DNA from: Staphylococcus phage VB_SavM_JYL01
DNA: 64,000 nucleotides
Reading direction: 5' to 3' (one strand)
Sequence record: MH159197.1
Part shown: in pieces, positions 1-64,000 of the stretch
How positions within the stretch are numbered: the stretch's first letter is position 1
How the letters are laid out: the number at the start of each line of letters is the position of its first letter
The notes under the pieces: model-generated
What the model was told of the DNA's origin: nothing
Databases searched by the model: none
The model's input: only the letters and a program-made list of their open reading frames with translations
Made by a program: the position numbers and the translations under genes

Positions 1-1974
1 AAAAAATACATTCAGTTAGGTCTTTCACCTGAAATTGTAAACATGAATTTAGTTATGAACAACGATGAATTTATTAGTATTGCAGAGCAATCACCTGAAT
101 ATATGGGATTATCTGATTACGCTAAATCTTACACACTGAATACTGCAATTGATTTAATTAACAAGTATAGAGATGTAAAAGATGTAATTAATGATATTGA
201 TGGAGGTAACTTTAACTATGATTGGTTCCCTATTGAGTTAATGCACCCGTACGCATCAGGAGACACTGATGTATGTAGAAGAATTCATTGTGATGTTGTT
301 AAGAAACTTAAAGAGCAAGATAGACCTAAGTCAATGCATTTATTAGAAGTTAATTACCCAAGACTTACTAAATCATTAGCTAGAATTGAATCAAATGGTT
401 TATACTGTGATTTAGATTACATGAAAGAAAATGATGAGTCATACGAATCTGAGATGGCTAAGAACCACGCTACTATGAGAGAACATTGGGCTGTTAAAGA
501 ATTTGAAGAGTATCAATATAACCTTTACCAAATGGCGTTAGAAGAGCATGAGAAAAAGCCAAAAGATAGAGACAAAGAGATTCATCAGTATAGAGATAAG
601 TTTAAAGATGGTAAATGGATGTTTTCTCCTAGCTCAGGAGACCATAAAGGTAGAGTAATTTATGATATTTTAGGAATTCAGTTACCTTATGATAAAGAGT
701 ATGTTAAAGAAAAACCATTTAACGCTAATGTTAAAGAAGCAGACCTTACTTGGCAGGATTATAAAACAGATAAGAAAGCTATTGGTTATGCATTAGATAA
801 CTTAGAATTAAAAGATGATGTTAAAGAACTTCTTGAATTACTTAAATATCATGCTAGTATGCAGACAAAACGTAACTCATTTACTAAGAAATTACCTAAT
901 ATGATTAATAAACAAAAACGAACATTACATGGTTCTTTTTCTGAGACAGGTACAGAGACATCAAGATTAAGTAGTAGTAATCCTAACTTACAAAACTTAC
1001 CTGCTCATACATCAGATGTAAACAAGTTTGATTATAAACATCCAATTAAACGTTCATTTGTTTCTAGATTTGAAAATGGAGTACTACTAGGAGCCGACTA
1101 TAGTGCCCTAGAGATGCGTATTATTGGATTATTTACTAAAGACCCTGATATGCTACAATCATTCTTAAATGGTGAGGATATTCATAAGGCTACGGCAAGT
1201 ATTGTTTATAATAAACCAGTAGAAGAAGTAACTAAAGAAGAGAGACAAGCAACTAAAGCAGTTAACTTTGGGCTAGCCTTTGGAGAATCACCATTCTCAT
1301 TTGCAGGTAAAAATAATATGGAAGTAAGTGAAGCAGAAGAAATATTTGAAAAGTACTTCCAAACAAAACCTAGTGTAAAAACTTCTATTGACAATGTACA
1401 TGAATTTGTGCAACAATATGGTTATGTTGATACAATGCACGGTCATAGAAGATTTATACGTTCAGCACAATCAACAGATAAAAAGATAAAAAATGAAGGT
1501 CTAAGACAATCATTTAATACTATTATCCAGGGTTCAGGTAGTTTCCTAACAAATATGTCTTTAACTTACTTAGATGATTTTATTCAGTCTCGTAACTTGA
1601 AATCAAAAGTTATTGCTACAGTACACGATAGTATCTTAATTGATTGCCCTCCTGAAGAGGCTAAGATTATGGCTAAAGTGACAATTCATATTATGGAGAA
1701 TTTACCGTTTGATTTCTTAAAAGCAGAAATTGACGGGAAAGAAGTACAATACCCAATAGAAGCTGATATGGAAATTGGTTTAAATTATAATGATATGGTT
1801 GAATACGATGAAGAAGAAATTGATACATTTAATTCTTACCAAGGTTATATTAAGTACATGATGAATTTACAGACTTTAGAAGATTATAAAGAGTCAGGTA
1901 AATTAACTGATGAACAATTTGAAAAAGCTACTAATGTTGTTAAAAGTGAAAAACATATCTATCAAGAAATTTAA
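1..1974 (+). CDS. DNA polymerase, family A (Pol I-like), C-terminal polymerase domain; 5' end truncated by window
   Basis: The reading frame is open from base 1, and the first in-frame ATG is at 43. PolA motifs are present: DYSALEMRI (motif A), RQATKAVNFGLAFG (motif B) and VHDS (motif C). Confidence 0.85.
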   Translation, partial: KKYIQLGLSPEIVNMNLVMNNDEFISIAEQSPEYMGLSDYAKSYTLNTAIDLINKYRDVKDVINDIDGGNFNYDWFPIELMHPYASGDTDVCRRIHCDVVKKLKEQDRPKSMHLLEVNYPRLTKSLARIESNGLYCDLDYMKENDESYESEMAKNHATMREHWAVKEFEEYQYNLYQMALEEHEKKPKDRDKEIHQYRDKFKDGKWMFSPSSGDHKGRVIYDILGIQLPYDKEYVKEKPFNANVKEADLTWQDYKTDKKAIGYALDNLELKDDVKELLELLKYHASMQTKRNSFTKKLPNMINKQKRTLHGSFSETGTETSRLSSSNPNLQNLPAHTSDVNKFDYKHPIKRSFVSRFENGVLLGADYSALEMRIIGLFTKDPDMLQSFLNGEDIHKATASIVYNKPVEEVTKEERQATKAVNFGLAFGESPFSFAGKNNMEVSEAEEIFEKYFQTKPSVKTSIDNVHEFVQQYGYVDTMHGHRRFIRSAQSTDKKIKNEGLRQSFNTIIQGSGSFLTNMSLTYLDDFIQSRNLKSKVIATVHDSILIDCPPEEAKIMAKVTIHIMENLPFDFLKAEIDGKEVQYPIEADMEIGLNYNDMVEYDEEEIDTFNSYQGYIKYMMNLQTLEDYKESGKLTDEQFEKATNVVKSEKHIYQEI

Positions 1975-1982
1975 TAAAAGTA

Positions 1983-2011
1983 TTGACAATATGTTTCACT
2001 TATGTTATACT
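1983..2011 (+). promoter_or_regulatory. sigma-A-type promoter TTGACA-17-TATACT
   Basis: ttgacaatatgtttcacttatgttatact precedes an SD taaggagg. Confidence 0.5.
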
Positions 2012-2043
2012 ATATAGGTAATAAGTATAAGGAGGAAAAAAGA

Positions 2044-2286
2044 GTGAATACAGGAGAGATTAGATTTAATCGTTCTATGGATGAATGGATTATAACAAGT
2101 ATGTACCAGGATGAATTAGGTGAAATGAATATTGTTGTTACATTCTATAATAGAGAAGAAAATAAACATGGCTCTACCGTTTTACCAACAGAGTCATCTA
2201 CTGGAGAAGTAACAGAAGAATTAGCAAGTCTTGAAGAAGAATATCCTTTAGCTTTACCGTTAAGTAGTATTTCAGTTAATATTTAA
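2044..2286 (+). CDS. hypothetical protein (start probably GTG 2044; the track ORF start at 2002 lies inside the promoter)
   Basis: An SD taaggagg at 2026 sits 10 nt before an in-frame GTG, and the -10 box at 2006-2011 overlaps the annotated ATG at 2002. Confidence 0.45.
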   Translation: MNTGEIRFNRSMDEWIITSMYQDELGEMNIVVTFYNREENKHGSTVLPTESSTGEVTEELASLEEEYPLALPLSSISVNI

Positions 2287-2302
2287 AAGGAGGAACTGAT
2301 AA

Positions 2303-2785
2303 ATGGAGATACACATTGATTCCCTAGATTTTACAAATTTTACTATTAAAGATAGAAATGGGAACTCACAAGAGTTTGATATTACAGATGAATTAAAGAT
2401 TACAGAATATACAATACAAGAAGATTTTATGCAACAATCAGCTAAGTACGCTTTTTGGGCTTCTATATTAGAGAAGGTCAGAGCATATTCTGAAATGGAG
2501 CAAAGAAATTTAGAAACAATTGGTAGTAAGCTTAATCTCACAATTAGACAAGAGTATGAACAACAAGGTAAAAAGCCTACTAAAGATATGATTGAGTCTA
2601 GTGTGTATATTCATGATTCCTATCAACAACAACTTAAAGTTGTTGAGGCTTGGAATTATAAAGTTAAACAACTTCAATATGTTGTAAAAGCTTTTGAAAC
2701 AAGAAGAGATATGATGATTCAATTAGGTGCAGAGTTACGACAAACAAATAAAAATGGTGGAATTACTAACCCATTTTCACATTAA
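2303..2785 (+). CDS. hypothetical protein
   Basis: 160-aa ORF with an SD aaaggagg 8 nt upstream. Confidence 0.6.
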   Translation: MEIHIDSLDFTNFTIKDRNGNSQEFDITDELKITEYTIQEDFMQQSAKYAFWASILEKVRAYSEMEQRNLETIGSKLNLTIRQEYEQQGKKPTKDMIESSVYIHDSYQQQLKVVEAWNYKVKQLQYVVKAFETRRDMMIQLGAELRQTNKNGGITNPFSH

Positions 2786-2806
2786 AAAAGAAAGTAAAGA
2801 ATATAA

Positions 2807-2834
2807 TTGACAAATATAAAAAACTATGTTATAA
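2807..2834 (+). promoter_or_regulatory. sigma-A-type promoter TTGACA-16-TGtTATAAT (extended -10)
   Basis: ttgacaaatataaaaaactatgttataat. Confidence 0.5.
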
Positions 2835-2871
2835 TAAATAAGTAAATTAATTAAAAGGAGAAAAGATAATT

Positions 2872-4143
2872 ATGGATTTCAATCAATTTATTAACAATGA
2901 GGCAAGCAAATTAGAAAGTAATAACAGTTCTTTTAACAACAATGTAGAGAGCTATAAACCTAAAAACCCTGTATTACGATTAGGTAATATTAAAGATGCA
3001 AATGGAAATAAAGTTACTAAAGAAAATGCTTTTGTACGAGTATTACCTCCTGCACAAGGAACAAATGTTTTCTTTAAAGAATTTAGAACAACAGGTATTA
3101 ACTACTCTAAGAAAGATGGTTCTCAAGGATTCACAGGACTAACATTACCTGCAGAACCAGGTTCATCTGTCCTTGACCCTTACATTCAGGACTGGATAAC
3201 AAATGGCGTTCAATTTAGTAGATTCCCTAATAAACCTGGAGTACGTTATTACATTCATGTTATTGAATACTTTAATAATAACGGACAAATTCAACCTAAA
3301 ACAGATGAGCAAGGAAATGTAATGATTCAACCTATGGAGTTATCAAACACAGGATATAAAGAATTGGTAGCAAACCTTAAGGATACTATGTTAAAACCGT
3401 CACCTAATGCACCTCATAGTTTTATTTCAGCAAATGAAGCATTCTTAGTTAATATTGCTAAAGCTAAAAAAGGTGAAATGTCATGGAAAGTAAGTGTTTA
3501 TCCTAATGCTCCTTTAGGTGCATTACCTCAAGGATGGGAACAACAATTATCAGACTTAGAACAATTAGCAAAACCAACAGAAGAACAAAACCCTAACTTT
3601 GTTAACTTCTTAATCAATAACGTTAATAACACAGAGTTAAGTCATGATAACTTTAAATTTAACCGTGAGTCTAATGTATTAGGTGAAGAACCTTCAGAAC
3701 CTAAACAAGCTCCTACTCAACAAGATATTGATAGTCAGATGCCAAGTAATATTGGAGGTCAACCTAACCAACCACAACAAGGTCAAGTAGGTCAGTATAC
3801 TCAACAAGGTCAAAATAATGGTCAAGGACAGCAGTTACAAGGTAACCAACAGCCAATTAGTAATACTCAATTTGGTCAAGGAACACCTTCAGGACAACAA
3901 CCTAATAATACAGGTTCAGTTGATTGGGATAACTTAGCTCAACAACAATCACAACCGGATTCAAATCCTTTTAATGACTTTGATGTAAACAGTGTTGATG
4001 ATTCACAAGTACCTTTTGAGACACAACCTCAAAACACACAACAAGCACCTGAACCACAACAAACTACTCAGGAGCCTCCAAAACAAAAACAAACACAAAG
4101 TATTGACGATGTATTAGGTGGTCTAGACTTAGATAACCTATAA
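2872..4143 (+). CDS. hypothetical protein with a Q/N/P-rich low-complexity C-terminal half and an acidic C-terminal tip
   Basis: 423-aa ORF with an SD aaaggag. The C-terminal half has QGQ repeats and the protein ends ...DDVLGGLDLDNL. Confidence 0.65.
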   Translation: MDFNQFINNEASKLESNNSSFNNNVESYKPKNPVLRLGNIKDANGNKVTKENAFVRVLPPAQGTNVFFKEFRTTGINYSKKDGSQGFTGLTLPAEPGSSVLDPYIQDWITNGVQFSRFPNKPGVRYYIHVIEYFNNNGQIQPKTDEQGNVMIQPMELSNTGYKELVANLKDTMLKPSPNAPHSFISANEAFLVNIAKAKKGEMSWKVSVYPNAPLGALPQGWEQQLSDLEQLAKPTEEQNPNFVNFLINNVNNTELSHDNFKFNRESNVLGEEPSEPKQAPTQQDIDSQMPSNIGGQPNQPQQGQVGQYTQQGQNNGQGQQLQGNQQPISNTQFGQGTPSGQQPNNTGSVDWDNLAQQQSQPDSNPFNDFDVNSVDDSQVPFETQPQNTQQAPEPQQTTQEPPKQKQTQSIDDVLGGLDLDNL

Positions 4144-4202
4144 GATATAGAGTGCCTTAGAGCACTCTTTTATTTGAGATATAATTACTAGGAGGATATT
4201 AA

Positions 4203-5459
4203 ATGGCAAGAGCAAAAAAAGGTAAAGAAGTAGATTTAACAGATTTAAATACAATTGATTTAGGTAAAGAATTAGGATTAACATTATTATCAGATACAAA
4301 TAGAGCAGATATTAAGAATGTTATACCTACAATGGTACCTCAGTATGACTATATTTTAGGTGGAGGTATACCGTTAGGTAGATTAACAGAGGTTTATGGT
4401 TTAACTGGTAGTGGTAAATCAACATTTGCAGTTCATTTGTCTAGGATTGCAACACAATTAGGTGTTATTACCATTTGGATTGATATTGAAGGAACAGCAG
4501 ACAATAATCGTATGGAACAACTTGGAGTAGATGTTTCAAAATTATTCTCTATTCAATCAGGAGAAGGTAGACTTAAAAATACAGTAGAATTATCTGTAGA
4601 GGCTGTAGGTAAAGAATTAGAGTACTGGATTGACACATTTAATGAAAAGATACCTGGAGTACCTATTGTGTTTATTTGGGACTCACTAGGAGCTACACGA
4701 ACTCAGAAAGAGATTGACGGCGGTATTGATGAGAAACAAATGGGTCTTAAAGCATCAGCTACTCAAAAAGTAATTAATGCAGTAACACCTAAATTAAATG
4801 ATACAAATACAGGGTTAATTGTTATTAATCAAGCACGTGACGATATGAATGCAGGTATGTATGGTGACCCTATTAAGTCTACAGGTGGTAGAGCATTTGA
4901 ACATAGTGCTAGTTTACGTATTAAGGTTCATAAAGCATCACAATTAAAACAAAAAAGTGAATTAACTGGTAAAGATGAATATCATGGTCATATCATGCGT
5001 ATTGAAACTAAGAAATCTAAATTATCGAGACCGGGACAAAAAGCAGAAGCAGACTTACTATCTGATTATATGGTAGGTAAAGAAGATGACCCTATATTAT
5101 TAAATGGTATTGACTTAGAACATACTGTATATAAAGAAGCAGTTGAAAGAGGTTTAATTACTAAAGGTGCATGGAGAAACTATGTTACATTGAATGGTGA
5201 AGAGATTAAACTTAGAGATGCTGAATGGGTTCCTGTATTAAAAGATAATAGAGAGTTATATTTAGAATTATTCAGTAGAGTATATGGAGAGCATTTCCCT
5301 AACGGTTACTCACCATTGCTTAATAATAAAGTAATTGTAACTCAACTAGAAGAGTATCAAGCTCTTGAAAATTACTATAAAGAATGGGCTACAGATAATA
5401 AACAAAAGGAACAAGAGGAAGAACTAAAAGGAGAATCTCAAGAAAAGGATTCTGAATAA
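4203..5459 (+). CDS. RecA/UvsX-like recombinase (repair recombinase)
   Basis: Walker A GLTGSGKST and Walker B IVFIWDSLGA are present in a RecA-like core. The SD is ctaggagg. Confidence 0.9.
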   Translation: MARAKKGKEVDLTDLNTIDLGKELGLTLLSDTNRADIKNVIPTMVPQYDYILGGGIPLGRLTEVYGLTGSGKSTFAVHLSRIATQLGVITIWIDIEGTADNNRMEQLGVDVSKLFSIQSGEGRLKNTVELSVEAVGKELEYWIDTFNEKIPGVPIVFIWDSLGATRTQKEIDGGIDEKQMGLKASATQKVINAVTPKLNDTNTGLIVINQARDDMNAGMYGDPIKSTGGRAFEHSASLRIKVHKASQLKQKSELTGKDEYHGHIMRIETKKSKLSRPGQKAEADLLSDYMVGKEDDPILLNGIDLEHTVYKEAVERGLITKGAWRNYVTLNGEEIKLRDAEWVPVLKDNRELYLELFSRVYGEHFPNGYSPLLNNKVIVTQLEEYQALENYYKEWATDNKQKEQEEELKGESQEKDSE

Positions 5460-5462
5460 TAA

Positions 5463-5816
5463 ATGGATAATTTAATAGATAAAAACATGAATCAGGTAAA
5501 AGAATCTTTGGGGAATGCAAATTCCTCAGATGTTCTTCCTTTACCTTATAAAGATATAGCAAAGAAATTTGAAGAAGTAAAAGAAAAAGGTGAATCAATT
5601 ATCATTGAAGAAGGTGGATTCCCTTACACAGATTCTACAGTGATGTATATAGAACATGTAACAGATAGATGGGCAGGAGGATACTCCTTAATTAGACATG
5701 AAGGTGAAGAGGTTAAAGTGCCTAAAACTATCCATTTCTCTGATATATATGTTAAGGATAAGTCACATAAAGTAAGAATAATCTTCGAGGGGGCTAATCC
5801 TTATGAAGAAAGCTAA
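5463..5816 (+). CDS. hypothetical protein
   Basis: 117-aa ORF immediately downstream of the recombinase gene. Confidence 0.5.
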   Translation: MDNLIDKNMNQVKESLGNANSSDVLPLPYKDIAKKFEEVKEKGESIIIEEGGFPYTDSTVMYIEHVTDRWAGGYSLIRHEGEEVKVPKTIHFSDIYVKDKSHKVRIIFEGANPYEES

Positions 5817-6465
5817 CAATGGTAATAGATATGTAATAGATATAGATGGTATTCCTGTTGATTTTGAAAGAGACTTGGATAGTTTACTTAACAGGTATAA
5901 AAACCTTAGATGGTCGTTGTATCATAGATATGCAGGTATATTATCTAATGACTTTGAAAGACAAGAATTAAGAGAATATATTGATGAGCAATTTATTAAA
6001 CTAGTTAAAGAATATAATATTAGAAGTAAAGTAGATTTTCCAGGGTATATTAAAGCTAAATTAACTTTGAGAGTTCAAAATAGTTATGTTAAAAAGAATG
6101 AAAAGTATAAACGTACTGAAATTATCGGTAAAAAAGATTATACGGTAGAGTCCTTAACAGAAGATTTAAATGAGGACTTTGAGGATAATCAAATTATGAG
6201 TTATGTATTTGATGATATAGAATTTACAGAAGTTCAAAGTGAGCTACTTAAAGAATTACTTATTAATCCTGAAAGAGAAGATGATGCCTTTATAGTTTCT
6301 CAAGTAGCGGAGAAGTTTGATATGAAAAGAAAAGAAGTAGCAAGTGAATTGACAGAATTAAGAGATTATGTTAGATTTAAAATAAATGCATATCATGAGT
6401 ACTACGCAAAGAAAGAATTAAATAATCATAGAGTTAATACTGAAAATCATATTTGGGAAAACTAG
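5803..6465 (+). CDS. sigma-70-family RNA polymerase sigma factor-like protein
   Basis: A region-2-like stretch (EYIDEQFIKLVKEYNIRSKVDFPGYIKAKLTLRVQNSYVKK) and a C-terminal HTH-like region-4 stretch are present. The SD is gaggggg. Confidence 0.6.
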   Translation: MKKANNGNRYVIDIDGIPVDFERDLDSLLNRYKNLRWSLYHRYAGILSNDFERQELREYIDEQFIKLVKEYNIRSKVDFPGYIKAKLTLRVQNSYVKKNEKYKRTEIIGKKDYTVESLTEDLNEDFEDNQIMSYVFDDIEFTEVQSELLKELLINPEREDDAFIVSQVAEKFDMKRKEVASELTELRDYVRFKINAYHEYYAKKELNNHRVNTENHIWEN

Positions 6466-6592
6466 TTACAGTGCCTTCCTTGTGTTATATTATTATCGAG
6501 AATTCAATAATAAAGCATAGGGAAGGCTTTTTTCTATGTCTTATAGAATGCTTTAAAATAGATTACTAAAATAAAGATTGGAGATTAAGCTT

Positions 6593-7225
6593 ATGGCTAA
6601 AAAGAATGTTAATGATGTATTACAACAAGAATCTGTTACAGTAGCAGATAAGTATTTACAAGTTAAAGTTAACCGTGACGGTTATACTCGTACACACGAA
6701 GGACAATATGCGTACAAAGTAGTTTCAGAGGGAGAAGAGTTATTCTTATACCCAGTACAAACAGATGGTAAAGGTACATTAAATGTAATGAAGAAATCAC
6801 CTATTGCTTACACTGATGGAGACAATATCCATTTTGTAGTAAATACAGTAGTAGACCCTTATAATCACTCATTTATCCGTACTGAAGATATTAAAGGATT
6901 AGATAAAGGTAAACAACTTATTCAAGCTTTCTTAGCTTTCGTTGAAGACCGTTTCAAATTTGGTGTTTATAACGTATTTGTTGCAAATAACAAAGAAGAT
7001 GTATTATCTATCGTAGACCCTGCAGATAATGATGCAGATGAAGTTAAAGATAGTTTAGAGCATGCACATGAAGATGTAATTGCGGATTTCCCTGCTAGCC
7101 CTGCTCGTAAGGACGTTAAAGGCGTAGATTCAGGAGAAGGTCAAGGAGACACTTCAGAACCATCAGCACCTAAGAACGTTCAAGTTACTCCTAAGGAAGA
7201 CGGAGCAGACGTATCAGCAGAATAA
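6593..7225 (+). CDS. hypothetical protein with an acidic C-terminal region (start MAKKNVN...)
   Basis: ORF with an SD ggag about 20 nt upstream. The acidic tail reads DPADNDADEV. Confidence 0.6.
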   Translation: MAKKNVNDVLQQESVTVADKYLQVKVNRDGYTRTHEGQYAYKVVSEGEELFLYPVQTDGKGTLNVMKKSPIAYTDGDNIHFVVNTVVDPYNHSFIRTEDIKGLDKGKQLIQAFLAFVEDRFKFGVYNVFVANNKEDVLSIVDPADNDADEVKDSLEHAHEDVIADFPASPARKDVKGVDSGEGQGDTSEPSAPKNVQVTPKEDGADVSAE

Positions 7226-7246
7226 TATAGATAAAGGATGGTAAAT

Positions 7247-7759
7247 TTGGCTAAGTTAAATTTATACAAAGGTAATGAGTTACTAAACAGCGTAGAGAAA
7301 ACAGAAGGAAAATCAACAATCACGATTGAGAATTTAGATGCTAACACAGATTACCCTAAAGGTACTTTTAAAGTATCATTCTCAAATGATTCAGGAGAAT
7401 CAGAGAAGGTCGATGTCCCTCAGTTTAAGACAAAAGCAATTAAAGTTATTTCAGTTACCCTTGACGTTGATAGTTTAGACCTTACAGTTGGAGATACTCA
7501 CCAACTATCAACAACTATCACGCCTAGTGAAGCATCTAACAAAAATGTGTCATTTGAATCAGACAAATCAGGTGTTGCTAGTGTAACATCAGAAGGATTA
7601 ATTGAAGCAGTTAGTGCAGGAACAGCTAATATTACTGTAACTACTGAGGATGGTAGTCATACTGATATTGTTGCGGTAACAGTTAAGGAACCTATTCCTG
7701 AAGCACCTACAGATGTAACAGTTGAACCTGGTGAAAATAGCGCAGATATTACTGCATAG
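7247..7759 (+). CDS. bacterial Ig-like (Big_2) domain protein; probable TTG start
   Basis: The C-terminal Big_2-like segment is ISVTLDVDSLDLTVGDTHQLSTTITPSEASNKNVSFESDKSGVASVTSEGLIEAVSAGTANITVT. Its N-terminus aligns with the 7774 and 50590(-) proteins when started at TTG 7247, 8 nt after the SD aaagga. Confidence 0.6.
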   Translation: MAKLNLYKGNELLNSVEKTEGKSTITIENLDANTDYPKGTFKVSFSNDSGESEKVDVPQFKTKAIKVISVTLDVDSLDLTVGDTHQLSTTITPSEASNKNVSFESDKSGVASVTSEGLIEAVSAGTANITVTTEDGSHTDIVAVTVKEPIPEAPTDVTVEPGENSADITA

Positions 7760-7773
7760 GAGGACAATAAAGA

Positions 7774-8001
7774 ATGGAAAAGACATTAAAAGTTTATAGT
7801 AATGGTGAAGTTGTAGGCTCTCAAGTAGCTAATAACGATGGAGCTACTACAGTATCTATTACAGGCTTAGAAGCCGGAAAAACTTATGCTAAGGGAGCTT
7901 TTAAAGTAGCATTTGCTAATGATTCAGGTGAATCAGAAAAAGTAGATGTTCCTGAATTTACAACTAAAACTCCTGCTGAAGAACCTTCAGAAGAAGCATA
8001 A
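7774..8001 (+). CDS. hypothetical protein; N-domain paralogous to 7247..7759 and 50590..52458(-)
   Basis: The shared motif is KGxFKVxFxNDSGESEKVDVPxFxTK. The SD is ataggagg. Confidence 0.6.
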   Translation: MEKTLKVYSNGEVVGSQVANNDGATTVSITGLEAGKTYAKGAFKVAFANDSGESEKVDVPEFTTKTPAEEPSEEA

Positions 8002-8007
8002 TAATTA

Positions 8008-8036
8008 AGACCAACTAAAAAGTTGGTCTTTTTTTA
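8008..8036 (+). terminator. rho-independent terminator
   Basis: agaccaact-aaaa-agttggtct followed by a T7 run. Confidence 0.7.
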
Positions 8037-8065
8037 TTGACAATTTATAATATCTATGATACACT
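8037..8065 (+). promoter_or_regulatory. sigma-A-type promoter TTGACA-17-TACACT directly abutting the terminator
   Basis: ttgacaatttataatatctatgatacact. Confidence 0.45.
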
Positions 8066-8095
8066 ATATAAGAATTAAGAAAAGGAGGGAAAGTA

Positions 8096-8356
8096 ATGGA
8101 TATTCCAACAATATTATTTAGAAATCCATATGATTACACAAAAGTAAAAAAATTAATGGAAAACAAAGAACAGTACATTGTAGTAAAATTTGATTCAGTT
8201 TCTGTTCATAATTTAAATGTTCAAGGTATGATGAATGTTATTCAAGATTACCTGCACATCTATGGTTACAGAGTCAAAGAATACGGACAAGAAAATGCTT
8301 CTAAAGATGATGAAAGAGACGTTAAAGGTTACTTATACGAAAGAGTAGGTGAGTAA
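8096..8356 (+). CDS. hypothetical protein
   Basis: 86-aa ORF with an SD aaaaggaggg. Confidence 0.55.
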   Translation: MDIPTILFRNPYDYTKVKKLMENKEQYIVVKFDSVSVHNLNVQGMMNVIQDYLHIYGYRVKEYGQENASKDDERDVKGYLYERVGE

Positions 8357-8359
8357 GGT

Positions 8360-9115
8360 ATGGGTGTTATAATAAATTCTAACCATATTCAGTCAGATAC
8401 TTTATATGAGTACGATAGTTTTTTTGATATTGAGAAAGTAGATACGTTTGAAGAAGGATTACTATCAATACAGGATGAACCAACTGTTTTAGCAGGATTT
8501 ATCTATGATGATATTACATTTAATAAGGTTATTAACTCTAATTCAAATATTGATAACAATATTAAGAATAATGATATTTATTATGTTTCTGATATAGGGT
8601 TACTTCCGGATACTTTTATCACTGTTGATTCTAATAAAAAATACTATTCATTATTACAGCAGATAGTTGAGTTAAGTAAAGACCCTTTCCCTAAATGGGT
8701 AGAAACGGATGCAAAAGATTTAACTAGGTATTATAACTTTCAAGATTTTGAAGATGTATTCGATTTAAATAGTTTTTATAAAAAAGAAGTTGACATGGTA
8801 AGAGAAAAGTGCTATAATAATGGTAATGTATATTTATTATATGAAGTCTTGCCTGATTATAAATTACCTCTAGCTTATAGTTTACTTTCAAATAAAGAGC
8901 ATGGTATTGTTATTATCGGTTCACAGACACGTTCTAATAATGATATACTGACTTTTTACGTTAAAGGTATGGATGCTAAGGCAATAGCTAGCATGTTTAA
9001 TGTAGAACATGATTATGATTCTAATATTTTTCATACATTCGTAAATAGTCACATTAATATTTTAGGAAATCAAATAACTAAGTTTATAAGAGAGAAAGGA
9101 AGCAGTTATGAGTAA
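8360..9115 (+). CDS. hypothetical protein
   Basis: 251-aa ORF in the co-directional array. Confidence 0.6.
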   Translation: MGVIINSNHIQSDTLYEYDSFFDIEKVDTFEEGLLSIQDEPTVLAGFIYDDITFNKVINSNSNIDNNIKNNDIYYVSDIGLLPDTFITVDSNKKYYSLLQQIVELSKDPFPKWVETDAKDLTRYYNFQDFEDVFDLNSFYKKEVDMVREKCYNNGNVYLLYEVLPDYKLPLAYSLLSNKEHGIVIIGSQTRSNNDILTFYVKGMDAKAIASMFNVEHDYDSNIFHTFVNSHINILGNQITKFIREKGSSYE

Positions 9116-10358
9116 CTATAAAACAATAGAAGAAGTACAAGCAGTTATTATCGGAGTATTATTTAAAGATGAAGGTAAAATTGTAACATCTAAGTTTAAT
9201 AAAATTACTAAAGAGTTTGGTTTAGATAGAATTGGTAAAGACGACCTTAAAGAAATTGTTGAAGATATTAGACAAGATGCCTATCTAAATGAGCTTAAGA
9301 ATAAAGCAATTAAAGGTAAGGTAACTTTAGGAGACCTTAAAGATGTTGCAGATAATCAAGTATTCGAAGGTAATAACTATCATGAAGAAGTCTCTACTTA
9401 TGTAGTAGCTAAAGAAAAAGAACTATCTCACTTGAGAGAACAACGTAAGCACAACAGACATACCGCATACCCTCAAATTATGTTTGATGAACTTAAAGAA
9501 CATATGGTTAAAGAATTACAAGGGGAAACATTAGTAGAGCATCATGGAAGTAAAGTTAACATTAATGATACAGAGTTAATTGTATTACTATCAGATTTCC
9601 ATATTGGAAGTATTGTATCCGATATGACTAATGGTAAATATGATTTTGAAGTATTGAAGTCAAGACTAAATCACTTTATTGATACGACAGTTAAAGAGAT
9701 TGAGGATAGAGAGATTTCTAATGTAACTGTTTACTTTGTTGGAGACTTAGTAGAACATATTAATATGAGAGACGTTAACCAGGCATTTGAAACAGAGTTT
9801 ACTTTAGCAGAACAAATCTCTAAAGGTACTCGATTACTTATTGATATCTTAAATGTACTATCTAATGTAGTTACAGGAGAATTAAGATTTGGTATTATTG
9901 GTGGTAATCATGACCGTATGCAAGGTAACAAAAATCAGAAGATTTATAATGATAATATTGCTTATGTAGTACTAGACTCTTTATTGCTATTCCAAGAGCA
10001 GGGATTATTAAACGGTATAGATATTATTGATAATCGTGAAGATATTTATACTATTAGGGATAATTTCGGAGGTAAATCTATTATCGTTAACCACGGTGAT
10101 GGATTAAAAGGTAAAGGCAATCATATTAATAAATTTATCTTAGATAGCCATATTGATTTACTAATTACAGGTCACGTACACCATTTCTCAGTAAAACAAG
10201 AAGATTTTAATAGAATGCATATTGTAGCTTCATCTCCGATGGGATATAATAATTATGCTAAAGAGCTACATTTATCAAAAACTAAACCTTCACAGCAATT
10301 ATTATTTGTAAATAAAGAAAATAAAGATATTGATATTAAAACAGTATTTTTAGATTAA
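9108..10358 (+). CDS. calcineurin-like metallophosphoesterase
   Basis: Motifs DFHIGS, GDLVEH, GGNHD and GHVHH are present. The SD is aaaggaag. Confidence 0.75.
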   Translation: MSNYKTIEEVQAVIIGVLFKDEGKIVTSKFNKITKEFGLDRIGKDDLKEIVEDIRQDAYLNELKNKAIKGKVTLGDLKDVADNQVFEGNNYHEEVSTYVVAKEKELSHLREQRKHNRHTAYPQIMFDELKEHMVKELQGETLVEHHGSKVNINDTELIVLLSDFHIGSIVSDMTNGKYDFEVLKSRLNHFIDTTVKEIEDREISNVTVYFVGDLVEHINMRDVNQAFETEFTLAEQISKGTRLLIDILNVLSNVVTGELRFGIIGGNHDRMQGNKNQKIYNDNIAYVVLDSLLLFQEQGLLNGIDIIDNREDIYTIRDNFGGKSIIVNHGDGLKGKGNHINKFILDSHIDLLITGHVHHFSVKQEDFNRMHIVASSPMGYNNYAKELHLSKTKPSQQLLFVNKENKDIDIKTVFLD

Positions 10359-10371
10359 GGATGGTTAATAA

Positions 10372-10740
10372 ATGGATACAATTTTTATTATAGGTGTAGC
10401 GTTTATAACTTTTGCAACATTTAATATAGTCTTTAGATTATTTGATTTATGGACTACAGAGAAGAAAATGGTAAGTCAAGGACAACCTCCACTAAGTAAT
10501 TTTGAGTACTATCATGTGATAGTACCCTACTTAGTTGGTGTTATTGTTATTATACTGAGTATTATTTTTAGAGATTCCTTGTATTCTGCGCAATCAGGAT
10601 TCGGTGTTATTATTACAAGCTTTATTTATATGCTAGTTTATGTTATAATCGGTCTTGTAGGGTCGTTTGTACTTACAATATTCCAAGCTAGAAAGGCTAG
10701 ACAGTATCAAACACAGGAGGATAATAATGAAGTTCAATGA
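10372..10740 (+). CDS. membrane protein
   Basis: 122-aa ORF with three hydrophobic helices and an SD ttaaggatgg. Confidence 0.6.
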   Translation: MDTIFIIGVAFITFATFNIVFRLFDLWTTEKKMVSQGQPPLSNFEYYHVIVPYLVGVIVIILSIIFRDSLYSAQSGFGVIITSFIYMLVYVIIGLVGSFVLTIFQARKARQYQTQEDNNEVQ

Positions 10741-11038
10741 TATTTATGAGCAATTAATTAAAAATGATACAATACAAAACATTCATGAATCTCAAGATGA
10801 TGAAGGAAATATTTATACAATACAATTTGATAAAGGTAATGATAAGTATTTATTTAATGTTATCAATGATGGATTCTTGAAAGAAATGACAAATGGTATG
10901 GTAGACCATCCTAAAGGTCAACCATATTCAGTAAGTCTAATCAATAAAGAAACTCCTAGTATGTCAGTGAAACAATATTTAACAGACGTAGAAGATATTG
11001 TACCTACTATTAGAAAAATGGAAAAGGATTTCTTATAG
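10727..11038 (+). CDS. hypothetical protein (start MKFNDIYEQ)
   Basis: An SD caggagg sits 9 nt before ATG 10727, which overlaps the upstream stop. Confidence 0.55.
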   Translation: MKFNDIYEQLIKNDTIQNIHESQDDEGNIYTIQFDKGNDKYLFNVINDGFLKEMTNGMVDHPKGQPYSVSLINKETPSMSVKQYLTDVEDIVPTIRKMEKDFL

Positions 11039-11085
11039 AGTCAAGTCTTTACTTGACTCTTTTTACTATATATGGTATATTAATA
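11037..11085 (+). terminator. terminator hairpin whose 3' arm carries a TTGACT -35 (TTGACT-17-TATATT with a TGG extension)
   Basis: agagtcaagt-cttt-acttgactct followed by ttttt, then ...tatggtatattaatata. The same cassette recurs at 17031. Confidence 0.6.
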
Positions 11086-11101
11086 TAGAGGTGACTTAAA
11101 A

Positions 11102-11638
11102 ATGGATTTTAATTTTAGTGCTTTTGATAATAGCTCATTAGCAATGAGAATTAGTGAGGGTGTATACTATTTCAATGATACCCCTTATTACTTTATTGAA
11201 CATATAGAAGAAGAAATGTCTGAGTATGTTATTGTGTATGACATACATGATAGAGAGGAAAAAGAAAATCCTCAGAAGAAATATAGAGTAGAACCTTACC
11301 AACGGACAATACCTGGAGGTACACCTCTTAGTAATTTGATTAAGAGTATGATGCCTCAACGTAAATATCCTAAGAAGGTTGTAGAAGACCCTATATTTGT
11401 AGCTAATGTTATTCCTTTAGGAACAGATACAGTTACAGGTAAAACTGGAAAAGGTTTTTTTGAAAGAGATAAGGATAGAACTATTTACTCACAGAAAGAA
11501 CCAACTAAGGTAGTCCATGGTCAATACACAGGTGTTTTCATAGGTCTAACAAGTGTTAAATGGAATAGAACATATACTCCTTTAGAAAGTGTTGTTGAGT
11601 ATTGCAAGAGAGTAAAAGGAGATAGGTTAAATGTCTAA
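11102..11638 (+). CDS. hypothetical protein
   Basis: 178-aa ORF with an SD tagaggtga. Confidence 0.6.
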   Translation: MDFNFSAFDNSSLAMRISEGVYYFNDTPYYFIEHIEEEMSEYVIVYDIHDREEKENPQKKYRVEPYQRTIPGGTPLSNLIKSMMPQRKYPKKVVEDPIFVANVIPLGTDTVTGKTGKGFFERDKDRTIYSQKEPTKVVHGQYTGVFIGLTSVKWNRTYTPLESVVEYCKRVKGDRLNV

Positions 11639-12398
11639 TGATGTAGTTAAGTTTTATGAAAAAGATATTAAAGACCTTATAAGAACTAAAAAACACATGT
11701 TTAAAGACGATGAGATAACTAGTGATATAAATGATATACGTATATTTAATGAGAAAGTAATTTGTCAAGGTAAGTGTAGAACAGATTGCTTAGTACTAGA
11801 CCGTAATGGTACTGTCATGGGTATAGAAATAAAAACGGAAAGAGATTCTACACAGAGATTAAATAACCAATTAAAATATTATAGTCTAGTATGTAAGTAT
11901 GTATATGTAATGTGCCATGATAAACATGTACCTAAAGTAGAGCAGATACTTAAAAGATATAAACATAATCATGTAGGTATAATGAGTTACATTAATTTTA
12001 AAGGTAAACCTGTTGTAGGTAAATATAAAGATGCTACACCATCACCACATAGAAGCCCTTATCATACAATGAATATACTATGGAAGACAAATTTAATGAC
12101 AATACTTAGGTTGATTAGAGACCCTCATACTTATAGAACAGGGTATAGTTATAATGCTAGCGGTAGGTATAGTGGTGGGGAAGGCAACTTCTCTCAAACA
12201 ACTCAAAGTAAAAGAATGAAAAAACCTGCTATTATTAACCAAATAATTCATTATGTAGGGGTAGATAATACTTATAAACTCTTTACAAGAGGTGTTATTT
12301 ATGGTTATAATAATAGATGGGAAGTTATAGAAGAAGATTTCTTTAATACTATGAAAAATGGGGTAAGAGTAATCAATGAGCAAAGACAAACCAAATAG
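11631..12398 (+). CDS. hypothetical protein; possible PD-(D/E)XK nuclease fold
   Basis: 255-aa ORF with an SD aaaaggag. LVLDRNGTVMGIEIK resembles the D...E.K nuclease core. This is weak. Confidence 0.55.
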   Translation: MSNDVVKFYEKDIKDLIRTKKHMFKDDEITSDINDIRIFNEKVICQGKCRTDCLVLDRNGTVMGIEIKTERDSTQRLNNQLKYYSLVCKYVYVMCHDKHVPKVEQILKRYKHNHVGIMSYINFKGKPVVGKYKDATPSPHRSPYHTMNILWKTNLMTILRLIRDPHTYRTGYSYNASGRYSGGEGNFSQTTQSKRMKKPAIINQIIHYVGVDNTYKLFTRGVIYGYNNRWEVIEEDFFNTMKNGVRVINEQRQTK

Positions 12399-12822
12399 AC
12401 GTAAAGAGATACAGCATCAACCTGTTAACTTTGCCCCAACAAATACTTTAACAGGAGCTAATAATAGTTTCTTTGCTAAAAAGCCCTCAGAACCTAAGGA
12501 TACAACATCTGTTATTGAATATAGAATACTTTTTATTAAAAGATTTGATAATGTAACAAGTACAGATGTTAAGTTACAAAAAAAATATGCATTAAATCTT
12601 ATTAGTGAGGCACTTGATGTTAAAGAAACTTATCTATCTCTTAAACAAAAAGGAAAGAAAACAGAATCTATTTTACACACAGATAGAGTTTATTATGTGC
12701 ATAGAGGTAAAAAACTTATTGGAAAATGTAGTATTAGGGAGCAAAGAACATTTAAAGGTAAACATTTGATATTTATATTTAAGACAAGACATAGAGTTAA
12801 AGCAGAAAGGAAAGATAAATAA
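12376..12822 (+). CDS. hypothetical basic protein
   Basis: 148-aa Lys/Arg-rich ORF. Confidence 0.55.
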   Translation: MSKDKPNRRKEIQHQPVNFAPTNTLTGANNSFFAKKPSEPKDTTSVIEYRILFIKRFDNVTSTDVKLQKKYALNLISEALDVKETYLSLKQKGKKTESILHTDRVYYVHRGKKLIGKCSIREQRTFKGKHLIFIFKTRHRVKAERKDK

Positions 12823-13685
12823 TGTTAAAAGGATTTTCAGAACATGTAGATAAACCTACAACTATTAAAACCTTATATAAGACCTTAACAAGTGGTAAAG
12901 TAGAATTACTAGGTGTATCTTATGGTAGTGATTACTTCCCTTCAGGTGTTACAGTACAAGCTTATATTGAAGATATAGGTAATGAAGATGAAGGTCTGCA
13001 GTTTGTTAATAAAGTAAACGTAGTGGAATCAATGAAACAGGCTGTAGTAGGTATGAACAATCAATTAGGTTCCTCAGGTCTTGGATATGTTAGAACTGAA
13101 CAACTTAAAAAAGAGCTAGAAGAAACTGGATTAATGACAGATTTACTTGCTAGAGGTACTAACTTAACTTCTACTAAGAAAGTGGATATTGTAAGTACTT
13201 TTATTGAGCCTGAAGTAACATATCAAGACATTACTATAGCTAAAGATATTAAGTTACGTCTATACAAACTAGAAGAAGAGTCACCATTAAACGGTTATAC
13301 ACATATTGTATATCTTCTTACTACAGAGAAATTATATGATGGTCAAACACTATTTGGTATGCTATCTAAGAAAGATAAGTTATCTAAAGGAGATACTGAT
13401 AAATTATTAGCATTCTTTAGAAATAATAGTTTAATAAGTAAAAGTGTATTTTGTGTTAAGTTATTAAGTAAAGACTACTACTTCAATTTATATAATACAC
13501 ATGAAACAGGTATATTCTTTTTAGAAGATACGGATATTATTACTATTGCTTGTGGTCAGTCATACGTTAAAGTTAATACTAAAGATATTAAATCTAGTCA
13601 TGTTAAAATTGAAGATGAGACTCATAAATTAACTGAGCTAGTAATTAACTTAAAAGGTGACGACACATTAACTATTTTATTCTAA
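12822..13685 (+). CDS. hypothetical protein
   Basis: 287-aa ORF. Confidence 0.6.
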   Translation: MLKGFSEHVDKPTTIKTLYKTLTSGKVELLGVSYGSDYFPSGVTVQAYIEDIGNEDEGLQFVNKVNVVESMKQAVVGMNNQLGSSGLGYVRTEQLKKELEETGLMTDLLARGTNLTSTKKVDIVSTFIEPEVTYQDITIAKDIKLRLYKLEEESPLNGYTHIVYLLTTEKLYDGQTLFGMLSKKDKLSKGDTDKLLAFFRNNSLISKSVFCVKLLSKDYYFNLYNTHETGIFFLEDTDIITIACGQSYVKVNTKDIKSSHVKIEDETHKLTELVINLKGDDTLTILF

Positions 13686-13758
13686 TAGAATGTTATAAAT
13701 ATGTGATAATTAAGTATAAATATACGTTATATAGAAAGTTTTCATAATGTTTTTAATA

Positions 13759-13800
13759 CAGAAACTAGTTAAGTTTTTTACACTTGTCCTAGTTTCTGTG
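13759..13800 (+). other. 11-bp perfect inverted repeat (stem-loop) in a 370-bp AT-rich intergenic region
   Basis: acagaaactag...(19 nt)...ctagtttctgt with no trailing T-run. Confidence 0.5.
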
Positions 13801-14056
13801 AAATTATATTTATGAAAAGTTAAAATATCTTTTAGGTAAAGGCTTTGTAAATAGTTAAAAAATATATTAAAATTTTATACAAAGTAGTTAATAAAATTAT
13901 ATTACATTTATATATTATGAAATAATAACAGAAATTGTGATATATTATATAGTGTAACCTTGAAACAGTTGATGTTGTAGGGTTTGTTTATGTTCGTTAA
14001 ACTGGTTTCAGAACATCAGTTACCATAAATAAATGACAGTTAAGGAGAGCTATATA

Positions 14057-14788
14057 ATGGCTAGAAAAAAGAATTTACGAAATAAAAACAGTGATATAAA
14101 AGTTGTTCCTGATAAAGAAAAAGAAAGTATATTATCTAAGCTATACCATAATAAATTACTACGCTCAAAGGTAGATAATGCTTTAGATGAAGATATGAGT
14201 TATGATGATATTATAGAACTATGTAAAGAATATGATTTAGAATTGTCTAAATCAGCTATTACAAGATACAAAAGTAAAAGAAAAGAAGCTATTGAAAATG
14301 GTTGGGATTTAGGAGAATTAATTGATAAACGTAAAAAAACAAGCGTAAAAGATATTAAGGAAAAAGAAACTCCTATATTAGAAGAGGAGCAACTTTCTCC
14401 ATTTGAACAATCAAAACATCACACACAAACAATCTATGATGATATTCAAGTACTAGATATGATTATTTCTAAAGGTGCAAAAGGATTAGAATTTGTGGAA
14501 ACTTTAGACCCTGCTTTAATGATACGTGCAATGGAAACTAAAGATAAGATTACCGGAAACCAATTAAAAGGTATGTCATTTATTGGACTTAGAGAATTAC
14601 AATTAAAACAAACAGCTCAAGATACGGCTATGAGTGAAGTATTATTAGAGTTTATACCTGAAGAAAAACATGAAGAGGTATTACAACGATTAGAAGAACT
14701 ACAAAATGAATTCTACAAAAATCTAGATTTAGATGAAGAAAGTAGAAAATTAAAAGAAGCTCTTGATAGAGTAGGCTATACAATTTAG
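14057..14788 (+). CDS. hypothetical protein (start MARKKNL)
   Basis: An SD aaggag sits 10 nt before ATG 14057. The track start at 14033 lies within the SD region. Confidence 0.6.
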   Translation: MARKKNLRNKNSDIKVVPDKEKESILSKLYHNKLLRSKVDNALDEDMSYDDIIELCKEYDLELSKSAITRYKSKRKEAIENGWDLGELIDKRKKTSVKDIKEKETPILEEEQLSPFEQSKHHTQTIYDDIQVLDMIISKGAKGLEFVETLDPALMIRAMETKDKITGNQLKGMSFIGLRELQLKQTAQDTAMSEVLLEFIPEEKHEEVLQRLEELQNEFYKNLDLDEESRKLKEALDRVGYTI

Positions 14789-14805
14789 ATAGTGAGGTTA
14801 GAGTA

Positions 14806-15264
14806 ATGGCAGATGAGATTAGTTTAAATCCAATACAAGATGCTAAGCCAATTGATGATATAGTAGATATCATGACATACTTAAAAAACGGAAAAGTACT
14901 GAGAGTTAAACAAGACAACCAAGGGGATATCCTTGTTAGAATGAGTCCAGGGAAACATAAATTTACTGAAGTATCTAGAGACTTGGATAAAGAATCATTC
15001 TACTATAAAAGACATTGGGTTCTCTATAATGTATCTGTTAACTCTCTTATAACATTTGATGTTTACCTAGATGAAGAATACTCAGAAACAACTAAGGTTA
15101 AGTATCCTAAAGATACTATTGTAGAATATACAAGAGAAGACCAAGAAAAAGATGTTGCTATGATTAAAGAAATACTTACAGATAATAATGGTAATTATTT
15201 CTATGCACTTACAGGAGAAACAATGCTCTTTGATGAAAATAAATTAAATAAAGTTAAAGATTAG
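14806..15264 (+). CDS. hypothetical protein
   Basis: 152-aa ORF with an SD gtgaggtta. Confidence 0.6.
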   Translation: MADEISLNPIQDAKPIDDIVDIMTYLKNGKVLRVKQDNQGDILVRMSPGKHKFTEVSRDLDKESFYYKRHWVLYNVSVNSLITFDVYLDEEYSETTKVKYPKDTIVEYTREDQEKDVAMIKEILTDNNGNYFYALTGETMLFDENKLNKVKD

Positions 15265-15266
15265 GG

Positions 15267-15295
15267 TTGACAGTTCTGAAAGTATATGATATAGT
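15267..15295 (+). promoter_or_regulatory. sigma-A-type promoter TTGACA-17-TATAGT
   Basis: ttgacagttctgaaagtatatgatatagt. Confidence 0.55.
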
Positions 15296-15328
15296 ATATG
15301 TATACTAAAAATAAAGGAGCTAACAATT

Positions 15329-15772
15329 ATGTTTATTTCATTAAATCAAGAAGAGAAAGAATTATTAACTAAAGAGGAAAACAAGTATACACCATTAGAA
15401 ACATCAAGAGAGTTTAACACACCTAAAGAAGAATTCATTGTAACAAGTTATAATGAAGGTAAACCTTTAGATTACATTGCAAAAGAAGCTAAAGTAAGTA
15501 TGGGATTAATTTACACAGTCTTAAACTACTATAAAGTAGGTAAGCGTAACAAGAAATCACCTGTAGAAGAAAGAATTGCACATATCTTGAAAGACAAAAA
15601 CTTAGTTAAAGAGATTATTAAGGATTACCAGTATATGAATTTACAGGACATTTATAGTAAATATAATCTTCATAAGAATGGTTTATATTACATCTTGGAT
15701 TTATACCATGTGGAAAGAAAATCTGAACTTAAGGACAAAGCATTGGAAGAGGATAATATTGTCGTTGAGTAA
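15329..15772 (+). CDS. hypothetical protein
   Basis: 147-aa ORF with an SD aaaggag. Confidence 0.6.
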   Translation: MFISLNQEEKELLTKEENKYTPLETSREFNTPKEEFIVTSYNEGKPLDYIAKEAKVSMGLIYTVLNYYKVGKRNKKSPVEERIAHILKDKNLVKEIIKDYQYMNLQDIYSKYNLHKNGLYYILDLYHVERKSELKDKALEEDNIVVE

Positions 15773-15788
15773 GTAAAGAGGTTATAAT

Positions 15789-16493
15789 ATGAGAAATAAA
15801 AAATCATTTCAAGAGCAATTAAATGACATGCGTAATAAAGAGAAATGGGTATCTGAAGAGGAGTTCACTGAAGAAGTGACTCCTTCTGAAGAACCTGAAG
15901 TAGAAGAAGAAAAGTTATATACTTTAAATGAGTTAAAAGAAAATTTATTGGATGCTCAGGGATTAAAAGATGTTGTCGATAATTTTCCTGCATCTAAGCC
16001 AGTATATGAATCTAATAAGCTTTATATTTGTACAATACCAAAAGGATATCGTTCTACAGAAGTACAACCAGGTCAATATATTGGTATCAGTACAGGGTTA
16101 TTATCAGAATCAGAAGATTTTAGTCATTTAAGAGGTCAAATGCCTAGAAATCTTTATGAAACTTCTCATGTTTTAAAACCTTTAGTACGTATTAATAATA
16201 CAAATCTCGAATATCAACAGCATGAGTTACTTGAAGATATTAAAGATGACAAGAAGATATATGATGTTGAATTAGAAGACCTGAGGTTAGTAACAGGAGA
16301 AGAAATATCCCATTTAGAAATTGTCGATAGTAAGTTTTTTGAAAGTCGTATTAATGAAATTCTCGACCGCTATACTGAATTAACGGATTCCGATGATTTG
16401 CTTATATACTATAGTAAATTACGAGAATTAGTAGGCAGTGACAAAATGATTTATTGCTCACTTCTAGATAAATGTGTTAAAATTATAGATTAA
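15789..16493 (+). CDS. hypothetical acidic protein
   Basis: 234-aa ORF with an SD aagagg. Confidence 0.6.
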   Translation: MRNKKSFQEQLNDMRNKEKWVSEEEFTEEVTPSEEPEVEEEKLYTLNELKENLLDAQGLKDVVDNFPASKPVYESNKLYICTIPKGYRSTEVQPGQYIGISTGLLSESEDFSHLRGQMPRNLYETSHVLKPLVRINNTNLEYQQHELLEDIKDDKKIYDVELEDLRLVTGEEISHLEIVDSKFFESRINEILDRYTELTDSDDLLIYYSKLRELVGSDKMIYCSLLDKCVKIID

Positions 16494-16500
16494 TAGTTAG

Positions 16501-16538
16501 TCTCCTCTTATATTATAACTGTAAGAGGAGACATTTTT
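16501..16538 (+). terminator. rho-independent terminator
   Basis: tctcctctta-(11 nt)-taagaggaga followed by cattttt. Confidence 0.65.
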
Positions 16539-16554
16539 TATAGAGGTGTTAATT

Positions 16555-16953
16555 ATGTCAAGAAAAGCAAGTATATTCTATATACTAGTAGTTATTGTTT
16601 TGGCTTTTTCTATTTCATCTTATTATATATCTTCTTTCATGTATCACGACAAAGCAAAGAATGAAGTCTCTACTGAGTTATCAAACACGGGAAAGATTAA
16701 AGAAGAAAAGAACGTAGAATTTGTCGGTGACTATACACTTAAAAAAGTGGAAAATAATAAAGCTTACTTTATGGAAACATTACCTACTTACCTACCCGGT
16801 AGAACAGGAGATAACAGCATAGATATGAGGTACTACAAAACAAGTAGATTTAAAGAAGGGGTAAATTTCAAGCTTATTAGGGTATATACTGAAGATGGGG
16901 AAGATAATCCAATTCATAAGTATAGGTTTGAAGCAGTACCAACCAAAAAGTAA
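16555..16953 (+). CDS. membrane-anchored protein (N-terminal TM)
   Basis: An SD agaggtg sits 6 nt before ATG 16555. The N-terminus is hydrophobic. Confidence 0.6.
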   Translation: MSRKASIFYILVVIVLAFSISSYYISSFMYHDKAKNEVSTELSNTGKIKEEKNVEFVGDYTLKKVENNKAYFMETLPTYLPGRTGDNSIDMRYYKTSRFKEGVNFKLIRVYTEDGEDNPIHKYRFEAVPTKK

Positions 16954-16969
16954 TAAGGAGGTGACTTAA

Positions 16970-17032
16970 ATGACAACATTAATTGTCGTCATCTTTATTG
17001 CTATCATTTATTACTTATGGAACAGTGATTGA
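16970..17032 (+). CDS. 20-aa hydrophobic micro-ORF MTTLIVVIFIAIIYYLWNSD
   Basis: A strong SD aaggaggtga sits 6 nt upstream. The 3' end overlaps the terminator stem. Confidence 0.35.
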   Translation: MTTLIVVIFIAIIYYLWNSD

Positions 17033-17079
17033 GTCAAGTTAATTCTTGACTCTCTTTTTGTTTTATGGTATATTAATAT
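17031..17079 (+). terminator. terminator hairpin with embedded TTGACT -35 (TTGACT-17-TATATT); duplicate of the 11037 cassette
   Basis: gagtcaag-ttaatt-cttgactc followed by tcttttt, then ...tatggtatattaatata. Confidence 0.6.
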
Positions 17080-17099
17080 ATAGAAAGGAGAGATTAATT

Positions 17100-17342
17100 A
17101 TGGAAATGGCAGATTTAGAAAGATTTGATACGTTTGTAAGATTAGTTTCAGACGATGAGCTTTCGGAGGAAAGAATATTAGAATTGAGTGTAGACTTATT
17201 AAATCCGATACTAGAAGGAGGTACAGCTTACCAAGCTAAAAAACGCATTAGAAGTAAGTTCGGTAAAATAGAAGCAAAAAACTTTAAAAGAAATTATAAA
17301 TTCTTACTCAAGTCGATAGCTCAAATAGACCAAGGGAGATAG
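17100..17342 (+). CDS. hypothetical protein (start MEMADLERF)
   Basis: An SD aaaggagag sits 8 nt before ATG 17100. Confidence 0.55.
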   Translation: MEMADLERFDTFVRLVSDDELSEERILELSVDLLNPILEGGTAYQAKKRIRSKFGKIEAKNFKRNYKFLLKSIAQIDQGR

Positions 17343-17346
17343 GACA

Positions 17347-17904
17347 ATGACAGAAAGGGAAAAGTTAGTTAAAGAGATTGAAGATGCTAATAGGGACATA
17401 CAATTAAGGTTAAAAGAAGTAGATGATTATAAGGATAGTATACGTTCTAAAGGAACAAGAAACTATGTATCTACTAAGGTATTAGATTCAGTTATGGTAG
17501 GGCTAATTATAAGTTTCTTTATTCTTGTAATGTTACGTGTACTTGAATATTTTGTAACAGGTAATGCTGTTTATTCACCTTTAGCGCCTGCAGTTATTAT
17601 TATGTTTGTTTTAGCCTTAGGTACATGGAAAGTAAGTAAAATGAATAAAATAGTATCCTACAGGGGAACTATTAAAATGTATTGGGAATTAAGTAATGCT
17701 GAGCAGAACCAAGCTAAGATATTTAAGTATCCTAATGATGAAGTAGATATCGTATCAAAACATAACTTAAGACAAATAACTTTTAGTGAGATTAATATCC
17801 TTCATCTTAAATATATGAGATATAATAAGGCAGTAGAACAGCATACTAAGTTATCTAAAGAACTTTTTAAAAAAGATAAAGAAACTATTGACAAGAACAA
17901 ATAA
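17347..17904 (+). CDS. membrane protein (2 TM)
   Basis: 185-aa ORF with an SD caagggag. Confidence 0.6.
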   Translation: MTEREKLVKEIEDANRDIQLRLKEVDDYKDSIRSKGTRNYVSTKVLDSVMVGLIISFFILVMLRVLEYFVTGNAVYSPLAPAVIIMFVLALGTWKVSKMNKIVSYRGTIKMYWELSNAEQNQAKIFKYPNDEVDIVSKHNLRQITFSEINILHLKYMRYNKAVEQHTKLSKELFKKDKETIDKNK

Positions 17905-17916
17905 GTGTAGTATAGT
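17888..17916 (+). promoter_or_regulatory. sigma-A-type promoter TTGACA-17-TATAGT
   Basis: ttgacaagaacaaataagtgtagtatagt. Confidence 0.55.
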
Positions 17917-17939
17917 ATTACTAAAGGAGGAGAGATATT

Positions 17940-18116
17940 ATGGTTATACCTAGTATTAAAGCACAAAATAAATTCAAGAATGAATTAGAGTATTATAAGC
18001 AAGGTCACATTAGTGAAAGTAAAATGTTAGAATTAGCTTTTGATTACATTCAAGAATTAGAACAAAATAATGAATATGTTACTAATTTGCTAGAAGAGGA
18101 GAGATATGGTGAGTAA
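17940..18116 (+). CDS. 58-aa hypothetical protein (below the 60-aa track cutoff)
   Basis: An SD aaaggagg sits 9 nt before the ATG. The protein is MVIPSIKAQNKF...EEERYGE. Confidence 0.5.
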   Translation: MVIPSIKAQNKFKNELEYYKQGHISESKMLELAFDYIQELEQNNEYVTNLLEEERYGE

Positions 18117-18357
18117 ATTTATCGGAGTGTACTTATTTAATTTATTAGTAGTAGCGCTAATTTATACAGTAGGATTTTTATTCTTTTATGGTGTAGCTAG
18201 TTTAGTTATTATTATAACTCATGCCACTATTGACCCATTTGTATTAGCTACTTTCTTAGGAATAGGATTCTTGGTTATTAGAACTGCACACAGAATCATG
18301 GCACGAGTAATCAATGATGCAGTAGCCCAAGCCATTAAGGATAAAGAAAATGAATAA
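18106..18357 (+). CDS. membrane protein
   Basis: 83-aa ORF with two TM helices and an SD gaggag. Confidence 0.55.
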   Translation: MVSKFIGVYLFNLLVVALIYTVGFLFFYGVASLVIIITHATIDPFVLATFLGIGFLVIRTAHRIMARVINDAVAQAIKDKENE

Positions 18358-18370
18358 AGGGGAATTTATT

Positions 18371-18583
18371 ATGGATAAAACATTACCAAAGTTTAGTGTA
18401 TATGAAGTTATTGTAAAGACTGTAATTATGACACCAACAGAAGGAAGTTCTGACCGAGAATCATTTTACTTTTCAACTCAAGAGTTAGCAGAAAGATTTG
18501 TTAAAGAAAACCAAGTAGAAACAAAAGATGGAAAGCGTGTATCTTTTTCTATTAAAGAGCGTAAAGTAAATCAACCAGGCTAA
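18371..18583 (+). CDS. hypothetical protein (start MDKTLPKF)
   Basis: An SD aaagggg sits 8 nt before ATG 18371. Confidence 0.5.
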   Translation: MDKTLPKFSVYEVIVKTVIMTPTEGSSDRESFYFSTQELAERFVKENQVETKDGKRVSFSIKERKVNQPG

Positions 18584-18635
18584 CATTAATTTGTTAGCTT
18601 TTTTTATTGACAAATCATTTTATATAGTGTATAGT
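18579..18635 (+). terminator. rho-independent terminator immediately followed by promoter TTGACA-17-TATAGT
   Basis: gctaaca-ttaatt-tgttagc followed by a T8 run, then ttgacaaatcattttatatagtgtatagt. Confidence 0.65.
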
Positions 18636-18663
18636 AATATTATACTGAAAAGGAGGAATTATT

Positions 18664-19308
18664 ATGAAAGTTTCAGAAGAAGTAAAACAGAGCTACTTAG
18701 AGAATAAAGCTAATACTAAAATGGATAAGATAAGTTGGTCTGAGTTAAGGTCTAGTCCTGCAGGTAGAACATTAGGAGACTTAATATACTTTAGTGTAGT
18801 TATAATAAATAATATCATAGCTATAGCATTAACATTAATGCTTGGAGATATTATCAAAGATTTAACGGATAGTACCCTAGTAAAAATAATAAGTATATTA
18901 CTTATTATCATCGTTGTATACGGTATACTATCGGCTTTAATACCTATACTAATATTTAAATCTGTATTTCCTGGATGGGAATATACTGAATGGAATAATT
19001 CTTACTATTTGAGATTACCTGGAGAAAAAGATTATAAATACTATAGCTACTGGTATTTAAATTTATTAGGTGTTACTGAGTTTTATCGGACAAATGATGA
19101 GGGTAAAGAAATTAAAGAAACTAGTTTAAGTTGGGTTTTTTATACTAAGGTTGATAGACCTGAGGATATTGACCATTGGAAAAATCAATTAATAACTAAT
19201 AGACCTTTAACAATTTCTGAGTACAAAAAACTAAAGAAGCTAGATAAAGAAAGTGAAATTAGAAAACAAGAAGATTTAGAAGAATACAAGCAATACAATA
19301 GTAATTAA
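18664..19308 (+). CDS. membrane protein
   Basis: 214-aa ORF with an SD aaaaggagg. Confidence 0.6.
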   Translation: MKVSEEVKQSYLENKANTKMDKISWSELRSSPAGRTLGDLIYFSVVIINNIIAIALTLMLGDIIKDLTDSTLVKIISILLIIIVVYGILSALIPILIFKSVFPGWEYTEWNNSYYLRLPGEKDYKYYSYWYLNLLGVTEFYRTNDEGKEIKETSLSWVFYTKVDRPEDIDHWKNQLITNRPLTISEYKKLKKLDKESEIRKQEDLEEYKQYNSN

Positions 19309-19323
19309 AGAGGTGAAAAACCA

Positions 19324-19572
19324 ATGATAAGTTCATTTGATAGTGTATTACTTGTAATATACATTATTATAGCTTTTGCAGTAGCTATGGCAATACTTTA
19401 TTTAGTATTTAAAGGTATGACCCTTTTATTAGATAAACTAATGATGTTATTACTAAGTAAAACTACCTTAGATGTAGAAGCTTGCTCCATGATAATGGCA
19501 GTAGTCAGTACAATTGTGTTTGGAATTATTGTACTTTTAATATGGTTAGCAGTAAATAATATTTTATTGTAA
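19324..19572 (+). CDS. membrane protein
   Basis: 82-aa ORF with two TM helices and an SD agaggtg. Confidence 0.55.
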   Translation: MISSFDSVLLVIYIIIAFAVAMAILYLVFKGMTLLLDKLMMLLLSKTTLDVEACSMIMAVVSTIVFGIIVLLIWLAVNNILL

Positions 19573-19583
19573 GGAGTTTTACT

Positions 19584-19760
19584 ATGGATTTTAATGACTT
19601 TATAAACAGTGAATCAGATAGAGTGGGTAAACCTAAACAAAAGAAGAAGGTAGAAAATAAACTACCTTCTTCTACTCCTATTGAAGAGAAGGAAAAAATG
19701 TTGAAAAGAATAAGAGAAAAATCATTATACATTGATTTAAGGAGAAAAAGAAATGACTAA
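19584..19760 (+). CDS. 58-aa basic hypothetical protein (below the track cutoff)
   Basis: An SD aaggag sits 8 nt upstream. The stop overlaps the start of the next gene. Confidence 0.45.
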   Translation: MDFNDFINSESDRVGKPKQKKKVENKLPSSTPIEEKEKMLKRIREKSLYIDLRRKRND

Positions 19761-20049
19761 AGAAACAAATGTACTTTACAAAGATAAGTATAGAGATTAT
19801 ACTATAGTTGTAAGACTAGTAGGTAATATTATTGTTACTGAAGTAGATAAGAAGCATAAAACAAAATTTTCACCTATTATATTTGATAATGGTCGAGAAG
19901 GTGTAGAGCTTGTAATGCGTATCGGCTCAGAAGAACTTGATATGAAAGAACTTAGAGAATTTACTAAAGAGGTATCAACAGCTCAGAAAGCTTTAGAATA
20001 TTTTAATAAAAAACTTTACATTAAAGGCTTGACAGATGAAGCCTTTTAA
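19753..20049 (+). CDS. hypothetical protein
   Basis: 98-aa ORF with an SD aaggagaaaaag. Confidence 0.55.
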   Translation: MTKETNVLYKDKYRDYTIVVRLVGNIIVTEVDKKHKTKFSPIIFDNGREGVELVMRIGSEELDMKELREFTKEVSTAQKALEYFNKKLYIKGLTDEAF

Positions 20050-20096
20050 TATATACTAAGATTATAACTAAAACAAAGAAAAGAGGAATGATTATT

Positions 20097-20279
20097 ATGT
20101 TATTAGGAATTTTATGGTTTATATGGGGATTTGTATCTTATTTTGTAGTGATGTTTGGAATTGAATTTTGGAAAGACAGATGGTTACCAGGAGTTATTGG
20201 TGCAGGAGTTTTATTAATATTCTTATTTTGGATTATGAAGTCTATTCATAATGCTATGACAGTAGTTTACTTGTATTAG
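20097..20279 (+). CDS. small membrane protein (start MLLGILWF)
   Basis: An SD aagagga sits 10 nt before the second ATG. Confidence 0.5.
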   Translation: MLLGILWFIWGFVSYFVVMFGIEFWKDRWLPGVIGAGVLLIFLFWIMKSIHNAMTVVYLY

Positions 20280-20291
20280 GAGGTAATATAG

Positions 20292-20660
20292 ATGAATATA
20301 TTAGTTATCCATTATGAAGAAACAAATAAACGAGTTCTAAAAGAAACAATAAAAACAATACAAAATCATTTAAACGATGAACATGGTTTGGTTAAAATGA
20401 CAGCAACAAGACTTAGTAGAAAAGCCATAGAAGAAGAGTTTAATGATTACAATATAGTTATTGCAGAAAATGACCCTGATAGTTTTTACAGCTACTCAGA
20501 TGCAGTAGACGATGTAGATTTTGTTATAGATATACCAATTTCATATTTAGATATACATGCAGGTGTAGAGTGGGATGTTGATAATCCTGTAGATATGCTA
20601 GATAGGAACCCTGATTTTATAGAAGCTATGGGTCAATTAAACGAGGACTTAATGTTATAA
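20292..20660 (+). CDS. hypothetical protein
   Basis: 122-aa ORF with an SD attaggagg. Confidence 0.6.
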   Translation: MNILVIHYEETNKRVLKETIKTIQNHLNDEHGLVKMTATRLSRKAIEEEFNDYNIVIAENDPDSFYSYSDAVDDVDFVIDIPISYLDIHAGVEWDVDNPVDMLDRNPDFIEAMGQLNEDLML

Positions 20661-20672
20661 GGAGGAAATAAA

Positions 20673-21020
20673 ATGTTAAATGAAAAACTAAAAAATTTAG
20701 AAGATACGAAAGTGTATATGATTAATAGTATTGCAAGTTTACTAAGTGCAAGTACAGGTAAATCAAGTAAAGTATTTTTTGATGAAGGAACTATTAAAAT
20801 TGTAAGTGGTGATACAAAAGCGGTAGAAGTTATTGATAATTTAGTTCACCCTCATTCAGGACGTTTACCTATTAAAACAACAGAACGTATTGCTCTTGGT
20901 AGACTAACAGATTCTTTACAGTTTGTTATTTCAGAAATAGAGTCGGTTAAAGACCAAATTATAGATGAAGAAAATGAAGCTTACATTGATTTTGTAATGG
21001 AAGACTGGAATTGGGATTAA
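20673..21020 (+). CDS. hypothetical protein
   Basis: 115-aa ORF with an SD taaggagg. Confidence 0.6.
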   Translation: MLNEKLKNLEDTKVYMINSIASLLSASTGKSSKVFFDEGTIKIVSGDTKAVEVIDNLVHPHSGRLPIKTTERIALGRLTDSLQFVISEIESVKDQIIDEENEAYIDFVMEDWNWD

Positions 21021-21298
21021 TGCCTATGGACTTAATGACAATAGCTTCTGTTGCCTTTATAGCTGTCGTTATTATTGATTTAATTAATGATGATATGAGC
21101 TATATGTTAACTGGTACTGCAATATTAATAAACATTTGGGCAGGTTTTTATGGATGGTTCTTTTTACTACAAGCAGGTATGCTACTTTTCTTACTCTTAG
21201 CTAGAAAAGTTAAAGATGATAAGGAATCAATACTATACTCAGGTGCTTCGTTAATATGTGCATTAGGGATGATAATAAATCTTCTTATATTTTCTTAA
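21011..21298 (+). CDS. membrane protein (start uncertain, 21011 or 21026)
   Basis: 95-aa hydrophobic ORF. Confidence 0.5.
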   Translation: MGLMPMDLMTIASVAFIAVVIIDLINDDMSYMLTGTAILINIWAGFYGWFFLLQAGMLLFLLLARKVKDDKESILYSGASLICALGMIINLLIFS

Positions 21299-21307
21299 AA
21301 ATAAGTG

Positions 21308-21336
21308 TTGACACTTCTAAACTTTTGTATTATACT
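21308..21336 (+). promoter_or_regulatory. sigma-A-type promoter TTGACA-17-TATACT
   Basis: ttgacacttctaaacttttgtattatact. Confidence 0.55.
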
Positions 21337-21367
21337 ATAAGTATAACAAGTACAGGAGATGATTAAT

Positions 21368-21673
21368 ATGAGTAAAGAAACAATTAGAAGACAATTTTCA
21401 AACGCAATTGAGATTATGGCAACAACTAAGGAATGGTGGAATTTCCCTAAAAGCTTTAATACAAATAAAGAGTTTAAAATTAAAACTTTTAAAAATGACA
21501 CACTTGTATTTGAAGTTCGAGAAGGTAATAGAAACTTAGGAAGCTTTGTAGTTTTCACATGTATTGACTTTGATTATGATAAACTTGAAGGAACTTCAAC
21601 ACAGTATATGATTAATTACTTTGCTAAGAAATTAACTAAAGATATGTTTAACTATCATAAGTTACAACTATAG
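21368..21673 (+). CDS. hypothetical protein (start MSKETIRRQ)
   Basis: An SD caggag sits 9 nt before ATG 21368. Confidence 0.55.
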   Translation: MSKETIRRQFSNAIEIMATTKEWWNFPKSFNTNKEFKIKTFKNDTLVFEVREGNRNLGSFVVFTCIDFDYDKLEGTSTQYMINYFAKKLTKDMFNYHKLQL

Positions 21674-21687
21674 TAGGAGGTGGAAAG

Positions 21688-22038
21688 ATGAGAGAGGAAT
21701 TAAAACCTTTTAATAGAAAACAAGTTAATGTTAAAGGGTACTTAGATGATGTTAAGTACTCAAAGCGTAGAAGACATAAAGGTAATCAACATGGATGTGT
21801 AAAAATAACAGTTACTGACGTAAAGATTAATGGTATATCTATTGACCATGTTAATATTGAAGTTGGAATTTCTTTTTATGAAAAACTAAAAGAATTACAA
21901 GGAAAAAGAATTCAATTTGTAGGTACTGTCTACAAATACGTTAAACATGCTAGAGGTCATAAAGGTAGAATTAAAGGATTTTATAAAGAGGATTATAGTG
22001 TAACTTTGGATAAGAAGTTACAAAAGGAGGAAAAATAA
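21688..22038 (+). CDS. hypothetical basic protein
   Basis: 116-aa ORF with an SD taggaggtgg. Confidence 0.55.
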   Translation: MREELKPFNRKQVNVKGYLDDVKYSKRRRHKGNQHGCVKITVTDVKINGISIDHVNIEVGISFYEKLKELQGKRIQFVGTVYKYVKHARGHKGRIKGFYKEDYSVTLDKKLQKEEK

Positions 22039-22640
22039 TGATTAAAAGAAGAAAACATTTAGACCATACAGTACAACCTGAGAAAGGATGGAGAACAGTA
22101 CCTTTTAATGGTTACTATGAAGCCCACCCTTCAGGTTTAATTAGAAATAAAGTAACAAGAAAACTAATTAAAGGAACACAGACAAGGAAAAATCATCCTA
22201 AGTGGACTGCTCATGAGATTGTATATTTAATTAACCCTAAGAAAACAAGTTATTCACGAGGTGTTGTTATTGCACATACCTTTCCTGAAATGATTAGCCA
22301 ATCACGAGGAGACCTTAAGAACGGTCACGTATGTTTTAAAGATGGTGACAGAAGTAATTGTCATGTAAATAATATGTTTATTGGTAAAGGTAATGTTAAT
22401 AAGAATATCTACAAATTAAATGATTCCTATTTGACTAGAAAAGATATTGAAGAGGATATCAACAACTTAGTTAATGAGAGACTATTCTCTCAGTTAGAGT
22501 TACTTATTAAGAAAAATGAACCTGAAAGAATTACACCTAGCAATCACTTTATTAAAAGAGATAATAATGTATTCAGTATCACGGATTTATCTAAAAACTC
22601 TTTAGTAGAATTTGAATTAGAAATCAAAAATATTAAATAA
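22038..22640 (+). CDS. HNH homing-endonuclease-like protein
   Basis: An N-terminal GWRTVPFNGYYEAHPSGLIRN motif is followed by an HNH-like NGHVCFKDGDRSNCHVNN. The SD is aaaaggagg. Confidence 0.6.
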   Translation: MIKRRKHLDHTVQPEKGWRTVPFNGYYEAHPSGLIRNKVTRKLIKGTQTRKNHPKWTAHEIVYLINPKKTSYSRGVVIAHTFPEMISQSRGDLKNGHVCFKDGDRSNCHVNNMFIGKGNVNKNIYKLNDSYLTRKDIEEDINNLVNERLFSQLELLIKKNEPERITPSNHFIKRDNNVFSITDLSKNSLVEFELEIKNIK

Positions 22641-22653
22641 GGTGGCTATATAA

Positions 22654-22833
22654 ATGAATGAGTGGTATGCTTTATGTTACTATGATAAAGTAGGTAAAAA
22701 GAAAATACCTAGGCAAGTTAGAGCACACAGAGATATTTCAGTATTAGAAGAGCTAAAAGAAAGATTAGAAGAAAGAAATCCTAGTACAGAATACTCTATA
22801 AAAACAACAAAAGAATTTGATGAGGAGAGATAG
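22654..22833 (+). CDS. 59-aa hypothetical protein (below the track cutoff)
   Basis: An SD aaggtgg sits 9 nt before the ATG. The protein is MNEWYALCYYDKVGKK... Confidence 0.45.
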   Translation: MNEWYALCYYDKVGKKKIPRQVRAHRDISVLEELKERLEERNPSTEYSIKTTKEFDEER

Positions 22834-22907
22834 GGATGTTAACACCACAGCAAAAAGATTCATTAAAAAAGCAACAAAAGAAATTAAGTAAAAAGAAGAA
22901 ATAACTG

Positions 22908-22936
22908 TTGACAAATGAGTGTACATAGGTTATACT
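22908..22936 (+). promoter_or_regulatory. sigma-A-type promoter TTGACA-17-TATACT
   Basis: ttgacaaatgagtgtacataggttatact. Confidence 0.55.
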
Positions 22937-22967
22937 TAAGTTAACAAATAAAGAGGAGGTATGACCT

Positions 22968-23042
22968 ATGTTATTCATAATTTTTTTCTTAGCAGTATTC
23001 TTTGTATTAGGATTTATTAACGGATGGAACTCAGAAGACTAA
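22968..23042 (+). CDS. 24-aa hydrophobic micro-ORF MLFIIFFLAVFFVLGFINGWNSED
   Basis: A strong SD aagaggagg sits 7 nt upstream. The C-terminal WNSED resembles the WNSD of the 16970 micro-ORF. Confidence 0.35.
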   Translation: MLFIIFFLAVFFVLGFINGWNSED

Positions 23043-23049
23043 AAAAGGA

Positions 23050-23469
23050 GTGGTTATAGTGAAGTTAGAAGATAAAGTATTAGAAAGAATTGATTCTCTT
23101 GGAGGTAAGTTAGGTGATATTAGCCAACATGCTTGGGAAGCTTTAGTAAAGTATCAAATTATATATGGTATTATAGACCTTATAGTAGGTATTATAGTTA
23201 TAGCATTAACTGTATTTTTATGGAAGTTATTTATTAACCAACATAAAAAGGTAAATGATATAGATAGAGATGATGATTATAGTTTACTATTTGAAGATTG
23301 TGAAGATTTATCAGGTATAGGTTTGTTTTATGTAATAGCTACATCAATCATATCACTATTTGCATTTATATACTTAGTATATGGAATACCTATGGATATT
23401 ATAAAAATACTGAACCCTGAGGTATTTGCAGTAAAAGATTTAATCGAACAAGCTAAAGGAGGAAACTAA
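23050..23469 (+). CDS. membrane protein (GTG start, 23050 or 23059)
   Basis: About 136-139-aa ORF with an SD aaaggag and two TM helices. Confidence 0.55.
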   Translation: MVIVKLEDKVLERIDSLGGKLGDISQHAWEALVKYQIIYGIIDLIVGIIVIALTVFLWKLFINQHKKVNDIDRDDDYSLLFEDCEDLSGIGLFYVIATSIISLFAFIYLVYGIPMDIIKILNPEVFAVKDLIEQAKGGN

Positions 23470-23470
23470 A

Positions 23471-23764
23471 ATGAAACAAAGAGATTTTGAATTTGAGGAA
23501 GATTTTGTATTAACTTACGAGTGTGAGGATTGCAAACATTTTGAAGATTGGGGTCATGATGAAGAGCCTGAAGAATGTAGTGAATGTGGTAGTAGTGACT
23601 TAATTAACAATACAAGTCATGAAGACACTGAGTGTGACATGTGTAAAGGGTACATTGATATGTGGCAAGATGGATATAGATACATGGGAGATAATAAAGC
23701 ATACCTTGAAAAAGAAGATTCAGGTTTAATTTGTGAAGATTGTTATGAGAAATTAGATATTTAA
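23471..23764 (+). CDS. Cys-rich zinc-ribbon protein
   Basis: CEDCKHF...CSECGS...CDMCKG...CEDCYE motifs are present. The SD is aaaggagg. Confidence 0.6.
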   Translation: MKQRDFEFEEDFVLTYECEDCKHFEDWGHDEEPEECSECGSSDLINNTSHEDTECDMCKGYIDMWQDGYRYMGDNKAYLEKEDSGLICEDCYEKLDI

Positions 23765-23780
23765 TAAGGAGGAAATTAAA

Positions 23781-24068
23781 ATGAACAAAGCAGTAGAGCA
23801 AGCAAGTAGTGCATTAGGGCAAGGTTTTTCAGCTATGGTATGGCACCAGGTGTTAGTAGGTTTAGGATTTATTTTACTAGGGGTGTTATTATCTTTATTA
23901 GTTTGGGTACTAGTAAAAAAATTACAGGTACCATTTAACCATCCAACAGCTTTTGTAGTATACTCAATTATGTTAGTTAGTATTGTTGCTAGTTTTATTT
24001 GGGGTGGTTTACACGTAATTAACCCTGAGTATTATGCTATTTTAGAACTTAAAGGGTTTATAAAGTAG
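23781..24068 (+). CDS. membrane protein
   Basis: 95-aa ORF with two TM helices and an SD taaggagg. Confidence 0.55.
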   Translation: MNKAVEQASSALGQGFSAMVWHQVLVGLGFILLGVLLSLLVWVLVKKLQVPFNHPTAFVVYSIMLVSIVASFIWGGLHVINPEYYAILELKGFIK

Positions 24069-24078
24069 GAGGAATTCT

Positions 24079-24192
24079 ATGACTAAAGAAGAGTTAGAGC
24101 AAAGAGTAAAAGAACTTGAAGCAGAGAATAAAGAACTTAAAAAACAAATAGAACGTTTTGAAGACGAGGGAGGAAAAACAAAAGATGAATAG
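24079..24192 (+). CDS. 37-aa coiled-coil micro-ORF
   Basis: An SD taggagg sits 7 nt before the ATG. The protein is MTKEELEQRVKELEAENKELKKQIERFEDEGGKTKDE. Confidence 0.4.
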   Translation: MTKEELEQRVKELEAENKELKKQIERFEDEGGKTKDE

Positions 24193-24454
24193 TAGACAAA
24201 AGAAAATTCTAACATTAACAATAAATAATTTTTTAATGTTAGCCTTAGATACTGTAGCACTAATTAGATATAAAAAAGGTAAAATTAAACAAGAGAACTA
24301 TAATACAGGACAGATTACAAGAACAATAGTTACAACAGCTAACTCATTAGGTATTCTTTACTTAGAAGAACAAGAGCGTAAAGAAGTTAAAGATATTAAA
24401 ATAGGTACTTTTGAAACTGGAGACCTTAAAAGATTTATGAATACAAATAAATAA
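24158..24454 (+). CDS. hypothetical protein
   Basis: 98-aa ORF with an SD gagggagg. Confidence 0.5.
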   Translation: MKTREEKQKMNSRQKKILTLTINNFLMLALDTVALIRYKKGKIKQENYNTGQITRTIVTTANSLGILYLEEQERKEVKDIKIGTFETGDLKRFMNTNK

Positions 24455-24462
24455 AAAGTTTA

Positions 24463-24500
24463 AGAAACCTATTGACATTAGGTTTCTTTTATTATATACT
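24463..24500 (+). terminator. terminator hairpin with TTGACA in its loop; doubles as promoter TTGACA-16-TATACT
   Basis: agaaacc-tattgacatta-ggtttct followed by ttttattatatact. Confidence 0.6.
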
Positions 24501-24529
24501 AATATTATAAGAAATAAGGAGGTTAACTT

Positions 24530-24835
24530 ATGAAAGGTATTATTATATTTTACAAAGAAGAGACCAAAGAGGATTTAGGATATTTTCTTGGGTTTATAAA
24601 CTTTAAGCTAGAAGGATTATCTTACACAACTGAAGGTACTTTAGTAGATAATGATGTAGTAGTTTTAAAGGATAACCAAATTAATGAGGATAATTTAGAA
24701 CAGTTTAGTATGTCAAACAATAATTTAGTTATTGGAATACTAGGTCATTCATCTCTTTCAGTACGTATCTATGAAAAAGGTATTAGACAAGAAATTGAAA
24801 GAGTAGAAGAATATTTAGAGGAGTTGAGACAATAA
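24530..24835 (+). CDS. hypothetical protein
   Basis: 101-aa ORF with an SD taaggagg. Confidence 0.55.
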   Translation: MKGIIIFYKEETKEDLGYFLGFINFKLEGLSYTTEGTLVDNDVVVLKDNQINEDNLEQFSMSNNNLVIGILGHSSLSVRIYEKGIRQEIERVEEYLEELRQ

Positions 24836-25242
24836 TGTTAGCAATATTTGCATTAATTTTTGGTTTACTATTTATTTTATCTTTATTAGGTATTTTTATT
24901 TATTCTATATTTTTACGAAAGAAAAAACAATTAATAGAAGAAAGAGAATCATTTGGTATTTATAATAGAACGAAAGAAAAACTGGGTGATGTAACACGTT
25001 TAGGGTATGAGGAAGATGTATATAAGTTAATCCATAACCAATCTAATAAGACAATCATAGAGGATAAAAAGAGTAAAGTTGTAGATACAATTAAAAAGAT
25101 GTATGAATTAGAATTAACATCTGTAGATGTTTCTAAGGTAGAAGGATTATCTCCACTCGATACAGAACCTATGACAAATATGAAATTACTTTCATATAAG
25201 CTAGATAGAGAAGGATTATATAGTTTGAGTAAATTTATTTAG
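24835..25242 (+). CDS. membrane-anchored protein
   Basis: 135-aa ORF with an N-terminal TM helix. Confidence 0.55.
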   Translation: MLAIFALIFGLLFILSLLGIFIYSIFLRKKKQLIEERESFGIYNRTKEKLGDVTRLGYEEDVYKLIHNQSNKTIIEDKKSKVVDTIKKMYELELTSVDVSKVEGLSPLDTEPMTNMKLLSYKLDREGLYSLSKFI

Positions 25243-25252
25243 GAGTGATACA

Positions 25253-25489
25253 ATGGAATTTATAGATAAAAATAATGTGATTAAAGCTTACGATATACCA
25301 AATGTTTATTTAAAAGGTTATGTATTACAGGCATGTGATAAAAATGGAGATACAACAGCTTATGATGGTTATGACCAAATACACTATAAAAAAGGTAGAG
25401 TATTAACATTCCCTTTTGATAAACCATTAAGAAAGATAAATGTACTATCAGGATATTACAAACTATTTAAAAAGGAGGACATAATATGA
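25253..25489 (+). CDS. hypothetical protein
   Basis: 78-aa ORF with an SD taggagtga. Confidence 0.5.
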   Translation: MEFIDKNNVIKAYDIPNVYLKGYVLQACDKNGDTTAYDGYDQIHYKKGRVLTFPFDKPLRKINVLSGYYKLFKKEDII

Positions 25490-26013
25490 TTTATTTTGTT
25501 AGTGATTTACATTTTGGTCATGATAATATTAGAGAATTTGAAGCACCTACAAGAAGTCACTGGAACTCAGTAGAAGAGATGGATGAAGGTTTAATTGAGT
25601 TGTGGAATAATACAATTACAAATAACGATATTGTTTATAATATTGGAGACTTCTTTTTCAATATGAAACCGTCTAAAGTAGAAGATATACTTAATAGACT
25701 AAATTACAAAGAGATGATACTGATTGCAGGTAACCATGACCATAAGAAACTTATAAAACTATATGAACGTAATGGTATTACAGTAAAGTACGCAGATATG
25801 ATTAAAAAGGATGGTAAAAGATTTTATCTAAGCCATTACCCTACGCTAATAGGTAGAAAAAACATGTTTAATATTCATGGTCATATACATTCACAGTTAA
25901 TGGATACAGAGTATCACATTAATGTAGGTTATGATGTAGAGGGTAAGATTGCCTATAGTTTTGATGATATTATAAGTAGAGCAGGTGAATATAATGGAGA
26001 AATTCAAAGGTAA
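25486..26013 (+). CDS. calcineurin-like metallophosphatase
   Basis: Motifs SDLHFGHD, GDFF, AGNHD and GHIH are present. The SD is aaaaggagg. Confidence 0.75.
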   Translation: MIYFVSDLHFGHDNIREFEAPTRSHWNSVEEMDEGLIELWNNTITNNDIVYNIGDFFFNMKPSKVEDILNRLNYKEMILIAGNHDHKKLIKLYERNGITVKYADMIKKDGKRFYLSHYPTLIGRKNMFNIHGHIHSQLMDTEYHINVGYDVEGKIAYSFDDIISRAGEYNGEIQR

Positions 26014-26305
26014 AGATTTATATAAAACTAGAATTAGAAAGCAAACAATTAAAAATTTAGTTATAAAAACAGAGAAGCTACATAATAAACATGGAAAGTA
26101 TAGACCTATCGGTCATGTCTATTATTACCCGAAAACAAAAGAGTTTACTTTATCCAAACCTGAGCAGAAAATATTTATAGAGTACATGAAGGCATTAGGT
26201 TTTAGTGTTAAACACAAGAGACGTAAGAAAATAATTATAGTATACAAGAATGTGTCAGATGAATATCTTAGTATGTATCAGGAAGCAATTGAAAGTACGT
26301 GTTGA
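25985..26305 (+). CDS. hypothetical basic protein
   Basis: 106-aa ORF. Confidence 0.5.
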   Translation: MNIMEKFKGKDLYKTRIRKQTIKNLVIKTEKLHNKHGKYRPIGHVYYYPKTKEFTLSKPEQKIFIEYMKALGFSVKHKRRKKIIIVYKNVSDEYLSMYQEAIESTC

Positions 26306-26330
26306 CAATTAAGGTATACTATGTTATAGT
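26302..26330 (+). promoter_or_regulatory. sigma-A-type promoter TTGACA-17-TATAGT
   Basis: ttgacaattaaggtatactatgttatagt. Confidence 0.55.
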
Positions 26331-26350
26331 ATAGAAAAGGAGGTTAACTG

Positions 26351-26530
26351 ATGAAGCATTTTATTTTGATTTTAGGAATTGTAATTCTAGTTATTGCATT
26401 AGGTATTGTTTTACCTGCATGGATTTTACAATTAGTGTTATCTGCATTTGGTGTTAAAGTAAGTATTTGGGTATGTATCGGGATATTTATCTTAATCAGT
26501 GCAGTAGGAAGTATGTTTAGTAGAAATTAA
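26351..26530 (+). CDS. 59-aa membrane protein (below the track cutoff)
   Basis: An SD aaaggagg sits 8 nt before the ATG. The protein has two TM helices. Confidence 0.5.
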   Translation: MKHFILILGIVILVIALGIVLPAWILQLVLSAFGVKVSIWVCIGIFILISAVGSMFSRN

Positions 26531-26544
26531 AGGAGGAACTATAA

Positions 26545-26808
26545 ATGGCAAAATATGAATCAAATATCAACGGAGAAAATTATATTGCAACACCATCACA
26601 AGCTTTAAGAGAGGCACTAGCAGAATTAATTAAAGAAGAAAAGAACTTTGCAGATTACCAAACTAAGGGTGAGGAACAGTATGAATCACAGTTACAACTA
26701 AGACACTTCGATGCAATGATTTCTCAGTATGAAGAAGCTATTCGAGTATTAGAGGATAGATATTTATCTCAGATTTTTATTCCAAAAGATAATAAGGAGG
26801 AAAAGTAA
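26545..26808 (+). CDS. hypothetical protein
   Basis: 87-aa ORF with an SD aaaggagg. Confidence 0.55.
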   Translation: MAKYESNINGENYIATPSQALREALAELIKEEKNFADYQTKGEEQYESQLQLRHFDAMISQYEEAIRVLEDRYLSQIFIPKDNKEEK

Positions 26809-26810
26809 TT

Positions 26811-27128
26811 ATGAAAGCAGAGTCAATAGCACGATTTTTTCAGGATAAGGTATTACAAATAGAAGGGTATAAGGTAAGATTCACTCAAGCTAGTTCATCA
26901 TATATTTTAGATATAGATACTATGGATGAATCAGTATTGTTTTTAGATACTGTAGTTTTCACTCTATCAGGCAAGTACTTATTAGATACACATATTACGA
27001 TTAATAAACCTGAAACACTAAGCTCTAAGGAATTATACACAGAGATTGGTAATAAACTACAAGAGATTGTAGGAGACCAAACGAAAACAGATATCGAATT
27101 AACTCGATACTTTAAGGAGGTAAAATAA
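26811..27128 (+). CDS. hypothetical protein
   Basis: 105-aa ORF with an SD aaggagg. Confidence 0.55.
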   Translation: MKAESIARFFQDKVLQIEGYKVRFTQASSSYILDIDTMDESVLFLDTVVFTLSGKYLLDTHITINKPETLSSKELYTEIGNKLQEIVGDQTKTDIELTRYFKEVK

Positions 27129-27782
27129 ATGAAATCAGATGCTATTATAAATTCATTATTAAATATGAAACATATAAATATACAAAAACACAATATAAAA
27201 GTAACACTTGAGAAAGGTAGATATAAGGGTGTAGGGTATCTAATAGAGTTTGAAACCTCAATACAATACAGAAATAATTATAAATTACAATCTCCAATAA
27301 TTATATCTTACGAAAATGAAGAGCCTAAAGAAATCATTACTCAAATTAAAGATAAAGTATTGAAAATTGTAGAAGAGCAGATAAAGACAGATGATTTATT
27401 TATTGAAGCAATTGATGATATTAATAAGGAGACAGCTCTTAGAAAACTAAAGCCTTATATTAATGAAGAATACTACTCAGTGTTTAAATCATCTATTGAT
27501 AAGGGAGTACCTGTAGTTTTACCTTCTGAACTTTTAGATAGATGCACAGGAAAAACATCAACAATGGCTTATTTAGCTATAGAATATGATTTACCTCTTA
27601 TAGTATCAAACACAGTCATGGTTAGAGTGCTATTAAATGATTATCCGACTATTAAAGTTACATCGAAAAAAAGAGAAGGTTACAAAGACTCAATAGTGTT
27701 AATTGACGAGCCTGACTCTGAAATACTAAATCTTTACTTAGGTATGCCTGAGTGTGATATTATTGGTATTACGAAAAAATAA
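27129..27782 (+). CDS. hypothetical protein (degenerate P-loop-like CTGKTST / hhhhDEPD)
   Basis: 217-aa ORF with an SD aaggagg. Confidence 0.6.
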   Translation: MKSDAIINSLLNMKHINIQKHNIKVTLEKGRYKGVGYLIEFETSIQYRNNYKLQSPIIISYENEEPKEIITQIKDKVLKIVEEQIKTDDLFIEAIDDINKETALRKLKPYINEEYYSVFKSSIDKGVPVVLPSELLDRCTGKTSTMAYLAIEYDLPLIVSNTVMVRVLLNDYPTIKVTSKKREGYKDSIVLIDEPDSEILNLYLGMPECDIIGITKK

Positions 27783-27794
27783 ATAAATTTATAA

Positions 27795-27830
27795 ATACCT
27801 GTTGACAACAGGTATTTTTTATAGTATACT
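27795..27830 (+). terminator. terminator hairpin with embedded TTGACA; promoter TTGACA-17-TATACT
   Basis: atacctgtt-gac-aacaggtat followed by tttttt, then atagtatact. Confidence 0.6.
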
Positions 27831-27859
27831 TTAGATATAAAGAAAAAGGAGAGGTTAAC

Positions 27860-28063
27860 ATGAATAACAAACAAATTGAAAGATTACACAAGAAAGCAAA
27901 CGAGGTAGTAAGTAAATCAGAAGATATTGAAGATTTAGGTTATGTGCAGGCACATAAAATTATTAAAGGATATCTTGATTTACCAGTGTCTGATTTTGAA
28001 AAGAGAGATGTAATGACTGAATTACTATTAGCGTTAGATAAAGCTAATAAATCTATAGATTAA
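27860..28063 (+). CDS. hypothetical protein
   Basis: 67-aa ORF with an SD aaaaggagagg. Confidence 0.5.
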   Translation: MNNKQIERLHKKANEVVSKSEDIEDLGYVQAHKIIKGYLDLPVSDFEKRDVMTELLLALDKANKSID

Positions 28064-28078
28064 TAAGGGGGTAGTAAT

Positions 28079-28237
28079 ATGGTAGATATTATAATTTTAA
28101 TTGTCGGTTTAATATTATTTTTAGCTAGCGGATATAAATTAGTTTTAGGTAAATATTATGATAACACAGATTTAAAAATGTTATTTACAATCTTTGGTAT
28201 CGGTACTATACTATTACTTGTAGGATTTATATTATAA
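28079..28237 (+). CDS. 52-aa membrane protein (below the track cutoff)
   Basis: An SD taagggggt sits 7 nt before the ATG. The protein has two TM helices. Confidence 0.5.
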   Translation: MVDIIILIVGLILFLASGYKLVLGKYYDNTDLKMLFTIFGIGTILLLVGFIL

Positions 28238-28252
28238 AGGAGGAAATTATAA

Positions 28253-28477
28253 ATGAACTATAAAGAAGTACTAGAAGTTATTAAAAAGAATAAGCCATGT
28301 AAGGTTAGATTTACTGGAAGTATTTTAGCAATTGTTAATAAGGAATTTAACGCAGATACTGATAAAGGTGTGTTACAAATTGATGTATCAAATATTAATA
28401 AAAATGACTACATTAAGTTACAACAGTATTGTTTAGAAAGAGATGATTATACTGTAGCAGGAGCTATTTTATTTTAA
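28253..28477 (+). CDS. hypothetical protein
   Basis: 74-aa ORF with an SD aaggagg. Confidence 0.5.
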   Translation: MNYKEVLEVIKKNKPCKVRFTGSILAIVNKEFNADTDKGVLQIDVSNINKNDYIKLQQYCLERDDYTVAGAILF

Positions 28478-28489
28478 GGGGGAGTAATT

Positions 28490-28690
28490 ATGAATTATAG
28501 AGATTTTATTACGGATTGTATTAGCGGGGGTTATAACGTCCACATTAGTGTTACTGAGAAAAGAGTTCATATTATTTCAGAAATGACATCAGCATCTTAT
28601 CCGAAGAAAGAAATTAATTTGGATGAACTGCAAGCTTATGTTTATTATATGAATAATTTTGGAAGTCAGATTACAACGGAGGGATTATAA
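28490..28690 (+). CDS. hypothetical protein
   Basis: 66-aa ORF with an SD aagggggag. Confidence 0.5.
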   Translation: MNYRDFITDCISGGYNVHISVTEKRVHIISEMTSASYPKKEINLDELQAYVYYMNNFGSQITTEGL

Positions 28691-28981
28691 ATGGAATTAG
28701 TTATTAATATTATAGCAGTATTAATTGGTATGTACGGTATTTACTTTTATGTTACAAAATTTAGTACTGGTCTATCAGGTATTTTAATTGTACTAGGTAT
28801 GGCTGTAGGTCTTTACTTTTACTTAGATTACTTAAATGTTAGAGAGAATGTTATTCGATTAGTATCTGTAATGTTTGGTGCTTTCTTATTTAGTATCGAG
28901 ATGATTTATAATAAGATTATGTTCGAAATTAAAAAATCTAAGTATGATAAGACTGTTAGAACGTACAGAGGAGACCAATAA
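28691..28981 (+). CDS. membrane protein
   Basis: 96-aa ORF with three TM helices. Confidence 0.55.
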   Translation: MELVINIIAVLIGMYGIYFYVTKFSTGLSGILIVLGMAVGLYFYLDYLNVRENVIRLVSVMFGAFLFSIEMIYNKIMFEIKKSKYDKTVRTYRGDQ

Positions 28982-29073
28982 GAATTTTACTATAAAGAGT
29001 ACTTAAAATAGGTTAAGTGCTCTATATGGTACCTTAAAATGGCTTAGAATTGAAATTAAGGAGATGAAAAGTT

Positions 29074-29367
29074 ATGTATCCTGATATAGGTGAGTTAGCT
29101 TATAAATTAAAAAGTACTAGAGAAAGACTAGAAGGTATTATGATGGAGGAAGTTTGGGAAATACATCATAGAGAGACAGGAAAATTAGTTTTTAAAGGTG
29201 GATACTTAGAAGTAAAAGAAATATTAAGAAAAATGTATAAGGAGAATTTAACATTAGTAGATGTAGACACAATGTTAAATATCGGTCAAGGGTTTTTTGA
29301 TGTTGCTAAAAGTATATCAGCAGAAAATGTATTTCAAATAAACTATAAAAAGGAGTTACCACGATGA
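29074..29367 (+). CDS. hypothetical protein
   Basis: 97-aa ORF with an SD aaggagatg. Confidence 0.55.
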   Translation: MYPDIGELAYKLKSTRERLEGIMMEEVWEIHHRETGKLVFKGGYLEVKEILRKMYKENLTLVDVDTMLNIGQGFFDVAKSISAENVFQINYKKELPR

Positions 29368-30272
29368 TTAAAGTATTTTCAGAAATGGATACAAAATATA
29401 GAACGATTGTACCGGAGAAATTCCCTAATGGAGAAATTAATTTTAAATATGATGACCTAAAATATTTAGTAGAAGGAGAACTATGGTTTGATGTTTTCTT
29501 TAAATGGGAAACTGATGCAGACTTAATGCATTTGTATATGTTTACTAAGTATCTAGAACAATTAGGTATTAAAAATAATGTTTCCTTCCTGGAAATTGCA
29601 TATTTACCTTATAGTAGAATGGATAGAGTAGAAAAAGGTCATAGCAATATGTTTAGTCTTAAGTATATTGCAGAATTTATTAACAATCTTAATTATAAAT
29701 CTGTGTTAATAGCAGAAGCTCATAGCCCTGTCACAGAAAATCTAATTAAAAATTCTGTTTCTATAGGTGTCACACTTAAATTATTAGACCAATATATTGA
29801 AATGTCTGAAGAACCTGCAACAATTGTACTACCGGATAAGGGAGCTTATGACAGATACCTATCTGATGTGGAAGACATCTTAAGGGATTCCAATATTGAA
29901 AATTATTCAATTGTATATGGTGAAAAGAAACGTGATTTTGAAACAGGTAAAATTAAAGGTATTAAAATTGTTAAAGATAAAAATACTCTATATGATAACT
30001 GTATTATACTAGATGATTTAACAAGTTATGGTGGTACATTTGTAGGTTGTAAAAAAGCCCTTGACAATCTTAAGGTAGATAATGTATCATTAATATTGAC
30101 TCATGCAGAAAAAGTATTTCAAGACGGTAAATTATTTGAGTCAGGATTTAAAGATATTATTGTAACAGACTCAATGTTACCTGATAATCAGTGGGAAAAA
30201 GCTATTGCTAAACATAGAGCACAAGAAAACGAAACAGAATTACAAATAAAGAGTATCGAAAGATATTTATAA
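29364..30272 (+). CDS. ribose-phosphate pyrophosphokinase (Prs) family protein, divergent; candidate ADPR-PP synthetase of a NARP1-type pathway
   Basis: Prs-like SRMDRVEK and the PRPP-binding loop LDDLTSYGGT are present. The SD is aaaaaggag. It is adjacent to the NAMPT homologue. Confidence 0.75.
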   Translation: MIKVFSEMDTKYRTIVPEKFPNGEINFKYDDLKYLVEGELWFDVFFKWETDADLMHLYMFTKYLEQLGIKNNVSFLEIAYLPYSRMDRVEKGHSNMFSLKYIAEFINNLNYKSVLIAEAHSPVTENLIKNSVSIGVTLKLLDQYIEMSEEPATIVLPDKGAYDRYLSDVEDILRDSNIENYSIVYGEKKRDFETGKIKGIKIVKDKNTLYDNCIILDDLTSYGGTFVGCKKALDNLKVDNVSLILTHAEKVFQDGKLFESGFKDIIVTDSMLPDNQWEKAIAKHRAQENETELQIKSIERYL

Positions 30273-30289
30273 AAGGAGAAGAATAAACT

Positions 30290-31759
30290 ATGCTAAATCC
30301 AACATTAATGTGTGACTTTTATAAATTAAGTCACAGAGAACAATACCCTGAAGGTACAGAAATTGTATACAGTACACTTGTACCTAGAAGTAATAAGTAC
30401 TATGAACATAGTGATAATATTGTAGTATTTGGTATTCAATCACTTGTTAAAAAATATTTTATTGATATGTTTAATAAAGAATTCTTTAATAGACCTAAAG
30501 AGGAAGTTATTAATGAATATAAACGTACAGTTAAATTCACATTAGGACAAGAAAACCCTGACGCTAAACATTTAGAGCAGTTACATGACCTAGGTTACTT
30601 ACCTATTGATGTAAGAGCTTTAAAAGAAGGTACAGTAGTTCACCCTAATACACCTGTTATGACAATTGAAAATACCCACTCAGATTTCTTTTGGCTAACT
30701 AATTATTTAGAAACTATTATTAGTACTCAAACATGGCAAGCAATGACTAGTGCTACACTAGCATATGATATGCGTAAAATGCTAGATAAGTATGCATTAG
30801 AAACAGTAGGTAATATTGAAGCAGTAGATTTCCAAGGTCATGACTTTAGTATGCGTGGAATGAGTTCATTAGAAACAGCTCAATTAAGCTCTGCAGGACA
30901 TGCAATTAGTTTTAAAGGTAGTGACACTGTACCTGTAGTAGACTTTTTAGAATCTTACTACAATGCAGATGTAGAAAAAGAAATGGTCGTTGCTTCCATC
31001 CCTGCTACCGAACATTCGGTTATGTGTGCAAATGGTGATTACGAGACAATGGATGAATATGAAACATACAAACGTATGTTAACAGAAATTTATCCAACAG
31101 GAGTATTCTCTATTGTATCTGATACTTGGGATTTTTGGGGTAATATGACTAAAACTTTACCTAGATTAAAAGATATTATTATGGAACGTGACGGTAAAGT
31201 AGTAATCAGACCTGATAGCGGAGACCCTGTTAAGATTATTTGTGGAGACCCTGATGCAGATACTGAGTATGAACGTAAAGGTGCTGTAGAAGTACTTTGG
31301 GATACTTTTGGAGGTACTGAAACTGAAAAAGGATATAAAGTACTAGATGAACATGTAGGATTAATCTATGGTGATTCTATTAACTATGAGCGTGCTCAGC
31401 AAATTTGTGAAGGATTAAAAGAAAAAGGTTTTGCAAGTATTAACGTTGTATTAGGTGTAGGTAGCTTCTCTTACCAATTTAATACTCGTGATACTCATGG
31501 GTTTGCAATCAAAGCAACATATGCTAAGATTAAAAATGAAGAGAAACTTATCTATAAGAATCCTAAAACAGACAGTGGGAAACGTTCACATAAAGGTAGA
31601 GTAGCTGTTTACAAAGATGGTTCATGGGAAGATAACCTAACTCTTCATCAGTGGTTAAATAAACAAAATTTAAACCAATTAGAACGAGTATTTGAAGACG
31701 GTAAACTGTACAGAGACCAGTCACTAAGTGAAATTAGAGAAAGAATTAAAAATAATTAA
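30290..31759 (+). CDS. nadV: nicotinamide phosphoribosyltransferase (NAMPT/NadV) family protein
   Basis: 489-aa ORF with NAMPT-type signature GVGSFSYQ. The SD is aaaggagaag. Confidence 0.85.
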   Translation: MLNPTLMCDFYKLSHREQYPEGTEIVYSTLVPRSNKYYEHSDNIVVFGIQSLVKKYFIDMFNKEFFNRPKEEVINEYKRTVKFTLGQENPDAKHLEQLHDLGYLPIDVRALKEGTVVHPNTPVMTIENTHSDFFWLTNYLETIISTQTWQAMTSATLAYDMRKMLDKYALETVGNIEAVDFQGHDFSMRGMSSLETAQLSSAGHAISFKGSDTVPVVDFLESYYNADVEKEMVVASIPATEHSVMCANGDYETMDEYETYKRMLTEIYPTGVFSIVSDTWDFWGNMTKTLPRLKDIIMERDGKVVIRPDSGDPVKIICGDPDADTEYERKGAVEVLWDTFGGTETEKGYKVLDEHVGLIYGDSINYERAQQICEGLKEKGFASINVVLGVGSFSYQFNTRDTHGFAIKATYAKIKNEEKLIYKNPKTDSGKRSHKGRVAVYKDGSWEDNLTLHQWLNKQNLNQLERVFEDGKLYRDQSLSEIRERIKNN

Positions 31760-31779
31760 TAAATATTTAAACTCCCTAT

Positions 31780-31817
31780 TGACAAAGGGAGTTTTTTATT
31801 ATATAGTATAACTATAG
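31780..31817 (+). terminator. terminator hairpin with TTGACA in its loop; promoter TTGACA-17-TATAGT
   Basis: aactccct-attgacaa-agggagtt followed by ttttt, then attatatagt. Confidence 0.65.
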
Positions 31818-31828
31818 TAAATAAAGGA

Positions 31829-32083
31829 GTGAAAGAGATGATTTATAAAATATCAAAACATAATTATTATAGTAGGTTTGAGTATTCTACTTACCCTCCT
31901 GATGAAGGGTTTGCGTATGTAGATTATGTAGATGTGATTCTTATCGGTGTAGATAATCCTAAGAAAAAAAAGGTTATTACCTTAAAAGTAAATGAGTTCA
32001 ATTCGGATGACTATAAAGTAGGTCATAAGTACAATATTATAAAAATACTATGGTTTGAAAAATGGGAATGGTTAAAGCCATAA
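31829..32083 (+). CDS. hypothetical protein
   Basis: 84-aa ORF with an SD aaaggagtg. Confidence 0.5.
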   Translation: MKEMIYKISKHNYYSRFEYSTYPPDEGFAYVDYVDVILIGVDNPKKKKVITLKVNEFNSDDYKVGHKYNIIKILWFEKWEWLKP

Positions 32084-32102
32084 GTAAAAGGAGAGAAATA
32101 AA

Positions 32103-32495
32103 ATGATTATAGATAAATTAAATGGAGTTAAACTAGAAATAAGCGGTCATGTCGTATCATTTAGTGTAAGAAAGTTTGATACAATTAATGGTGAGAGACA
32201 ATTAATAGACTACCATCATATTAAAAGAAATAGACAAAAGTACTTTAGAACTACTGAAGAATTTTATAATGAATATAAAGAAATTAAGCCTGACAAAAAT
32301 GAAATAGATGAAATGTTTGAATCTCTAGGTTACGTAGATACTGAGTTAGATGATGTAGTAAGACACCTGGAAAAGGTTACTGAAATATTAGGAGTTAGTG
32401 AACAATATTTAAATCAGTTATCTTATAAAGCTATAGAAGAGTATGTAGATAAAGTAGTTACACTTGAAATTAAAGAGTTGAAAGGAGAGAAATAG
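32103..32495 (+). CDS. hypothetical protein
   Basis: 130-aa ORF with an SD aaaggagag. Confidence 0.55.
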   Translation: MIIDKLNGVKLEISGHVVSFSVRKFDTINGERQLIDYHHIKRNRQKYFRTTEEFYNEYKEIKPDKNEIDEMFESLGYVDTELDDVVRHLEKVTEILGVSEQYLNQLSYKAIEEYVDKVVTLEIKELKGEK

Positions 32496-32496
32496 C

Positions 32497-32694
32497 ATGA
32501 ATAATAACTGGGAAAAAGAAAGGGTTAACTATTGGGAAAACGAAGACTGTCCGAGGGAATACTTAGAAAAAGCATTCATTGACCTAGTAGAATATGTCGA
32601 AGGAGTTACAGTATCATCTAAAGATGTTAAGCAGTTAAGAGAAGATAAACTTAGAGAAGATATTGGGTTTTATGAGTACGTAGCTGATAAATAA
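32497..32694 (+). CDS. hypothetical protein
   Basis: 65-aa ORF. Confidence 0.5.
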   Translation: MNNNWEKERVNYWENEDCPREYLEKAFIDLVEYVEGVTVSSKDVKQLREDKLREDIGFYEYVADK

Positions 32695-32700
32695 ATTAGT

Positions 32701-32738
32701 ATCTACCTATTGACTTAGGTAGATATCTATTATATAAT
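32701..32738 (+). promoter_or_regulatory. hairpin with TTGACT in its loop; promoter TTGACT-17-TATAAT
   Basis: atctacct-attgactt-aggtagat, then atctattatataat. Confidence 0.55.
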
Positions 32739-32759
32739 AGTATACAAGGAGATGAAAAT

Positions 32760-33071
32760 ATGAAAAAGTTAATAGTATTACTTACAATTACTATTTCTCT
32801 ATTACTAGGAGGTTGCTCTCCTGATAACCATGAGGGTAAAGTAGTAGGGGTAGGTGAATACAGAGAACCAACTACTTATATAAAATCAGGTAGCGTTACT
32901 GTCCCAGTCATTGGTGAAATGAAATATTATGTAGATTTAGAGACAGATAAAGGAGAAGACCGTGTATATCTTAATAAAGAGGTCTATCATAAGTTTGATA
33001 AAGGTGATGGTTTCTCTAATGTAGGTAAGAAAGTGTACAAGAATGATGAATTAATATATAAAGGAGACTAA
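32760..33071 (+). CDS. lipoprotein
   Basis: Signal peptide plus lipobox LLGGC. The SD is caaggagatg. Confidence 0.6.
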   Translation: MKKLIVLLTITISLLLGGCSPDNHEGKVVGVGEYREPTTYIKSGSVTVPVIGEMKYYVDLETDKGEDRVYLNKEVYHKFDKGDGFSNVGKKVYKNDELIYKGD

Positions 33072-33076
33072 GTAGT

Positions 33077-33376
33077 ATGACACAATTTATACATGATAAG
33101 AAAGATAGTTATAATAGTACAAATCGTAATTTTGATACTCAATATTATAAAAATATACCTTTACAACAAATTGATAGGGGCTATGGTCAAGCAAAAGCTA
33201 GGAGGTTTACAATAAATAATACGAACCAAAATATATGGATACCTATGACATATTTAAGACCTAACGGTACTCTTAAAAATAATATTGATATAGATTGGAT
33301 ATTTGTTAAAGAAAAAAATAGTTTAAAGAAAGCAGGATTAGAAATAAAAATAGAAATTACAGAAGGTGGATTATAA
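33077..33376 (+). CDS. hypothetical protein
   Basis: 99-aa ORF with an SD aaaggagac. Confidence 0.55.
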   Translation: MTQFIHDKKDSYNSTNRNFDTQYYKNIPLQQIDRGYGQAKARRFTINNTNQNIWIPMTYLRPNGTLKNNIDIDWIFVKEKNSLKKAGLEIKIEITEGGL

Positions 33377-33615
33377 TGTATATACTAGAGAGAACAATTA
33401 AAGGTTTTGTAGGTCAAAAAGATGATATCTTACCTTATTACTTCAGAAGTAAAAGGGAAATTGTTCATTTCTTAAAATTAATGGAATTCCGTAAGAAAGA
33501 AACAAATTATTGGGTTAAAAAGAATGGTGATTTTACTATTATAATAAGAGCTAAAAAATTATTATATATTGAAGAATATATACAAAAACTAAAGGAGTGG
33601 GAAAATGACTTATGA
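33376..33615 (+). CDS. hypothetical protein
   Basis: 79-aa ORF with an SD gaaggtgg. Confidence 0.5.
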   Translation: MYILERTIKGFVGQKDDILPYYFRSKREIVHFLKLMEFRKKETNYWVKKNGDFTIIIRAKKLLYIEEYIQKLKEWENDL

Positions 33616-33766
33616 TGTGTTTGTATTATACAAAAGAAGAGAACCTATTGCACAAGGTAGTATGGAACATTGTTTAGATGTCTATTATTGGGAAAGATTA
33701 CATGGATATAGTAATAAAGGGTATGAGCTATTACCTATAGAATATGACCAGGAGGAACAATTATGA
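33605..33766 (+). CDS. 53-aa hypothetical protein (below the track cutoff)
   Basis: ATG 33605 overlaps the upstream gene end, and the stop overlaps the next start (ATGA). Confidence 0.4.
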   Translation: MTYDVFVLYKRREPIAQGSMEHCLDVYYWERLHGYSNKGYELLPIEYDQEEQL

Positions 33767-34098
33767 ATAGTACAAAATTAGTAGATTATTTTACAAGTAA
33801 ACAAGGTAAATATCTAATATTACCTGATGAAACTAAAGTTAGGTTATCTAATGTAGATTTAATGTCTTACATTATGAGACTCACTTTTACTTATAACACA
33901 GAAGTTGTGTCTATAGATATTGATAAGTTATACTCAGATTCTATAGAAATGCATATACCACAAGGTCTTTATATGACAACTGTTGTTAAAATTCCTAATA
34001 CACAGAGTGTTAGTTCAGTTCTTCATAAGGTATTAGAGGAATGGGTAAGACAAGTACAAAATGATGGTATATTCGGATTCGTATGGGAGGAATTTTAA
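33763..34098 (+). CDS. hypothetical protein
   Basis: 111-aa ORF with an SD caggaggaac. Confidence 0.55.
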   Translation: MNSTKLVDYFTSKQGKYLILPDETKVRLSNVDLMSYIMRLTFTYNTEVVSIDIDKLYSDSIEMHIPQGLYMTTVVKIPNTQSVSSVLHKVLEEWVRQVQNDGIFGFVWEEF

Positions 34099-34316
34099 TG
34101 TATAGATTTTTATTGTTTAGCTATTCTGATTATTACCCTTGCGGTGGGATGGATGATGTAGAGCTTAAGTTTAATGGTTTTTCTGAGTTAATAAGTAACA
34201 AAGATGATTTGTATTTAAGTGAAAATATTGAAATATACGATACTAAGTATGACAATATACTATATATTAGTAACAAAGAAACGATATTAAGTGAATTTAG
34301 AGACTATTTAGGATAA
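34098..34316 (+). CDS. hypothetical protein (start MYRFLLF)
   Basis: An SD tgggagg sits 7 nt before ATG 34098. Confidence 0.5.
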   Translation: MYRFLLFSYSDYYPCGGMDDVELKFNGFSELISNKDDLYLSENIEIYDTKYDNILYISNKETILSEFRDYLG

Positions 34317-34353
34317 TGGTAAAAATAATTAAAAAATAAAGGAGAAATGTAAA

Positions 34354-34629
34354 ATGGCAAGAGAAGCTAAACAAACAGTAAATACATTATTACAAAGATA
34401 CAGAACAGCATTAAGAGCAAAGAAAATTATTTTTAACTTAACAGATGACCAAATTGAAGAAATGGACTTAGAAGTAACACTTACTACAAAGTATAGTAAT
34501 AGTGTGACAAATCAGGTAATTAAAGGTACTGACAAGGATGTTTCAATGCTTATCCTGATTTTAAGTAACGAAGAATTTAATGATAAGGTTATTAATATTG
34601 AAATTGAAGAAATCAATATTATTTTATAA
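34354..34629 (+). CDS. hypothetical protein
   Basis: 91-aa ORF with an SD aaaggagaaatg. Confidence 0.55.
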   Translation: MAREAKQTVNTLLQRYRTALRAKKIIFNLTDDQIEEMDLEVTLTTKYSNSVTNQVIKGTDKDVSMLILILSNEEFNDKVINIEIEEINIIL

Positions 34630-34690
34630 AAACTTTAACTCTATTAAGAGAAGGGCAACTAGTATTTAATTTTAAATGGGAGGAATTAAT

Positions 34691-34858
34691 ATGATAAATA
34701 GATATAAAAAGGTATGGGATGAAATAACCCAACAAATTGTTAATGTAGAAATTATTAACTTTAAAAATGAAACAGTAACAATAGAATCTACAGATGATTC
34801 AGGATTATCAGAGATAAGAGGTTTTGAAGAAGTAGAGTTTATAGATTACTATGGATAA
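34691..34858 (+). CDS. hypothetical protein (start MINRYKK)
   Basis: An SD tgggagg sits 8 nt before ATG 34691. Confidence 0.45.
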   Translation: MINRYKKVWDEITQQIVNVEIINFKNETVTIESTDDSGLSEIRGFEEVEFIDYYG

Positions 34859-34894
34859 GATGTTTAAAGTATATAATTTATAAGGAGGAAACAT

Positions 34895-34996
34895 ATGGAC
34901 TTGTTTGCAAAAATAATTATTATGTCTATAGGAGTTGTCCCTTTAATTACATTTATGGTATGTTTAGCTATAACAGATTATTATAATAGACATTAG
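34895..34996 (+). CDS. 33-aa membrane micro-ORF
   Basis: An SD taaggagg sits 7 nt before the ATG. The protein is MDLFAKIIIMSIGVVPLITFMVCLAITDYYNRH. Confidence 0.35.
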   Translation: MDLFAKIIIMSIGVVPLITFMVCLAITDYYNRH

Positions 34997-35282
34997 GACT
35001 AATAGGAGTATGTTGACTAATAAGGAAGATATATAGGAGAGGAGTTAATCAAGTAAAACCAATAAAATCAATTAAAACCAAGTAAAGTAACTAAACAATA
35101 CCTAGAGCCTGGGAAAACTTTTACCTCTCCCACTCAGCCTATTACTTACTACCGACTTCCCTAACTATGTATTCTATAGTTATAATATTCATTTATTATA
35201 CAATACTTAAACTATAGTATTGTAACCTTAATCTATACTGAAGCGGTATTAATCTATTGTTATTATATAATAATCTTATATA

Positions 35283-35414
35283 ATGGTGGTATAATCTAGG
35301 TTATTACATTAGAATCATTCTAATCTAGAATTTTAATCTTTAGACCCTAGGAAAAGTGGTACTAAAATATAGAACCCTATAGGTATGGGATTCTTATTTT
35401 TAAAATTACTAAAA
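35283..35414 (+). ncRNA. candidate small RNA (extended -10 TGGTATAAT to a terminator-like hairpin)
   Basis: An extended -10 aatggtggtataat precedes about 110 nt with no ORF. This ends in agaaccctataggtatgggattct plus tattttt. Confidence 0.25.
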
Positions 35415-35534
35415 AGTATTAGGTTTTCCCTAGGGTAAAGTTTTAATGTACCTAAAATCGTAAGTAGCTCCTTATCATTTAGGTCTGTTTAATTGAGAAT
35501 ATTAGAAGATATCCGCTTCAATTACAATTAAAGG

Positions 35535-35665
35535 TTGACAACTATGAAGCGGTATGTTATACTTAGTATTGTAGGGGTGGTTCCCTACAGACCTAGACTA
35601 TGGTCGTGATTTTGGTTTGCATATTAGTGTCATTCATAACCCCTACTGGAATAGGGGTTATTTTT
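35535..35665 (+). ncRNA. candidate small RNA (promoter TTGACA-17-TATACT to a rho-independent terminator)
   Basis: ttgacaactatgaagcggtatgttatact precedes about 95 nt with no ORF. It holds an internal hairpin tgtaggg-gtggtt-ccctaca and ends in aaccccta-ctggaa-taggggtt plus ttttt. Confidence 0.3.
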
Positions 35666-35674
35666 ATTTAAGTA

Positions 35675-35703
35675 TTGACATACTCTAAGTAGTATGGTAT
35701 GAT
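35675..35703 (+). promoter_or_regulatory. sigma-A-type promoter TTGACA-17-TATGAT
   Basis: ttgacatactctaagtagtatggtatgat. Confidence 0.5.
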
Positions 35704-35726
35704 TAGTATATAAGGAGATGAATAAT

Positions 35727-36023
35727 ATGATTGATATATACTTAGGGGAAAACTATAATACTGATTACTTATCTACTATTATGAATATTATAAAGACTTC
35801 CGCTTCAAGAGAGTTAAGTTATGGGTTTAATAATAAAGAAGCGGATGTAAATATAGAGGATATGAAGTATGAAGGTGATGTTATGCATGTATATGGTACG
35901 ATGTCTATGGATTATCCAGGCTGTATTATTATATGTATTACTAGTGAAGAGACTAAGGTTATATATGGTGGTAACTTTCTAACAGGTACAGGTCTTAGTC
36001 AAGAAGTTAGAGAAAAATTCTAG
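35727..36023 (+). CDS. hypothetical protein, paralog family A member (start MIDIYLGENYN)
   Basis: An SD aaggag sits 9 nt before ATG 35727. The N-terminus matches the 37000, 37290 and 37577 proteins. Confidence 0.65.
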   Translation: MIDIYLGENYNTDYLSTIMNIIKTSASRELSYGFNNKEADVNIEDMKYEGDVMHVYGTMSMDYPGCIIICITSEETKVIYGGNFLTGTGLSQEVREKF

Positions 36024-36034
36024 GGGGAGTTATT

Positions 36035-36205
36035 ATGATTATACCATTAATTATATTCATGATGACCTTCGGTACATTTGCATTCAGTTATGTTGCACAT
36101 GATGCATACAAAGTAGATGAAAAAGGTATCATGTATGCTATGGTAGTTGGTATTGTAGTTATAAATGGGATTGGTTTAGAAATGATAATTGTAGAATGTT
36201 TATAA
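36035..36205 (+). CDS. 56-aa membrane protein (below the track cutoff)
   Basis: An SD tagggggag sits 6 nt before the ATG. The protein has two TM helices. Confidence 0.45.
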   Translation: MIIPLIIFMMTFGTFAFSYVAHDAYKVDEKGIMYAMVVGIVVINGIGLEMIIVECL

Positions 36206-36218
36206 AGGAGGTAGTAAA

Positions 36219-36404
36219 ATGATAGGTCAAATTATACTATTAGCTATTGTTAGTATAGTTACAATAGGTTGTGTAGGATTATTTTTCTATGAGACGTTCA
36301 AGAGTATTAAGTATGATGCTAATGATAAAATCTTTATGATTACTGGGAGTATATTAATGTTAGTTATTATCGTTAGTGGTGCATTAGCTATACTTGGCAT
36401 TTAG
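36219..36404 (+). CDS. small membrane protein
   Basis: 61-aa ORF with two TM helices and an SD aaaggaggt. Confidence 0.5.
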   Translation: MIGQIILLAIVSIVTIGCVGLFFYETFKSIKYDANDKIFMITGSILMLVIIVSGALAILGI

Positions 36405-36672
36405 AGCTCATTTAAGAAGCGGTTAAGTAGTTCATGATAAATTGGTCTAGAAATATATGACCGCTTCTCTATGGAAGGCTGAGAGGGTTTAGAATTGAAA
36501 GGAGAGATATAATGGCTATATTTTTTAGTATTTTATTATTGATTAACATATACTTAATATACTATGAATGTACTTCAGTTACGTTTGATTGGTGTGCACT
36601 GCTTATTTACGTATGCTCATTATGCTCTTGTATTTATTTAATAGTATATTTTGTATAAAAGGAGGAGATATA

Positions 36673-36987
36673 ATGCAAGCAACTATATACTGTGCTAATA
36701 GGTATAGTAAAAATACATTAAAGAGTCTTTTAGAAAAATTAGAAGCGGAGAATAGAAACTTAACATATAGTACTGACATATCAGATATGGAGGAAGTGGA
36801 TGTTATTGTACAACACACTGACTTATCTTTTGCAGAGTTAATGGATTCTTGTGATAGAGTAAGTAAAGGGTCTGACCGCTTCCAAGTATTTGTAGGTAAT
36901 CACGCAGGGTATTATATAAACGGTGATTTATATATTAACGAAGTAGGTAAGTTTATTGTACCTAGGAAAACGAATATGATGATGTAA
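36673..36987 (+). CDS. hypothetical protein, divergent paralog family A member (start MQATIYCANRY)
   Basis: An SD aaaggaggag sits 6 nt before ATG 36673. The shared pattern is IYxxxxYxxxxLKxLLExL...R.LTY. Confidence 0.55.
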   Translation: MQATIYCANRYSKNTLKSLLEKLEAENRNLTYSTDISDMEEVDVIVQHTDLSFAELMDSCDRVSKGSDRFQVFVGNHAGYYINGDLYINEVGKFIVPRKTNMMM

Positions 36988-36999
36988 GGAGGAAATATA

Positions 37000-37290
37000 A
37001 TGATTCATATATTTGTAAAAGAGGATTATAATAAAGAAACATTAAGGAGTTTACTTGAATATATTAATGATACTGTAGGTAGGGAATTAACTTATGGTAT
37101 TAATACAGACTATGATAAGGATGTAGTGATTGAAACCGATGACCCTATAGATGAGGAGAATACGATTGATTTATCAAATCTTCCTCACTTTAAAGATGAC
37201 TTATGTATTCTTATAGAAGAATTATACTGTAAGGCATTTGTTAATGGGGAACCTATTATTATACGTAAGTATGTAGAGGGGATGTTATAA
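37000..37290 (+). CDS. hypothetical protein, paralog family A
   Basis: The protein is MIHIFVKEDYNKETLRSLLEYINDTVGRELTYGIN... The SD is gtaaggagg. Confidence 0.65.
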   Translation: MIHIFVKEDYNKETLRSLLEYINDTVGRELTYGINTDYDKDVVIETDDPIDEENTIDLSNLPHFKDDLCILIEELYCKAFVNGEPIIIRKYVEGML

Positions 37291-37577
37291 TGATTATAAT
37301 ATTTTTAACTGAAAAATATGATGCCAAGGCTTTAAAGAAAGTATTAGAACATATTGATAATTGTAGTAGCAGAGGTCTTAGCTATTTAATGGGAAAAGGA
37401 GAAGCGGATGTATGTATAGAGAAGAATGTATTCAGAGAAAGAGATGATGTAAGGATTAACTCAAACATTATTGATGAAGGTAAACTTTGTATACTCATAA
37501 ATAAAAATGGTTTAGAATGTAGTTACTATAGAGGTGTATCATGTAATATTGGTGCCTTTGTAAAGGAGAGATTATAA
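37290..37577 (+). CDS. hypothetical protein, paralog family A
   Basis: The protein is MIIIFLTEKYDAKALKKVLEHIDNCSSRGLSY... The SD is gagggg. Confidence 0.65.
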   Translation: MIIIFLTEKYDAKALKKVLEHIDNCSSRGLSYLMGKGEADVCIEKNVFRERDDVRINSNIIDEGKLCILINKNGLECSYYRGVSCNIGAFVKERL

Positions 37578-37870
37578 TGATAGAAATATATCTCAGTGAA
37601 AACTATGATAGGGATTTACTCAAAGCAGAATTAAAATGGATTAAAGAGACCGCTTCAAGAGAACTAACTTATGATGTTAATAGAAGCCCAGGATTAGATG
37701 TACATATTAGTCCTTTTAGATATACCAAGGATGAGGTTGAAGAAATGAGCTTACATCCTCAGTTTGAAGATGATGTATGTGTATTTATAGCTGAAACATG
37801 GATACATGAGTATCGTAATGGTAAATCAATAGGTGTAGATAGTATGGAAGAATATGTAAAGGAGATGTAA
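37577..37870 (+). CDS. hypothetical protein, paralog family A
   Basis: The protein is MIEIYLSENYDRDLLKAELKWIKETASRELTY... The SD is aaaggagag. Confidence 0.65.
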   Translation: MIEIYLSENYDRDLLKAELKWIKETASRELTYDVNRSPGLDVHISPFRYTKDEVEEMSLHPQFEDDVCVFIAETWIHEYRNGKSIGVDSMEEYVKEM

Positions 37871-37873
37871 TTA

Positions 37874-38122
37874 ATGGTAGAAACTTATTATACAGTATAT
37901 CATAAGAATAGTATGAAAACTATTAAGGATTACTTAAGTAGAAGTGATTTAATTGACTTCTTATATAAGACTTGGCATAAGGATATAAGTAATATATACC
38001 CAACAGATTATACTACGTATGAAACAAAATTCTGTATAGACATAGATGTAGTTAGATTAATTGAAGCGGTTAATGAAGAAGGTGTATTACTTATTAATGA
38101 AGGTAATATTGTAGAGTGGTAG
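37874..38122 (+). CDS. hypothetical protein, paralog family B
   Basis: The protein contains YTVYHKNSMKTIKDYLSRSD... The SD is aaggagatg. Confidence 0.6.
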   Translation: MVETYYTVYHKNSMKTIKDYLSRSDLIDFLYKTWHKDISNIYPTDYTTYETKFCIDIDVVRLIEAVNEEGVLLINEGNIVEW

Positions 38123-38134
38123 GAGGAGATAAAT

Positions 38135-38374
38135 ATGAGTCAGTTTTTCACGTATACAGTGTATCATACAGAAACAGCTAAAGTAGTAGCTAAGAATTTG
38201 TTTGATGCATCATTGGTGCACCTTATTAACAAGATGATAGAGAAAGATATAGTTAAGGATATTAATTTAGAATATTACATGAATACACGTGGTGTAGTTA
38301 TAGATATGAGTAGACTACTGGATGATATAGAATCACAGGGTGTATTTCTATTCAAACGTAAGCTACATGGATAA
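38135..38374 (+). CDS. hypothetical protein, paralog family B
   Basis: The protein contains TYTVYHTETAKVVAKNL...LLDDIESQGVFLF. The SD is taggaggag. Confidence 0.6.
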   Translation: MSQFFTYTVYHTETAKVVAKNLFDASLVHLINKMIEKDIVKDINLEYYMNTRGVVIDMSRLLDDIESQGVFLFKRKLHG

Positions 38375-38485
38375 TAGGTTAGACCCTAAAAAGTTTGAGA
38401 TACAATAGGATGCTTAGGATAATAGGATAAAAATAACTTAGGATGCTTAGGATGAAATACGATACGATAGGGAGGTTAAGTTAAG

Positions 38486-38725
38486 ATGCAAGAGTTAATA
38501 ACTTATATAATTTACCATAAAGAATCAGGTAAAGTAGTAGCACAGGATTTAAGTGAATTAGAAACTATTGAACTTATATACAAAATGATAGAAGAGGGAT
38601 TAGTAAAAGATATAGAATTATCTAACTACCGTCTTTTTAGTGGGAATATAGATATACTTAACTTATTAGTAGACATACGTAAACAAGGTATATTTGATTT
38701 TGAACATACTTGGCACACAAGATAA
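38486..38725 (+). CDS. hypothetical protein, paralog family B
   Basis: The protein contains TYIIYHKESGKVVAQDL...LLVDIRKQGIFDF. The SD is atagggagg. Confidence 0.6.
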   Translation: MQELITYIIYHKESGKVVAQDLSELETIELIYKMIEEGLVKDIELSNYRLFSGNIDILNLLVDIRKQGIFDFEHTWHTR

Positions 38726-38736
38726 GGAGGGATAGG

Positions 38737-39081
38737 ATGATAGTTATATATTCAGATGAGTCTAGGGATTACTTAAGAGATGAGTTCTTACCTTGGCTTA
38801 ATGATAGAGATAGATATTTAAAATATTATAAGAATGAGTTACCTGAAGATATAGACTCTTCTTATGTTGTATCAGTTGTATACTGTAGGGATATGGAAGG
38901 TCTTATGAATAGGAAAGATATTCTTATTGGTAATAGTTATAGAGAGCCTGTAGCTGTATTAGGTGTTCCTGAATTTTTTGGTAACTATTCTAATTATTAC
39001 TATTATAAAGGAGAGCATATAAGTAAGCATGACCTAGGAGAGATAATTAGGTTAAAGGCTTGGCAACGTAATTTTGACTAA
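38737..39081 (+). CDS. hypothetical protein (start MIVIYSDE)
   Basis: An SD aaggaggg sits 7 nt before ATG 38737. Confidence 0.55.
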   Translation: MIVIYSDESRDYLRDEFLPWLNDRDRYLKYYKNELPEDIDSSYVVSVVYCRDMEGLMNRKDILIGNSYREPVAVLGVPEFFGNYSNYYYYKGEHISKHDLGEIIRLKAWQRNFD

Positions 39082-39165
39082 GTAGCTCTCTCTAATTTCA
39101 CTAAGTAGCTCCCTAGGAATTGCCTAAGTAGCTCGGTGTGATTTTACCCTAAGTAGCTCCCTCTG
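39077..39165 (+). repeat. four direct repeats of CTAAGTAGCTC with 22-25 bp periodicity (iteron-like)
   Basis: gaCTAAGTAGCTCtctc, caCTAAGTAGCTCccta, gcCTAAGTAGCTCggtg and ccCTAAGTAGCTCcctc. Confidence 0.7.
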
Positions 39166-39196
39166 TTTTCTATTAGTTTATTTTAACCGCTTCACG

Positions 39197-39212
39197 TGTC
39201 TATATATAGACA
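39197..39212. promoter_or_regulatory. 16-bp perfect palindrome TGTCTATATATAGACA (operator-like)
   Basis: Read directly from the sequence. It lies in ORF-free DNA between the iteron-like repeats and -10-like boxes. Confidence 0.5.
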
Positions 39213-39565
39213 ATCGGAATAATAGCAGACCGCAAAAAGAAATACACTAGGATATTATTCCCAGTGTATTGTATAATTTTTTTATATAATATTTGTAGAA
39301 GCGGTTGGGGTTTGTCCCTTGCCTTACTACACTTAATATATTACAGTATAGTTATTCAGAAGTCAATACTTTTGAGTAACTTTTTTTTAAATTCTTTTTT
39401 CTTCTATATAATAGTAGTTTTTAGCCCTAAAAAAAGTTTTTTAAAAGAATTTACATTTTCTTATTGACTTATTAATCATATGATAGTAATATAAAGGTAC
39501 AGCAAGAGAACAGCAACAAGGTATTAGAATTATATAAAAAAATTATTTAATTGGAGATGATTTAA

Positions 39566-39874
39566 ATGGATGTAAAAGAAATTGCAGACACTATAATGGA
39601 GTTGTGGCAAATGGACGGATACAGATGTACAGAACCGCCATTATATGAAAGCACATTAAACCACACACGCACATACACGGCTTTAATTGTAAGCATTAAA
39701 GGTAATTACGACACTGTTCAAATGTTCCGTAAAACGCCTATAATGAGCATGAGAGGGCAAAGCCAACCGGCTAGCATGTTAGTAAATGTAATTGATGACG
39801 TGATTATAATCGTATATGAAAATACGGTTTACGGGGTACAGAATAAAGAAATAAAATTTATTGAAGAAATTTAA
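39566..39874 (+). CDS. hypothetical protein
   Basis: 102-aa ORF with an SD aattggagatg. Confidence 0.55.
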   Translation: MDVKEIADTIMELWQMDGYRCTEPPLYESTLNHTRTYTALIVSIKGNYDTVQMFRKTPIMSMRGQSQPASMLVNVIDDVIIIVYENTVYGVQNKEIKFIEEI

Positions 39875-39972
39875 AAATAGGGGTTGCAATACCCCTTAAG
39901 ATGTAGTAATATAATAGATGTAAGGGATAGCAACACACCTTAAAAAACTTTTTAAAAAAGTTAAAGAAAAGT

Positions 39973-40001
39973 GTTGACACCTTACAAGATACATGTTAAT
40001 A
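39973..40001 (+). promoter_or_regulatory. LTR early-type promoter TTGACA-N15-cATGTTAATATTAgt (extended -10 TGTTAATAT) with an upstream A6/T6 UP-like element
   Basis: ttaaaaaactttttaaaaaagttaaagaaaagtgttgacaccttacaagatacatgttaatattag. Confidence 0.5.
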
Positions 40002-40079
40002 TTAGTATAGAAGTTAAGACAAGCCACATAGCAAATAACGAAATTAAATAAAAAAATTATAGAATAGGATTTGATTATT

Positions 40080-40367
40080 ATGACAAACAAAAATTACTTA
40101 TACGAAGAAACTCACACAGTACAAGGGCAAGATATTACGGCTTTCAGAATTCCAAATGACACAAACGGCAACCCACGTTATGTAGTGCATTTCATGGATT
40201 TAGACATTAAACTAGCAGACTATGACAACATCAATAAGCTATACGGATTTAAAAAATATACTGCTAAATGGTTTGGCGGTGGTGTAGTATTCCAAAGCTA
40301 TAATATTGAAGATACATTAAATTACGCACTATCTAATGTTAAAGAAATAGAAGCGGTTAAGAATTAA
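40080..40367 (+). CDS. hypothetical protein (start MTNKNYLY)
   Basis: The conserved leader aggatttgattattATG is present. Confidence 0.55.
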   Translation: MTNKNYLYEETHTVQGQDITAFRIPNDTNGNPRYVVHFMDLDIKLADYDNINKLYGFKKYTAKWFGGGVVFQSYNIEDTLNYALSNVKEIEAVKN

Positions 40368-40376
40368 AACCGCTTC
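40350..40376. other. inverted repeat GAAGCGGTT-(9)-AACCGCTTC overlapping the gene stop
   Basis: gaagcggttaagaattaaaaccgcttc. Confidence 0.6.
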
Positions 40377-40416
40377 TGAATTAAATAAAAAAATTATATA
40401 AAAAGGGTATGATATT

Positions 40417-40608
40417 ATGAAATTTAAAATAGAAAAAAATAACAGTGATATAAAAACTTTATGGAATTTAGCTAAAAATGGATATATGAGTTATCAAACT
40501 GTACACAATATATTTAAAAATGAATCAGATGAATTTATTATATTTAACAGTAAACAAACTTATAATAAATTTATGGAATTAAGATATAATAGAAGTGCAA
40601 TTCAATAG
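40417..40608 (+). CDS. hypothetical protein
   Basis: 63-aa ORF with an SD aaaagggtatg. Confidence 0.5.
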   Translation: MKFKIEKNNSDIKTLWNLAKNGYMSYQTVHNIFKNESDEFIIFNSKQTYNKFMELRYNRSAIQ

Positions 40609-40619
40609 TATAAAAAAGT

Positions 40620-40665
40620 TATATAATTCCCTAGGATTAAATTCCTAGGGATTTTTATTTGTTTT
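40620..40665 (+). terminator. terminator-like hairpin
   Basis: ccctaggatt-aaa-ttcctaggg followed by atttttattt. Confidence 0.5.
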
Positions 40666-40699
40666 AATTTATATAAAAAAATTATTTAATAAATAAATT

Positions 40700-41100
40700 A
40701 GTGTAAAATTGACTGTTGACAAGAATATATTTTTTATGGTATAATGAAGTGAAGACCTTTTTTAGTATAAAAAAATTATTATATAAAAAAATTATATAAA
40801 AAAGTTTAGTTCCGGTCTTTCTCCCCACCTTGTCATATTTATAGTGGAAGGGTTAGGCGGGTTACCACTGTTTTACTTTCTATATATAGTATACTATGAA
40901 TAATGGTAATTGTCAACACCTTTCAGAAACTTTTTTTACTTTATTTTATTATTATATAAAAAAATTATACATATTTTAGGGCTCCACTTCCATTATATAA
41001 TAATTCGGTCTTAATGTCAATACTTTTATTCAAAAAAGTTTTTTAAATTAGTTTCAACAAATCTATTGACTTATGTTTATTTCTATAGTAATATATAGTT
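40700..41100. repeat. intergenic repeat element, copy A (about 390 bp; homologous to 42890..43150, with a diverged core at 45520..45600)
   Basis: The shared order is as follows. A + promoter ttgaca..tataatgaagtgaa comes first, followed by ttttttagtataaaaa and attatataaaaaaattatataaa. A GC-rich core ggtcttt..cccc follows, then a leftward TTGACA-17-TATACT promoter. It closes with aaaaaagtttt..aaatctattgactta..taatatatag. Confidence 0.65.
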
Positions 41101-41124
41101 ATACCAACAAGGGAGGCAATACAA

Positions 41125-41283
41125 ATGCTAAAATTTAAATGGAAAAACAAAACAATCAAATCAACTCAAAAAACGGATAACATTCTTTTACTTCTTATAG
41201 GTGGTTTAGTTGCAACAGTCACACCTAAACTTGTAAACTGGTTTTTACTACTACAAGATAATATAAATATTTTTTTAAGATAA
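41125..41283 (+). CDS. 52-aa membrane protein (below the track cutoff)
   Basis: An SD caagggagg sits 9 nt before the ATG. The protein has one TM helix. Confidence 0.45.
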   Translation: MLKFKWKNKTIKSTQKTDNILLLLIGGLVATVTPKLVNWFLLLQDNINIFLR

Positions 41284-41331
41284 CTATTGACAACTTAGAA
41301 ACAACGTGTTAATATTAAGATACAAGGTAAG

Positions 41332-41351
41332 GGAAGCGGTTGACCGCTTCC
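41332..41351. promoter_or_regulatory. palindrome GGAAGCGGT-tg-ACCGCTTCC directly downstream of promoter 41287 (operator-like)
   Basis: ttgacaacttagaaacaacgtgttaatattaagatacaaggtaagggaagcggttgaccgcttccgacc. Confidence 0.5.
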
Positions 41352-41449
41352 GACCTAAATAAAAAAAGTTTAAAAAAACTATTGACAGTCACTTGAAACC
41401 ATGATATTATTAAGATAACAAAAAACAAACAGAAAAGGAATTGATTATA

Positions 41450-41773
41450 ATGAAATTTATCAAAACTATCGAAAACTTATTAGAAAAAGCAGAAAACAAA
41501 GGGCAAGCAATTTTAAACGGTCGTTACTTTGATGGGTATAGCAAAGGTGAGCTTGAGGAAAAATATGCAATTGAAATTGATGGCAACAAATTGATTATGC
41601 GTCACTGGGGTACACAAACAATTGAGATTGATTTAAGCATAAATGAGATTGTTTCATATTACGGTGAAAGCAATTCAGACCGTGACAGTTTAAACACACT
41701 TGTATATTGCTTAGGAATTGCGCCAAACTTTAGATACTTACCAAGCAAAAACTTATTCATTTACGAAAATTAA
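41450..41773 (+). CDS. hypothetical protein (start MKFIKTIENL)
   Basis: The conserved leader aaaaggaattgattataATG is present. Confidence 0.55.
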   Translation: MKFIKTIENLLEKAENKGQAILNGRYFDGYSKGELEEKYAIEIDGNKLIMRHWGTQTIEIDLSINEIVSYYGESNSDRDSLNTLVYCLGIAPNFRYLPSKNLFIYEN

Positions 41774-41782
41774 TTAAATAAA

Positions 41783-41815
41783 GGGCTTGACTTCCAAGCC
41801 CTACCATGTTATTAT
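41783..41815 (+). promoter_or_regulatory. hairpin with TTGACT in its loop followed by an extended -10 (hairpin-embedded -35 cassette)
   Basis: agggcttg-acttc-caagccct, then accatgttattattaa. Confidence 0.5.
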
Positions 41816-41872
41816 TAAATTGTAAGGTAATCAAGCACAACGACAAAATAAACTGAAAAGGGATTGATGAAA

Positions 41873-42379
41873 ATGACAAATAATAAGGATTTTAATAAAA
41901 ATTTCTTAAGACTACTAAAAGTTAAAAATGTAAATGACAAAAGGGTGCAAGGTTTCATAAACAAGCATGACATTAAACTTAAAGACAAAGAAGAAAGCTC
42001 ACAAGGATATGTTAACGTATTATATAAGGGTTATGACTTTGTAATATCAAAAGACTATGCAGGTCAAACGGCGTTATATGTTAACATGCGTAATTTAGGG
42101 GTTGACTACAAACATTTTAAACATTTAGATTTTAATAATATTGTTCAAGCGTTAGACAGAAAAAATAATAATCGTGTTGAATGTAAGGAAACAAAAACAC
42201 AACAATATAAAGAATTTAAACACCGTCAAAAGACAGAAAAAGAAATGTTAACATACTATGAAAAGGATATCGAAAAGCTAAAAGAAGAACTGGAACGAAC
42301 ACAAAAAATCTACAATGATAAAATAAAGAAAATAGAAAATTACGATAAAAAAATATCTAGACTAAAAAAATCAAAATAA
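41873..42379 (+). CDS. hypothetical basic/coiled-coil protein (start MTNNKDF)
   Basis: The conserved leader aaagggattgatgaaaATG is present. Confidence 0.55.
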   Translation: MTNNKDFNKNFLRLLKVKNVNDKRVQGFINKHDIKLKDKEESSQGYVNVLYKGYDFVISKDYAGQTALYVNMRNLGVDYKHFKHLDFNNIVQALDRKNNNRVECKETKTQQYKEFKHRQKTEKEMLTYYEKDIEKLKEELERTQKIYNDKIKKIENYDKKISRLKKSK

Positions 42380-42448
42380 GGCTTGACACTTTCAAGCCCT
42401 CATGATATACTTAGTATAACAAATCAAAAAGAAAAGGAATTGATGAAA

Positions 42449-42829
42449 ATGTTCAAATTACAAAATAAAGTGGAAATTATCGTACCTAAGGAAGATAACA
42501 ACGGCGTTGAGATTGCAGACAAACGTATTAAAGAATATGTAAATAGCATCACAATGGAAGCGGGTGGTTGTACTATTACAGAAATCAAAGGGCAATGGTA
42601 CTCAGAAGATGAAAAACGTATAATGGAAGATAACAACTTAAATCTTGAGTGGTACTACATGCAAGACAGTGCCAAATTCATGACAGTTGAATTAAAAGGC
42701 ATTGTAAGACGTTTAATTGAAGTTTACGGACAAGAAGCAATAAGCATTAAAGTTAACGGCACATTGTACATTGTAGACCAATCAGACATTGAAGAATTAC
42801 ACACAACATTATTAAATATCATGAAATAA
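42449..42829 (+). CDS. hypothetical protein (start MFKLQNKVEI)
   Basis: The conserved leader aaaaggaattgatgaaaATG follows the hairpin-promoter aaggcttgacactttcaagccct. Confidence 0.55.
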   Translation: MFKLQNKVEIIVPKEDNNGVEIADKRIKEYVNSITMEAGGCTITEIKGQWYSEDEKRIMEDNNLNLEWYYMQDSAKFMTVELKGIVRRLIEVYGQEAISIKVNGTLYIVDQSDIEELHTTLLNIMK

Positions 42830-42889
42830 AAAATTTATATAAACCGCTTCGGATTAAATTCTTGAAGTGGTTATTTTCTTTTAAATTAG

Positions 42890-43150
42890 TGCTTGACAAA
42901 TGTACTAAAAAATGAGATAATGAAGTGAACGCATTTTTTAGTATAAAAATAATATTATATAAAAAAATTATATAAATGAATTTATTTCAGGTCTTTCCCG
43001 TAACCCCTCTTGGGCTACCCTGGTATCTCTACAATTATTATTATACTATAGGTCATGAAGATTGTCAATAACTTTCTTCAAAATAATTTATTTAAAAAAG
43101 TTTCATAAATCTATTGACTTACTATTAATTATGGTGTAATATATAGATAT
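42890..43150. repeat. intergenic repeat element, copy B
   Basis: Aligns with copy A. It contains the leftward promoter TTGACA-17-TATAAT (RC of attattatactataggtcatgaagattgtcaata) and the GC core ggtctttcccgtaacccctcttgggctaccctggta. Confidence 0.65.
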
Positions 43151-43271
43151 AAGGTTAAGGAAGCGGAACACCTAAAAAAGAAATTAAAAAAACTTTTAAA
43201 AAGGTGTTGACAAACTTCAAACCACATGTTAATATTAAGATAACAAATAAAACAAAAAGGAATTGATAATT

Positions 43272-43493
43272 ATGAACAGATTAGAAATAATAAAAGACAC
43301 GGCAATGGAATACATCATTATGATGGATAACGGAGTTATGGACGGACAATTGACACAAGAAGAATACAACGAAGCGGTTAGCTTTGAAAAGGTTTACGAT
43401 TACACTTTATCAGAAGCAAATCAAGAATGTAAATTCTTAGGCGGTAAAATTTTAACTTTCCTAGTACATGAAGCAATTGAAGAATACGCATAA
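43272..43493 (+). CDS. hypothetical acidic protein (start MNRLEIIK)
   Basis: The conserved leader aaaaggaattgataattATG is present. Confidence 0.5.
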   Translation: MNRLEIIKDTAMEYIIMMDNGVMDGQLTQEEYNEAVSFEKVYDYTLSEANQECKFLGGKILTFLVHEAIEEYA

Positions 43494-43574
43494 AAAAACT
43501 TAATCAAAGGGGTTGACATTCAACCCCTTACCATGTTAATATTAATATATACCAAATGAGAGGAATTGATAATT

Positions 43575-43712
43575 ATGAGATACGAAATCGTAACATTAGT
43601 TAATGGAGAATTATTCATGTTTGCAACATTTAAGAAAGCAGAGGCAGAAAATAAATATCAAGAATGGTGTGACTTGTACGGTCAAGAAAATGTAAGCATG
43701 GAAAAAAATTAA
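43575..43712 (+). CDS. 45-aa hypothetical protein (below the track cutoff)
   Basis: The leader agaggaattgataattATG follows the hairpin-promoter aaggggttgacattcaacccctt. Confidence 0.4.
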   Translation: MRYEIVTLVNGELFMFATFKKAEAENKYQEWCDLYGQENVSMEKN

Positions 43713-43782
43713 AATAAGGGGTTGACACTTAACCCCTTAGATGTTATTATTAATATATACTAAAGAAAAGGAAATGATAAAA

Positions 43783-44019
43783 ATGAAATTATTAAACCAA
43801 GAAAATGAAATCGTAAAAGAAATGGTAACTTTTAGAGACGTAAAACAAGCCCTAATTTGGGAATACATCGACCACATAGATAATAACATCCTAAACAATG
43901 AAATTCATGACACAGAAGCGGTTGTGGTTACTTCTGAGACTCTACAATCAATCAAATTTGCAGACACTATGGAAGACCTGCAGGAATACATTGCAGATAT
44001 CAATTGGAAATTAGTTTAA
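43783..44019 (+). CDS. hypothetical protein (start MKLLNQENEIV)
   Basis: The leader aaaaggaaatgataaaaATG follows the hairpin-promoter aaggggttgacacttaacccctt. Confidence 0.5.
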   Translation: MKLLNQENEIVKEMVTFRDVKQALIWEYIDHIDNNILNNEIHDTEAVVVTSETLQSIKFADTMEDLQEYIADINWKLV

Positions 44020-44113
44020 AAAAAGTTTTAAATAACTGTTGACACCTTAGCAAATAGATGGTAATATAAGAGTATAAAGAAAAACAAAAAAAAACGAAAA
44101 GGATTTGATTATA

Positions 44114-44458
44114 ATGACAAACTTACTAAACACTATTGAGATGGATTTTGAATACTATGGAGTACAATTTGAAAATGGATGGAAACACAATGCCTACACT
44201 GTAGAGCTAACACATAATGGAGTTACCGAAGAATTTGACTGGAAACAAGGAATAGGAATTCACGAAGAGCCTGAACTAGAAAGCATCTTAGAAAGCTTAA
44301 TGCTAGATATTCATTACTATGAAGAAGATATTTATTCAATGTATGAGGACGAAGAACAGGCAGAAAAAATAATTGAGAAGTTAGAAGAACAAACTAAAAA
44401 GGTAAATAAACTATTTACAGATGAGGAACAAGCAGACCTAGTTGAATACTTTGAATAG
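44114..44458 (+). CDS. hypothetical acidic protein (start MTNLLNTIEM)
   Basis: The leader aaaaggatttgattataATG follows promoter 44039 ttgacaccttagcaaatagatggtaatat. Confidence 0.55.
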   Translation: MTNLLNTIEMDFEYYGVQFENGWKHNAYTVELTHNGVTEEFDWKQGIGIHEEPELESILESLMLDIHYYEEDIYSMYEDEEQAEKIIEKLEEQTKKVNKLFTDEEQADLVEYFE

Positions 44459-44483
44459 TATCAGGAAACACACAGAGACCCAC

Positions 44484-44505
44484 AGAAGCGGATTAATCCG
44501 CTTCT
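44484..44505. other. 22-bp perfect palindrome AGAAGCGGATTAATCCGCTTCT
   Basis: Read directly from the sequence. It sits immediately after the stop of 44114..44458. Confidence 0.6.
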
Positions 44506-44532
44506 AATATAATTAATCAGGAGATGTTAAAG

Positions 44533-44697
44533 ATGACAATTAAAGAGGTTATAAGCCAATTAGAATTAGTAGAAAATAAAGAACTTGAATTGTACGTATG
44601 CGACAAGGAAAATAATAACATTTCAATTAATGATATTATTTTGTTCGATAGTGAAGCAGAGCACACAGAAAACAACCCACTAGGGATTAATTATTAG
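44533..44697 (+). CDS. 54-aa hypothetical protein (below the track cutoff)
   Basis: The leader aatcaggagatgttaaagATG duplicates the leader of the 44710 gene. Confidence 0.45.
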   Translation: MTIKEVISQLELVENKELELYVCDKENNNISINDIILFDSEAEHTENNPLGINY

Positions 44698-44709
44698 GAG
44701 ATGTTGAAC

Positions 44710-44883
44710 ATGAACACAAGAAGGGTAAACAAAGCGTTAAACGAAGCAGTTAGATTATTAGACAAGCAAATAGCAGACACACAGAAAACAATGCAGGAGT
44801 TAAATAAACAACTAGAACAACAGATAAAAGCTAAGCAGGAGCTAATGACATTAGTTGATGCTATGACTGGTGATGATGAGTAA
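44710..44883 (+). CDS. hypothetical coiled-coil protein (start MNTRRVNK)
   Basis: The leader attaggagatgttgaacATG is present. Confidence 0.5.
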   Translation: MNTRRVNKALNEAVRLLDKQIADTQKTMQELNKQLEQQIKAKQELMTLVDAMTGDDE

Positions 44884-45152
44884 TGAACGTTAGAGAGGTT
44901 CATGATGTCGTTAAGAGTGCAAAGAGCAAACTCCTGCAGGAGCAGAATAATATTAATAATGTAATGATATATGAATACATCACAGAAGAGCTTCACAGAC
45001 GCACACAGAGAAGCGGAACAATACAGATGAACAATAACACCGCTTCATATAGTAATGGCTCATATGGTAGCTTAGAAGAGCTTAGAGAAGCTTATGACCT
45101 CTCTTCTCTATCTACTGATGAGATTAAAGAACTACTTGAAACATTTGTTTAA
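44883..45152 (+). CDS. hypothetical protein
   Basis: 89-aa ORF whose start overlaps the upstream stop. Confidence 0.5.
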   Translation: MNVREVHDVVKSAKSKLLQEQNNINNVMIYEYITEELHRRTQRSGTIQMNNNTASYSNGSYGSLEELREAYDLSSLSTDEIKELLETFV

Positions 45153-45236
45153 ATTATTTTATCAAAACGCTTTACAATCTTTTAGTTTGTATGATATAAT
45201 GAACTTAACAAATTAAAAGAAAAGGAAATGATGAAC

Positions 45237-45458
45237 ATGAGAGACTTACAAGAGAGAAAAAGAGAATTAAAAACATTACTATTTAACTTAGCCATAGAGA
45301 AGAATAGAGCAACGGATGAGCAGTTAAGAGAAGTATTAGAACAATCACATCAAGAAGTGATGTATCAATTAAATAAAGTTAGAAAAGAAATTGAAATTTT
45401 AGTTGAAGAAAAAGAAAGAGAATTTTGGAATGATTTCGATTTTAATGGATTAGATTAA
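45237..45458 (+). CDS. hypothetical protein (start MRDLQERK)
   Basis: Promoter TTTACA-18-TGaTATAAT is followed by the leader aaaaggaaatgatgaacATG. Confidence 0.5.
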   Translation: MRDLQERKRELKTLLFNLAIEKNRATDEQLREVLEQSHQEVMYQLNKVRKEIEILVEEKEREFWNDFDFNGLD

Positions 45459-45486
45459 GAGGGAATAAAATCCCTCTTTTATTTTT
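45459..45486 (+). terminator. rho-independent terminator
   Basis: agaggga-ataaaa-tccctct followed by tttatttttat. Confidence 0.65.
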
Positions 45487-45519
45487 ATCCTATTATATAA
45501 TTTTTTTATATTATACGGG

Positions 45520-45600
45520 GGCAGGGGTAAAATGCCACTCAATGGGGGTGGGTCTATATACCCCTACGGTCTACCCAGGTACTTATTTTTTGGGGAAAAT
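45520..45600. repeat. GC-rich structured element, third diverged copy of the repeat core
   Basis: gggtctatatacccctacggtctacccaggtac aligns with copy B ggtctttcccgtaacccctcttgggctaccctggta. It is followed by ttattttttgggg. Confidence 0.4.
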
Positions 45601-45620
45601 TATGAAAATAAATATTTAAA

Positions 45621-45742
45621 AGTCAACACATAAAATATAGAAAGTAAGTCAACATCCCTTATAATAAGTCAACATTATAACCTTACTTGGTAAGTCAACA
45701 ATTTATAGTACAAATATAAAGCCTCTAAATATAAAGTCAACA
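45621..45742. repeat. five direct repeats of (T/A)AAGTCAACA at irregular spacing (26/20/26/42 bp)
   Basis: Copies lie at 45621, 45647, 45667, 45693 and 45735. The reverse complement TGTTGACTT matches the left-side copy atgttgactaataagg at 35007-35024. Confidence 0.65.
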
Positions 45743-45783
45743 TATATAAAATAAGAAGAGAGGTATATCCTCTCCTCTCTTAA

Positions 45784-46074
45784 CTAGATAAGTACGATTC
45801 TATTATTTAGTTCCTGTTCTATTCTATTTAAATGCTCCCAAACCTCAATCCAGTTTACTCTTGAATCATCATAATAAAGGTGGAAATCTTGAGGGTTTTC
45901 TAAATATGCTTCTAGTTCATCATAGTATAGAACATCAAAAGCTGTGTCATCAAGACCTATTTGAATCTTTAGTATATCTCTATATCCTAATTGTTTATTA
46001 CCGCAATAAGCTGTATCTTCTAACCGCTTCTCTAGTTTATTAAATAGTGTTTGTATACCTTGTAGTTCATTCAT
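45784..46074 (-). CDS. hypothetical protein
   Basis: 96-aa ORF with an SD aggagg (RC) 9 nt before the start. It contains one GAAGCGG motif. Confidence 0.6.
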   Translation of the reverse strand: MNELQGIQTLFNKLEKRLEDTAYCGNKQLGYRDILKIQIGLDDTAFDVLYYDELEAYLENPQDFHLYYDDSRVNWIEVWEHLNRIEQELNNRIVLI

Positions 46075-46163
46075 AATGTATGACCTCCTAATTGATTATA
46101 TACTTAGTATAAAGGATAGGTGTTAGAATGTCAACCTTTATATATAAAAAAAGAGAAAGAATA

Positions 46164-46412
46164 TTATTCTTCCTCTAAGGTATTACTAATAACTTCTAAT
46201 TCATGAATAGTAATCATATCCATTCTATCGAATCCTCTTGGGTCTCCTTTAATGAACTCTTGTTCTCCTCTATGGGTTATACTTTCTTTGTATCCTTCTT
46301 CTTTAATACGTTTAATTAAGTTCTCCTTATTTGTGTATATCTCATCTTCCCTGAAATGGAAATTATCTTCATAAGGTTCACAATTATCGTGTTCTACTTG
46401 ATATAGTTTCAT
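46164..46412 (-). CDS. hypothetical protein
   Basis: 82-aa ORF with an SD aaggagg (RC). Confidence 0.55.
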   Translation of the reverse strand: MKLYQVEHDNCEPYEDNFHFREDEIYTNKENLIKRIKEEGYKESITHRGEQEFIKGDPRGFDRMDMITIHELEVISNTLEEE

Positions 46413-46427
46413 ATTAGTTATCCTCCT

Positions 46428-46673
46428 TTACTCTCTATAATAATCATATATTTCTAAGTAAGGTGAGAATGGTGAGTCACCTCTAGTATTAATAATAACT
46501 TCTCCCTCTTTGTTACTTAACTCTATAAGCTCTTCTAAGCTATTAATTTCTACACACCAACGTTCTATAGTAAATGGATTACCTTTTTGGTCTACACGTT
46601 CTAATTCCTTTATATAGGCACCTTCTATAGGCTTTTTATTAATTGTGCTTGTTCTATCTATAAAAAATTCCAT
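46428..46673 (-). CDS. hypothetical protein
   Basis: 81-aa ORF with an SD aaggagg (RC). Confidence 0.55.
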   Translation of the reverse strand: MEFFIDRTSTINKKPIEGAYIKELERVDQKGNPFTIERWCVEINSLEELIELSNKEGEVIINTRGDSPFSPYLEIYDYYRE

Positions 46674-46689
46674 TAGTTACCCTCCTTTT

Positions 46690-46803
46690 TTAAAATTTAA
46701 TAACTACTTCTATCTTTACACTAGGTTCTTTTTGTTTTGCTAATTGTTTTGCAATTAAATCTTTATTTTTTAGTTCTTCTTGTATTTCATACATAGACTT
46801 CAT
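46690..46803 (-). CDS. 37-aa small protein (start MKSMYEIQ)
   Basis: An SD aaggagg (RC) sits 8 nt before the internal ATG of the track ORF 46690..46878. Confidence 0.35.
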   Translation of the reverse strand: MKSMYEIQEELKNKDLIAKQLAKQKEPSVKIEVVIKF

Positions 46804-46805
46804 GC

Positions 46806-47048
46806 TTAATCCTCCTTTATATTCTCTTCTAATATTTGTTTTAATGTTTGACAATCTTTTTGGTCTAGGGTGTCCCAACTCTCTAGATTCTGTAATTGAT
46901 AGTGGAGTTCATTTGCAATTTCATCGAAGGCTTTTGCTTTTTGATAGACTTCTTGTAACTCTTCTAATTCTTTTTCATTATCAATACACCAGTAGTTCTC
47001 GTTGTCAGTTATAATATCTTGAATTTTATTTTTATATTCATAAGCCAT
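46806..47048 (-). CDS. hypothetical acidic protein
   Basis: 80-aa ORF with an SD aggaggg (RC). Confidence 0.5.
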   Translation of the reverse strand: MAYEYKNKIQDIITDNENYWCIDNEKELEELQEVYQKAKAFDEIANELHYQLQNLESWDTLDQKDCQTLKQILEENIKED

Positions 47049-47239
47049 TATTTATCCCTCCTATCTTCTATCCTTTGTTTTATCTCTTCTCTCTTGCGGT
47101 GGTGTTCTTTACTCATTTCTTTACGTTCCTTATTTGTTAATCTTATTCTATAAATAAGGTAATTAATATATAATGTTCCGGCTGACCATAGTAGTAGAAA
47201 TGATATTAGGTAAGTCCATGAGACACTTATTTCTATCAT
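47048..47239 (-). CDS. small membrane protein
   Basis: 63-aa ORF with one TM helix and a basic tail. The SD is aaggaggg (RC). Confidence 0.5.
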   Translation of the reverse strand: MIEISVSWTYLISFLLLWSAGTLYINYLIYRIRLTNKERKEMSKEHHRKREEIKQRIEDRRDK

Positions 47240-47721
47240 TGTGAGCCCTCCTTATATTCTTTATAACTTTTAATAACAATCTTACAGATACCTCTATTAA
47301 CAGCTAAGAATAACATAAATAATAATAAAGTTATAACTGCTCTAATGTCTCCTGTAAAAGGTAATAATTTAAATAGTAAAACACTTTCTAAAATACTTGT
47401 AGCTGTAATAATTGTAAGATATAAGATAGATAGTAAATAATCTTTTAATTTTAGTTTAACGAAAGGTTTTTTATTATCTTGTGTTCTTACTATACCATAT
47501 AGAATTATAAACCATGCAACAGGTATGAGCTGAGTTATAAAGTCATTGTTTATGCCTAATGCATATAAACCATAAATGATACCCGCAGGAATACCAATAA
47601 TGAATGCTAAGAATACAGAGAATATAATTAGCATTATAGGAAGAGCTACAAGTAATCCTAATCCTTGTATTGAATACTCTAGTGTATTCTTTCCTAAGGC
47701 TTTAAAGAATGTTTTATTCAT
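47236..47721 (-). CDS. polytopic membrane protein
   Basis: 161-aa ORF with 4-5 TM helices. The SD is aggaggtag (RC). Confidence 0.6.
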   Translation of the reverse strand: MNKTFFKALGKNTLEYSIQGLGLLVALPIMLIIFSVFLAFIIGIPAGIIYGLYALGINNDFITQLIPVAWFIILYGIVRTQDNKKPFVKLKLKDYLLSILYLTIITATSILESVLLFKLLPFTGDIRAVITLLLFMLFLAVNRGICKIVIKSYKEYKEGSQ

Positions 47722-47968
47722 CTTCTACCTCCTTGTAATATACAGTATCTATATGAGTAATATTATCTTTAAACCATAGAGATGTATCCCCTTTGTTAGA
47801 CTCTAAAGTTTTAGCACCATTAAAAACAAGACCCTCAATAAAAGAATTTAAATTAGTTTTAGTATCTTTTTGTTGTACAATAATAGAAGACCCTGATACA
47901 TCACAAATTCTTATAAAATTAATATCTTTTTTTATTTCTTTTTCTACTTTATTATTTTTAAATATCAT
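47714..47968 (-). CDS. hypothetical protein
   Basis: 84-aa ORF. Confidence 0.5.
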   Translation of the reverse strand: MIFKNNKVEKEIKKDINFIRICDVSGSSIIVQQKDTKTNLNSFIEGLVFNGAKTLESNKGDTSLWFKDNITHIDTVYYKEVEDE

Positions 47969-48426
47969 TATAATTCCCCCTCTATATAATCAACTGTTTT
48001 AATATACTCACTATTTTTTAGTACCTTTTTCACATTTTCACTAATAAATTTTTCTTGCTCTATTTCATCTATTTTTGTCTGTATTCTAAGATACAACACT
48101 TTGGGAACACATGAAGGGTTTTCTAGCTCTTCTTCTGTAACTGAGTCGGTAAAACTTGCCATATCATCATTAGCTAGAATAAGACAATCTGTTATTCTAG
48201 TCAATTCCTCTCCATCAGGTTTATAATATATAACTTCATAAATCTCTTCATTTTTAAATAACTCCTCACGAGGTATTCTTCTAGAGGTAAAGCTATAACC
48301 ATTTTTAAAGGTGATAATTGTATTTTGAGTTTCTCTTAAAAATACTCTTAAAGTATTTTCAAAAATATCCCATTTTTTCTTTTCTTCATCTGTTATAGTT
48401 ATATTTTCCTTGCTTTTTTTAAACAT
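47968..48426 (-). CDS. hypothetical protein
   Basis: 152-aa ORF with an SD gaggagg (RC). Confidence 0.55.
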   Translation of the reverse strand: MFKKSKENITITDEEKKKWDIFENTLRVFLRETQNTIITFKNGYSFTSRRIPREELFKNEEIYEVIYYKPDGEELTRITDCLILANDDMASFTDSVTEEELENPSCVPKVLYLRIQTKIDEIEQEKFISENVKKVLKNSEYIKTVDYIEGEL

Positions 48427-48431
48427 CGTTA

Positions 48432-48863
48432 TTATTCCTCCTCTTCTTCTATAGAATTACTTTCCGTAATAGTTACTTCTAGCATACTATTGTAATACTC
48501 ATTCTTTTGATTAATATTATAGTTATCATTATATTCATTGAAGTCTACATAAATGTATTCATTTGTTCCATCTTCATAAATAATATCTATAGCTGTAATA
48601 TCTGAATAAGCTGTAATCATTTCATAAGCATTTGTATTATCGGGGTAAGAAAAACCAACTTGAGGTATTTCTTTAGGCTTATTAATGAGAATACCAAAGT
48701 AAGTACAATGACGTGTTCTATTTATGTGTGAAGTCCCTTTATACGTACCATAGTAATCTATTCCTCCTGTAACACCTTCTATATGGAACCTGTTTACATC
48801 TTTAGGTTCTAACCTTACTACATCACAATTTTCTAATACTAAGTCTATATATTTTATATCCAT
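48432..48863 (-). CDS. hypothetical protein
   Basis: 143-aa ORF with an SD aaaaggagag (RC). Confidence 0.55.
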   Translation of the reverse strand: MDIKYIDLVLENCDVVRLEPKDVNRFHIEGVTGGIDYYGTYKGTSHINRTRHCTYFGILINKPKEIPQVGFSYPDNTNAYEMITAYSDITAIDIIYEDGTNEYIYVDFNEYNDNYNINQKNEYYNSMLEVTITESNSIEEEEE

Positions 48864-48878
48864 TTTAACTCTCCTTTT

Positions 48879-49373
48879 TTATTTGTATTTGTTGTATACA
48901 CAATGTACTCGAACGTCTTCCATTACTTTACCTAATAGATTCTGACCTTTCCAGTTACTCTCATCTAATATTTTAGGGTCACTTGCTTTAAGACCTACTC
49001 CCCATATTTTATCATAAGGTGATGCCTCTACGAAATCTTTACGTAAATCTGTATCGAGTATTTCCCGTTTTAAGTGTGTAGTCATAAATTTACCTTTAAC
49101 CACTTCTACCATAATGTCATATCTTACCTTATTCCATTGCTCTTCATTAAAATTACGAACTTTACGACCTAGACTTTTAGCATGGTTCGGATTCTTAGCA
49201 TTTAATATTTCTCCTGCTATTTGCCAGTCTTTAAAATATTGCGCTTTGCGCCACATAAAAGCTTGTTCTGAGTTATTAAATGTTCTCCCTTTATGTTTAA
49301 ATGTTATTGGGTAAAAGTTAGAATAAATATCTTCCTTACCCCAAAACATAATGTATCTGCTTGTTTCTTTCAT
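48879..49373 (-). CDS. NADAR (DUF1768/YbiA-like) domain protein
   Basis: FWGKEDIYSNFYPITFKHKGRTFNNSEQAFMWRKAQYF matches the NADAR core (SNF...SEQAFM.RKA). Confidence 0.7.
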   Translation of the reverse strand: MKETSRYIMFWGKEDIYSNFYPITFKHKGRTFNNSEQAFMWRKAQYFKDWQIAGEILNAKNPNHAKSLGRKVRNFNEEQWNKVRYDIMVEVVKGKFMTTHLKREILDTDLRKDFVEASPYDKIWGVGLKASDPKILDESNWKGQNLLGKVMEDVRVHCVYNKYK

Positions 49374-49385
49374 AATATCTCTCCT

Positions 49386-49790
49386 TTAATTCCATAATGA
49401 TGGTAACACAATTTTGAAATTATCTAATATTTTATTTTGTACTTGTTCAAGCTCATCATACTTATCCATATCAAAATCATCCATTTCTTCATGATAATAT
49501 TGTATTAAGCTTAAAATATGTTTTATCATATCTATTTGTGTTCTTTCTTCACCATCTACATCTACAAAAGTATTCCATTCCATATCTATACAAGAACGTT
49601 CACTACTTTCTATAAAGGCATTTAAATCGGCATATAATTGAACAAAAAAGGACATATCATAGTTCCAATACTTAGGTTCATTTCTTCCTAATTTTTTATT
49701 CATTTTTCTATACTTTTTATTTCTCTTTAACCCAAAAACTTCTTTTTCAAAATCATTTAATTTTAAACCTTTAAAATATTTTTTCTTCAT
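49386..49790 (-). CDS. hypothetical protein
   Basis: 134-aa ORF with an SD aaggag (RC). Confidence 0.55.
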   Translation of the reverse strand: MKKKYFKGLKLNDFEKEVFGLKRNKKYRKMNKKLGRNEPKYWNYDMSFFVQLYADLNAFIESSERSCIDMEWNTFVDVDGEERTQIDMIKHILSLIQYYHEEMDDFDMDKYDELEQVQNKILDNFKIVLPSLWN

Positions 49791-50494
49791 ATATAATCCT
49801 CCAATTTAATAAGTGGTAAATCTATATCTCTAAATACAGAACCTACGTCACACAGCAGTATATCATTATGTTCTTCTACTTCACCACTACTAGTAGGTGT
49901 ATGACCACACACATATATAAATCCATCTTTTCTAGGTTGGAAGTCTCTAGACCATATTAACTGGTCTACTGTTTGTTCTTCTATAGGCTTCCAACTAACT
50001 CCTCCTGAGTGAGAAAATATATACTTACCTTCTTTATAATACTTTCTACAGTTGACCATAAGTATTTTAAACTTTCTATAATCTTCAGATTCTTTAAGTT
50101 TTTTTAGTTCACTTTTAATAAAATCATAATGATTTCTTAAATTATCTTCTACACTTTTATATTTTAAAGTTACAGTACTAACACCGTAAGAGTTAAGTGT
50201 TTCTATGCAATACCTTGATAACCATTCAATATCATAGATACTTAACCGGTCTACGTTTTCCATAATATTATAAAACTCATCATCGTGATTTCCTAGTAAA
50301 GCTACTACATTATCATCATTTGATAGTAAATCAAACATGTAGTTAACAACGTCTTTTGACCTTTTACCTCTATCTACGTAATCTCCTAGAAATACAATAG
50401 TATCTTCAGGTCTTCTTTCTTCATTTATCTTACTCATTAATGTTAGTAGTTTATTATACTCTCCGTGAATATCAGGAACCACGTATATAGCCAT
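49787..50494 (-). CDS. PPP-family Ser/Thr protein phosphatase (lambda-phosphatase-like metallophosphatase)
   Basis: Motifs VVPDIHGE, GDYVDRG, GNHDDEF and GHTP are present. The SD is aggagg (RC). Confidence 0.85.
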   Translation of the reverse strand: MAIYVVPDIHGEYNKLLTLMSKINEERRPEDTIVFLGDYVDRGKRSKDVVNYMFDLLSNDDNVVALLGNHDDEFYNIMENVDRLSIYDIEWLSRYCIETLNSYGVSTVTLKYKSVEDNLRNHYDFIKSELKKLKESEDYRKFKILMVNCRKYYKEGKYIFSHSGGVSWKPIEEQTVDQLIWSRDFQPRKDGFIYVCGHTPTSSGEVEEHNDILLCDVGSVFRDIDLPLIKLEDYI

Positions 50495-50551
50495 TTAATC
50501 TCCTCCTTACTGTATATAACTATCTTACCATACTTAGTAAAAAAAGTCAAT

Positions 50552-50586
50552 AAAAAAACACCTATTTGAATTAATAGGTGTTTTAG
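50552..50586 (-). terminator. rho-independent terminator (bidirectional: A-run / T-run flanks)
   Basis: aaaaaa-acacctatt-tgaatta-aataggtgt-tttt. The same stem sequence recurs at 52503. Confidence 0.7.
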
Positions 50587-50589
50587 TAT

Positions 50590-52458
50590 TTACTTATATG
50601 TTATTTTAATAGGGATTGGTTTATATACAATTCTCCCATCAAATTCCGTATTACTAAGTTCTAACTCAGTAACAAAGTTAGATATTAGCTCTGTTCTATT
50701 ATATTCAGTACCTTCTTCACTTGTAGGTACCGAGAACCAGTAGAAATAATTACTTGCTGTTTCGTTAGGATTTGTTAATTGTGTTCCGTTAACTTCAATA
50801 TTTTGTACCTTTTTACCTGTTAAGTTTAACTGACTTTCATTGATATTAATCATGAAACTTTGGTCTTGTTTCCAAGACATCTTGATAGGTGTTAGTGTAA
50901 CTGTAAATGTCCCATCTTCATTATCTATAGGTGTAATTACGGGCATACTTGGTTCTGATGGTGTAGGGGTTGTTCCTTCTGTTGGTATAGAATTATCTTC
51001 TATATTTATATCTGAGCCTTTTATTCCAGTATTAGATATATCTGTAAAATATAGAGTCATATAGTCTCTTAAATACTCTATCCTACCATCATTAACAATA
51101 TCTATAGTATCTAAACCTTTTTTAAACTCTGATACTAAGCTAGTTTTATTGTAATCATTTCCATCCTCATAGTTAGGTAACGTGTACCAATAAGGTGAAT
51201 TCTCTAATACACCATTAGGGTCATTTATTTGATGCTCATTGTATACTACTTTTAATACTTTATTTTTTGATAGGTCTATATCTTCTTTATTTATATTAAT
51301 AATGAAGCTTTGGTCTTCCTTATGAAATATACCTGTTGGTCTTATTACCTTTGTAAATACACCATTACCTAAATCTTGTATTTCATGGTTTATTATAGGT
51401 TTTTCTATTCTAGAACCTAATACTGCTTTTAATTCTAAAAAGGGCTGTATAAGATTAGAAAGCCATTCATGCCCTGCTGTATTAGGATGTAACCCATCTG
51501 CAGGACTGCTATCAGAAGAGAAAAAAACATTATTAACATTAGAATCCCAAACCCTTATATTACTATCATGGTATAAATCTAAAACAGGAAAAGAAAATAA
51601 TTTAGCTATATCTTTGATAACTTGAACAAGCTCTCCTAGTGTATACCCTTTACTATTTGTATTTTCTTTGTACGGATTACTTTCTATCCTAGGTGTAGGG
51701 GTTAAAACTACTATTGGTGTAGTAGGAAATTCTCTTGATAACTGAAGATAAGTATAATAAATGGAGCCTGCTACAGTACCATAACTATGTTCCTTAGAAT
51801 TTCCTAACTCCCTATTATTACCTCCGACAACCCCATAATCATTTGTACCTAGCATTATACAAATAAAATCAGGTTGTTCTGTAATGTCATATGCTACATT
51901 TTTTCTATCTTGGTAACCTGTACCACTTATACCTAGATTACGGACTTCTAAACCAGTCCTATTTGCAATGAAACCATGATAATTATTTCGAGTTCTTCCA
52001 TTTATTTCAGTAATACTATCACCGATAAATAGTCCTATTTTATTTTCCAAAGGAGAAATACGTTTACCTCTAATCTCACTTTTAAGGTCAACTATTTTCC
52101 CTTCAGTACTATTTTTTACAATATCTATAACATCATAATAAAGGTTACCATAAAAATAGTCATCTATACTATTTTCTAACCCTTCTATATTTTGTGCAGT
52201 TATTGTTGTTGGACTTTCTACATTATAGCTTACTATAAGTATTTTCTCAGTAGAATTCTTTAAAGTAGAGAACCCTGGAACATCAACGTGTATTGATTCT
52301 TTACCATTTATATCCCAACATACTTTAAAATCACCTTCTTTATACACAGTATCAGGTGTTAAATTGTCTATAGTTATCTCCCCTATAGAACCTTCAATAT
52401 ATTGGCTTTCTTTGAGTAGCTCATTATTTTTATTATAAATTTTAAGTTTTTTTGACAT
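50590..52458 (-). CDS. SGNH/GDSL-hydrolase domain protein with an N-terminal Ig-like domain shared with 7247 and 7774
   Basis: SGNH blocks IGLFIGDSITE, MLGTNDY and DGLHPNTAGH are present. The N-terminus MSKKLKIYNKNNELL...GDFKV...VDVPGF matches the paralogs. The SD is aagggg (RC). Confidence 0.7.
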   Translation of the reverse strand: MSKKLKIYNKNNELLKESQYIEGSIGEITIDNLTPDTVYKEGDFKVCWDINGKESIHVDVPGFSTLKNSTEKILIVSYNVESPTTITAQNIEGLENSIDDYFYGNLYYDVIDIVKNSTEGKIVDLKSEIRGKRISPLENKIGLFIGDSITEINGRTRNNYHGFIANRTGLEVRNLGISGTGYQDRKNVAYDITEQPDFICIMLGTNDYGVVGGNNRELGNSKEHSYGTVAGSIYYTYLQLSREFPTTPIVVLTPTPRIESNPYKENTNSKGYTLGELVQVIKDIAKLFSFPVLDLYHDSNIRVWDSNVNNVFFSSDSSPADGLHPNTAGHEWLSNLIQPFLELKAVLGSRIEKPIINHEIQDLGNGVFTKVIRPTGIFHKEDQSFIININKEDIDLSKNKVLKVVYNEHQINDPNGVLENSPYWYTLPNYEDGNDYNKTSLVSEFKKGLDTIDIVNDGRIEYLRDYMTLYFTDISNTGIKGSDINIEDNSIPTEGTTPTPSEPSMPVITPIDNEDGTFTVTLTPIKMSWKQDQSFMININESQLNLTGKKVQNIEVNGTQLTNPNETASNYFYWFSVPTSEEGTEYNRTELISNFVTELELSNTEFDGRIVYKPIPIKITYK

Positions 52459-52502
52459 TTAAATACCCCTTTTTTACTTTATCTATTTATAATATATCAA
52501 AA

Positions 52503-52532
52503 TAAAAAACACCTATTAATGAAAATAGGTGT
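52503..52532 (-). terminator. rho-independent terminator
   Basis: aaaaaa-acacctat-taatgaaa-ataggtgt. On the - strand it is followed by a T-run. Confidence 0.65.
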
Positions 52533-52639
52533 CCGACAGAGCTCCCGTACTTAGATTACGGTTAATAATATTTTACGACAATTATATGAGACCCTCTGTC
52601 GTTAAAACACTCGTCACTGCGTTATTCCACAAGATATTT

Positions 52640-52900
52640 TAGAAGTTAGCTTGTGGAAGAAGATTGTTTTTTATGATTTCTACCTTCTCGTATGGTGAGA
52701 GGCATACTCTCATATTTAGATACGGAATGGAAGGATACTACCATCCGGAGTCTACGGTCAGATACAAAGCCTCTGCCGGGCAACATACGGTATCTCTCGT
52801 ACATCAGGTTGACTAGACCTTTATAGATTTTCACTCCTTCTCTTATAACCAGTAACTTAAGAGAAATAGGTTTTACTTAGTAGATATGAAACAATAAATC
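52640..52900. ncRNA. candidate structured RNA locus (GC about 48% in a 30% GC genome, no credible ORF); strand unresolved
   Basis: Several nested stem-loops are present, for example cgtat-g-gtgagag-gcata-ctctca-...-atacg. On the - strand an 8-bp long-range stem cgacagag/ctctgtcg (52534/52595) flanks it, closing onto terminator 52503. Confidence 0.2.
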
Positions 52901-52976
52901 CACATATAATATTAAATCATAGTCAAGTGATTGCACATATGTCTAATACCTATAAGTTTTTTGCTAGCCTGGTATA

Positions 52977-53048
52977 TGGACTCTGTAGGATTCGAACCTA
53001 CAGTCAAACCGTTATGAGCGGTTGGCTTTACCTTTAAGCTAAGAGTCC
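52977..53048 (-). tRNA. tRNA-Met (anticodon CAU), elongator-type (or a lysidine tRNA-Ile2; cannot be distinguished)
   Basis: The RC reads GGACTCT-TA-GCTT-AAAGGTA-AAGC-C-AACCG-CTCATAA-CGGTT-TGACT-GTAGG-TTCGAAT-CCTAC-AGAGTCC-A. All four stems are perfect, G1-C72 is paired, and CCA is not encoded. Confidence 0.8.
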
Positions 53049-53056
53049 TAGAAATA

Positions 53057-53120
53057 TCCTGAGAGAGGACTCGAACCTCAACGACTAGGTAGCTACAACT
53101 AGCCAATGCCATTACTCAGG
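53057..53120 (-). other. tRNA-like remnant (acceptor stem plus T-arm retained; no canonical D or anticodon arm)
   Basis: The RC reads TCCTGAG...TGAGG-TTCGAGT-CCTCT-CTCAGGA-T. Only 34 nt lie between the acceptor and the T-arm, and no 5-7-5 anticodon arm can be folded. Confidence 0.3.
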
Positions 53121-53327
53121 ATTGCTAGTAACGCTAAATAGAGTCATAACGTTACCGTAGACCTTTTCTACTCTTGGTAGATAGGTAAAATATAATGATT
53201 TCAAAGTACCTATATAGTCAGGCTCTTACTCTCATTATAAGGTTAAAAAGGTTAACTGTGTTTAGCATTATATAAGAGGCTTTAGTTAACTACTATACTA
53301 ATAGTATATCATAAATAGTACTTAGTG

Positions 53328-53876
53328 TCAAGATAATTTATCAATTGAATCCATAATTTTTGATGTACTTCTTATATCCGCTTCTTTACTGTGTTTAAGA
53401 AGATATTTTAATTTCATTAGAAAAGAATTCTTTTCCTTTTCTATAGTATCTTTCTTGTTACTATATTCTGAATACATCATAAATTCTATAAATATACTAT
53501 TTCTGTCAGATGAAAACATATCTATAGAAAATGGACAATCAAAACTTATGTCATCTTTATTAATACTAAAACATTCAGTAACATTTAAGTCATTTATTTC
53601 ATATACCTCGAAATATCTATCAACTCTTTTAATTTCTATAGCACTATTATATCTATAATAACGTTGTTCCTCTATTAACTTATCTTTTGTTAGATAAGGA
53701 TATTCATTTATAAATATAGGATTACTTGTTCCATAGTTATTTTTAATATATTCAGCATCTTCTAAGGAATCAGTATAACCTAAAACTTCGTAACTTGTTG
53801 TATACACAGTATCTTCTTCCCACAAGTCATAGTCCATTTCCTCTATTTCTTCCTCTAGTATATAAATTTTTTTCAT
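53328..53876 (-). CDS. hypothetical protein
   Basis: 182-aa ORF. Confidence 0.6.
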   Translation of the reverse strand: MKKIYILEEEIEEMDYDLWEEDTVYTTSYEVLGYTDSLEDAEYIKNNYGTSNPIFINEYPYLTKDKLIEEQRYYRYNSAIEIKRVDRYFEVYEINDLNVTECFSINKDDISFDCPFSIDMFSSDRNSIFIEFMMYSEYSNKKDTIEKEKNSFLMKLKYLLKHSKEADIRSTSKIMDSIDKLS

Positions 53877-53879
53877 ATA

Positions 53880-54098
53880 TTACTCCCAAACACCAATAAG
53901 ATTTTTAAGTTTAGCTATAACCTCTTCTTCTGTCTGATAAGAAAATACTCCTGTAATGTGTTCATAGTTACCTACAATTTCATAATCCTGCGTACCGTGT
54001 CTGTCTACTAGATACGAGTTACTCATAACATTTAAACTATCTTCTGAATAACTAAAATTTATATTATAGTCTACTAAAAAATTAATAATTTTTTTCAT
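53880..54098 (-). CDS. hypothetical protein
   Basis: 72-aa ORF. Confidence 0.5.
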   Translation of the reverse strand: MKKIINFLVDYNINFSYSEDSLNVMSNSYLVDRHGTQDYEIVGNYEHITGVFSYQTEEEVIAKLKNLIGVWE

Positions 54099-54293
54099 TT
54101 ACATAATCTCTCCTATCGGATATTGTCCTAACATTCTTGTTCCATTTTCATTATAAAAAGTATATTCTACTACAATAATATTCATCATATCTACATATAT
54201 AGCTTCTATATAAGGTGTAATATTTTCTTCTTCTTGTATATGCTTACCTATAATATCATATAATAATTCAGAGTGTATTCTTTTATCTCTCAT
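54099..54293 (-). CDS. hypothetical protein
   Basis: 64-aa ORF. Confidence 0.5.
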   Translation of the reverse strand: MRDKRIHSELLYDIIGKHIQEEENITPYIEAIYVDMMNIIVVEYTFYNENGTRMLGQYPIGEIM

Positions 54294-55020
54294 TGTAGAC
54301 CTCCGTAAGAAATGCTACAGTCTTATCTTTTAAAGATTTTTCTACTAGTTCCATAGCATCTTTATAATGTTTTATGCTAGATTCATTAGATTTAAGTTTA
54401 TCTTTTACTTCTTGGATTAAAGGTTCTACTTTATTAACCAAATCTTTTTTCTTTTCAATACTTACATTACTTCTCTTGTTATCTAATACTTCTTTTGGTA
54501 TATATTTAACTTTTGCAAAGTCTTTATAGCTAACATTTAAGTTATCTAAATCATCTAATAAATCATTATAATATTCTAAATGATTATAGAATGTGTAAAA
54601 CTTAACAAGGTCTTTACCAGTTAATTCTTCTTTTTTTAATATACTATTGATATTACCAATAACAGAATATGCTATAGGCTTAAAATTAGCTCTAACATAA
54701 GTTAAAAATATAAAATCATCATAAAACAAGTCTAAAACAGTTTTATTGAATCTAGTATTTTTAGCTTGCTCTAATTGAGCACATAAATTAAGAACATTAT
54801 CAAATCCACTCTTTAATACCAAAGAAATAAATCTCTCCACTGCATAGTATCGAGATACTTCTGTATGTTTACTTGCCTTTTCACTATTTCTAAATATAGT
54901 ATCTGATAAAGGTTGAACTACTAAACTCATGTAATCTTTATCTGAATACTCATCTGATGTTCCTTGATAGGTACTTCCAAATTCTATTGTTGATAATAAG
55001 AAACTTTTTTCTAAGTTCAT
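54283..55020 (-). CDS. Pol-beta-superfamily nucleotidyltransferase-fold protein
   Basis: The N-terminal motif FGSTYQGTSDEYSDKDYM fits hG[GS]x3Gx5SDxD. The C-terminal half is helical. The SD is aaaaggagg (RC). Confidence 0.55.
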   Translation of the reverse strand: MNLEKSFLLSTIEFGSTYQGTSDEYSDKDYMSLVVQPLSDTIFRNSEKASKHTEVSRYYAVERFISLVLKSGFDNVLNLCAQLEQAKNTRFNKTVLDLFYDDFIFLTYVRANFKPIAYSVIGNINSILKKEELTGKDLVKFYTFYNHLEYYNDLLDDLDNLNVSYKDFAKVKYIPKEVLDNKRSNVSIEKKKDLVNKVEPLIQEVKDKLKSNESSIKHYKDAMELVEKSLKDKTVAFLTEVYNER

Positions 55021-55082
55021 TATAACATCCTCCTTTTACTTGTTATTTAAATAATAACATATGTTGATAGTAATGTCAAGCA

Positions 55083-55187
55083 TTAAATATCTTCTGTTGT
55101 GTCAACTTCATCTTGTTTATATTTAAAGTGTTCATAAACTTTAAATAAAATAACCCCTAGTGTTATTAATCCTAAAATATATTTCAT
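55083..55187 (-). CDS. 34-aa membrane micro-ORF MKYILGLITLGVILFKVYEHFKYKQDEVDTTEDI
   Basis: An SD aaggagg (RC) sits 8 nt before the ATG, which is coupled to the stop of the upstream gene. Confidence 0.35.
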   Translation of the reverse strand: MKYILGLITLGVILFKVYEHFKYKQDEVDTTEDI

Positions 55188-55198
55188 AACAATCCTCC

Positions 55199-55447
55199 TT
55201 AATAACCGTGTTTAGTTACCCATCCTGCTAAAGCATCCATAGCCATATCATATTCTTCTTCATTTTTAATTCTTATAATTTTCTCTATTTCTTCTTTTGC
55301 TTGTTTAGAATTCATAAAATCAATATCTACTGTATCTAAATTTGTATAATCAATATTTTCTTTTATAAACTCTTTTTGCGGTAAGGTTATAGAATTAACT
55401 CGTACATTTTCGTGATTTAAAAATTGATAGAAGTCCATACTATTCAC
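55199..55447 (-). CDS. hypothetical protein
   Basis: 82-aa ORF. Confidence 0.5.
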   Translation of the reverse strand: MNSMDFYQFLNHENVRVNSITLPQKEFIKENIDYTNLDTVDIDFMNSKQAKEEIEKIIRIKNEEEYDMAMDALAGWVTKHGY

Positions 55448-55829
55448 CTTCTTTTAAACAGTCTGCCATATCTTTTAAAGTATTAAGTACATATTTCAAA
55501 TCTCTATAATAACTATCAGAAAAACTAATAACAGCATATGGTGTCATATCACTATAGTGTGCACAATCAAAACCTAATACCCTATAGTCACCCTCATGTT
55601 CATCGTATGTTATACCTCCATGGGAACAATCTTCTATACTATTAAACTGTTCTTTGGTTATATTCGTAGGCACATTAATATAACCATTTAGATGTCCTGA
55701 ATGAGGGTGACGTTTAACAGTTAGGTTTATTCCCTTATAATCTATATTTAAAGTTAAGTCCTCTCCTAATATATTATCCTCTTTATCTATAATTTCCATA
55801 ATATGTTCCGGTGCTTTTCCAAACATCAT
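55440..55829 (-). CDS. hypothetical protein
   Basis: 129-aa ORF with an SD agggagg (RC). Confidence 0.55.
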   Translation of the reverse strand: MMFGKAPEHIMEIIDKEDNILGEDLTLNIDYKGINLTVKRHPHSGHLNGYINVPTNITKEQFNSIEDCSHGGITYDEHEGDYRVLGFDCAHYSDMTPYAVISFSDSYYRDLKYVLNTLKDMADCLKEGE

Positions 55830-55855
55830 AATTCCTCCCTTTTATTTATACTTTT

Positions 55856-55914
55856 ACTATACACTACTTTTTCTATTTTGTCAACAAAAAAAGGCTACTA
55901 ATTAAAGTAGCCTA
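55856..55914 (-). promoter_or_regulatory. leftward promoter TTGACA-17-TATAGT immediately downstream of a leftward terminator
   Basis: The RC reads aggctact-ttaat-tagtagcct-ttttttt-gttgacaaaatagaaaaagtagtgtatagt. Confidence 0.55.
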
Positions 55915-55922
55915 AGAATTAA

Positions 55923-56096
55923 TTATTTAGCGTTATAAGACCAACGCCAATAACCATTTTTCTGTGAGAACTCAAAGTGAAAACCGTCATAGTCAAATTC
56001 AATATTATAGTCTCCATCTTGAAGTGGTTTTGAATTTAGTACAGGACTATTACTCTTTGCCAATTCTGCTAGAAACTCATGATTTACTTTTTCCAT
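55923..56096 (-). CDS. 57-aa hypothetical protein (below the track cutoff)
   Basis: An SD aggagg (RC) sits 10 nt before the ATG. The protein is MEKVNHEFLAELAKSNSPVLNSKPLQDGDYNIEFDYDGFHFEFSQKNGYWRWSYNAK. Confidence 0.45.
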   Translation of the reverse strand: MEKVNHEFLAELAKSNSPVLNSKPLQDGDYNIEFDYDGFHFEFSQKNGYWRWSYNAK

Positions 56097-56136
56097 AGGG
56101 TTTATTCCTCCTAATTATTCTTACAGTACTAATATA

Positions 56137-56619
56137 TCACAGGTCTTTTTCTAGGTCGTTTTTAAACTTCTCCTCGTAAGAGCTAGCATAAGTAACCTCA
56201 TATCCTATTATCTTAGTATAATCTATGCAAAGTAATTTATAATTGGATTTTACTTTAATATCTTCTGATTGTTCTATTTTGTTGATAATTTCATTTAGTT
56301 CATCTGAAGAGTAGTGTTCATTATCAACTTTTATTGTTTTTCCTTGAGTATAGATATCAATTTCTTGTATCATCATTTCATCCTTTTGATTATTCATTAT
56401 TTGATTATAAGTTTCTAAATCATCAATATTATCTGTATCTGAACCTTTTACTAACCATTCTCCTCTCTTTTTAAGGAGGTCATCAAACTTCTCATGCTCT
56501 TTAATTATCTTCTCTACTTCACTTGGTATTAGAACAGCTCTAGCGTAATTTATATGCCACATAGACATATTATCAATAAGATAATTAATCATTCTTATAA
56601 GTTCCTTCTCATTTGCCAT
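56137..56619 (-). CDS. hypothetical protein
   Basis: 160-aa ORF with an SD aggaggttgg (RC). Confidence 0.6.
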   Translation of the reverse strand: MANEKELIRMINYLIDNMSMWHINYARAVLIPSEVEKIIKEHEKFDDLLKKRGEWLVKGSDTDNIDDLETYNQIMNNQKDEMMIQEIDIYTQGKTIKVDNEHYSSDELNEIINKIEQSEDIKVKSNYKLLCIDYTKIIGYEVTYASSYEEKFKNDLEKDL

Positions 56620-56668
56620 ATACCAACCTCCTTATATCTAATACTAATATAAGAGAAAAGCAGACTTA

Positions 56669-57211
56669 TTAAAAGTCTGCTTCTGTACCTAATTCTAATC
56701 TTCTATTTTTCGTATGAGGAATCGTTTTTCTATATCCTATTAATAGAGATAATTCTCTAGCTTTTTCTTTAGATAATGTTAATAGTCCATTATAATTATC
56801 TACTTTACTATTATATTGTCTGACTAAGTACTCTAGTTCATCTTCTATATCTGATAGTTCTCCTGATTTAACTCCAAGTAACTTTCTATACATATCATAA
56901 TCTTCAGAAAGACTTTCTACTTTATTTTTAGATACAGAATCATAAACTGCTTGTAAATTACCTTCTTCAATAAGTTTAAAGTTATGTTCACCTATGATTA
57001 ATTCTTCCTCAGAAGAATCAAGTGTCACTAATCCACTTGTATTACCTGTAAAGTCACCTTTATAATCTACAACAATACCTTCAGTTACTTTGTCACCTAA
57101 TTCAATAGTCCCATCTTCATTTTCTTTAAATTTATGAGCATCATATACTTCTACTTTGTCACCTAATCTCAAATCTTGAGTTAAGTTATGTTTACCAATA
57201 ATTCTATCCAT
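56669..57211 (-). CDS. hypothetical protein
   Basis: 180-aa ORF. Confidence 0.6.
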   Translation of the reverse strand: MDRIIGKHNLTQDLRLGDKVEVYDAHKFKENEDGTIELGDKVTEGIVVDYKGDFTGNTSGLVTLDSSEEELIIGEHNFKLIEEGNLQAVYDSVSKNKVESLSEDYDMYRKLLGVKSGELSDIEDELEYLVRQYNSKVDNYNGLLTLSKEKARELSLLIGYRKTIPHTKNRRLELGTEADF

Positions 57212-57741
57212 TACTCAATCTCTCCTTTATTAATAGGGTCTTGTGTTAAGAACATTTCTAAATTCTCTTTTGTAATAGGTAACCAAAAATATTTACTTTC
57301 CGGAATTGTAACTGTATAGAAATCCTCATCATTGTTAACTTTAATATTAACATCTGTAAACTCATCTTGCATTAACCAATGAGTTACAGTTAAGTTATAT
57401 GACCCATCACTAACATACCCTAAATCAATATCATGTTTAAAAGCTAAATCTTCTAAGTGCTCTAATAAATCATCCTTTTCATTTTGTTCTTCTTCTGTAT
57501 TATTTTTGATTGGATTAATTAACTCTGTACAAACGATATCATACAACTCACCATCTGTAACTTCATAATTCTTTTCTATTAATACATCTTGTATTTTATT
57601 GATTGAATTTGTAACTACTGCTCCATATTCTTCTTCTGTAAAATTACATTTATCTAAATCAACATCTGTAATTAATTCTGCAATCCATTTATTTAAAATT
57701 GATACCGCCATTGTTCTAGAAATAATACTATCATATACCAT
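57211..57741 (-). CDS. hypothetical acidic protein
   Basis: 176-aa ORF with an SD aaggagat (RC). Confidence 0.6.
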   Translation of the reverse strand: MVYDSIISRTMAVSILNKWIAELITDVDLDKCNFTEEEYGAVVTNSINKIQDVLIEKNYEVTDGELYDIVCTELINPIKNNTEEEQNEKDDLLEHLEDLAFKHDIDLGYVSDGSYNLTVTHWLMQDEFTDVNIKVNNDEDFYTVTIPESKYFWLPITKENLEMFLTQDPINKGEIE

Positions 57742-57743
57742 AT

Positions 57744-57908
57744 TTATTTAATCTCCTTGTTTAGGTGAATGTGGTCTTCTAATGAAAAATCAAAAGGCGC
57801 TACACCATTTCTTTTATTGTTTGTTTCTTTTTTAAGTATAACATAAGTTAGTGAAAAAGTCAAGATAGTTACTACAACCATTAATAAAAGTTTAATCAGA
57901 TTCTTCAT
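57744..57908 (-). CDS. 54-aa signal-anchored small protein (below the track cutoff)
   Basis: An SD aaggagttag (RC) precedes the ATG. The protein is MKNLIKLLLMVVVTILTFSLTYVILKK... Confidence 0.45.
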   Translation of the reverse strand: MKNLIKLLLMVVVTILTFSLTYVILKKETNNKRNGVAPFDFSLEDHIHLNKEIK

Positions 57909-57910
57909 AA

Positions 57911-58189
57911 TTACTCTAACTCCTTAAGTTTATTTTTTACTTTTTCTTTATCATACTTATAATCTTTTTCTGAGTTTTCATTTTTTTCTTCCTCTTCTTC
58001 ATTAAGTTCTCTGTATTGAGCTTCTTCTACCTCTTGTTCCTTATTATCTTTGCCTGCGTCTGATTTTTGAATTTCTACATTTTTACTACTACCGCCACTC
58101 ACCTTTTTTCTAAAAAGAAACCAAAGTATTAATAAAATGATGAGTAAAATAATAATGCTTAATACAACCGCCCAAATATTATTAGCCAT
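57911..58189 (-). CDS. membrane protein with an acidic Glu-rich tail
   Basis: 92-aa ORF with an N-terminal TM helix. Confidence 0.55.
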   Translation of the reverse strand: MANNIWAVVLSIIILLIILLILWFLFRKKVSGGSSKNVEIQKSDAGKDNKEQEVEEAQYRELNEEEEEKNENSEKDYKYDKEKVKNKLKELE

Positions 58190-59034
58190 TACAACCTACC
58201 TCCAAATAGTTTTTTTACAGCTCTTAAGTTTTCTGCTGACTCATTGTTTATATGAATACCTGTACTTGAATCGAAAATAACAGCATTATCAAGTAAGTGT
58301 TTTTTAAGTTCATTTTCATAACTTCCTTTACCTACTACACTACCATAACCATCGTGTGTTAAATCAGTCATATCAGATTCAACTTCTAATACTCTAAACG
58401 ATACTCTACGTAAAAATGATGGGTTTACTAAGTAAAAGGATGATTTAAAAACATTTAATCTTTGATAAGAATGTTTTATATTAACAACAAACCCAGTAAG
58501 TTTATCATTATAACTTGAGTTTGATAGCTTACCTAAATATAAATTTATACTATACCCTTTTGTTTCTAAAGTTTGTATAGCACTAAGCAATATAGCCCCT
58601 CTATAAGCAAGATTCTCAGGGTCTTCCATCCAACTTATACTAGAATTATAGAATACATCAATAACTTTCTTCTCTGCTTTAACTCTCTGTTGAGACATCA
58701 TAGAATTAGGTAAACCTTTTATAGCGTTAGGTACATGAGGTTGATAACCTTCAGGAGCCACAACTGGTTTTCTTTTTACAGATTTATCCATTCTGAATAA
58801 TGCATCTGTCATCTTTTTAAGCTTAACAACCATATCATAGGACTCTCTATCTCCTTTAACCATTAAGTTATAGGCTTCATTAAAGCTATGAGTGCCTGTG
58901 AAGTCGTAGCTACCTGTATCTGATGAATTGTCTCTACCTGAAACTCTATTCTTTTTTAAAGCAGAAAAGAAATCAGGTAGACCATCATATTTAATTACAT
59001 TTAATTCTAAGTTATCTATTAATCGTCTACCCAT
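58189..59034 (-). CDS. hypothetical protein; probable partner of the upstream AAA+ ATPase
   Basis: 281-aa ORF whose start abuts the ATPase gene stop. Confidence 0.6.
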   Translation of the reverse strand: MGRRLIDNLELNVIKYDGLPDFFSALKKNRVSGRDNSSDTGSYDFTGTHSFNEAYNLMVKGDRESYDMVVKLKKMTDALFRMDKSVKRKPVVAPEGYQPHVPNAIKGLPNSMMSQQRVKAEKKVIDVFYNSSISWMEDPENLAYRGAILLSAIQTLETKGYSINLYLGKLSNSSYNDKLTGFVVNIKHSYQRLNVFKSSFYLVNPSFLRRVSFRVLEVESDMTDLTHDGYGSVVGKGSYENELKKHLLDNAVIFDSSTGIHINNESAENLRAVKKLFGGRL

Positions 59035-59046
59035 TGTTTTTTCCTC

Positions 59047-60165
59047 CTATTCTAATCCTAGTTTATCCATGATAGTGTCAAAGTCCATTGAATCACTAGA
59101 TGAACTTTGAGTTTTTCTTGGTTCTTGTTTAGGTTCTTGTTTAATACCTAGAAGATTTTTTGTTGCTTCTGTGTATCTGTTATCTTTAGGTAAAGAACTA
59201 ATAAATTGATTAATTTCATCTTTAGGTACAGACTTGAAGATGATGCTTTCTACAACAAACTCATCGTCCATTACTCCATCTAATTTACTTCCATTAATAA
59301 TTGCACGCATTGAAAAGACATAAGGTAATCCTTTTTCATCGTTCTCATATCTTAATTTTTGTACAAAGTTTACTAAATCCTCATTACTTGATAGTTGGTG
59401 TTCTACCTTATTATCATAATCAAATTCAACTTGAGCAAAACGGTCTAATGTAGCTCCATCCAGTTGCTGTCTTCCTACATAAATGTGGTCTGCTCCAGTT
59501 CCCATAGTATTACCTGCTGATACTACTCTAAAGTCTTCATGTGCTGTCACACGACCAATAGGGAAGTCAAAGTATTTATTTGCAATAGCTGAGTTAAGAA
59601 TTAATAATACTTCAGGGATAGATGCATCCATCTCATCTAGGAAGAATAATCCTCCATTTGTAAATGCTTTATAAAACTGAGTTTCATGAAACTTACCATT
59701 TGCATCAATAAATCCTGTTAATTTAAATTCTTGAGTAATTGCATTACTGAAATAGAAATCTAAGTCTAGAGCTTCTGCTACTTGCTCTAATACATGGTTC
59801 TTTCCTGAACCTGCTCCACCTTTTAAAAACACTGGAATATTTTGATTAACTAGTTTTAATATATCTTGATATCTATAATGAAAGATTCCTGAGATATCTT
59901 TAATTGTTTTACCTTCTTGTTGTAATTCAATCTTAACTGGTAAATTATTAAGTTGCTCCTCTACGTATTCTTCAATTTGTTTTTTAACATCAGTAATAAT
60001 TATTTCTCTACTCTCAGTTCCTGCTTTCTCTACAATTGCATCCACAATTGCTTGTTCATAAGGGTTAGAGTTTTTCTCTCCTAGTTTATCTGCTAAGTCT
60101 TTCGTTGTCTGCATTTGTTGTTCTACCAATCTCTCTAATCTTTCAATAGTATCTTGCTTTGCCAT
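59047..60165 (-). CDS. AAA+ ATPase (MoxR/CbbQ-like, AAA_5-type); start MAKQDTI
   Basis: Walker A GGAGSGKN and Walker B LFFLDEMD are present. An SD aaggag (RC) sits 10 nt before the second ATG. Confidence 0.8.
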   Translation of the reverse strand: MAKQDTIERLERLVEQQMQTTKDLADKLGEKNSNPYEQAIVDAIVEKAGTESREIIITDVKKQIEEYVEEQLNNLPVKIELQQEGKTIKDISGIFHYRYQDILKLVNQNIPVFLKGGAGSGKNHVLEQVAEALDLDFYFSNAITQEFKLTGFIDANGKFHETQFYKAFTNGGLFFLDEMDASIPEVLLILNSAIANKYFDFPIGRVTAHEDFRVVSAGNTMGTGADHIYVGRQQLDGATLDRFAQVEFDYDNKVEHQLSSNEDLVNFVQKLRYENDEKGLPYVFSMRAIINGSKLDGVMDDEFVVESIIFKSVPKDEINQFISSLPKDNRYTEATKNLLGIKQEPKQEPRKTQSSSSDSMDFDTIMDKLGLE

Positions 60166-60198
60166 ATTTATCATTCTCCTTTGATTTGTTATATATTT

Positions 60199-60227
60199 AT
60201 TATAGTATAAGTATTTATATTTGTCAA
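60199..60227 (-). promoter_or_regulatory. leftward promoter TTGACA-17-TATAAT
   Basis: The RC reads ttgacaaatataaatacttatactataat. Confidence 0.55.
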
Positions 60228-60258
60228 CAACTTTCTAAAACTTTTTTTAGTTGTTAAT

Positions 60259-60300
60259 AAAAAAATACCTTACACCTATAACTTAACATAGGGTAAGGTA
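60259..60300 (-). terminator. leftward rho-independent terminator
   Basis: The RC reads taccttac-cctatgttaagttatagg-tgtaaggta followed by ttttttt. Confidence 0.55.
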
Positions 60301-60315
60301 ATTGTCAACACTTTT

Positions 60316-60657
60316 TTAAAAATACATTAATTTAAAAAAGTCATCAATGTCTTTAGTTCCATGTGTATCCATATCATACATAAACATACAATTATATGTA
60401 TGTTTATTCACTATTTCTAGCATATTGTGCATAGAAGTTGCATTATTGAATTCTTCTAAATCAATAGTTATCGTAAGTTCTTGACCTTCGTAAAGTATTT
60501 TTGCTATATAGTATGTTTTAACACCTTCCATTGTTCCGTGGGAAGTTTCATTATGATTAAGAACTTCTATACCTAATGAAGGTAAATAATCTGAAAAATA
60601 GTATTTGCAGAAATATATAAAATTGTCTGTTCTTTTAGACACGAGTACTATCCCCAT
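60316..60657 (-). CDS. hypothetical protein
   Basis: 113-aa ORF. Confidence 0.55.
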   Translation of the reverse strand: MGIVLVSKRTDNFIYFCKYYFSDYLPSLGIEVLNHNETSHGTMEGVKTYYIAKILYEGQELTITIDLEEFNNATSMHNMLEIVNKHTYNCMFMYDMDTHGTKDIDDFFKLMYF

Positions 60658-61051
60658 ATTTTATATTTCTTTCTAATCTTACATAATATGTTTTAATCTT
60701 TTGAACTTCTTTGTCTACTGCATCTTTTCTTCCTAATCTTGTAGTATATTTTACAATATTAAATATCATAGAATCAACAAAACCATCATAAGAAAAGTGT
60801 TCTTCTAGAAAAGAAATAACATCCTTACTACCTTTATAGTGCCCAGGTAAATGTGCATCTACTTGTATATTATAGTAATCTTCTAAAAGACCTATACTTT
60901 CACCAAGACTAGATAAAGCATAGCCTAAATCATTAGAGTCATTAGACCATTCTTTAGATACTGATAACGCATCTTCTATAATTGTTATTTTTAATTTATC
61001 TAAGTAATCTTCTACTTGAGCTTGTGTTTTCATAAATTCTTTTGCATTCAT
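60635..61051 (-). CDS. hypothetical protein; possible all-alpha NTP-pyrophosphatase-like fold
   Basis: 138-aa ORF with an SD aggaggg (RC). IVKYTTRLGRKD resembles the MazG/dimeric-dUTPase K-x-x-R motif. This is weak. Confidence 0.55.
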   Translation of the reverse strand: MNAKEFMKTQAQVEDYLDKLKITIIEDALSVSKEWSNDSNDLGYALSSLGESIGLLEDYYNIQVDAHLPGHYKGSKDVISFLEEHFSYDGFVDSMIFNIVKYTTRLGRKDAVDKEVQKIKTYYVRLERNIKYGDSTRV

Positions 61052-61183
61052 TTAATACCCTCCTAAATTGTATAAAAAAAACACCCTGCTTGGATACAAG
61101 CAAGGTGAAAAAGGAAAGATATTATGGAAGTGTACTATCTAAGTACACCTCATAATATAACAGTTTTCCTTGCTAGTTATTAC

Positions 61184-61486
61184 TTATTTTTTAAGGTCTT
61201 CTTCTTTAACAAACACTCCGTTAATAAGCTTACCTTTCCTGTCTTTTATCTCATCATAAGCCATATCAATACACTCTTCAATATCTATATCTAATTGTAA
61301 ACATAGTACTGTTAATACTACAAAAATATCTCCTACACTATCTCGTGTTACATGGTCATTACTTTTAGCAATACCTGAAGCTAATTCTCCTGCTTCTTCT
61401 AATAACTTTAACATTTGACCTTCAGGTTTACCTGTTTGTAAATTTCTATCTTTTGCCCATTGCTTAATAAGTTCTACTTTTTCCAT
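61184..61486 (-). CDS. MazG-like nucleotide pyrophosphohydrolase
   Basis: LLEEAGELASGIAKSN...VGDIFVVLTVLCLQLDIDIEECIDMAYDEIKDRKG follows the MazG EExGE...D pattern. Confidence 0.7.
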   Translation of the reverse strand: MEKVELIKQWAKDRNLQTGKPEGQMLKLLEEAGELASGIAKSNDHVTRDSVGDIFVVLTVLCLQLDIDIEECIDMAYDEIKDRKGKLINGVFVKEEDLKK

Positions 61487-61674
61487 TATTCTATATCTCC
61501 TTTAATTTCTGTATCTTTTATAATTAGATTATCAGAATCACTTATTACAGTTAAGTTATCTTCGACTAATTCATGTAGGTTATTAGTAATATCTTCTTCA
61601 TACCTATAACCTACACGAACATAAGCTTTCACCCTGACATCTATATTAACATAATCTTCTTGGAATTTTTCCAT
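61486..61674 (-). CDS. hypothetical protein
   Basis: 62-aa ORF coupled to the MazG-like gene. Confidence 0.45.
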   Translation of the reverse strand: MEKFQEDYVNIDVRVKAYVRVGYRYEEDITNNLHELVEDNLTVISDSDNLIIKDTEIKGDIE

Positions 61675-61879
61675 TTCTAACTTCCTTTATTATACCATAT
61701 TGTTATACCTTTGTCAATTAATCTGAGTAGTTTCCTTTGGCAAGTTGATACTTTTTGTGTAATTCTTCATATAATTCTCTCATACCTTCGTAGTTTCTCA
61801 TATCATCTTCCAAGAAACTAAGATAATCTAATAATAATTTAGTTTCTTCTACTTCTAAAGTTATAACTGGTTTGACCAT

Positions 61880-63931
61880 TTATGCAACCTCCTTAAATTC
61901 TTCTTTATTTATTTTCTTAATATCTTTTTCTAATGCTTCTTTTAGTTCATTAGGTAATTTATATGCATCAATTGATTGTTGCTGTCCTAACACATAACCA
62001 TTATCTGTAATACGTATTTCAACTGTAAACCATGAATTATCTAAATCTTCTTCTAATCTTGCTAATAATATTAAACAGCTATTCTTTAGAATTCTATTAG
62101 CATATCCTCCAACACAATGAGATAACATTCTACCTTCATCTTTTAATTTACTTACAGTATCTGCAGGAAGGAATTTTACTTTTCTACCATCTTTTAATTT
62201 ATAAGTTTTATCAATTATTTTTTCTAACTTATTATCATACTTAGCTTTAAGTTCTGCATCATCTAATTGTTGTTGAATGGATTGTTTTTCATCTGTAACT
62301 ATATCATGCTCTAACTTCAGTGAAAAAGGCGTTAAGTTAACACTCTCTAATGTTCTATACCCTTCTCGGATTAGTATTGATAAATCTTGTAAATAGTCAA
62401 GGTAATATCTATCTAGTGCATATCCTGTTATACGTTGTCTGTCTTGAGCATCTACATCTAAATAGTGCGTCATCTTTTTGTAGTTAGCAAAAGATATAGA
62501 TAATATTTGATTTACAATAGGTTTAACTTTTAAAGCATCAGTAACATCTCTTGAATCTCGAACCATTAAAAAAGTATCATCAAATAATTGGTGTAAATTA
62601 ACCTCATTGTGTAAATGATTATAGTACTTATATAGAGTATTAGCAAATCTTAAGTAATTACCTTGCTCAAATTTATTTAAAGTTAGTAATTTTTTATAAG
62701 TCTGTTTTGTAAGATTGAAAGCTTCATGAACTTTCCATTTAGGATTTTTAGGTATATGAAATAGTAATGCATTTCTTTCAAATAATCCAAATTCCTCTAA
62801 GTTATTTATTTTGTCAATATTTTTAACAATATCTGTTAAAGTTGTTAAGTAATTAGAAGTTGAATTTTCTCCTATAAAAATCCTATATTTGTCTCCTCTA
62901 TAATTTATATGACCATAAACATCTATATTATCCGGACACCAACTAGAAAAATCAAAATTATGGTGTTCTAATGTTTGTTCTATTATCTTTATTATAACCC
63001 CTCTATTTAAGTTAGGTTGTGAGTAATTTTTTAAAATAACATTTAATAAAACAGATAATGTCAATTCATTTTTATATTCACTTTTACTTATATCATCTTT
63101 ATACAAATTTAAAGTTAGTTCTTTATTAACAAGGCTATCTGTTAAGAAAACTTTAACCTCCCCTGTTTTAACATCAAATGAACTTTTATTTTCTAAAACC
63201 CATTTATTACCCATATTATGTTTATCTCTGATATGTCTAACTTTAAGACCGAAAGATGAATTATTCTCAGTACCTGGATGCATGTACCAAGCACTACTAT
63301 ACAATGAATCTGATATTTCCTTATAATACTTACTTGAGCCTTTTTCTGTATCTTCATTCATATAAGAAGTAATAGATGATTTTATTAAACCGTACTTACC
63401 TTGGTCTAGAATATCCATAATATCATCATTTAAACTCTCTACTACTTCCTTATACTCATCTAATTGTCTAGCTTCATACCCCCATAATCGGGTTTCATTT
63501 TCTAATTCTTTAATTTTTTCTTCTACATAACCTTTAGATTTTATTTGTCTTCTGCTCTTATTACCATATAAAGGAAATTCTTTTCTTTCTTCTCTACTGG
63601 ATTCAATATATTCTTTGTAATTTCTTCCTTTATTTTCTCCAATTACACCTTCAACTAATTTTTCAACTGTTTCATAAGGGTTACCTGTAAAGTTTGTTAC
63701 TTCTTTATTACCACATAGTGCTAAGAATAAATGTATTTCTGTAGCAGTATCAAAACTAAATATATTATGAATATCTCTAAATAATTCCTTAGAGCCTAAG
63801 TTAATTATATTATTTTTCTTCTTCTTAAGGAATACATCTTCTTCTCCTATGTAGATACATCCTTTATTAACTTTAGGTAAATTAATAATTTCTTGTTCTG
63901 TTAATCCTTTTTGTTTATATGTTATTGCCAT
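61880..63931 (-). CDS. large hypothetical protein (683 aa); C-terminal ...GRMLSHCVGGYANRILKNSCLILLARLE... motif
   Basis: An SD aaggag (RC) sits 10 nt before the ATG, and a leftward promoter lies upstream. Confidence 0.65.
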   Translation of the reverse strand: MAITYKQKGLTEQEIINLPKVNKGCIYIGEEDVFLKKKKNNIINLGSKELFRDIHNIFSFDTATEIHLFLALCGNKEVTNFTGNPYETVEKLVEGVIGENKGRNYKEYIESSREERKEFPLYGNKSRRQIKSKGYVEEKIKELENETRLWGYEARQLDEYKEVVESLNDDIMDILDQGKYGLIKSSITSYMNEDTEKGSSKYYKEISDSLYSSAWYMHPGTENNSSFGLKVRHIRDKHNMGNKWVLENKSSFDVKTGEVKVFLTDSLVNKELTLNLYKDDISKSEYKNELTLSVLLNVILKNYSQPNLNRGVIIKIIEQTLEHHNFDFSSWCPDNIDVYGHINYRGDKYRIFIGENSTSNYLTTLTDIVKNIDKINNLEEFGLFERNALLFHIPKNPKWKVHEAFNLTKQTYKKLLTLNKFEQGNYLRFANTLYKYYNHLHNEVNLHQLFDDTFLMVRDSRDVTDALKVKPIVNQILSISFANYKKMTHYLDVDAQDRQRITGYALDRYYLDYLQDLSILIREGYRTLESVNLTPFSLKLEHDIVTDEKQSIQQQLDDAELKAKYDNKLEKIIDKTYKLKDGRKVKFLPADTVSKLKDEGRMLSHCVGGYANRILKNSCLILLARLEEDLDNSWFTVEIRITDNGYVLGQQQSIDAYKLPNELKEALEKDIKKINKEEFKEVA

Positions 63932-63961
63932 TTAAAATCACTCCTTATTTGTTATGTACTA

Positions 63962-63990
63962 ATCATATCATAGTAAGTCATATTTGTCAA
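63962..63990 (-). promoter_or_regulatory. leftward promoter TTGACA-17-TATGAT
   Basis: The RC reads ttgacaaatatgacttactatgatatgat. Confidence 0.5.
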
Positions 63991-64000
63991 CAAAAAAAAA

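What the first reader, a model, noticed from the sequence alone, without database searches (positions are those of the whole stretch)
29364..31759. Adjacent Prs-like kinase plus NAMPT-like transferase: a NARP1-type NAD+ reconstitution (anti-NAD-depletion) pair
A divergent ribose-phosphate pyrophosphokinase homologue is followed 18 bp later by a nicotinamide phosphoribosyltransferase homologue. The Prs-like protein has SRMDRVEK instead of canonical ARQDR, and LDDLTSYGGT in the PRPP loop. The NAMPT homologue carries GVGSFSYQ. This two-gene arrangement matches the recently described phage NAD+ reconstitution pathway type 1. In that pathway a Prs-like enzyme makes ADPR-pyrophosphate, and a NAMPT-like enzyme joins it to nicotinamide to rebuild NAD+. 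This counters NAD-depleting defences such as Thoeris, DSR, SIR2 and SEFIR. The pair may instead be a plain PRPP/NMN salvage pair.
Basis: partly seen in the sequence, partly recalled or inferred. Interest (0 to 1): 0.7.

Follow-up and report, generated by a model that had tools for sequence, protein, structure and literature searches.

The report
Known phage NAD+ rebuilding gene pair
This is the two-gene NAD+ reconstitution pathway 1 (NARP1: Adps plus Namat) of a Staphylococcus phage K-like virus, which most likely rebuilds NAD+ after bacterial defences destroy it; this virus group was already listed as carrying it in the 2024 paper that discovered the pathway.

Summary
Two + strand genes lie 17 nt apart: 29364-30272 (302 aa, Prs-like) and 30290-31759 (489 aa, NAMPT-like). 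All three quoted motifs are present.

The window is a Staphylococcus Kayvirus and is 100% identical to phage vB_SauM-SDQ over the 3.1 kb tested.

The 489-aa protein is 60% identical to the crystallised, biochemically characterised SPbetaL1 Namat (664 bits, against 226 bits for human NAMPT). It carries the published Namat-only adenine-clamp signature as GSFSYQFNTRD.

The 302-aa protein falls inside the phage Adps clade (200/200 bootstraps against canonical Prs). It groups with the experimentally validated SPbetaL1 and FADO enzymes and misses every NCBIfam Prs cut-off. It keeps the catalytic Lys (K188) and the Adps-specific Phe (F226).

So the NARP1 reading is supported: ADPR + ATP gives ADPR-PP, and ADPR-PP + nicotinamide gives NAD+.

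It is not new. Supplementary Tables 1 and 2 of Osterman et al. 2024 already list the phage K, G1, ISP and G15 pairs, and the G15-lineage protein is 96% identical. I found no experiment on a staphylococcal phage, so activity and the counter-defence role remain inferred. No Macro or RyR accessory gene, and no Nmnat, turned up among the ORFs I scanned.

The parts
27793..27830 (+). Putative start of the transcription unit that carries the pair. It is a terminator-like hairpin (27793-27817) whose loop and descending arm hold a sigma-70-type promoter: TTGACA, 17 nt spacer, TATACT (27802-27830).
   Evidence: Consensus scan and my own script. A terminator is annotated at the equivalent site of phage K, KF766114 132814-132843. 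Function is inferred and was not measured here.
29074..29367 (+). 97-aa ORF of unknown function. Its stop codon overlaps the adps start codon (ATGA at 29364-29367). It is co-transcribed with the pair and possibly translationally coupled to it, but it is not a conserved NARP1 component.
   Evidence: It has no Pfam hit and matches phrog_1099, a family of unknown function. Homologues occur only in Staphylococcus phages: 179 records and 3 protein clusters. dN/dS against phage K is 0.105. Listeria and Bacillus Herelleviridae have different genes at this position.
29364..30272 (+). adps: ADP-ribose pyrophosphate synthetase, a Prs-like enzyme of 302 aa. Predicted reaction: ADPR + ATP -> ADPR-PP + AMP.
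   Evidence: In the phylogeny it sits inside the Adps clade (200/200 bootstraps) and inside the Firmicutes-phage subclade with the validated SPbetaL1 and FADO enzymes (200/200). Identity is 38.7% to SPbetaL1 Adps and 18% to E. coli Prs. All 9 NCBIfam Prs models are far below their cut-offs. The AF2 model has pLDDT 94.2 and a PRPS fold, TM 0.68 to human PRPS1.
29610..29639 (+). Adps loop region YSRMDRVEKG (aa 83-92), which corresponds to the 'RF loop' of ICP1 Adps. R85 aligns with ICP1 R87, a contact to the adenine-bearing part of ADPR.
   Evidence: Alignment. YSRMDR is shared with SPbetaL1, FADO and Listeria A511 Adps, whereas canonical Prs has YARQDR/K. The role of R87 is taken from PMC13586617.
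29925..29927 (+). Adps catalytic lysine K188. It lies in the beta-hairpin motif KKRDFETGKIKGIKI.
   Evidence: It aligns with SPbetaL1 K162 (K162A is inactive; Osterman 2024) and with ICP1 K185 (K185A is inactive; PMC13586617). Alignment.
30012..30041 (+). Adps ribose and pyrophosphate site, D217-D218-L-T-S221-Y222-G-G-T225-F226. The DD pair contacts the distal ribose, the phosphate loop is remodelled, and the Phe is the adenine 'lid'.
   Evidence: Phe at this position occurs in 18/18 Adps and 0/8 Prs, which have L or I. S-Y replaces the D-T of the Prs DTGGT loop, as in SPbetaL1 (S-F) and FADO (S-Y). Structural roles are from PMC13586617.
30290..31759 (+). namat: nicotinamide ADP-ribose transferase, a NAMPT-like enzyme of 489 aa. 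Predicted reaction: ADPR-PP + nicotinamide -> NAD+ + PPi.
   Evidence: The best PDB sequence hit is 9W5X/9W5W, SPbetaL1 Namat (664 bits, E 8e-199), against 226 bits for human NAMPT. Identity is 60% to SPbetaL1 Namat and 49% to ICP1 Namat. Of the 20 NAD+-contacting SPbetaL1 residues mapped, 17 are identical; the other three are substitutions that fit the published motif rules (R40->K36, A362->S363, Y396->F397).
30395..30400 (+). Namat selectivity-clamp loop (SCL) residues K36-Y37. They are the predicted auxiliary adenine-stacking element.
   Evidence: Alignment. SPbetaL1 has R40 and ICP1 has K38-Y39. [quoted passage not shown] The stacking itself was not modelled here.
31460..31492 (+). Namat selectivity-clamp helix (SCH) signature GSFSYQFNTRD (aa 391-401). 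F393 and F397 are the predicted adenine-stacking aromatics.
   Evidence: It matches the motif GSX-Phi1-X-Phi2-X-Phi3-TRD of PMC12774641, confirmed by a regular-expression match. Xanthomonas Nampt has GGALLQKVDRD at the same place.
31769..31794 (+). Intrinsic terminator-like hairpin 10 nt after the namat stop codon (AAACTCCCT...AGGGAGTTT followed by a T run). It probably marks the end of the transcription unit. It also contains the -35 box of the next promoter (31779-31807).
   Evidence: A terminator is annotated at the equivalent site in phage K, KF766114 136378-136397.

Best explanation
The two genes are the NARP1 module (adps followed by namat) of a Staphylococcus Kayvirus.

The proposed mechanism is as follows. 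[quoted passage not shown] Namat then displaces that pyrophosphate with nicotinamide and regenerates NAD+ directly. The phage therefore keeps replicating in NAD+-depleting hosts.

The pair appears to sit at the 3' end of an eight-ORF unit. That unit begins at a consensus sigma-70 ('early'-type) promoter at 27802-27830 and ends at a terminator at 31769-31794.

Shown here: the gene structure, family and clade membership, the diagnostic residues, and conservation under purifying selection. Inferred by homology to the SPbetaL1, FADO, Bas63 and ICP1 enzymes: the two reactions and the counter-defence role.
For: Namat:
- It scores 664 bits (E 8e-199) against the SPbetaL1 Namat crystal-structure sequences 9W5X/9W5W, and 226 bits against human NAMPT. 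The PDB codes are assigned to Namat in PMC12774641.
- It is 60% identical to SPbetaL1 Namat.
- The SCH signature GSFSYQFNTRD and the SCL pair K36-Y37 are present, and the catalytic-core residues D9, Y11, F186, R189, D212, R307 and D309 are conserved.
- A true Nampt lacks the aromatic residues of that signature.

Adps:
- In the NJ tree the split between canonical Prs and Adps has 200/200 support. The subclade with SPbetaL1 and FADO Adps also has 200/200 support.
- K188 aligns with the catalytic K162/K185. F226 aligns with ICP1 F221 and is Adps-specific (18/18 Adps against 0/8 Prs). The TGxI hairpin is present, and SYGGT replaces DTGGT.
- TIGR01251 scores 76 bits against a cut-off of 113. The eight other NCBIfam Prs models score 21-68 bits against cut-offs of 296-536.
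- The AF2 model has a PRPS fold at pLDDT 94.

Context:
- The genes are 17 nt apart, each with its own AGGAG site. The order adps then namat is the same in SPbetaL1, ICP1, Listeria LP-048 and Bacillus BPS10C.
- Osterman et al. found Namat next to 97% of Adps-clade genes. They list the phage K, G1, ISP, A5W, S25-3, phiSA12 and G15 proteins with 'Namat within 10 genes = Yes', and the G1 and G15 Namats as 'Adps-associated'.
- Biochemistry of the nearest homologue: SPbetaL1 Adps gave ADPR-PP from ADPR and ATP and gave no measurable product in the control reaction intended to test Prs activity. SPbetaL1 Namat made only NAD+ when offered ADPR-PP and PRPP together.
- dN/dS against phage K is 0.175 for Adps and 0.014 for Namat.
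Against: - No enzymatic, metabolomic or genetic test exists for any staphylococcal-phage NARP1 in the literature I could search.
- Identity to the nearest biochemically validated Adps is only about 39%.
- The phosphate loop (T-S-Y-G-G-T) differs from the structurally characterised ICP1 loop (C-D-G-A-A-S). The protein also keeps a C-terminal helix and strand (aa 276-296) that ICP1 Adps lacks. The ICP1 structural details therefore cannot all be transferred.
- Namat enzymes retain PRPP-to-NMN activity in vitro (PMC12774641), so some NMN synthesis is possible.
- My tree contained no Firmicutes housekeeping Prs.
- I did not establish which NAD+-depleting systems staphylococci actually use against Kayviruses.
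Confidence: 0.88

Rival explanations
1. Plain salvage pair. The first enzyme is a true PRPP synthetase and the second a true Nampt. Together they make NMN, which host enzymes then convert to NAD+. This would be an incomplete NARP2-like route.
For: This is what the database names say: 'ribose-phosphate pyrophosphokinase' and 'nicotinamide phosphoribosyltransferase' in most Kayvirus records. The NCBIfam model NF006629 passes its cut-off (566 bits against 405) for the second protein. The core catalytic residues R, H, D, K and DD are shared by Prs and Adps and so cannot discriminate between them. Namat can make NMN from PRPP in vitro.
Against: The first protein fails every Prs model cut-off. It is separated from canonical Prs by 200/200 bootstraps and has lost the D-T of the ribose-5-phosphate loop. 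The second protein has the Namat-only clamp signature. No Nmnat, NadR or NUDIX gene was found among the neighbours or among the larger ORFs I scanned (20 of the window's ORFs). Osterman's Table S2 classes the G15 and G1 proteins as 'Adps-associated', not 'Nmnat-associated'. For Bas63, deleting the host NMN-to-NAD routes (pncC and nadR) did not abolish the effect.
Confidence: 0.05
2. The chemistry is NARP1 but the purpose is housekeeping rather than counter-defence. The pair would recycle ADPR and nicotinamide produced by ordinary host or phage NAD+-consuming enzymes, sustaining NAD+ during a large-genome lytic infection.
For: The module is nearly universal in Kayviruses whatever the host strain (190 records with at least 80% coverage). 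NARP1 homologues also occur in non-mobile bacterial regions, which has been taken to suggest housekeeping roles (PMC11724313; PMC12774641). The pair appears to be expressed from an ordinary early-type promoter.
Against: In Bas63 infections, ADPR-PP appeared only when an NADase defence system was present, and NARP1 phages did not raise NAD+ in cells lacking a defence. Deletion phenotypes in Bas63 and FADO were specific to the defence system.
Confidence: 0.05
3. The module is a three-gene, lineage-specific extended NARP1. On this reading the overlapping upstream 97-aa ORF is a functional partner, for example a regulator, a signal sponge, or an enzyme that processes an ADPR derivative, analogous to Adpp or RyDEP.
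For: Its stop codon overlaps the adps start codon (ATGA). It is conserved with the pair in 179 Staphylococcus phage records and is under purifying selection (dN/dS 0.105). Accessory genes inside NARP1 operons have precedent: the Macro-domain Adpp and the RyR-domain RyDEP.
Against: It has no Macro, RyR or any other Pfam match, even at E<=1. It is found only in Staphylococcus phage records. Listeria and Bacillus Herelleviridae have unrelated genes at this position. Four-base overlaps are common in these densely packed phage genomes. The AF2 model is uninformative at pLDDT 52.
Confidence: 0.02

Closest known systems
NARP1 of Bacillus phage SPbetaL1 (Adps WIT26982.1 and Namat WIT26983.1; Osterman et al. 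2024; Namat structures 9W5X/9W5W)
   Same: The gene order and tight spacing are the same. Namat is 60% identical, with the same SCH motif type (GSFTYQYNTRD in SPbetaL1, GSFSYQFNTRD here) and the same catalytic core. Adps is 39% identical and lies in the same Firmicutes-phage subclade. It shares YSRMDR, the catalytic Lys, DDL-[ST]-S-[FY]-GGTF and a C-terminal helix-strand extension.
   Different: The SCL residue is K36-Y37 here instead of R40. Adps has 30 more residues, mostly N-terminal and an insert around aa 165-180. The host phage is a virulent Herelleviridae myovirus, not a temperate SPbeta-like phage. No biochemistry exists for this copy.
NARP1 of Vibrio phage ICP1 (Adps gp228, the subject of the 2026 Adps structure paper PMC13586617; Namat gp229)
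   Same: The acceptor and catalytic residues align: R87/R85, H121/H120, D161/D158, K185/K188, D212-D213/D217-D218 and F221/F226 (ICP1/here). The Namat SCL is K-Y in both.
   Different: Adps identity is only 23-25%. The phosphate loop is CDGAAS in ICP1 and TSYGGT here. ICP1 F92 is E90 here and F223 is G228. ICP1 Adps ends soon after the last core strand, whereas this protein has about 30 more residues (helix 276-288, strand 292-296).
Kayvirus 'ribose-phosphate pyrophosphokinase / nicotinamide phosphoribosyltransferase' pairs: phage K ORF110/ORF111 and G15 ORF202/ORF203
   Same: These are orthologues at the same locus with the same flanking terminators. The closest Kayvirus Adps relative found (P0001, phage SYL) is 96% identical. 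Phage K Adps is 82.5% identical and phage K Namat 98.8% identical. They are already tabulated as Adps/Namat homologues in Osterman et al. Tables S1 and S2.
   Different: Nothing material differs. In the deposited SDQ record the adps gene is labelled only 'hypothetical protein'.
Canonical class I PRPP synthetase (E. coli Prs, human PRPS1)
   Same: The two-domain PRPS fold is shared (TM about 0.68). So are the conserved R, H, D, K and DD catalytic residues.
   Different: Identity is 16-19%. The protein is below all family cut-offs. DTGGT[LI] reads SYGGTF. The RDxxTGxI hairpin is absent from Prs. The C-terminus is shorter. The gene sits next to namat.
NARP2 of Vibrio phage KVP40 (Nampt NadV plus Nmnat NatV) and bona fide Nampt (human, Xanthomonas)
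   Same: The NAPRTase/NAMPT_N fold and the nicotinamide and ribose-phosphate contacts are the same.
   Different: I found no Nmnat partner. The adenine-clamp aromatics are present here and absent in Nampt (GGALLQKVDRD in Xanthomonas). KVP40 Nampt prefers PRPP. I could not retrieve the KVP40 sequence, so there is no direct alignment to it.

Membership tests
NARP1 - Adps (ADPR-PP synthetase) | Falls in the phage Adps clade, separate from prokaryotic Prs (Osterman et al. 2024, Fig. 3C). | tested here: met
   NJ tree of 18 Adps-type and 8 canonical Prs sequences: the Prs | Adps split has 200/200 bootstraps, and the window protein groups with SPbetaL1 and FADO at 200/200. Caveats: this is a distance method, and no Firmicutes Prs was included.
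NARP1 - Adps (ADPR-PP synthetase) | Catalytic lysine of the beta-hairpin (SPbetaL1 K162, ICP1 K185) and the acceptor-site residues R87, H121, D161, D212 and D213. | tested here: met
   K188, R85, H120, D158, D217 and D218 align. These residues are also conserved in Prs, so the test is necessary but does not discriminate.
NARP1 - Adps (ADPR-PP synthetase) | Remodelled donor site: the PP loop and the Phe lid over the ATP adenine (ICP1 C215-S220, F221, F223). | tested here: inconclusive
   F226 aligns with F221, which is Phe in 18/18 Adps and L or I in 8/8 Prs. However, the loop sequence TSYGGT resembles SPbetaL1 and FADO, not ICP1's CDGAAS, and ICP1 F223 is G228 here. No ligand-bound model was made.
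NARP1 - Adps (ADPR-PP synthetase) | Loss of the Prs C-terminal alpha11-alpha12 module and of allosteric regulation (PMC13586617). | tested here: inconclusive
   In the alignment the protein ends about 18 residues before the end of E. coli Prs. It nevertheless retains a helix (276-288) and a strand (292-296) after the core, unlike ICP1 Adps. Regulation cannot be tested with these tools.
NARP1 - Adps (ADPR-PP synthetase) | Catalyses ADPR + ATP -> ADPR-PP and does not make PRPP. | not testable with these tools
   This needs purified protein and LC-MS. It has been shown only for the SPbetaL1 and ICP1 homologues.
NARP1 - Namat (nicotinamide ADPR transferase) | SCH signature GS-X-Phi1-X-Phi2-X-Phi3-TRD, with aromatic X residues (PMC12774641). 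| tested here: met
   GSFSYQFNTRD at aa 391-401. Phi1 = S, Phi2 = Q and Phi3 = N all fall within the published preferences. Xanthomonas Nampt lacks the aromatics.
NARP1 - Namat (nicotinamide ADPR transferase) | SCL loop provides an adenine-stacking residue: either Arg, or Lys/Tyr followed by the stacking residue. | tested here: met
   K36-Y37 aligns with SPbetaL1 R40 and with ICP1 K38-Y39. This is a sequence pattern only; the stacking geometry was not modelled.
NARP1 - Namat (nicotinamide ADPR transferase) | Intact Nampt-like catalytic core (SPbetaL1 D13, Y15, F189, R192, D215, R306, D308). | tested here: met
   D9, Y11, F186, R189, D212, R307 and D309 are all identical.
NARP1 - Namat (nicotinamide ADPR transferase) | Prefers ADPR-PP over PRPP and forms NAD+ directly. 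| not testable with these tools
   A biochemical assay is required. It has been shown for SPbetaL1 Namat.
NARP1 - operon | adps and namat are adjacent (Namat lies within 10 genes of 97% of Adps-clade genes). | tested here: met
   The two genes are 17 nt apart on the same strand, between one promoter and one terminator.
NARP1 - operon | Rescues the phage from NAD+-depleting defence systems (Thoeris, DSR, SIR2-HerA, SEFIR). | not testable with these tools
   I found no published test in a staphylococcal system.
NARP1-AP / RyDEP-extended NARP1 | A Macro-domain phosphatase (Adpp) or a RyR-domain glycosidase (RyDEP, PF02026) lies in or beside the operon. | tested here: not met
   The ten neighbouring ORFs from 27129 to 32694 show no Macro or RyR hit, even at E<=1. 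The nearest phosphoesterase (25486-26013) is a calcineurin-like metallophosphatase in another transcription unit.
Canonical PRPP synthetase (Prs) | Reaches the family model cut-offs and retains the DTGGT ribose-5-phosphate loop. | tested here: not met
   TIGR01251 scores 76 bits against 113. The other NCBIfam Prs models score 21-68 bits against cut-offs of 296-536, and Pfam Pribosyltran_N scores 17 against 25. The loop reads SYGGT.
NARP2 (Nampt + Nmnat) | An Nmnat or NUDIX bifunctional partner is encoded in the genome, and the Nampt is PRPP-preferring. | tested here: inconclusive
   No such domain was found in the 20 ORFs scanned or in the G15 annotation of this arm. Osterman's Table S2 labels the G1 and G15 proteins 'Adps-associated'. 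The 77 kb of the genome outside the window was not scanned.

The most novel reading that the evidence does not exclude
The Kayvirus-restricted 97-aa ORF (29074-29367), whose stop codon overlaps the adps start codon, could be a lineage-specific third component of the module. It might, for example, sense or process an ADPR-derived molecule or regulate the pathway. That would make this an extended NARP1 comparable to NARP1-AP (Adpp) or RyDEP-NARP1, but built on a new fold.
Probability: 0.04. Interest if true: 0.45.

Novelty: already known. Interest (0 to 1): 0.12.

Why it matters
Kayviruses such as phage K, ISP, G15 and their relatives are the main therapeutic phages against Staphylococcus aureus. 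Carrying NARP1 would help explain how they tolerate NAD+-depleting abortive-infection systems, and it bears on choosing or engineering therapy phages. The practical gain here is modest: the SDQ record labels adps 'hypothetical protein', and most records call the pair Prs/Nampt, which is the wrong chemistry. The biology itself was published in 2024 with this phage group already in the supplementary tables, so the finding confirms known facts and corrects annotation rather than discovering anything.

Tried and rejected
- PHROG membership does not discriminate. phrog_619 is hit by the window protein (294 bits) and by validated Adps, but also by E. coli Prs at 193 bits.
- PDB sequence and fold searches for an Adps structure found only canonical Prs. 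The ICP1 Adps entries are not in the copies searched. I therefore took the ICP1 sequence from GenBank record MW794148 and mapped residues by alignment.
- I looked for accessory NARP1 genes (Macro/Adpp, RyR/RyDEP, Nmnat, NUDIX) with Pfam at E<=1 on the ten neighbouring ORFs and at E<=0.01 on ten larger ORFs. Nothing relevant turned up.
- The upstream 97-aa ORF led nowhere. tblastn and the 5.8-billion-protein search found only Staphylococcus-phage homologues. AF2 on the 4-sequence alignment gave pLDDT 52, too poor for a fold search, so none was run.
- I could not retrieve the KVP40 Nampt sequence for a direct Namat-versus-NARP2 comparison, because the stored supplementary table is truncated. I used Xanthomonas Nampt from the PDB alignment instead.
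- I tested whether the NARP1 locus is a divergence hot spot relative to phage K. It is not: 86.8% nucleotide identity, within the 73-93% range of this genome arm.
- Kayvirus transcriptome papers do not mention these genes in their main text, so 'early' expression rests on the promoter consensus alone.
- I did not use the metagenome or genome scans or the 1.84-billion-representative search, because the question was settled without them.

Full report
**What is there**

The window has low G+C (about 29%) and is packed with short same-strand ORFs. The 3.1 kb around the finding is 100% identical to Staphylococcus phage vB_SauM-SDQ (Herelleviridae, Twortvirinae, Kayvirus). It is 98.6% identical to G15-type Kayviruses and 80-90% identical to about 138 others, a band that includes phage K. 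In all, 202 phage records match, 200 of them from Staphylococcus phages.

The two ORFs sit exactly where reported: 29364-30272 (302 aa) and 30290-31759 (489 aa), both on the + strand and separated by 17 nt. Each has its own AGGAG ribosome-binding site.

**The NAMPT-like protein is a Namat**

Pfam finds NAPRTase and NAMPT_N. Against all PDB sequences the best hits are 9W5X and 9W5W at 664 bits (E 8e-199). Human, mouse and rat NAMPT score about 226 bits, and Xanthomonas Nampt scores 190-200 bits.

PMC12774641 identifies 9W5X and 9W5W as the crystal structures of SPbetaL1 Namat bound to nicotinamide and to NAD+. That paper defines what separates Namat from Nampt: an adenine 'selectivity clamp'. 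The clamp consists of a conserved helix motif, GS-X-Phi1-X-Phi2-X-Phi3-TRD with aromatic X residues, and a variable loop that supplies a further stacking residue.

The window protein is 60% identical to SPbetaL1 Namat and 49% identical to ICP1 Namat. It reads GSFSYQFNTRD at residues 391-401. Its loop has K36-Y37, as in ICP1 (K38-Y39). All nicotinamide, ribose-phosphate and AMP-phosphate contacts are conserved, including R307, which aligns with R306; R306G and R306A mutants are inactive. Xanthomonas Nampt has GGALLQKVDRD at the clamp position.

**The Prs-like protein is an Adps**

It is a weak Prs by every curated model. Pfam Pribosyltran_N scores 17 bits against a cut-off of 25. TIGR01251 scores 76 against 113. 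The eight other NCBIfam Prs models score 21-68 bits against cut-offs of 296-536.

Its best tblastn hit outside Staphylococcus phages in the sampled hit list is SPbetaL1 gene 190 (38% identity, E 8e-30), followed by Herelleviridae of Bacillus and Listeria. SPbetaL1 gene 190 is the enzyme Osterman et al. purified. They showed it makes ADPR-PP from ADPR and ATP, and it gave no measurable product in the control reaction meant to test Prs activity.

I built a tree from 18 Adps-type sequences and 8 canonical Prs sequences. The Adps set included the validated SPbetaL1, FADO, Bas63 and ICP1 enzymes, taken from GenBank loci and from Osterman's Table S1. The Prs | Adps split had 200/200 bootstrap support. 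The window protein sat in a Firmicutes-phage subclade with SPbetaL1 and FADO, also at 200/200.

Residue mapping shows two things. First, the shared catalytic set is intact: R85, H120, D158, K188, D217 and D218. K188 aligns with SPbetaL1 K162 and ICP1 K185, both essential. Second, the positions that differ between Adps and Prs follow Adps:
- F226 aligns with ICP1 F221, the lid over the ATP adenine. This position is Phe in 18/18 Adps and Leu or Ile in 8/8 Prs.
- The hairpin motif RDxxTGxI is present.
- The phosphate loop is SYGGT where Prs has DTGGT.

An AF2 model (pLDDT 94.2) has the PRPS fold, with TM about 0.68 and 19% identity to human PRPS1.

**Differences from the structurally characterised ICP1 Adps**

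Identity to ICP1 Adps is only about 23-25%. The loop is TSYGGT rather than CDGAAS. ICP1 F92 and F223 have no aromatic counterpart here. The protein also keeps a C-terminal helix (276-288) and strand (292-296) that ICP1 Adps lacks. All of these features are shared with SPbetaL1 Adps, which is biochemically validated. I therefore read them as subclade traits rather than as signs of a different activity, though the ICP1 donor-site details cannot be carried over wholesale.

**Context**

A terminator-like hairpin containing a consensus promoter (TTGACA, 17 nt, TATACT; 27793-27830) precedes a run of six small ORFs and then adps and namat. A second such hairpin lies 10 nt after the namat stop codon (31769-31794). 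Phage K's curated record annotates terminators at both equivalent sites. Kayvirus transcriptomics describes strong sigma-70-type early promoters driving 81% of genes. Early, host-polymerase-dependent expression is therefore a reasonable inference, but it was not measured for these genes.

The adps-then-namat order recurs in SPbetaL1, ICP1, Listeria LP-048 and Bacillus BPS10C, with unrelated neighbours in each case. I found no Macro (Adpp), RyR (RyDEP), Nmnat or NUDIX gene in the neighbourhood or among the larger ORFs I scanned (20 of the window's ORFs). This is therefore the plain two-gene NARP1, not NARP1-AP, RyDEP-NARP1 or NARP2. Against phage K both genes are under purifying selection: dN/dS is 0.175 for Adps and 0.014 for Namat.

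**Mechanism**

By homology, a host NADase cleaves NAD+ into ADPR and nicotinamide. Adps then pyrophosphorylates the terminal ribose of ADPR using ATP. Namat replaces that pyrophosphate with nicotinamide, which restores NAD+.

Shown here: gene structure, family and clade membership, diagnostic residues, and conservation. Inferred: both reactions and the anti-defence role. I put 0.88 on this explanation. The rivals are a plain PRPP/NMN salvage pair (0.05), NARP1 chemistry serving a housekeeping purpose (0.05), and a three-gene extended module that includes the 97-aa ORF (0.02).

**Novelty**

The finding is already known. Supplementary Table 1 of Osterman et al. 2024 lists the phage K, G1, ISP, A5W, S25-3, phiSA12, phiSA039 and G15 proteins with 'Namat within 10 genes = Yes'. 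Table 2 lists the G1 and G15 Namats as 'Adps-associated'. These are counted among the 859 NARP1 phages. The closest Kayvirus Adps relative I found (P0001, phage SYL) is 96% identical to the window's.

I found no experiment on a staphylococcal NARP1. What remains open is confirmation in this host, not the concept. Interest is low.

Noticed in passing
window 24462-24488, 27793-27817, 31769-31794, 32699-32726, 43715-43739 (+ strand): Five composite elements recur. Each is a terminator-like hairpin (9-11 bp stem followed by a T-rich tail) whose loop or descending arm contains a consensus TTGACA -35 box, with a TATAAT-like -10 box exactly 17 nt downstream. One structure could therefore both end a transcription unit and start the next.
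   Followed up: partly
window 29074-29367: This 97-aa ORF has its stop codon overlapping the adps start codon (ATGA). Homologues were found only in Staphylococcus phage records (179 records, 3 protein clusters). dN/dS against phage K is 0.105. It has no Pfam hit, and the AF2 model reached only pLDDT 52. Its function is unknown.
   Followed up: yes
window 29364-31759 compared with phage K (L006 12306-14701): The two partners have diverged very unequally. Namat is 98.8% identical in protein to phage K (dN/dS 0.014), whereas Adps is only 82.5% identical (dN/dS 0.175), although synonymous divergence is similar (dS 0.49 and 0.59). Adps seems much freer to change than Namat.
   Followed up: partly
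window 25486-26013: A 175-aa calcineurin-like metallophosphoesterase (Pfam Metallophos, 3.6e-08) lies 3.3 kb upstream of adps in a different transcription unit. Its substrate is unknown. It is not the Macro-type ADPR-1''-phosphatase that accompanies some NARP1 operons.
   Followed up: partly
L007 1775-2962 (Listeria phage LP-048): In this Listeria Herelleviridae phage a 395-aa hypothetical gene overlaps the adps start by 4 nt. This is the same geometry as the Kayvirus 97-aa ORF, but the protein differs in length and annotation and was not among the 97-aa ORF's tblastn hits. I did not examine it further.
   Followed up: no
PDB entries 9KE8/9KEO (not in the window): A solved 'nicotinamide phosphoribosyltransferase' of unstated origin scores 532 bits to the window Namat. 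At the clamp it carries a variant motif, GAQTYQRNTRD, in which two of the three aromatic positions are replaced. It may be a Namat-like enzyme with a different clamp.
   Followed up: no
window ~43600 and ~46000: Going by the coordinate offset to PP661519.1 (140,997 bp, deposited as circular), the window should run past the end of that record near window position 43601. Coding strand and GC skew flip near 46 kb. I inferred the record junction from the offset and did not check it by alignment.
   Followed up: no

What the first reader, a model, noticed from the sequence alone, without database searches (positions are those of the whole stretch)
35239..46030. GAAGCGG(T)/(A)CCGCTTC octamer massively enriched and confined to the 35-46 kb block
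I count about 29 copies, in both orientations, between 35239 and 46030. Only about 2 near-matches occur in the other 53 kb, for example 53385. In 30% GC DNA an 8-mer of this composition is expected under 0.1 times in 11 kb. The copies occur in intergenic DNA and in hairpins. They also occur in at least three reading frames inside genes, where they encode EAD, TASRE or KRF. The constraint is therefore at the nucleic-acid level. Several copies form perfect palindromes at 40350-40376, 41332-41351 and 44484-44505. Candidate roles are a recognition site for a takeover regulator or nucleoid protein, a concatemer-resolution or packaging-associated site, or a modification or anti-restriction target.
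Basis: seen in the sequence. Interest (0 to 1): 0.65.

Follow-up and report, generated by a model that had tools for sequence, protein, structure and literature searches.

The report
Host Chi-site island in phage terminal repeat
The enriched motif GAAGCGG is the known Chi signal that tells the Staphylococcus aureus DNA-end-degrading enzyme AddAB/RexAB to stop; this Kayvirus-type phage packs about 27 copies, in both orientations, into the long terminal repeat found at both ends of its linear genome, most likely to shield those ends and promote repeat-to-repeat recombination.

Summary
The exact heptamer GAAGCGG occurs 29 times in the window against 0.38 expected, and 28 copies lie in 35240-46030. 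The window is a Staphylococcus Kayvirus-like phage (Herelleviridae, Twortvirinae). The block is its long terminal repeat (LTR, about 35112-45576), which holds 27 sites. GAAGCGG is the published S. aureus Chi sequence.

- **Specificity:** only the exact 7-mer is enriched. All 27 AGCGG in the LTR are full GAAGCGG, and the flanks are not conserved.
- **Conservation:** sites are conserved above background in phages K and Stab20.
- **Confinement:** phage K has 20 sites per LTR and none in 131 kb of unique DNA.
- **Other genera:** Twort and Romulus, with unrelated LTR sequence, show the same island. In both, GAAGCGG is the most clustered 7-mer.
- **Other host:** in Bacillus phage SPO1 the k-mer most enriched in the terminal redundancy is AGCGG, the B. 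subtilis Chi.
- **Architecture:** inverted Chi pairs are over-represented.

Best explanation: a bidirectional Chi buffer that halts AddAB/RexAB resection inside the redundant DNA and feeds LTR-LTR recombination. No biochemistry was run here. I found no prior description for these phages. The closest known cases are the Chi-rich termini of P1 and the LLS-type lambdoid phages. I class it as a new member of a known kind, of moderate to high interest.

The parts
35112..45576 (+). Long terminal repeat (LTR) of a Kayvirus-like phage, present once in this collapsed assembly. It carries small early ('Tre') genes on the + strand and holds 27 Chi sites (16 +, 11 -), a density of 2.58 per kb.
   Evidence: The left edge matches position 1 of records opened at the physical terminus. 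Alignment to the Stab20 repeat_region 1-10814 gives both edges. The phage K LTR end maps to the same place. The right edge is interpolated to within a few bases.
35240..35246 (+). Chi (GAAGCGG), intergenic
   Evidence: conserved in K and Stab20
35513..35519 (-). Chi, intergenic. First site in the orientation active against an enzyme entering at the left terminus, 401 bp from the end. Inverted pair with 35546.
35546..35552 (+). Chi, intergenic, inside the spacer of a TTGACA-N17-TATACT promoter-like site
35800..35806 (-). Chi inside + ORF 35718-36023. Inverted pair with 35838.
35838..35844 (+). Chi inside + ORF 35718-36023 (codons GAA GCG G..)
36416..36422 (+). Chi, intergenic. Inverted pair with 36461.
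36461..36467 (-). Chi, intergenic
36742..36748 (+). Chi in + ORF 36589-36987, a cassette absent from K and Stab20
36876..36882 (-). Chi in + ORF 36589-36987, a cassette absent from K and Stab20
37401..37407 (+). Chi in + ORF 37290-37577
37650..37656 (-). Chi in + ORF 37577-37870
38063..38069 (+). Chi in + ORF 37874-38122
39187..39193 (-). Chi, intergenic, just downstream of the 23-bp tandem array
39298..39304 (+). Chi, intergenic
40350..40376 (.). Inverted Chi pair (40350 +, 40370 -). Hairpin-capable, 9-bp arms, no T-tail.
   Evidence: both sites conserved in K and Stab20
41332..41351 (.). Inverted Chi pair (41333 +, 41344 -), a 20-bp near-perfect palindrome, intergenic
42557..42563 (+). Chi in + ORF 42383-42829. 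The only copy followed by G.
42844..42850 (-). Chi, intergenic
43160..43166 (+). Chi, intergenic. Its context is paralogous to that of 41333.
43371..43377 (+). Chi in + ORF 43263-43493
43915..43921 (+). Chi in + ORF 43741-44019
44484..44505 (.). Inverted Chi pair (44485 +, 44498 -), a perfect 22-bp palindrome, intergenic
45010..45016 (+). Chi in + ORF 44883-45152. First site in the orientation active against an enzyme entering at the right terminus, about 560 bp from the end. Inverted pair with 45040.
45040..45046 (-). Chi in + ORF 44883-45152
46024..46030 (-). Chi about 450 bp outside the LTR, in - ORF 45784-46074. Not present in K or Stab20; possibly chance.
53378..53384 (-). Isolated Chi in unique DNA, compatible with chance

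Best explanation
**What it is.** The motif is the Chi site of the host, 5'-GAAGCGG-3'. AddAB, called RexAB in S. aureus, recognises it on the 3'-ended strand. The phage has accumulated 20-27 exact copies, and keeps them under selection, only in its long terminal repeat. In the virion that repeat sits at both ends of the linear genome.

**How it most likely works (inferred).**
1. After injection, AddAB/RexAB loads on the free ends and starts degrading both strands.
2. Within about 0.4-0.6 kb it meets the first correctly oriented Chi, and many more follow. Minus-strand copies act at the left end and plus-strand copies at the right end.
3. Each encounter has a chance of switching the enzyme from degradation to producing a 3' single-stranded tail. 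With 11 and 16 chances respectively, almost every enzyme is stopped before it leaves the repeat.
4. Only redundant DNA is therefore lost.
5. The 3' tail is homologous to the repeat at the other end or on a sibling genome. It can invade that copy through host RecA or the phage RecA/UvsX-like recombinase. The result would be circles or concatemers and recombination-primed replication.

**Likely side benefits.** The sites could titrate AddAB/RexAB. They could also limit AddAB-dependent CRISPR spacer capture from the injected end.

**Shown versus inferred.** Motif identity, confinement to the repeat, selection on the exact sequence and the parallel in phages of another host are shown. The biochemical steps are inferred from what is known of AddAB and Chi.
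For: **Identity.** GAAGCGG is the published S. aureus Chi (Halpern 2007, as cited).

**Enrichment.** There are 29 copies against 0.38 expected. LTR density is 2.58 per kb, about 22 times that of the host chromosome, which has 335 per 2.82 Mb.

**Confinement to the LTR.**
- 27 of the 29 sites in the window lie in the LTR.
- Phage K has 20 per LTR copy and 0 in 131,345 bp of unique DNA. GAAGCGG is by far the 7-mer most enriched in its LTR relative to the rest.

**Exactness.** All AGCGG and AAGCGG in the LTR are full heptamers, no mismatch variant is enriched and the flanks carry no information.

**Purifying selection.** Conservation is 18 of 20 sites against a 49% background in K (P=1.4e-4). It is 22 of 23 against 71% in Stab20 (P=0.004). 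Non-homologous cassettes bring their own sites.

**Independent lineages on the same host genus.**
- Twort has all 15 sites within 7.6 kb of its early small-gene block and none elsewhere.
- Romulus has 8 of 9 sites within 4.7 kb.
- In both, an agnostic scan ranks GAAGCGG as the most clustered 7-mer.

**Different host.** In SPO1 the top 5-mer enriched in the terminal redundancy is AGCGG, the B. subtilis Chi (46 versus 97). The top 6-mer is GAGCGG (24 versus 14). SPO1 also has inverted pairs.

**Negative control.** The S. aureus siphovirus SA2 carries Tre-like genes but only 1 site in 89 kb.

**Polarity and mechanism.** The literature describes the polarity and mechanism of AddAB and RecBCD. In S. 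aureus, AddAB degradation from free ends is bounded by Chi in vivo.

**Both orientations.** Both orientations are present. Inverted pairs are over-represented: 7 against 1.6 expected (P=1.5e-4), with no direct pairs. This fits a repeat that must work at both ends.
Against: - No experiment links RexAB to these sites. One review notes that a direct AddAB-GAAGCGG interaction and hotspot activity have not been shown biochemically for S. aureus.
- The two host Chi sequences are nested, since AGCGG lies within GAAGCGG. The SPO1 parallel therefore does not fully exclude a conserved phage protein that reads an AGCGG core.
- The pattern is not universal in Herelleviridae. Listeria A511 and Enterococcus phiEF24C show no clear island, although the Chi of those hosts is unknown.
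- Unlike the 'no Rec module, high Chi' lambdoid phages, phage K encodes a RecA-like recombinase and SbcCD-like nucleases. Dependence on the host pathway is therefore not obvious.
- There is no orientation gradient within the repeat.
- It is unknown whether the virion DNA ends are accessible to RexAB.
Confidence: 0.8

Rival explanations
1. The sites are Chi, but their selected role is purely recombinational. They make the LTR a hotspot so that the two ends, or sibling genomes, recombine into circles or concatemers needed for replication and packaging. End protection would be incidental. RexAB would then be a pro-viral host factor.
For: P1 needs host RecA and RecBCD to cyclise through its terminal redundancy and has about 50 Chi sites near it. 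Lambdoid phages rich in Chi grow better with RecBCD. Confinement to the only repeated, and therefore recombinable, DNA of the genome fits this role.
Against: The phage has its own RecA/UvsX-like recombinase and SbcCD-like nuclease. Sequence alone cannot separate this from protection, because both follow from the same recognition event.
Confidence: 0.35
2. The heptamer is the operator of a phage-encoded or host DNA-binding protein, such as a takeover regulator or a nucleoid protein. That protein would act on the early region, and the match to Chi would be a coincidence.
For: The motif is confined to the early, host-takeover region. Some copies lie near promoters: one is in a promoter spacer and three are 47-49 bp upstream of -35 boxes. 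Inverted pairs are enriched.
Against: - The motif is identical to the host Chi.
- It has no fixed phase with promoters.
- Thirteen of 27 copies are inside ORFs.
- Pair spacing varies from 11 to 45 bp.
- There is no flanking conservation and no degenerate variants.
- The same motif is found in LTRs of unrelated sequence in Twort and Romulus.
- SPO1 uses the Chi of its own host.
Confidence: 0.07
3. The motif marks the repeat for the packaging and replication machinery. For example, it could tell the terminase or a repeat-duplicating process which DNA is the LTR.
For: The motif is confined to the LTR in every Twortvirinae genome examined. How these phages generate their repeats is not understood (own knowledge).
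Against: The sites are spread over the whole repeat and not at its edges. Their number and positions vary with cassette content. The sequence tracks the host Chi: a 7-mer in Staphylococcus phages and a 5-mer in SPO1.
Confidence: 0.04
4. The palindromic copies are transcription terminators or RNA stability hairpins, and the heptamer is simply a favoured GC-rich stem.
For: Three pairs can form 9-11-bp stems.
Against: None has a T-tail. The 15 terminator-like hairpins found in the region use other stems, such as CCCTAGG, and none contains Chi. Twenty-one of the 27 LTR sites are outside those three hairpin-forming palindromes, and 13 belong to no inverted pair at all.
Confidence: 0.03

Closest known systems
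Chi (crossover hotspot instigator) of S. aureus, 5'-GAAGCGG-3', the signal for AddAB/RexAB (Halpern et al. 2007, as cited)
   Same: The sequence is identical, with an exact-match requirement. The relation to free DNA ends is the same as on the host chromosome, where Chi bounds AddAB degradation.
   Different: In the chromosome the sites occur about once per 8.4 kb and about 90% are co-oriented with replication. Here they occur at 2.6 per kb, in both orientations, often as inverted pairs, and only in a viral terminal repeat.
Chi-rich termini of E. coli phages: P1 (about 50 Chi sites in or near its terminal redundancy) and LLS-type lambdoid phages (23 Chi sites clustered at the right end)
   Same: Host Chi is far over-represented and clustered next to the DNA end that the host helicase-nuclease enters. 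The proposed use is host-driven recombination or cyclisation.
   Different: - Those phages deal with RecBCD and the octamer GCTGGTGG. Here it is AddAB and a heptamer.
- LLS has one active orientation (20 versus 3). The LTR island is bidirectional.
- The LLS class lacks its own recombination module, whereas Kayviruses encode RecA-like and SbcCD-like proteins.
- These hosts are Gram-positive and the phages are virulent myoviruses.
T5-like phages, which have long terminal repeats and reported Chi over-representation (Bobay et al. 2013)
   Same: Linear genome with 10-kb terminal repeats that carry pre-early genes.
   Different: T5 has only 2 Chi sites per repeat and 4 in 101 kb of unique DNA. That is nothing like the 20-27-site island seen here.
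Terminal redundancy of Bacillus phage SPO1 (host-takeover module)
   Same: Same virus family and same genome architecture. Its repeat is enriched for the Chi of its own host: AGCGG is 4.3-fold and GAGCGG 15-fold denser than in unique DNA. It also has inverted pairs.
   Different: The motif is a 5-6-mer, the enrichment is weaker, and sites also occur outside the repeat.
Chi-containing linear DNA used to protect templates from RecBCD in cell-free expression systems
   Same: The principle is the same: Chi on linear DNA blunts or titrates the nuclease. A review of such methods was listed but not read, so the rest rests on my own knowledge.
   Different: That is an engineered system for E. coli. 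This one is natural and evolved.

Membership tests
S. aureus Chi site (AddAB/RexAB) | Sequence equals the experimentally defined heptamer 5'-GAAGCGG-3' | tested here: met
   29 exact copies.
S. aureus Chi site (AddAB/RexAB) | Selection acts on the exact sequence, not on a degenerate consensus or a longer element | tested here: met
   No single-mismatch variant is enriched. All 27 AGCGG and AAGCGG in the LTR are full heptamers. The flanks carry no information. Conservation exceeds background.
S. aureus Chi site (AddAB/RexAB) | Orientation-dependent recognition by the enzyme travelling from a double-stranded end | not testable with these tools
   Only compatibility can be shown. Each terminus has a correctly oriented site within 0.4-0.6 kb, with 11 such sites at the left end and 16 at the right.
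S. aureus Chi site (AddAB/RexAB) | Attenuates degradation of linear DNA in vivo (assay of high-molecular-weight plasmid multimers) or in vitro (protected Chi fragment) | not testable with these tools
   This needs RexAB biochemistry or genetics.
Chi-enriched phage termini (P1, LLS-type lambdoid phages) | Chi density far above both the composition-based expectation and the host density | tested here: met
   2.58 per kb, against about 0.006 per kb expected and 0.12 per kb in the host.
Chi-enriched phage termini (P1, LLS-type lambdoid phages) | Clustering next to the physical DNA ends | tested here: met
   The sites are confined to the LTR in the window, in K and in Stab20. They are clustered in the equivalent early block of Twort and Romulus.
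Chi-enriched phage termini (P1, LLS-type lambdoid phages) | Strong bias to the single active orientation | tested here: not met
   The split is 16 + to 11 - (13 to 7 in K). This is expected if one sequence must serve both ends, but it differs from LLS, which has 20 to 3.
Chi-enriched phage termini (LLS class: 'no Rec module, high Chi') | The phage lacks its own recombinase and any RecBCD inhibitor | tested here: not met
   The phage K annotation lists a RecA-like protein and SbcCD-like nuclease genes. An AddAB inhibitor was not searched for.
Chi-enriched phage termini | Growth is enhanced by the host helicase-nuclease | not testable with these tools
   This needs plating on rexAB mutants.
Operator or regulator binding site | Fixed position relative to promoters, dyad symmetry with fixed spacing, and a tolerated degenerate consensus | tested here: not met
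   The sites fall in promoter spacers, upstream regions, ORFs and gene ends. Pair spacing is 11-45 bp. There are no degenerate variants.
Rho-independent terminator (for the palindromic copies) | GC-rich hairpin followed by a T-run | tested here: not met
   None of the 15 terminator-like sites contains Chi, and the Chi palindromes lack T-tails.

The most novel reading that the evidence does not exclude
Staphylococcal Twortvirinae, and SPO1, may have turned their terminal repeat into a dedicated bidirectional Chi buffer. In that reading, infection depends on the host AddAB/RexAB to process the ends and start LTR-LTR recombination and replication. The host nuclease would be a required pro-viral factor rather than a defence. 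The same island would also suppress CRISPR spacer capture from the entering end. If true, rexAB status would affect susceptibility to therapeutic Kayviruses. K-mer enrichment in terminal repeats could also be used to read out unknown Chi sequences of other Firmicutes.
Probability: 0.3. Interest if true: 0.8.

Novelty: new member of a known kind. Interest (0 to 1): 0.62.

Why it matters
Kayviruses such as K, ISP and Sb-1-like phages are the main therapeutic phages against S. aureus, and how their linear DNA survives entry is not understood.

A 20-27-site Chi island confined to the terminal repeat gives a concrete, testable answer. The phage appears to use the host's own 'self' signal to disarm RexAB exactly where loss of DNA is harmless, and probably to drive the recombination that starts replication.

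It would matter in four ways:
- It extends Chi-based phage strategies from E. coli and RecBCD to Gram-positive AddAB systems and to virulent myoviruses.
- It offers independent genomic support for GAAGCGG as a functional S. aureus Chi, for which a direct biochemical demonstration is said to be lacking.
- It explains a long-unannotated feature of the LTR.
- It predicts host factors (rexAB, recA) and phage sites that could alter therapeutic efficacy or the acquisition of CRISPR immunity.

Tried and rejected
- **Part of a longer repeat family.** Rejected. The repeat families in the LTR are promoter and ribosome-binding-site units. Only about three pairs of Chi contexts are paralogous.
- **Promoter element.** Rejected. 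There is no fixed offset from the -35 or -10 boxes.
- **Terminator stems.** Rejected.
- **By-product of Tre gene coding.** Rejected. Fourteen of 27 sites are intergenic, which is more than the 31% intergenic share predicts (P=0.019). The siphovirus SA2, which has Tre-like genes, has only 1 site in 89 kb.
- **General property of all phages with long terminal repeats.** Not supported. T5 has only 2 Chi sites per repeat.
- **General property of all Herelleviridae.** Not supported. Listeria A511 has a short 3.1-kb LTR with AGCGG only 2.7-fold enriched. Enterococcus phiEF24C gives no clear Chi-like island; its top clustered k-mers are promoter boxes. The Chi of those hosts is unknown, so this remains inconclusive.
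- **Orientation gradient within the LTR or in the flanking unique DNA.** None is convincing. In SPO1 the flanks are + biased on both sides, probably for coding reasons.
- **Literature.** Searches for a prior description of Chi in Kayvirus, Twort-like or Herelleviridae repeats found nothing. The Halpern 2007 and SPO1 genome papers could not be opened.

Full report
**1.

A search for GAAGCGG on both strands finds 29 exact copies in the 64-kb window. One hundred dinucleotide-preserving shuffles give a mean of 0.38 and never more than 2. Twenty-eight copies lie between 35240 and 46030, and the remaining one is at 53378-53384 on the minus strand.

The unit is the heptamer. The next base is T (18), A (10) or G (1), and no other flanking position within 15 bases carries information. 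None of the 21 single-mismatch variants is enriched in the block. Every AGCGG (27) and every AAGCGG (27) in the block is part of a full GAAGCGG. Outside the block only 2 of 11 AGCGG are.

**2. What the block is**

Megablast places the window in the Staphylococcus Kayvirus group (Herelleviridae, Twortvirinae). It is 97% identical to phage KMSP1 and matches 283 records. The genes under the match are annotated as 'terminal repeat-encoded proteins'.

Several records opened at the physical genome end start exactly at window position 35112. Alignment to the annotated repeat_region of Stab20 (1-10814) puts the long terminal repeat (LTR) at about 35112-45576. The end of the phage K repeat agrees with this.

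GC skew flips just to the right of the LTR, where transcription turns to the minus strand.

The LTR holds 27 sites, 16 on the plus strand and 11 on the minus strand. The site at 46024 is about 450 bp outside it.

**3. What the motif is**

GAAGCGG is the Chi sequence of S. aureus. It was identified by Halpern et al. 2007 as the sequence that lets a rolling-circle plasmid accumulate high-molecular-weight DNA in S. aureus. It occurs 335 times in a 2.82-Mb chromosome, about 90% co-oriented with replication. It contains the B. subtilis Chi, AGCGG.

AddAB, called RexAB in S. aureus, binds DNA ends and degrades both strands. On meeting a correctly oriented Chi on the 3'-ended strand it stops cutting that strand and leaves a 3' tail for RecA. 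In S. aureus, degradation from free ends is bounded by Chi in vivo, as seen through CRISPR spacer acquisition.

The LTR density of 2.58 per kb is about 22 times that of the chromosome.

**4. Confinement and selection**

- **Phage K.** In the complete record (148,317 bp, with the 8,486-bp LTR at both ends) there are 20 sites in each LTR copy and none in the 131,345 bp between them. A comparison of 7-mers in the LTR against the rest, with no prior, ranks GAAGCGG first by a wide margin.
- **Conservation.** Where the window LTR aligns to K or Stab20, Chi heptamers are conserved more often than ordinary heptamers. The figures are 18 of 20 against a 49% background (P=1.4e-4) and 22 of 23 against 71% (P=0.004).
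- **Variable cassettes.** Segments with no homologue in the other phages carry their own sites, and the other phages have private sites too. Density stays at 2.3-2.6 per kb through cassette turnover.
- **Location.** Fourteen of 27 sites are intergenic although only 31% of the LTR is (P=0.019). The 13 in ORFs use whatever frame is cheap; 9 of 10 plus-strand copies read GAA-GCG-G.
- **Independence.** Only about three pairs of sites share paralogous context, so most are independent.

**5. The pattern follows the host, not the phage sequence**

- **Twort (Twortvirus).** All 15 of its sites lie within 88.4-96.0 kb, the block of small early genes before the strand switch. There are none in the other 123 kb.
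- **Romulus (Silviavirus).** Eight of its 9 sites lie within 100.8-105.5 kb, the equivalent block.
- **Agnostic scan.** In both genomes a scan for spatial clustering ranks GAAGCGG as the most clustered 7-mer. The same scan recovers it in the window and in K.
- **SPO1.** In this Bacillus phage, of the same family and with a 13,185-bp terminal redundancy, the most enriched 5-mer is AGCGG, the B. subtilis Chi (46 in the repeat against 97 in 119 kb). The most enriched 6-mer is GAGCGG (24 against 14). The specificity is thus a 7-mer in phages of the host whose Chi is a 7-mer, and a 5-6-mer in the phage of the host whose Chi is a 5-mer.
- **Negative control.** The S. aureus siphovirus SA2 carries Tre-like early genes but has only 1 GAAGCGG in 89 kb.

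The pattern has limits. Listeria A511 and Enterococcus phiEF24C show no clear island, and the Chi of those hosts is unknown. T5 has just 2 E. coli Chi sites per repeat.

**6. Architecture**

Chi acts only on an enzyme approaching from its 3' side. A top-strand copy stops an enzyme that entered at the right end. The same LTR sequence sits at both ends, so minus copies serve the left end and plus copies serve the right end. This explains why both orientations are kept.

The first active site is 401 bp from the left end (35513) and about 560 bp from the right end (45010). The same holds in K and Stab20.

Sites also tend to come as inverted pairs no more than 50 bp apart. The window has 7 pairs against 1.6 expected (P=1.5e-4), and direct pairs are absent. 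Stab20 and K show the same, as does the independent Twort lineage (P=0.0016). SPO1 also has inverted pairs.

Pair spacing varies from 11 to 45 bp, so the pairs do not look like a dimer operator. None has a T-tail. The region's terminator-like hairpins use other stems. Why pairs are favoured remains open. A compact two-way stop signal is one possibility. Templated conversion within hairpins is another.

**7. Mechanism proposed**

The steps below are inferred from established AddAB and Chi biology.

1. RexAB loads on the injected ends and begins to degrade them.
2. Recognition at each site is probabilistic. At 0.3 per site, 11 or 16 chances stop 98% or 99.7% of enzymes inside the repeat (the per-site value is an assumption).
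3. Only redundant DNA is lost, which explains why sites outside the repeat would be useless and are absent.
4. The Chi-ended 3' tail is homologous to the other repeat copy. It can be used by host RecA or by the phage RecA-like protein to make circles or concatemers and to prime replication.
5. Titration of RexAB and restriction of spacer capture are plausible extras.

**8. Rivals**

A regulator operator, a packaging mark and terminator stems are each contradicted by the tests above. Their main residual support is that AGCGG is common to both host Chi sequences, so a conserved phage protein reading that core is not formally excluded.

A split within the Chi explanation, between protection and obligatory recombination, cannot be resolved from sequence.

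**9. Relation to what is known**

Chi over-representation in phages is known for E. coli. P1 has about 50 sites near its terminal redundancy and needs RecA and RecBCD to cyclise. LLS-type lambdoid phages have about 23 sites clustered at one end, grow better with RecBCD and lack their own recombination module. T5-like phages are reported as Chi-rich.

The present case is the same kind of thing in a new setting. It involves an AddAB-type Chi, virulent Gram-positive myoviruses, strict confinement to a repeat present at both ends, bidirectional and paired sites, and a phage that has its own recombinase.

Seven literature searches found no description of Chi in Kayvirus, Twort-like or Herelleviridae repeats. 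The library is incomplete, and two key papers could not be opened.

**10. Verdict**

The feature is a host-Chi island in the phage terminal repeat. Confidence is about 0.8 that Chi and RexAB recognition is the selected property. It is a new member of a known kind, with interest of about 0.6.

Noticed in passing
window 39073-39164: An array of about four 23-bp tandem repeats (consensus TTTCACTAAGTAGCTCCCTCTAA) sits in an LTR intergenic region, just upstream of the Chi site at 39187. It looks iteron-like and could be a protein-binding array or an origin-related element.
   Followed up: partly
window 40628-40651; also phage K LTR (L002 1-8486): A second LTR-specific 7-mer, CCCTAGG, occurs 7 times in the K LTR and 0 times in 131 kb of unique DNA. 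In the window it forms the stem of a T-tailed terminator-like hairpin (TCCCTAGG...CCTAGGGA). It looks like a family of early-region terminators that share a stem.
   Followed up: partly
window 39935-44087 (four 88-nt copies, at 39935-40022, 41248-41335, 43168-43255 and 44000-44087; a related family runs 39954-43753): A repeated early-promoter unit (A-rich tract, TGTTGACA, 17 nt, TGTTAATATTA) recurs, followed by a shared ribosome-binding-site and start context (AAAAGGAATTGAT..ATG). Strong sigma-A-like promoters recur before most small LTR genes.
   Followed up: partly
SPO1 NC_011421 (L005-L007), 1-13185: The SPO1 terminal redundancy is enriched for the B. subtilis Chi (AGCGG 46 versus 97; GAGCGG 24 versus 14) and has inverted pairs, for example 6781/6790, 8945/8954 and 9583/9592. 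The 18 kb next to the right repeat has 14 plus-strand and 3 minus-strand AGCGG. RefSeq also annotates gp21.6 as a 'host RecBCD nuclease inhibitor'.
   Followed up: partly
Twort NC_007021 88.4-96.0 kb (L012); Romulus NC_020877 100.8-105.5 kb (L010): In records with no annotated repeat, the GAAGCGG cluster marks the probable position and extent of the terminal repeat. The motif could serve as a practical marker for LTRs in collapsed Twortvirinae assemblies.
   Followed up: partly
T5 NC_005859 (L017-L019): T5 has 2 E. coli Chi sites in each 10.2-kb terminal repeat (8127 and 8689, both +) and only 4 in the 101-kb unique part. This is a mild enrichment based on very small numbers.
   Followed up: yes
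VB-SauS-SA2 MH356730 about 31.4-32 kb (L020): This S. aureus siphovirus has no Chi island. Instead it has a dense cluster of TGTATGT/GTATGTG repeats in a gene-free stretch after its Tre-like genes. Their function is unknown.
   Followed up: no
window about 45.6-46.2 kb: GC and AT skew change sign and the coding strand switches from + to - right at the inner LTR boundary. Divergent promoter-like sites and back-to-back terminator-like hairpins lie at 45457-45478 (+) and 45753-45779 (-).
   Followed up: partly
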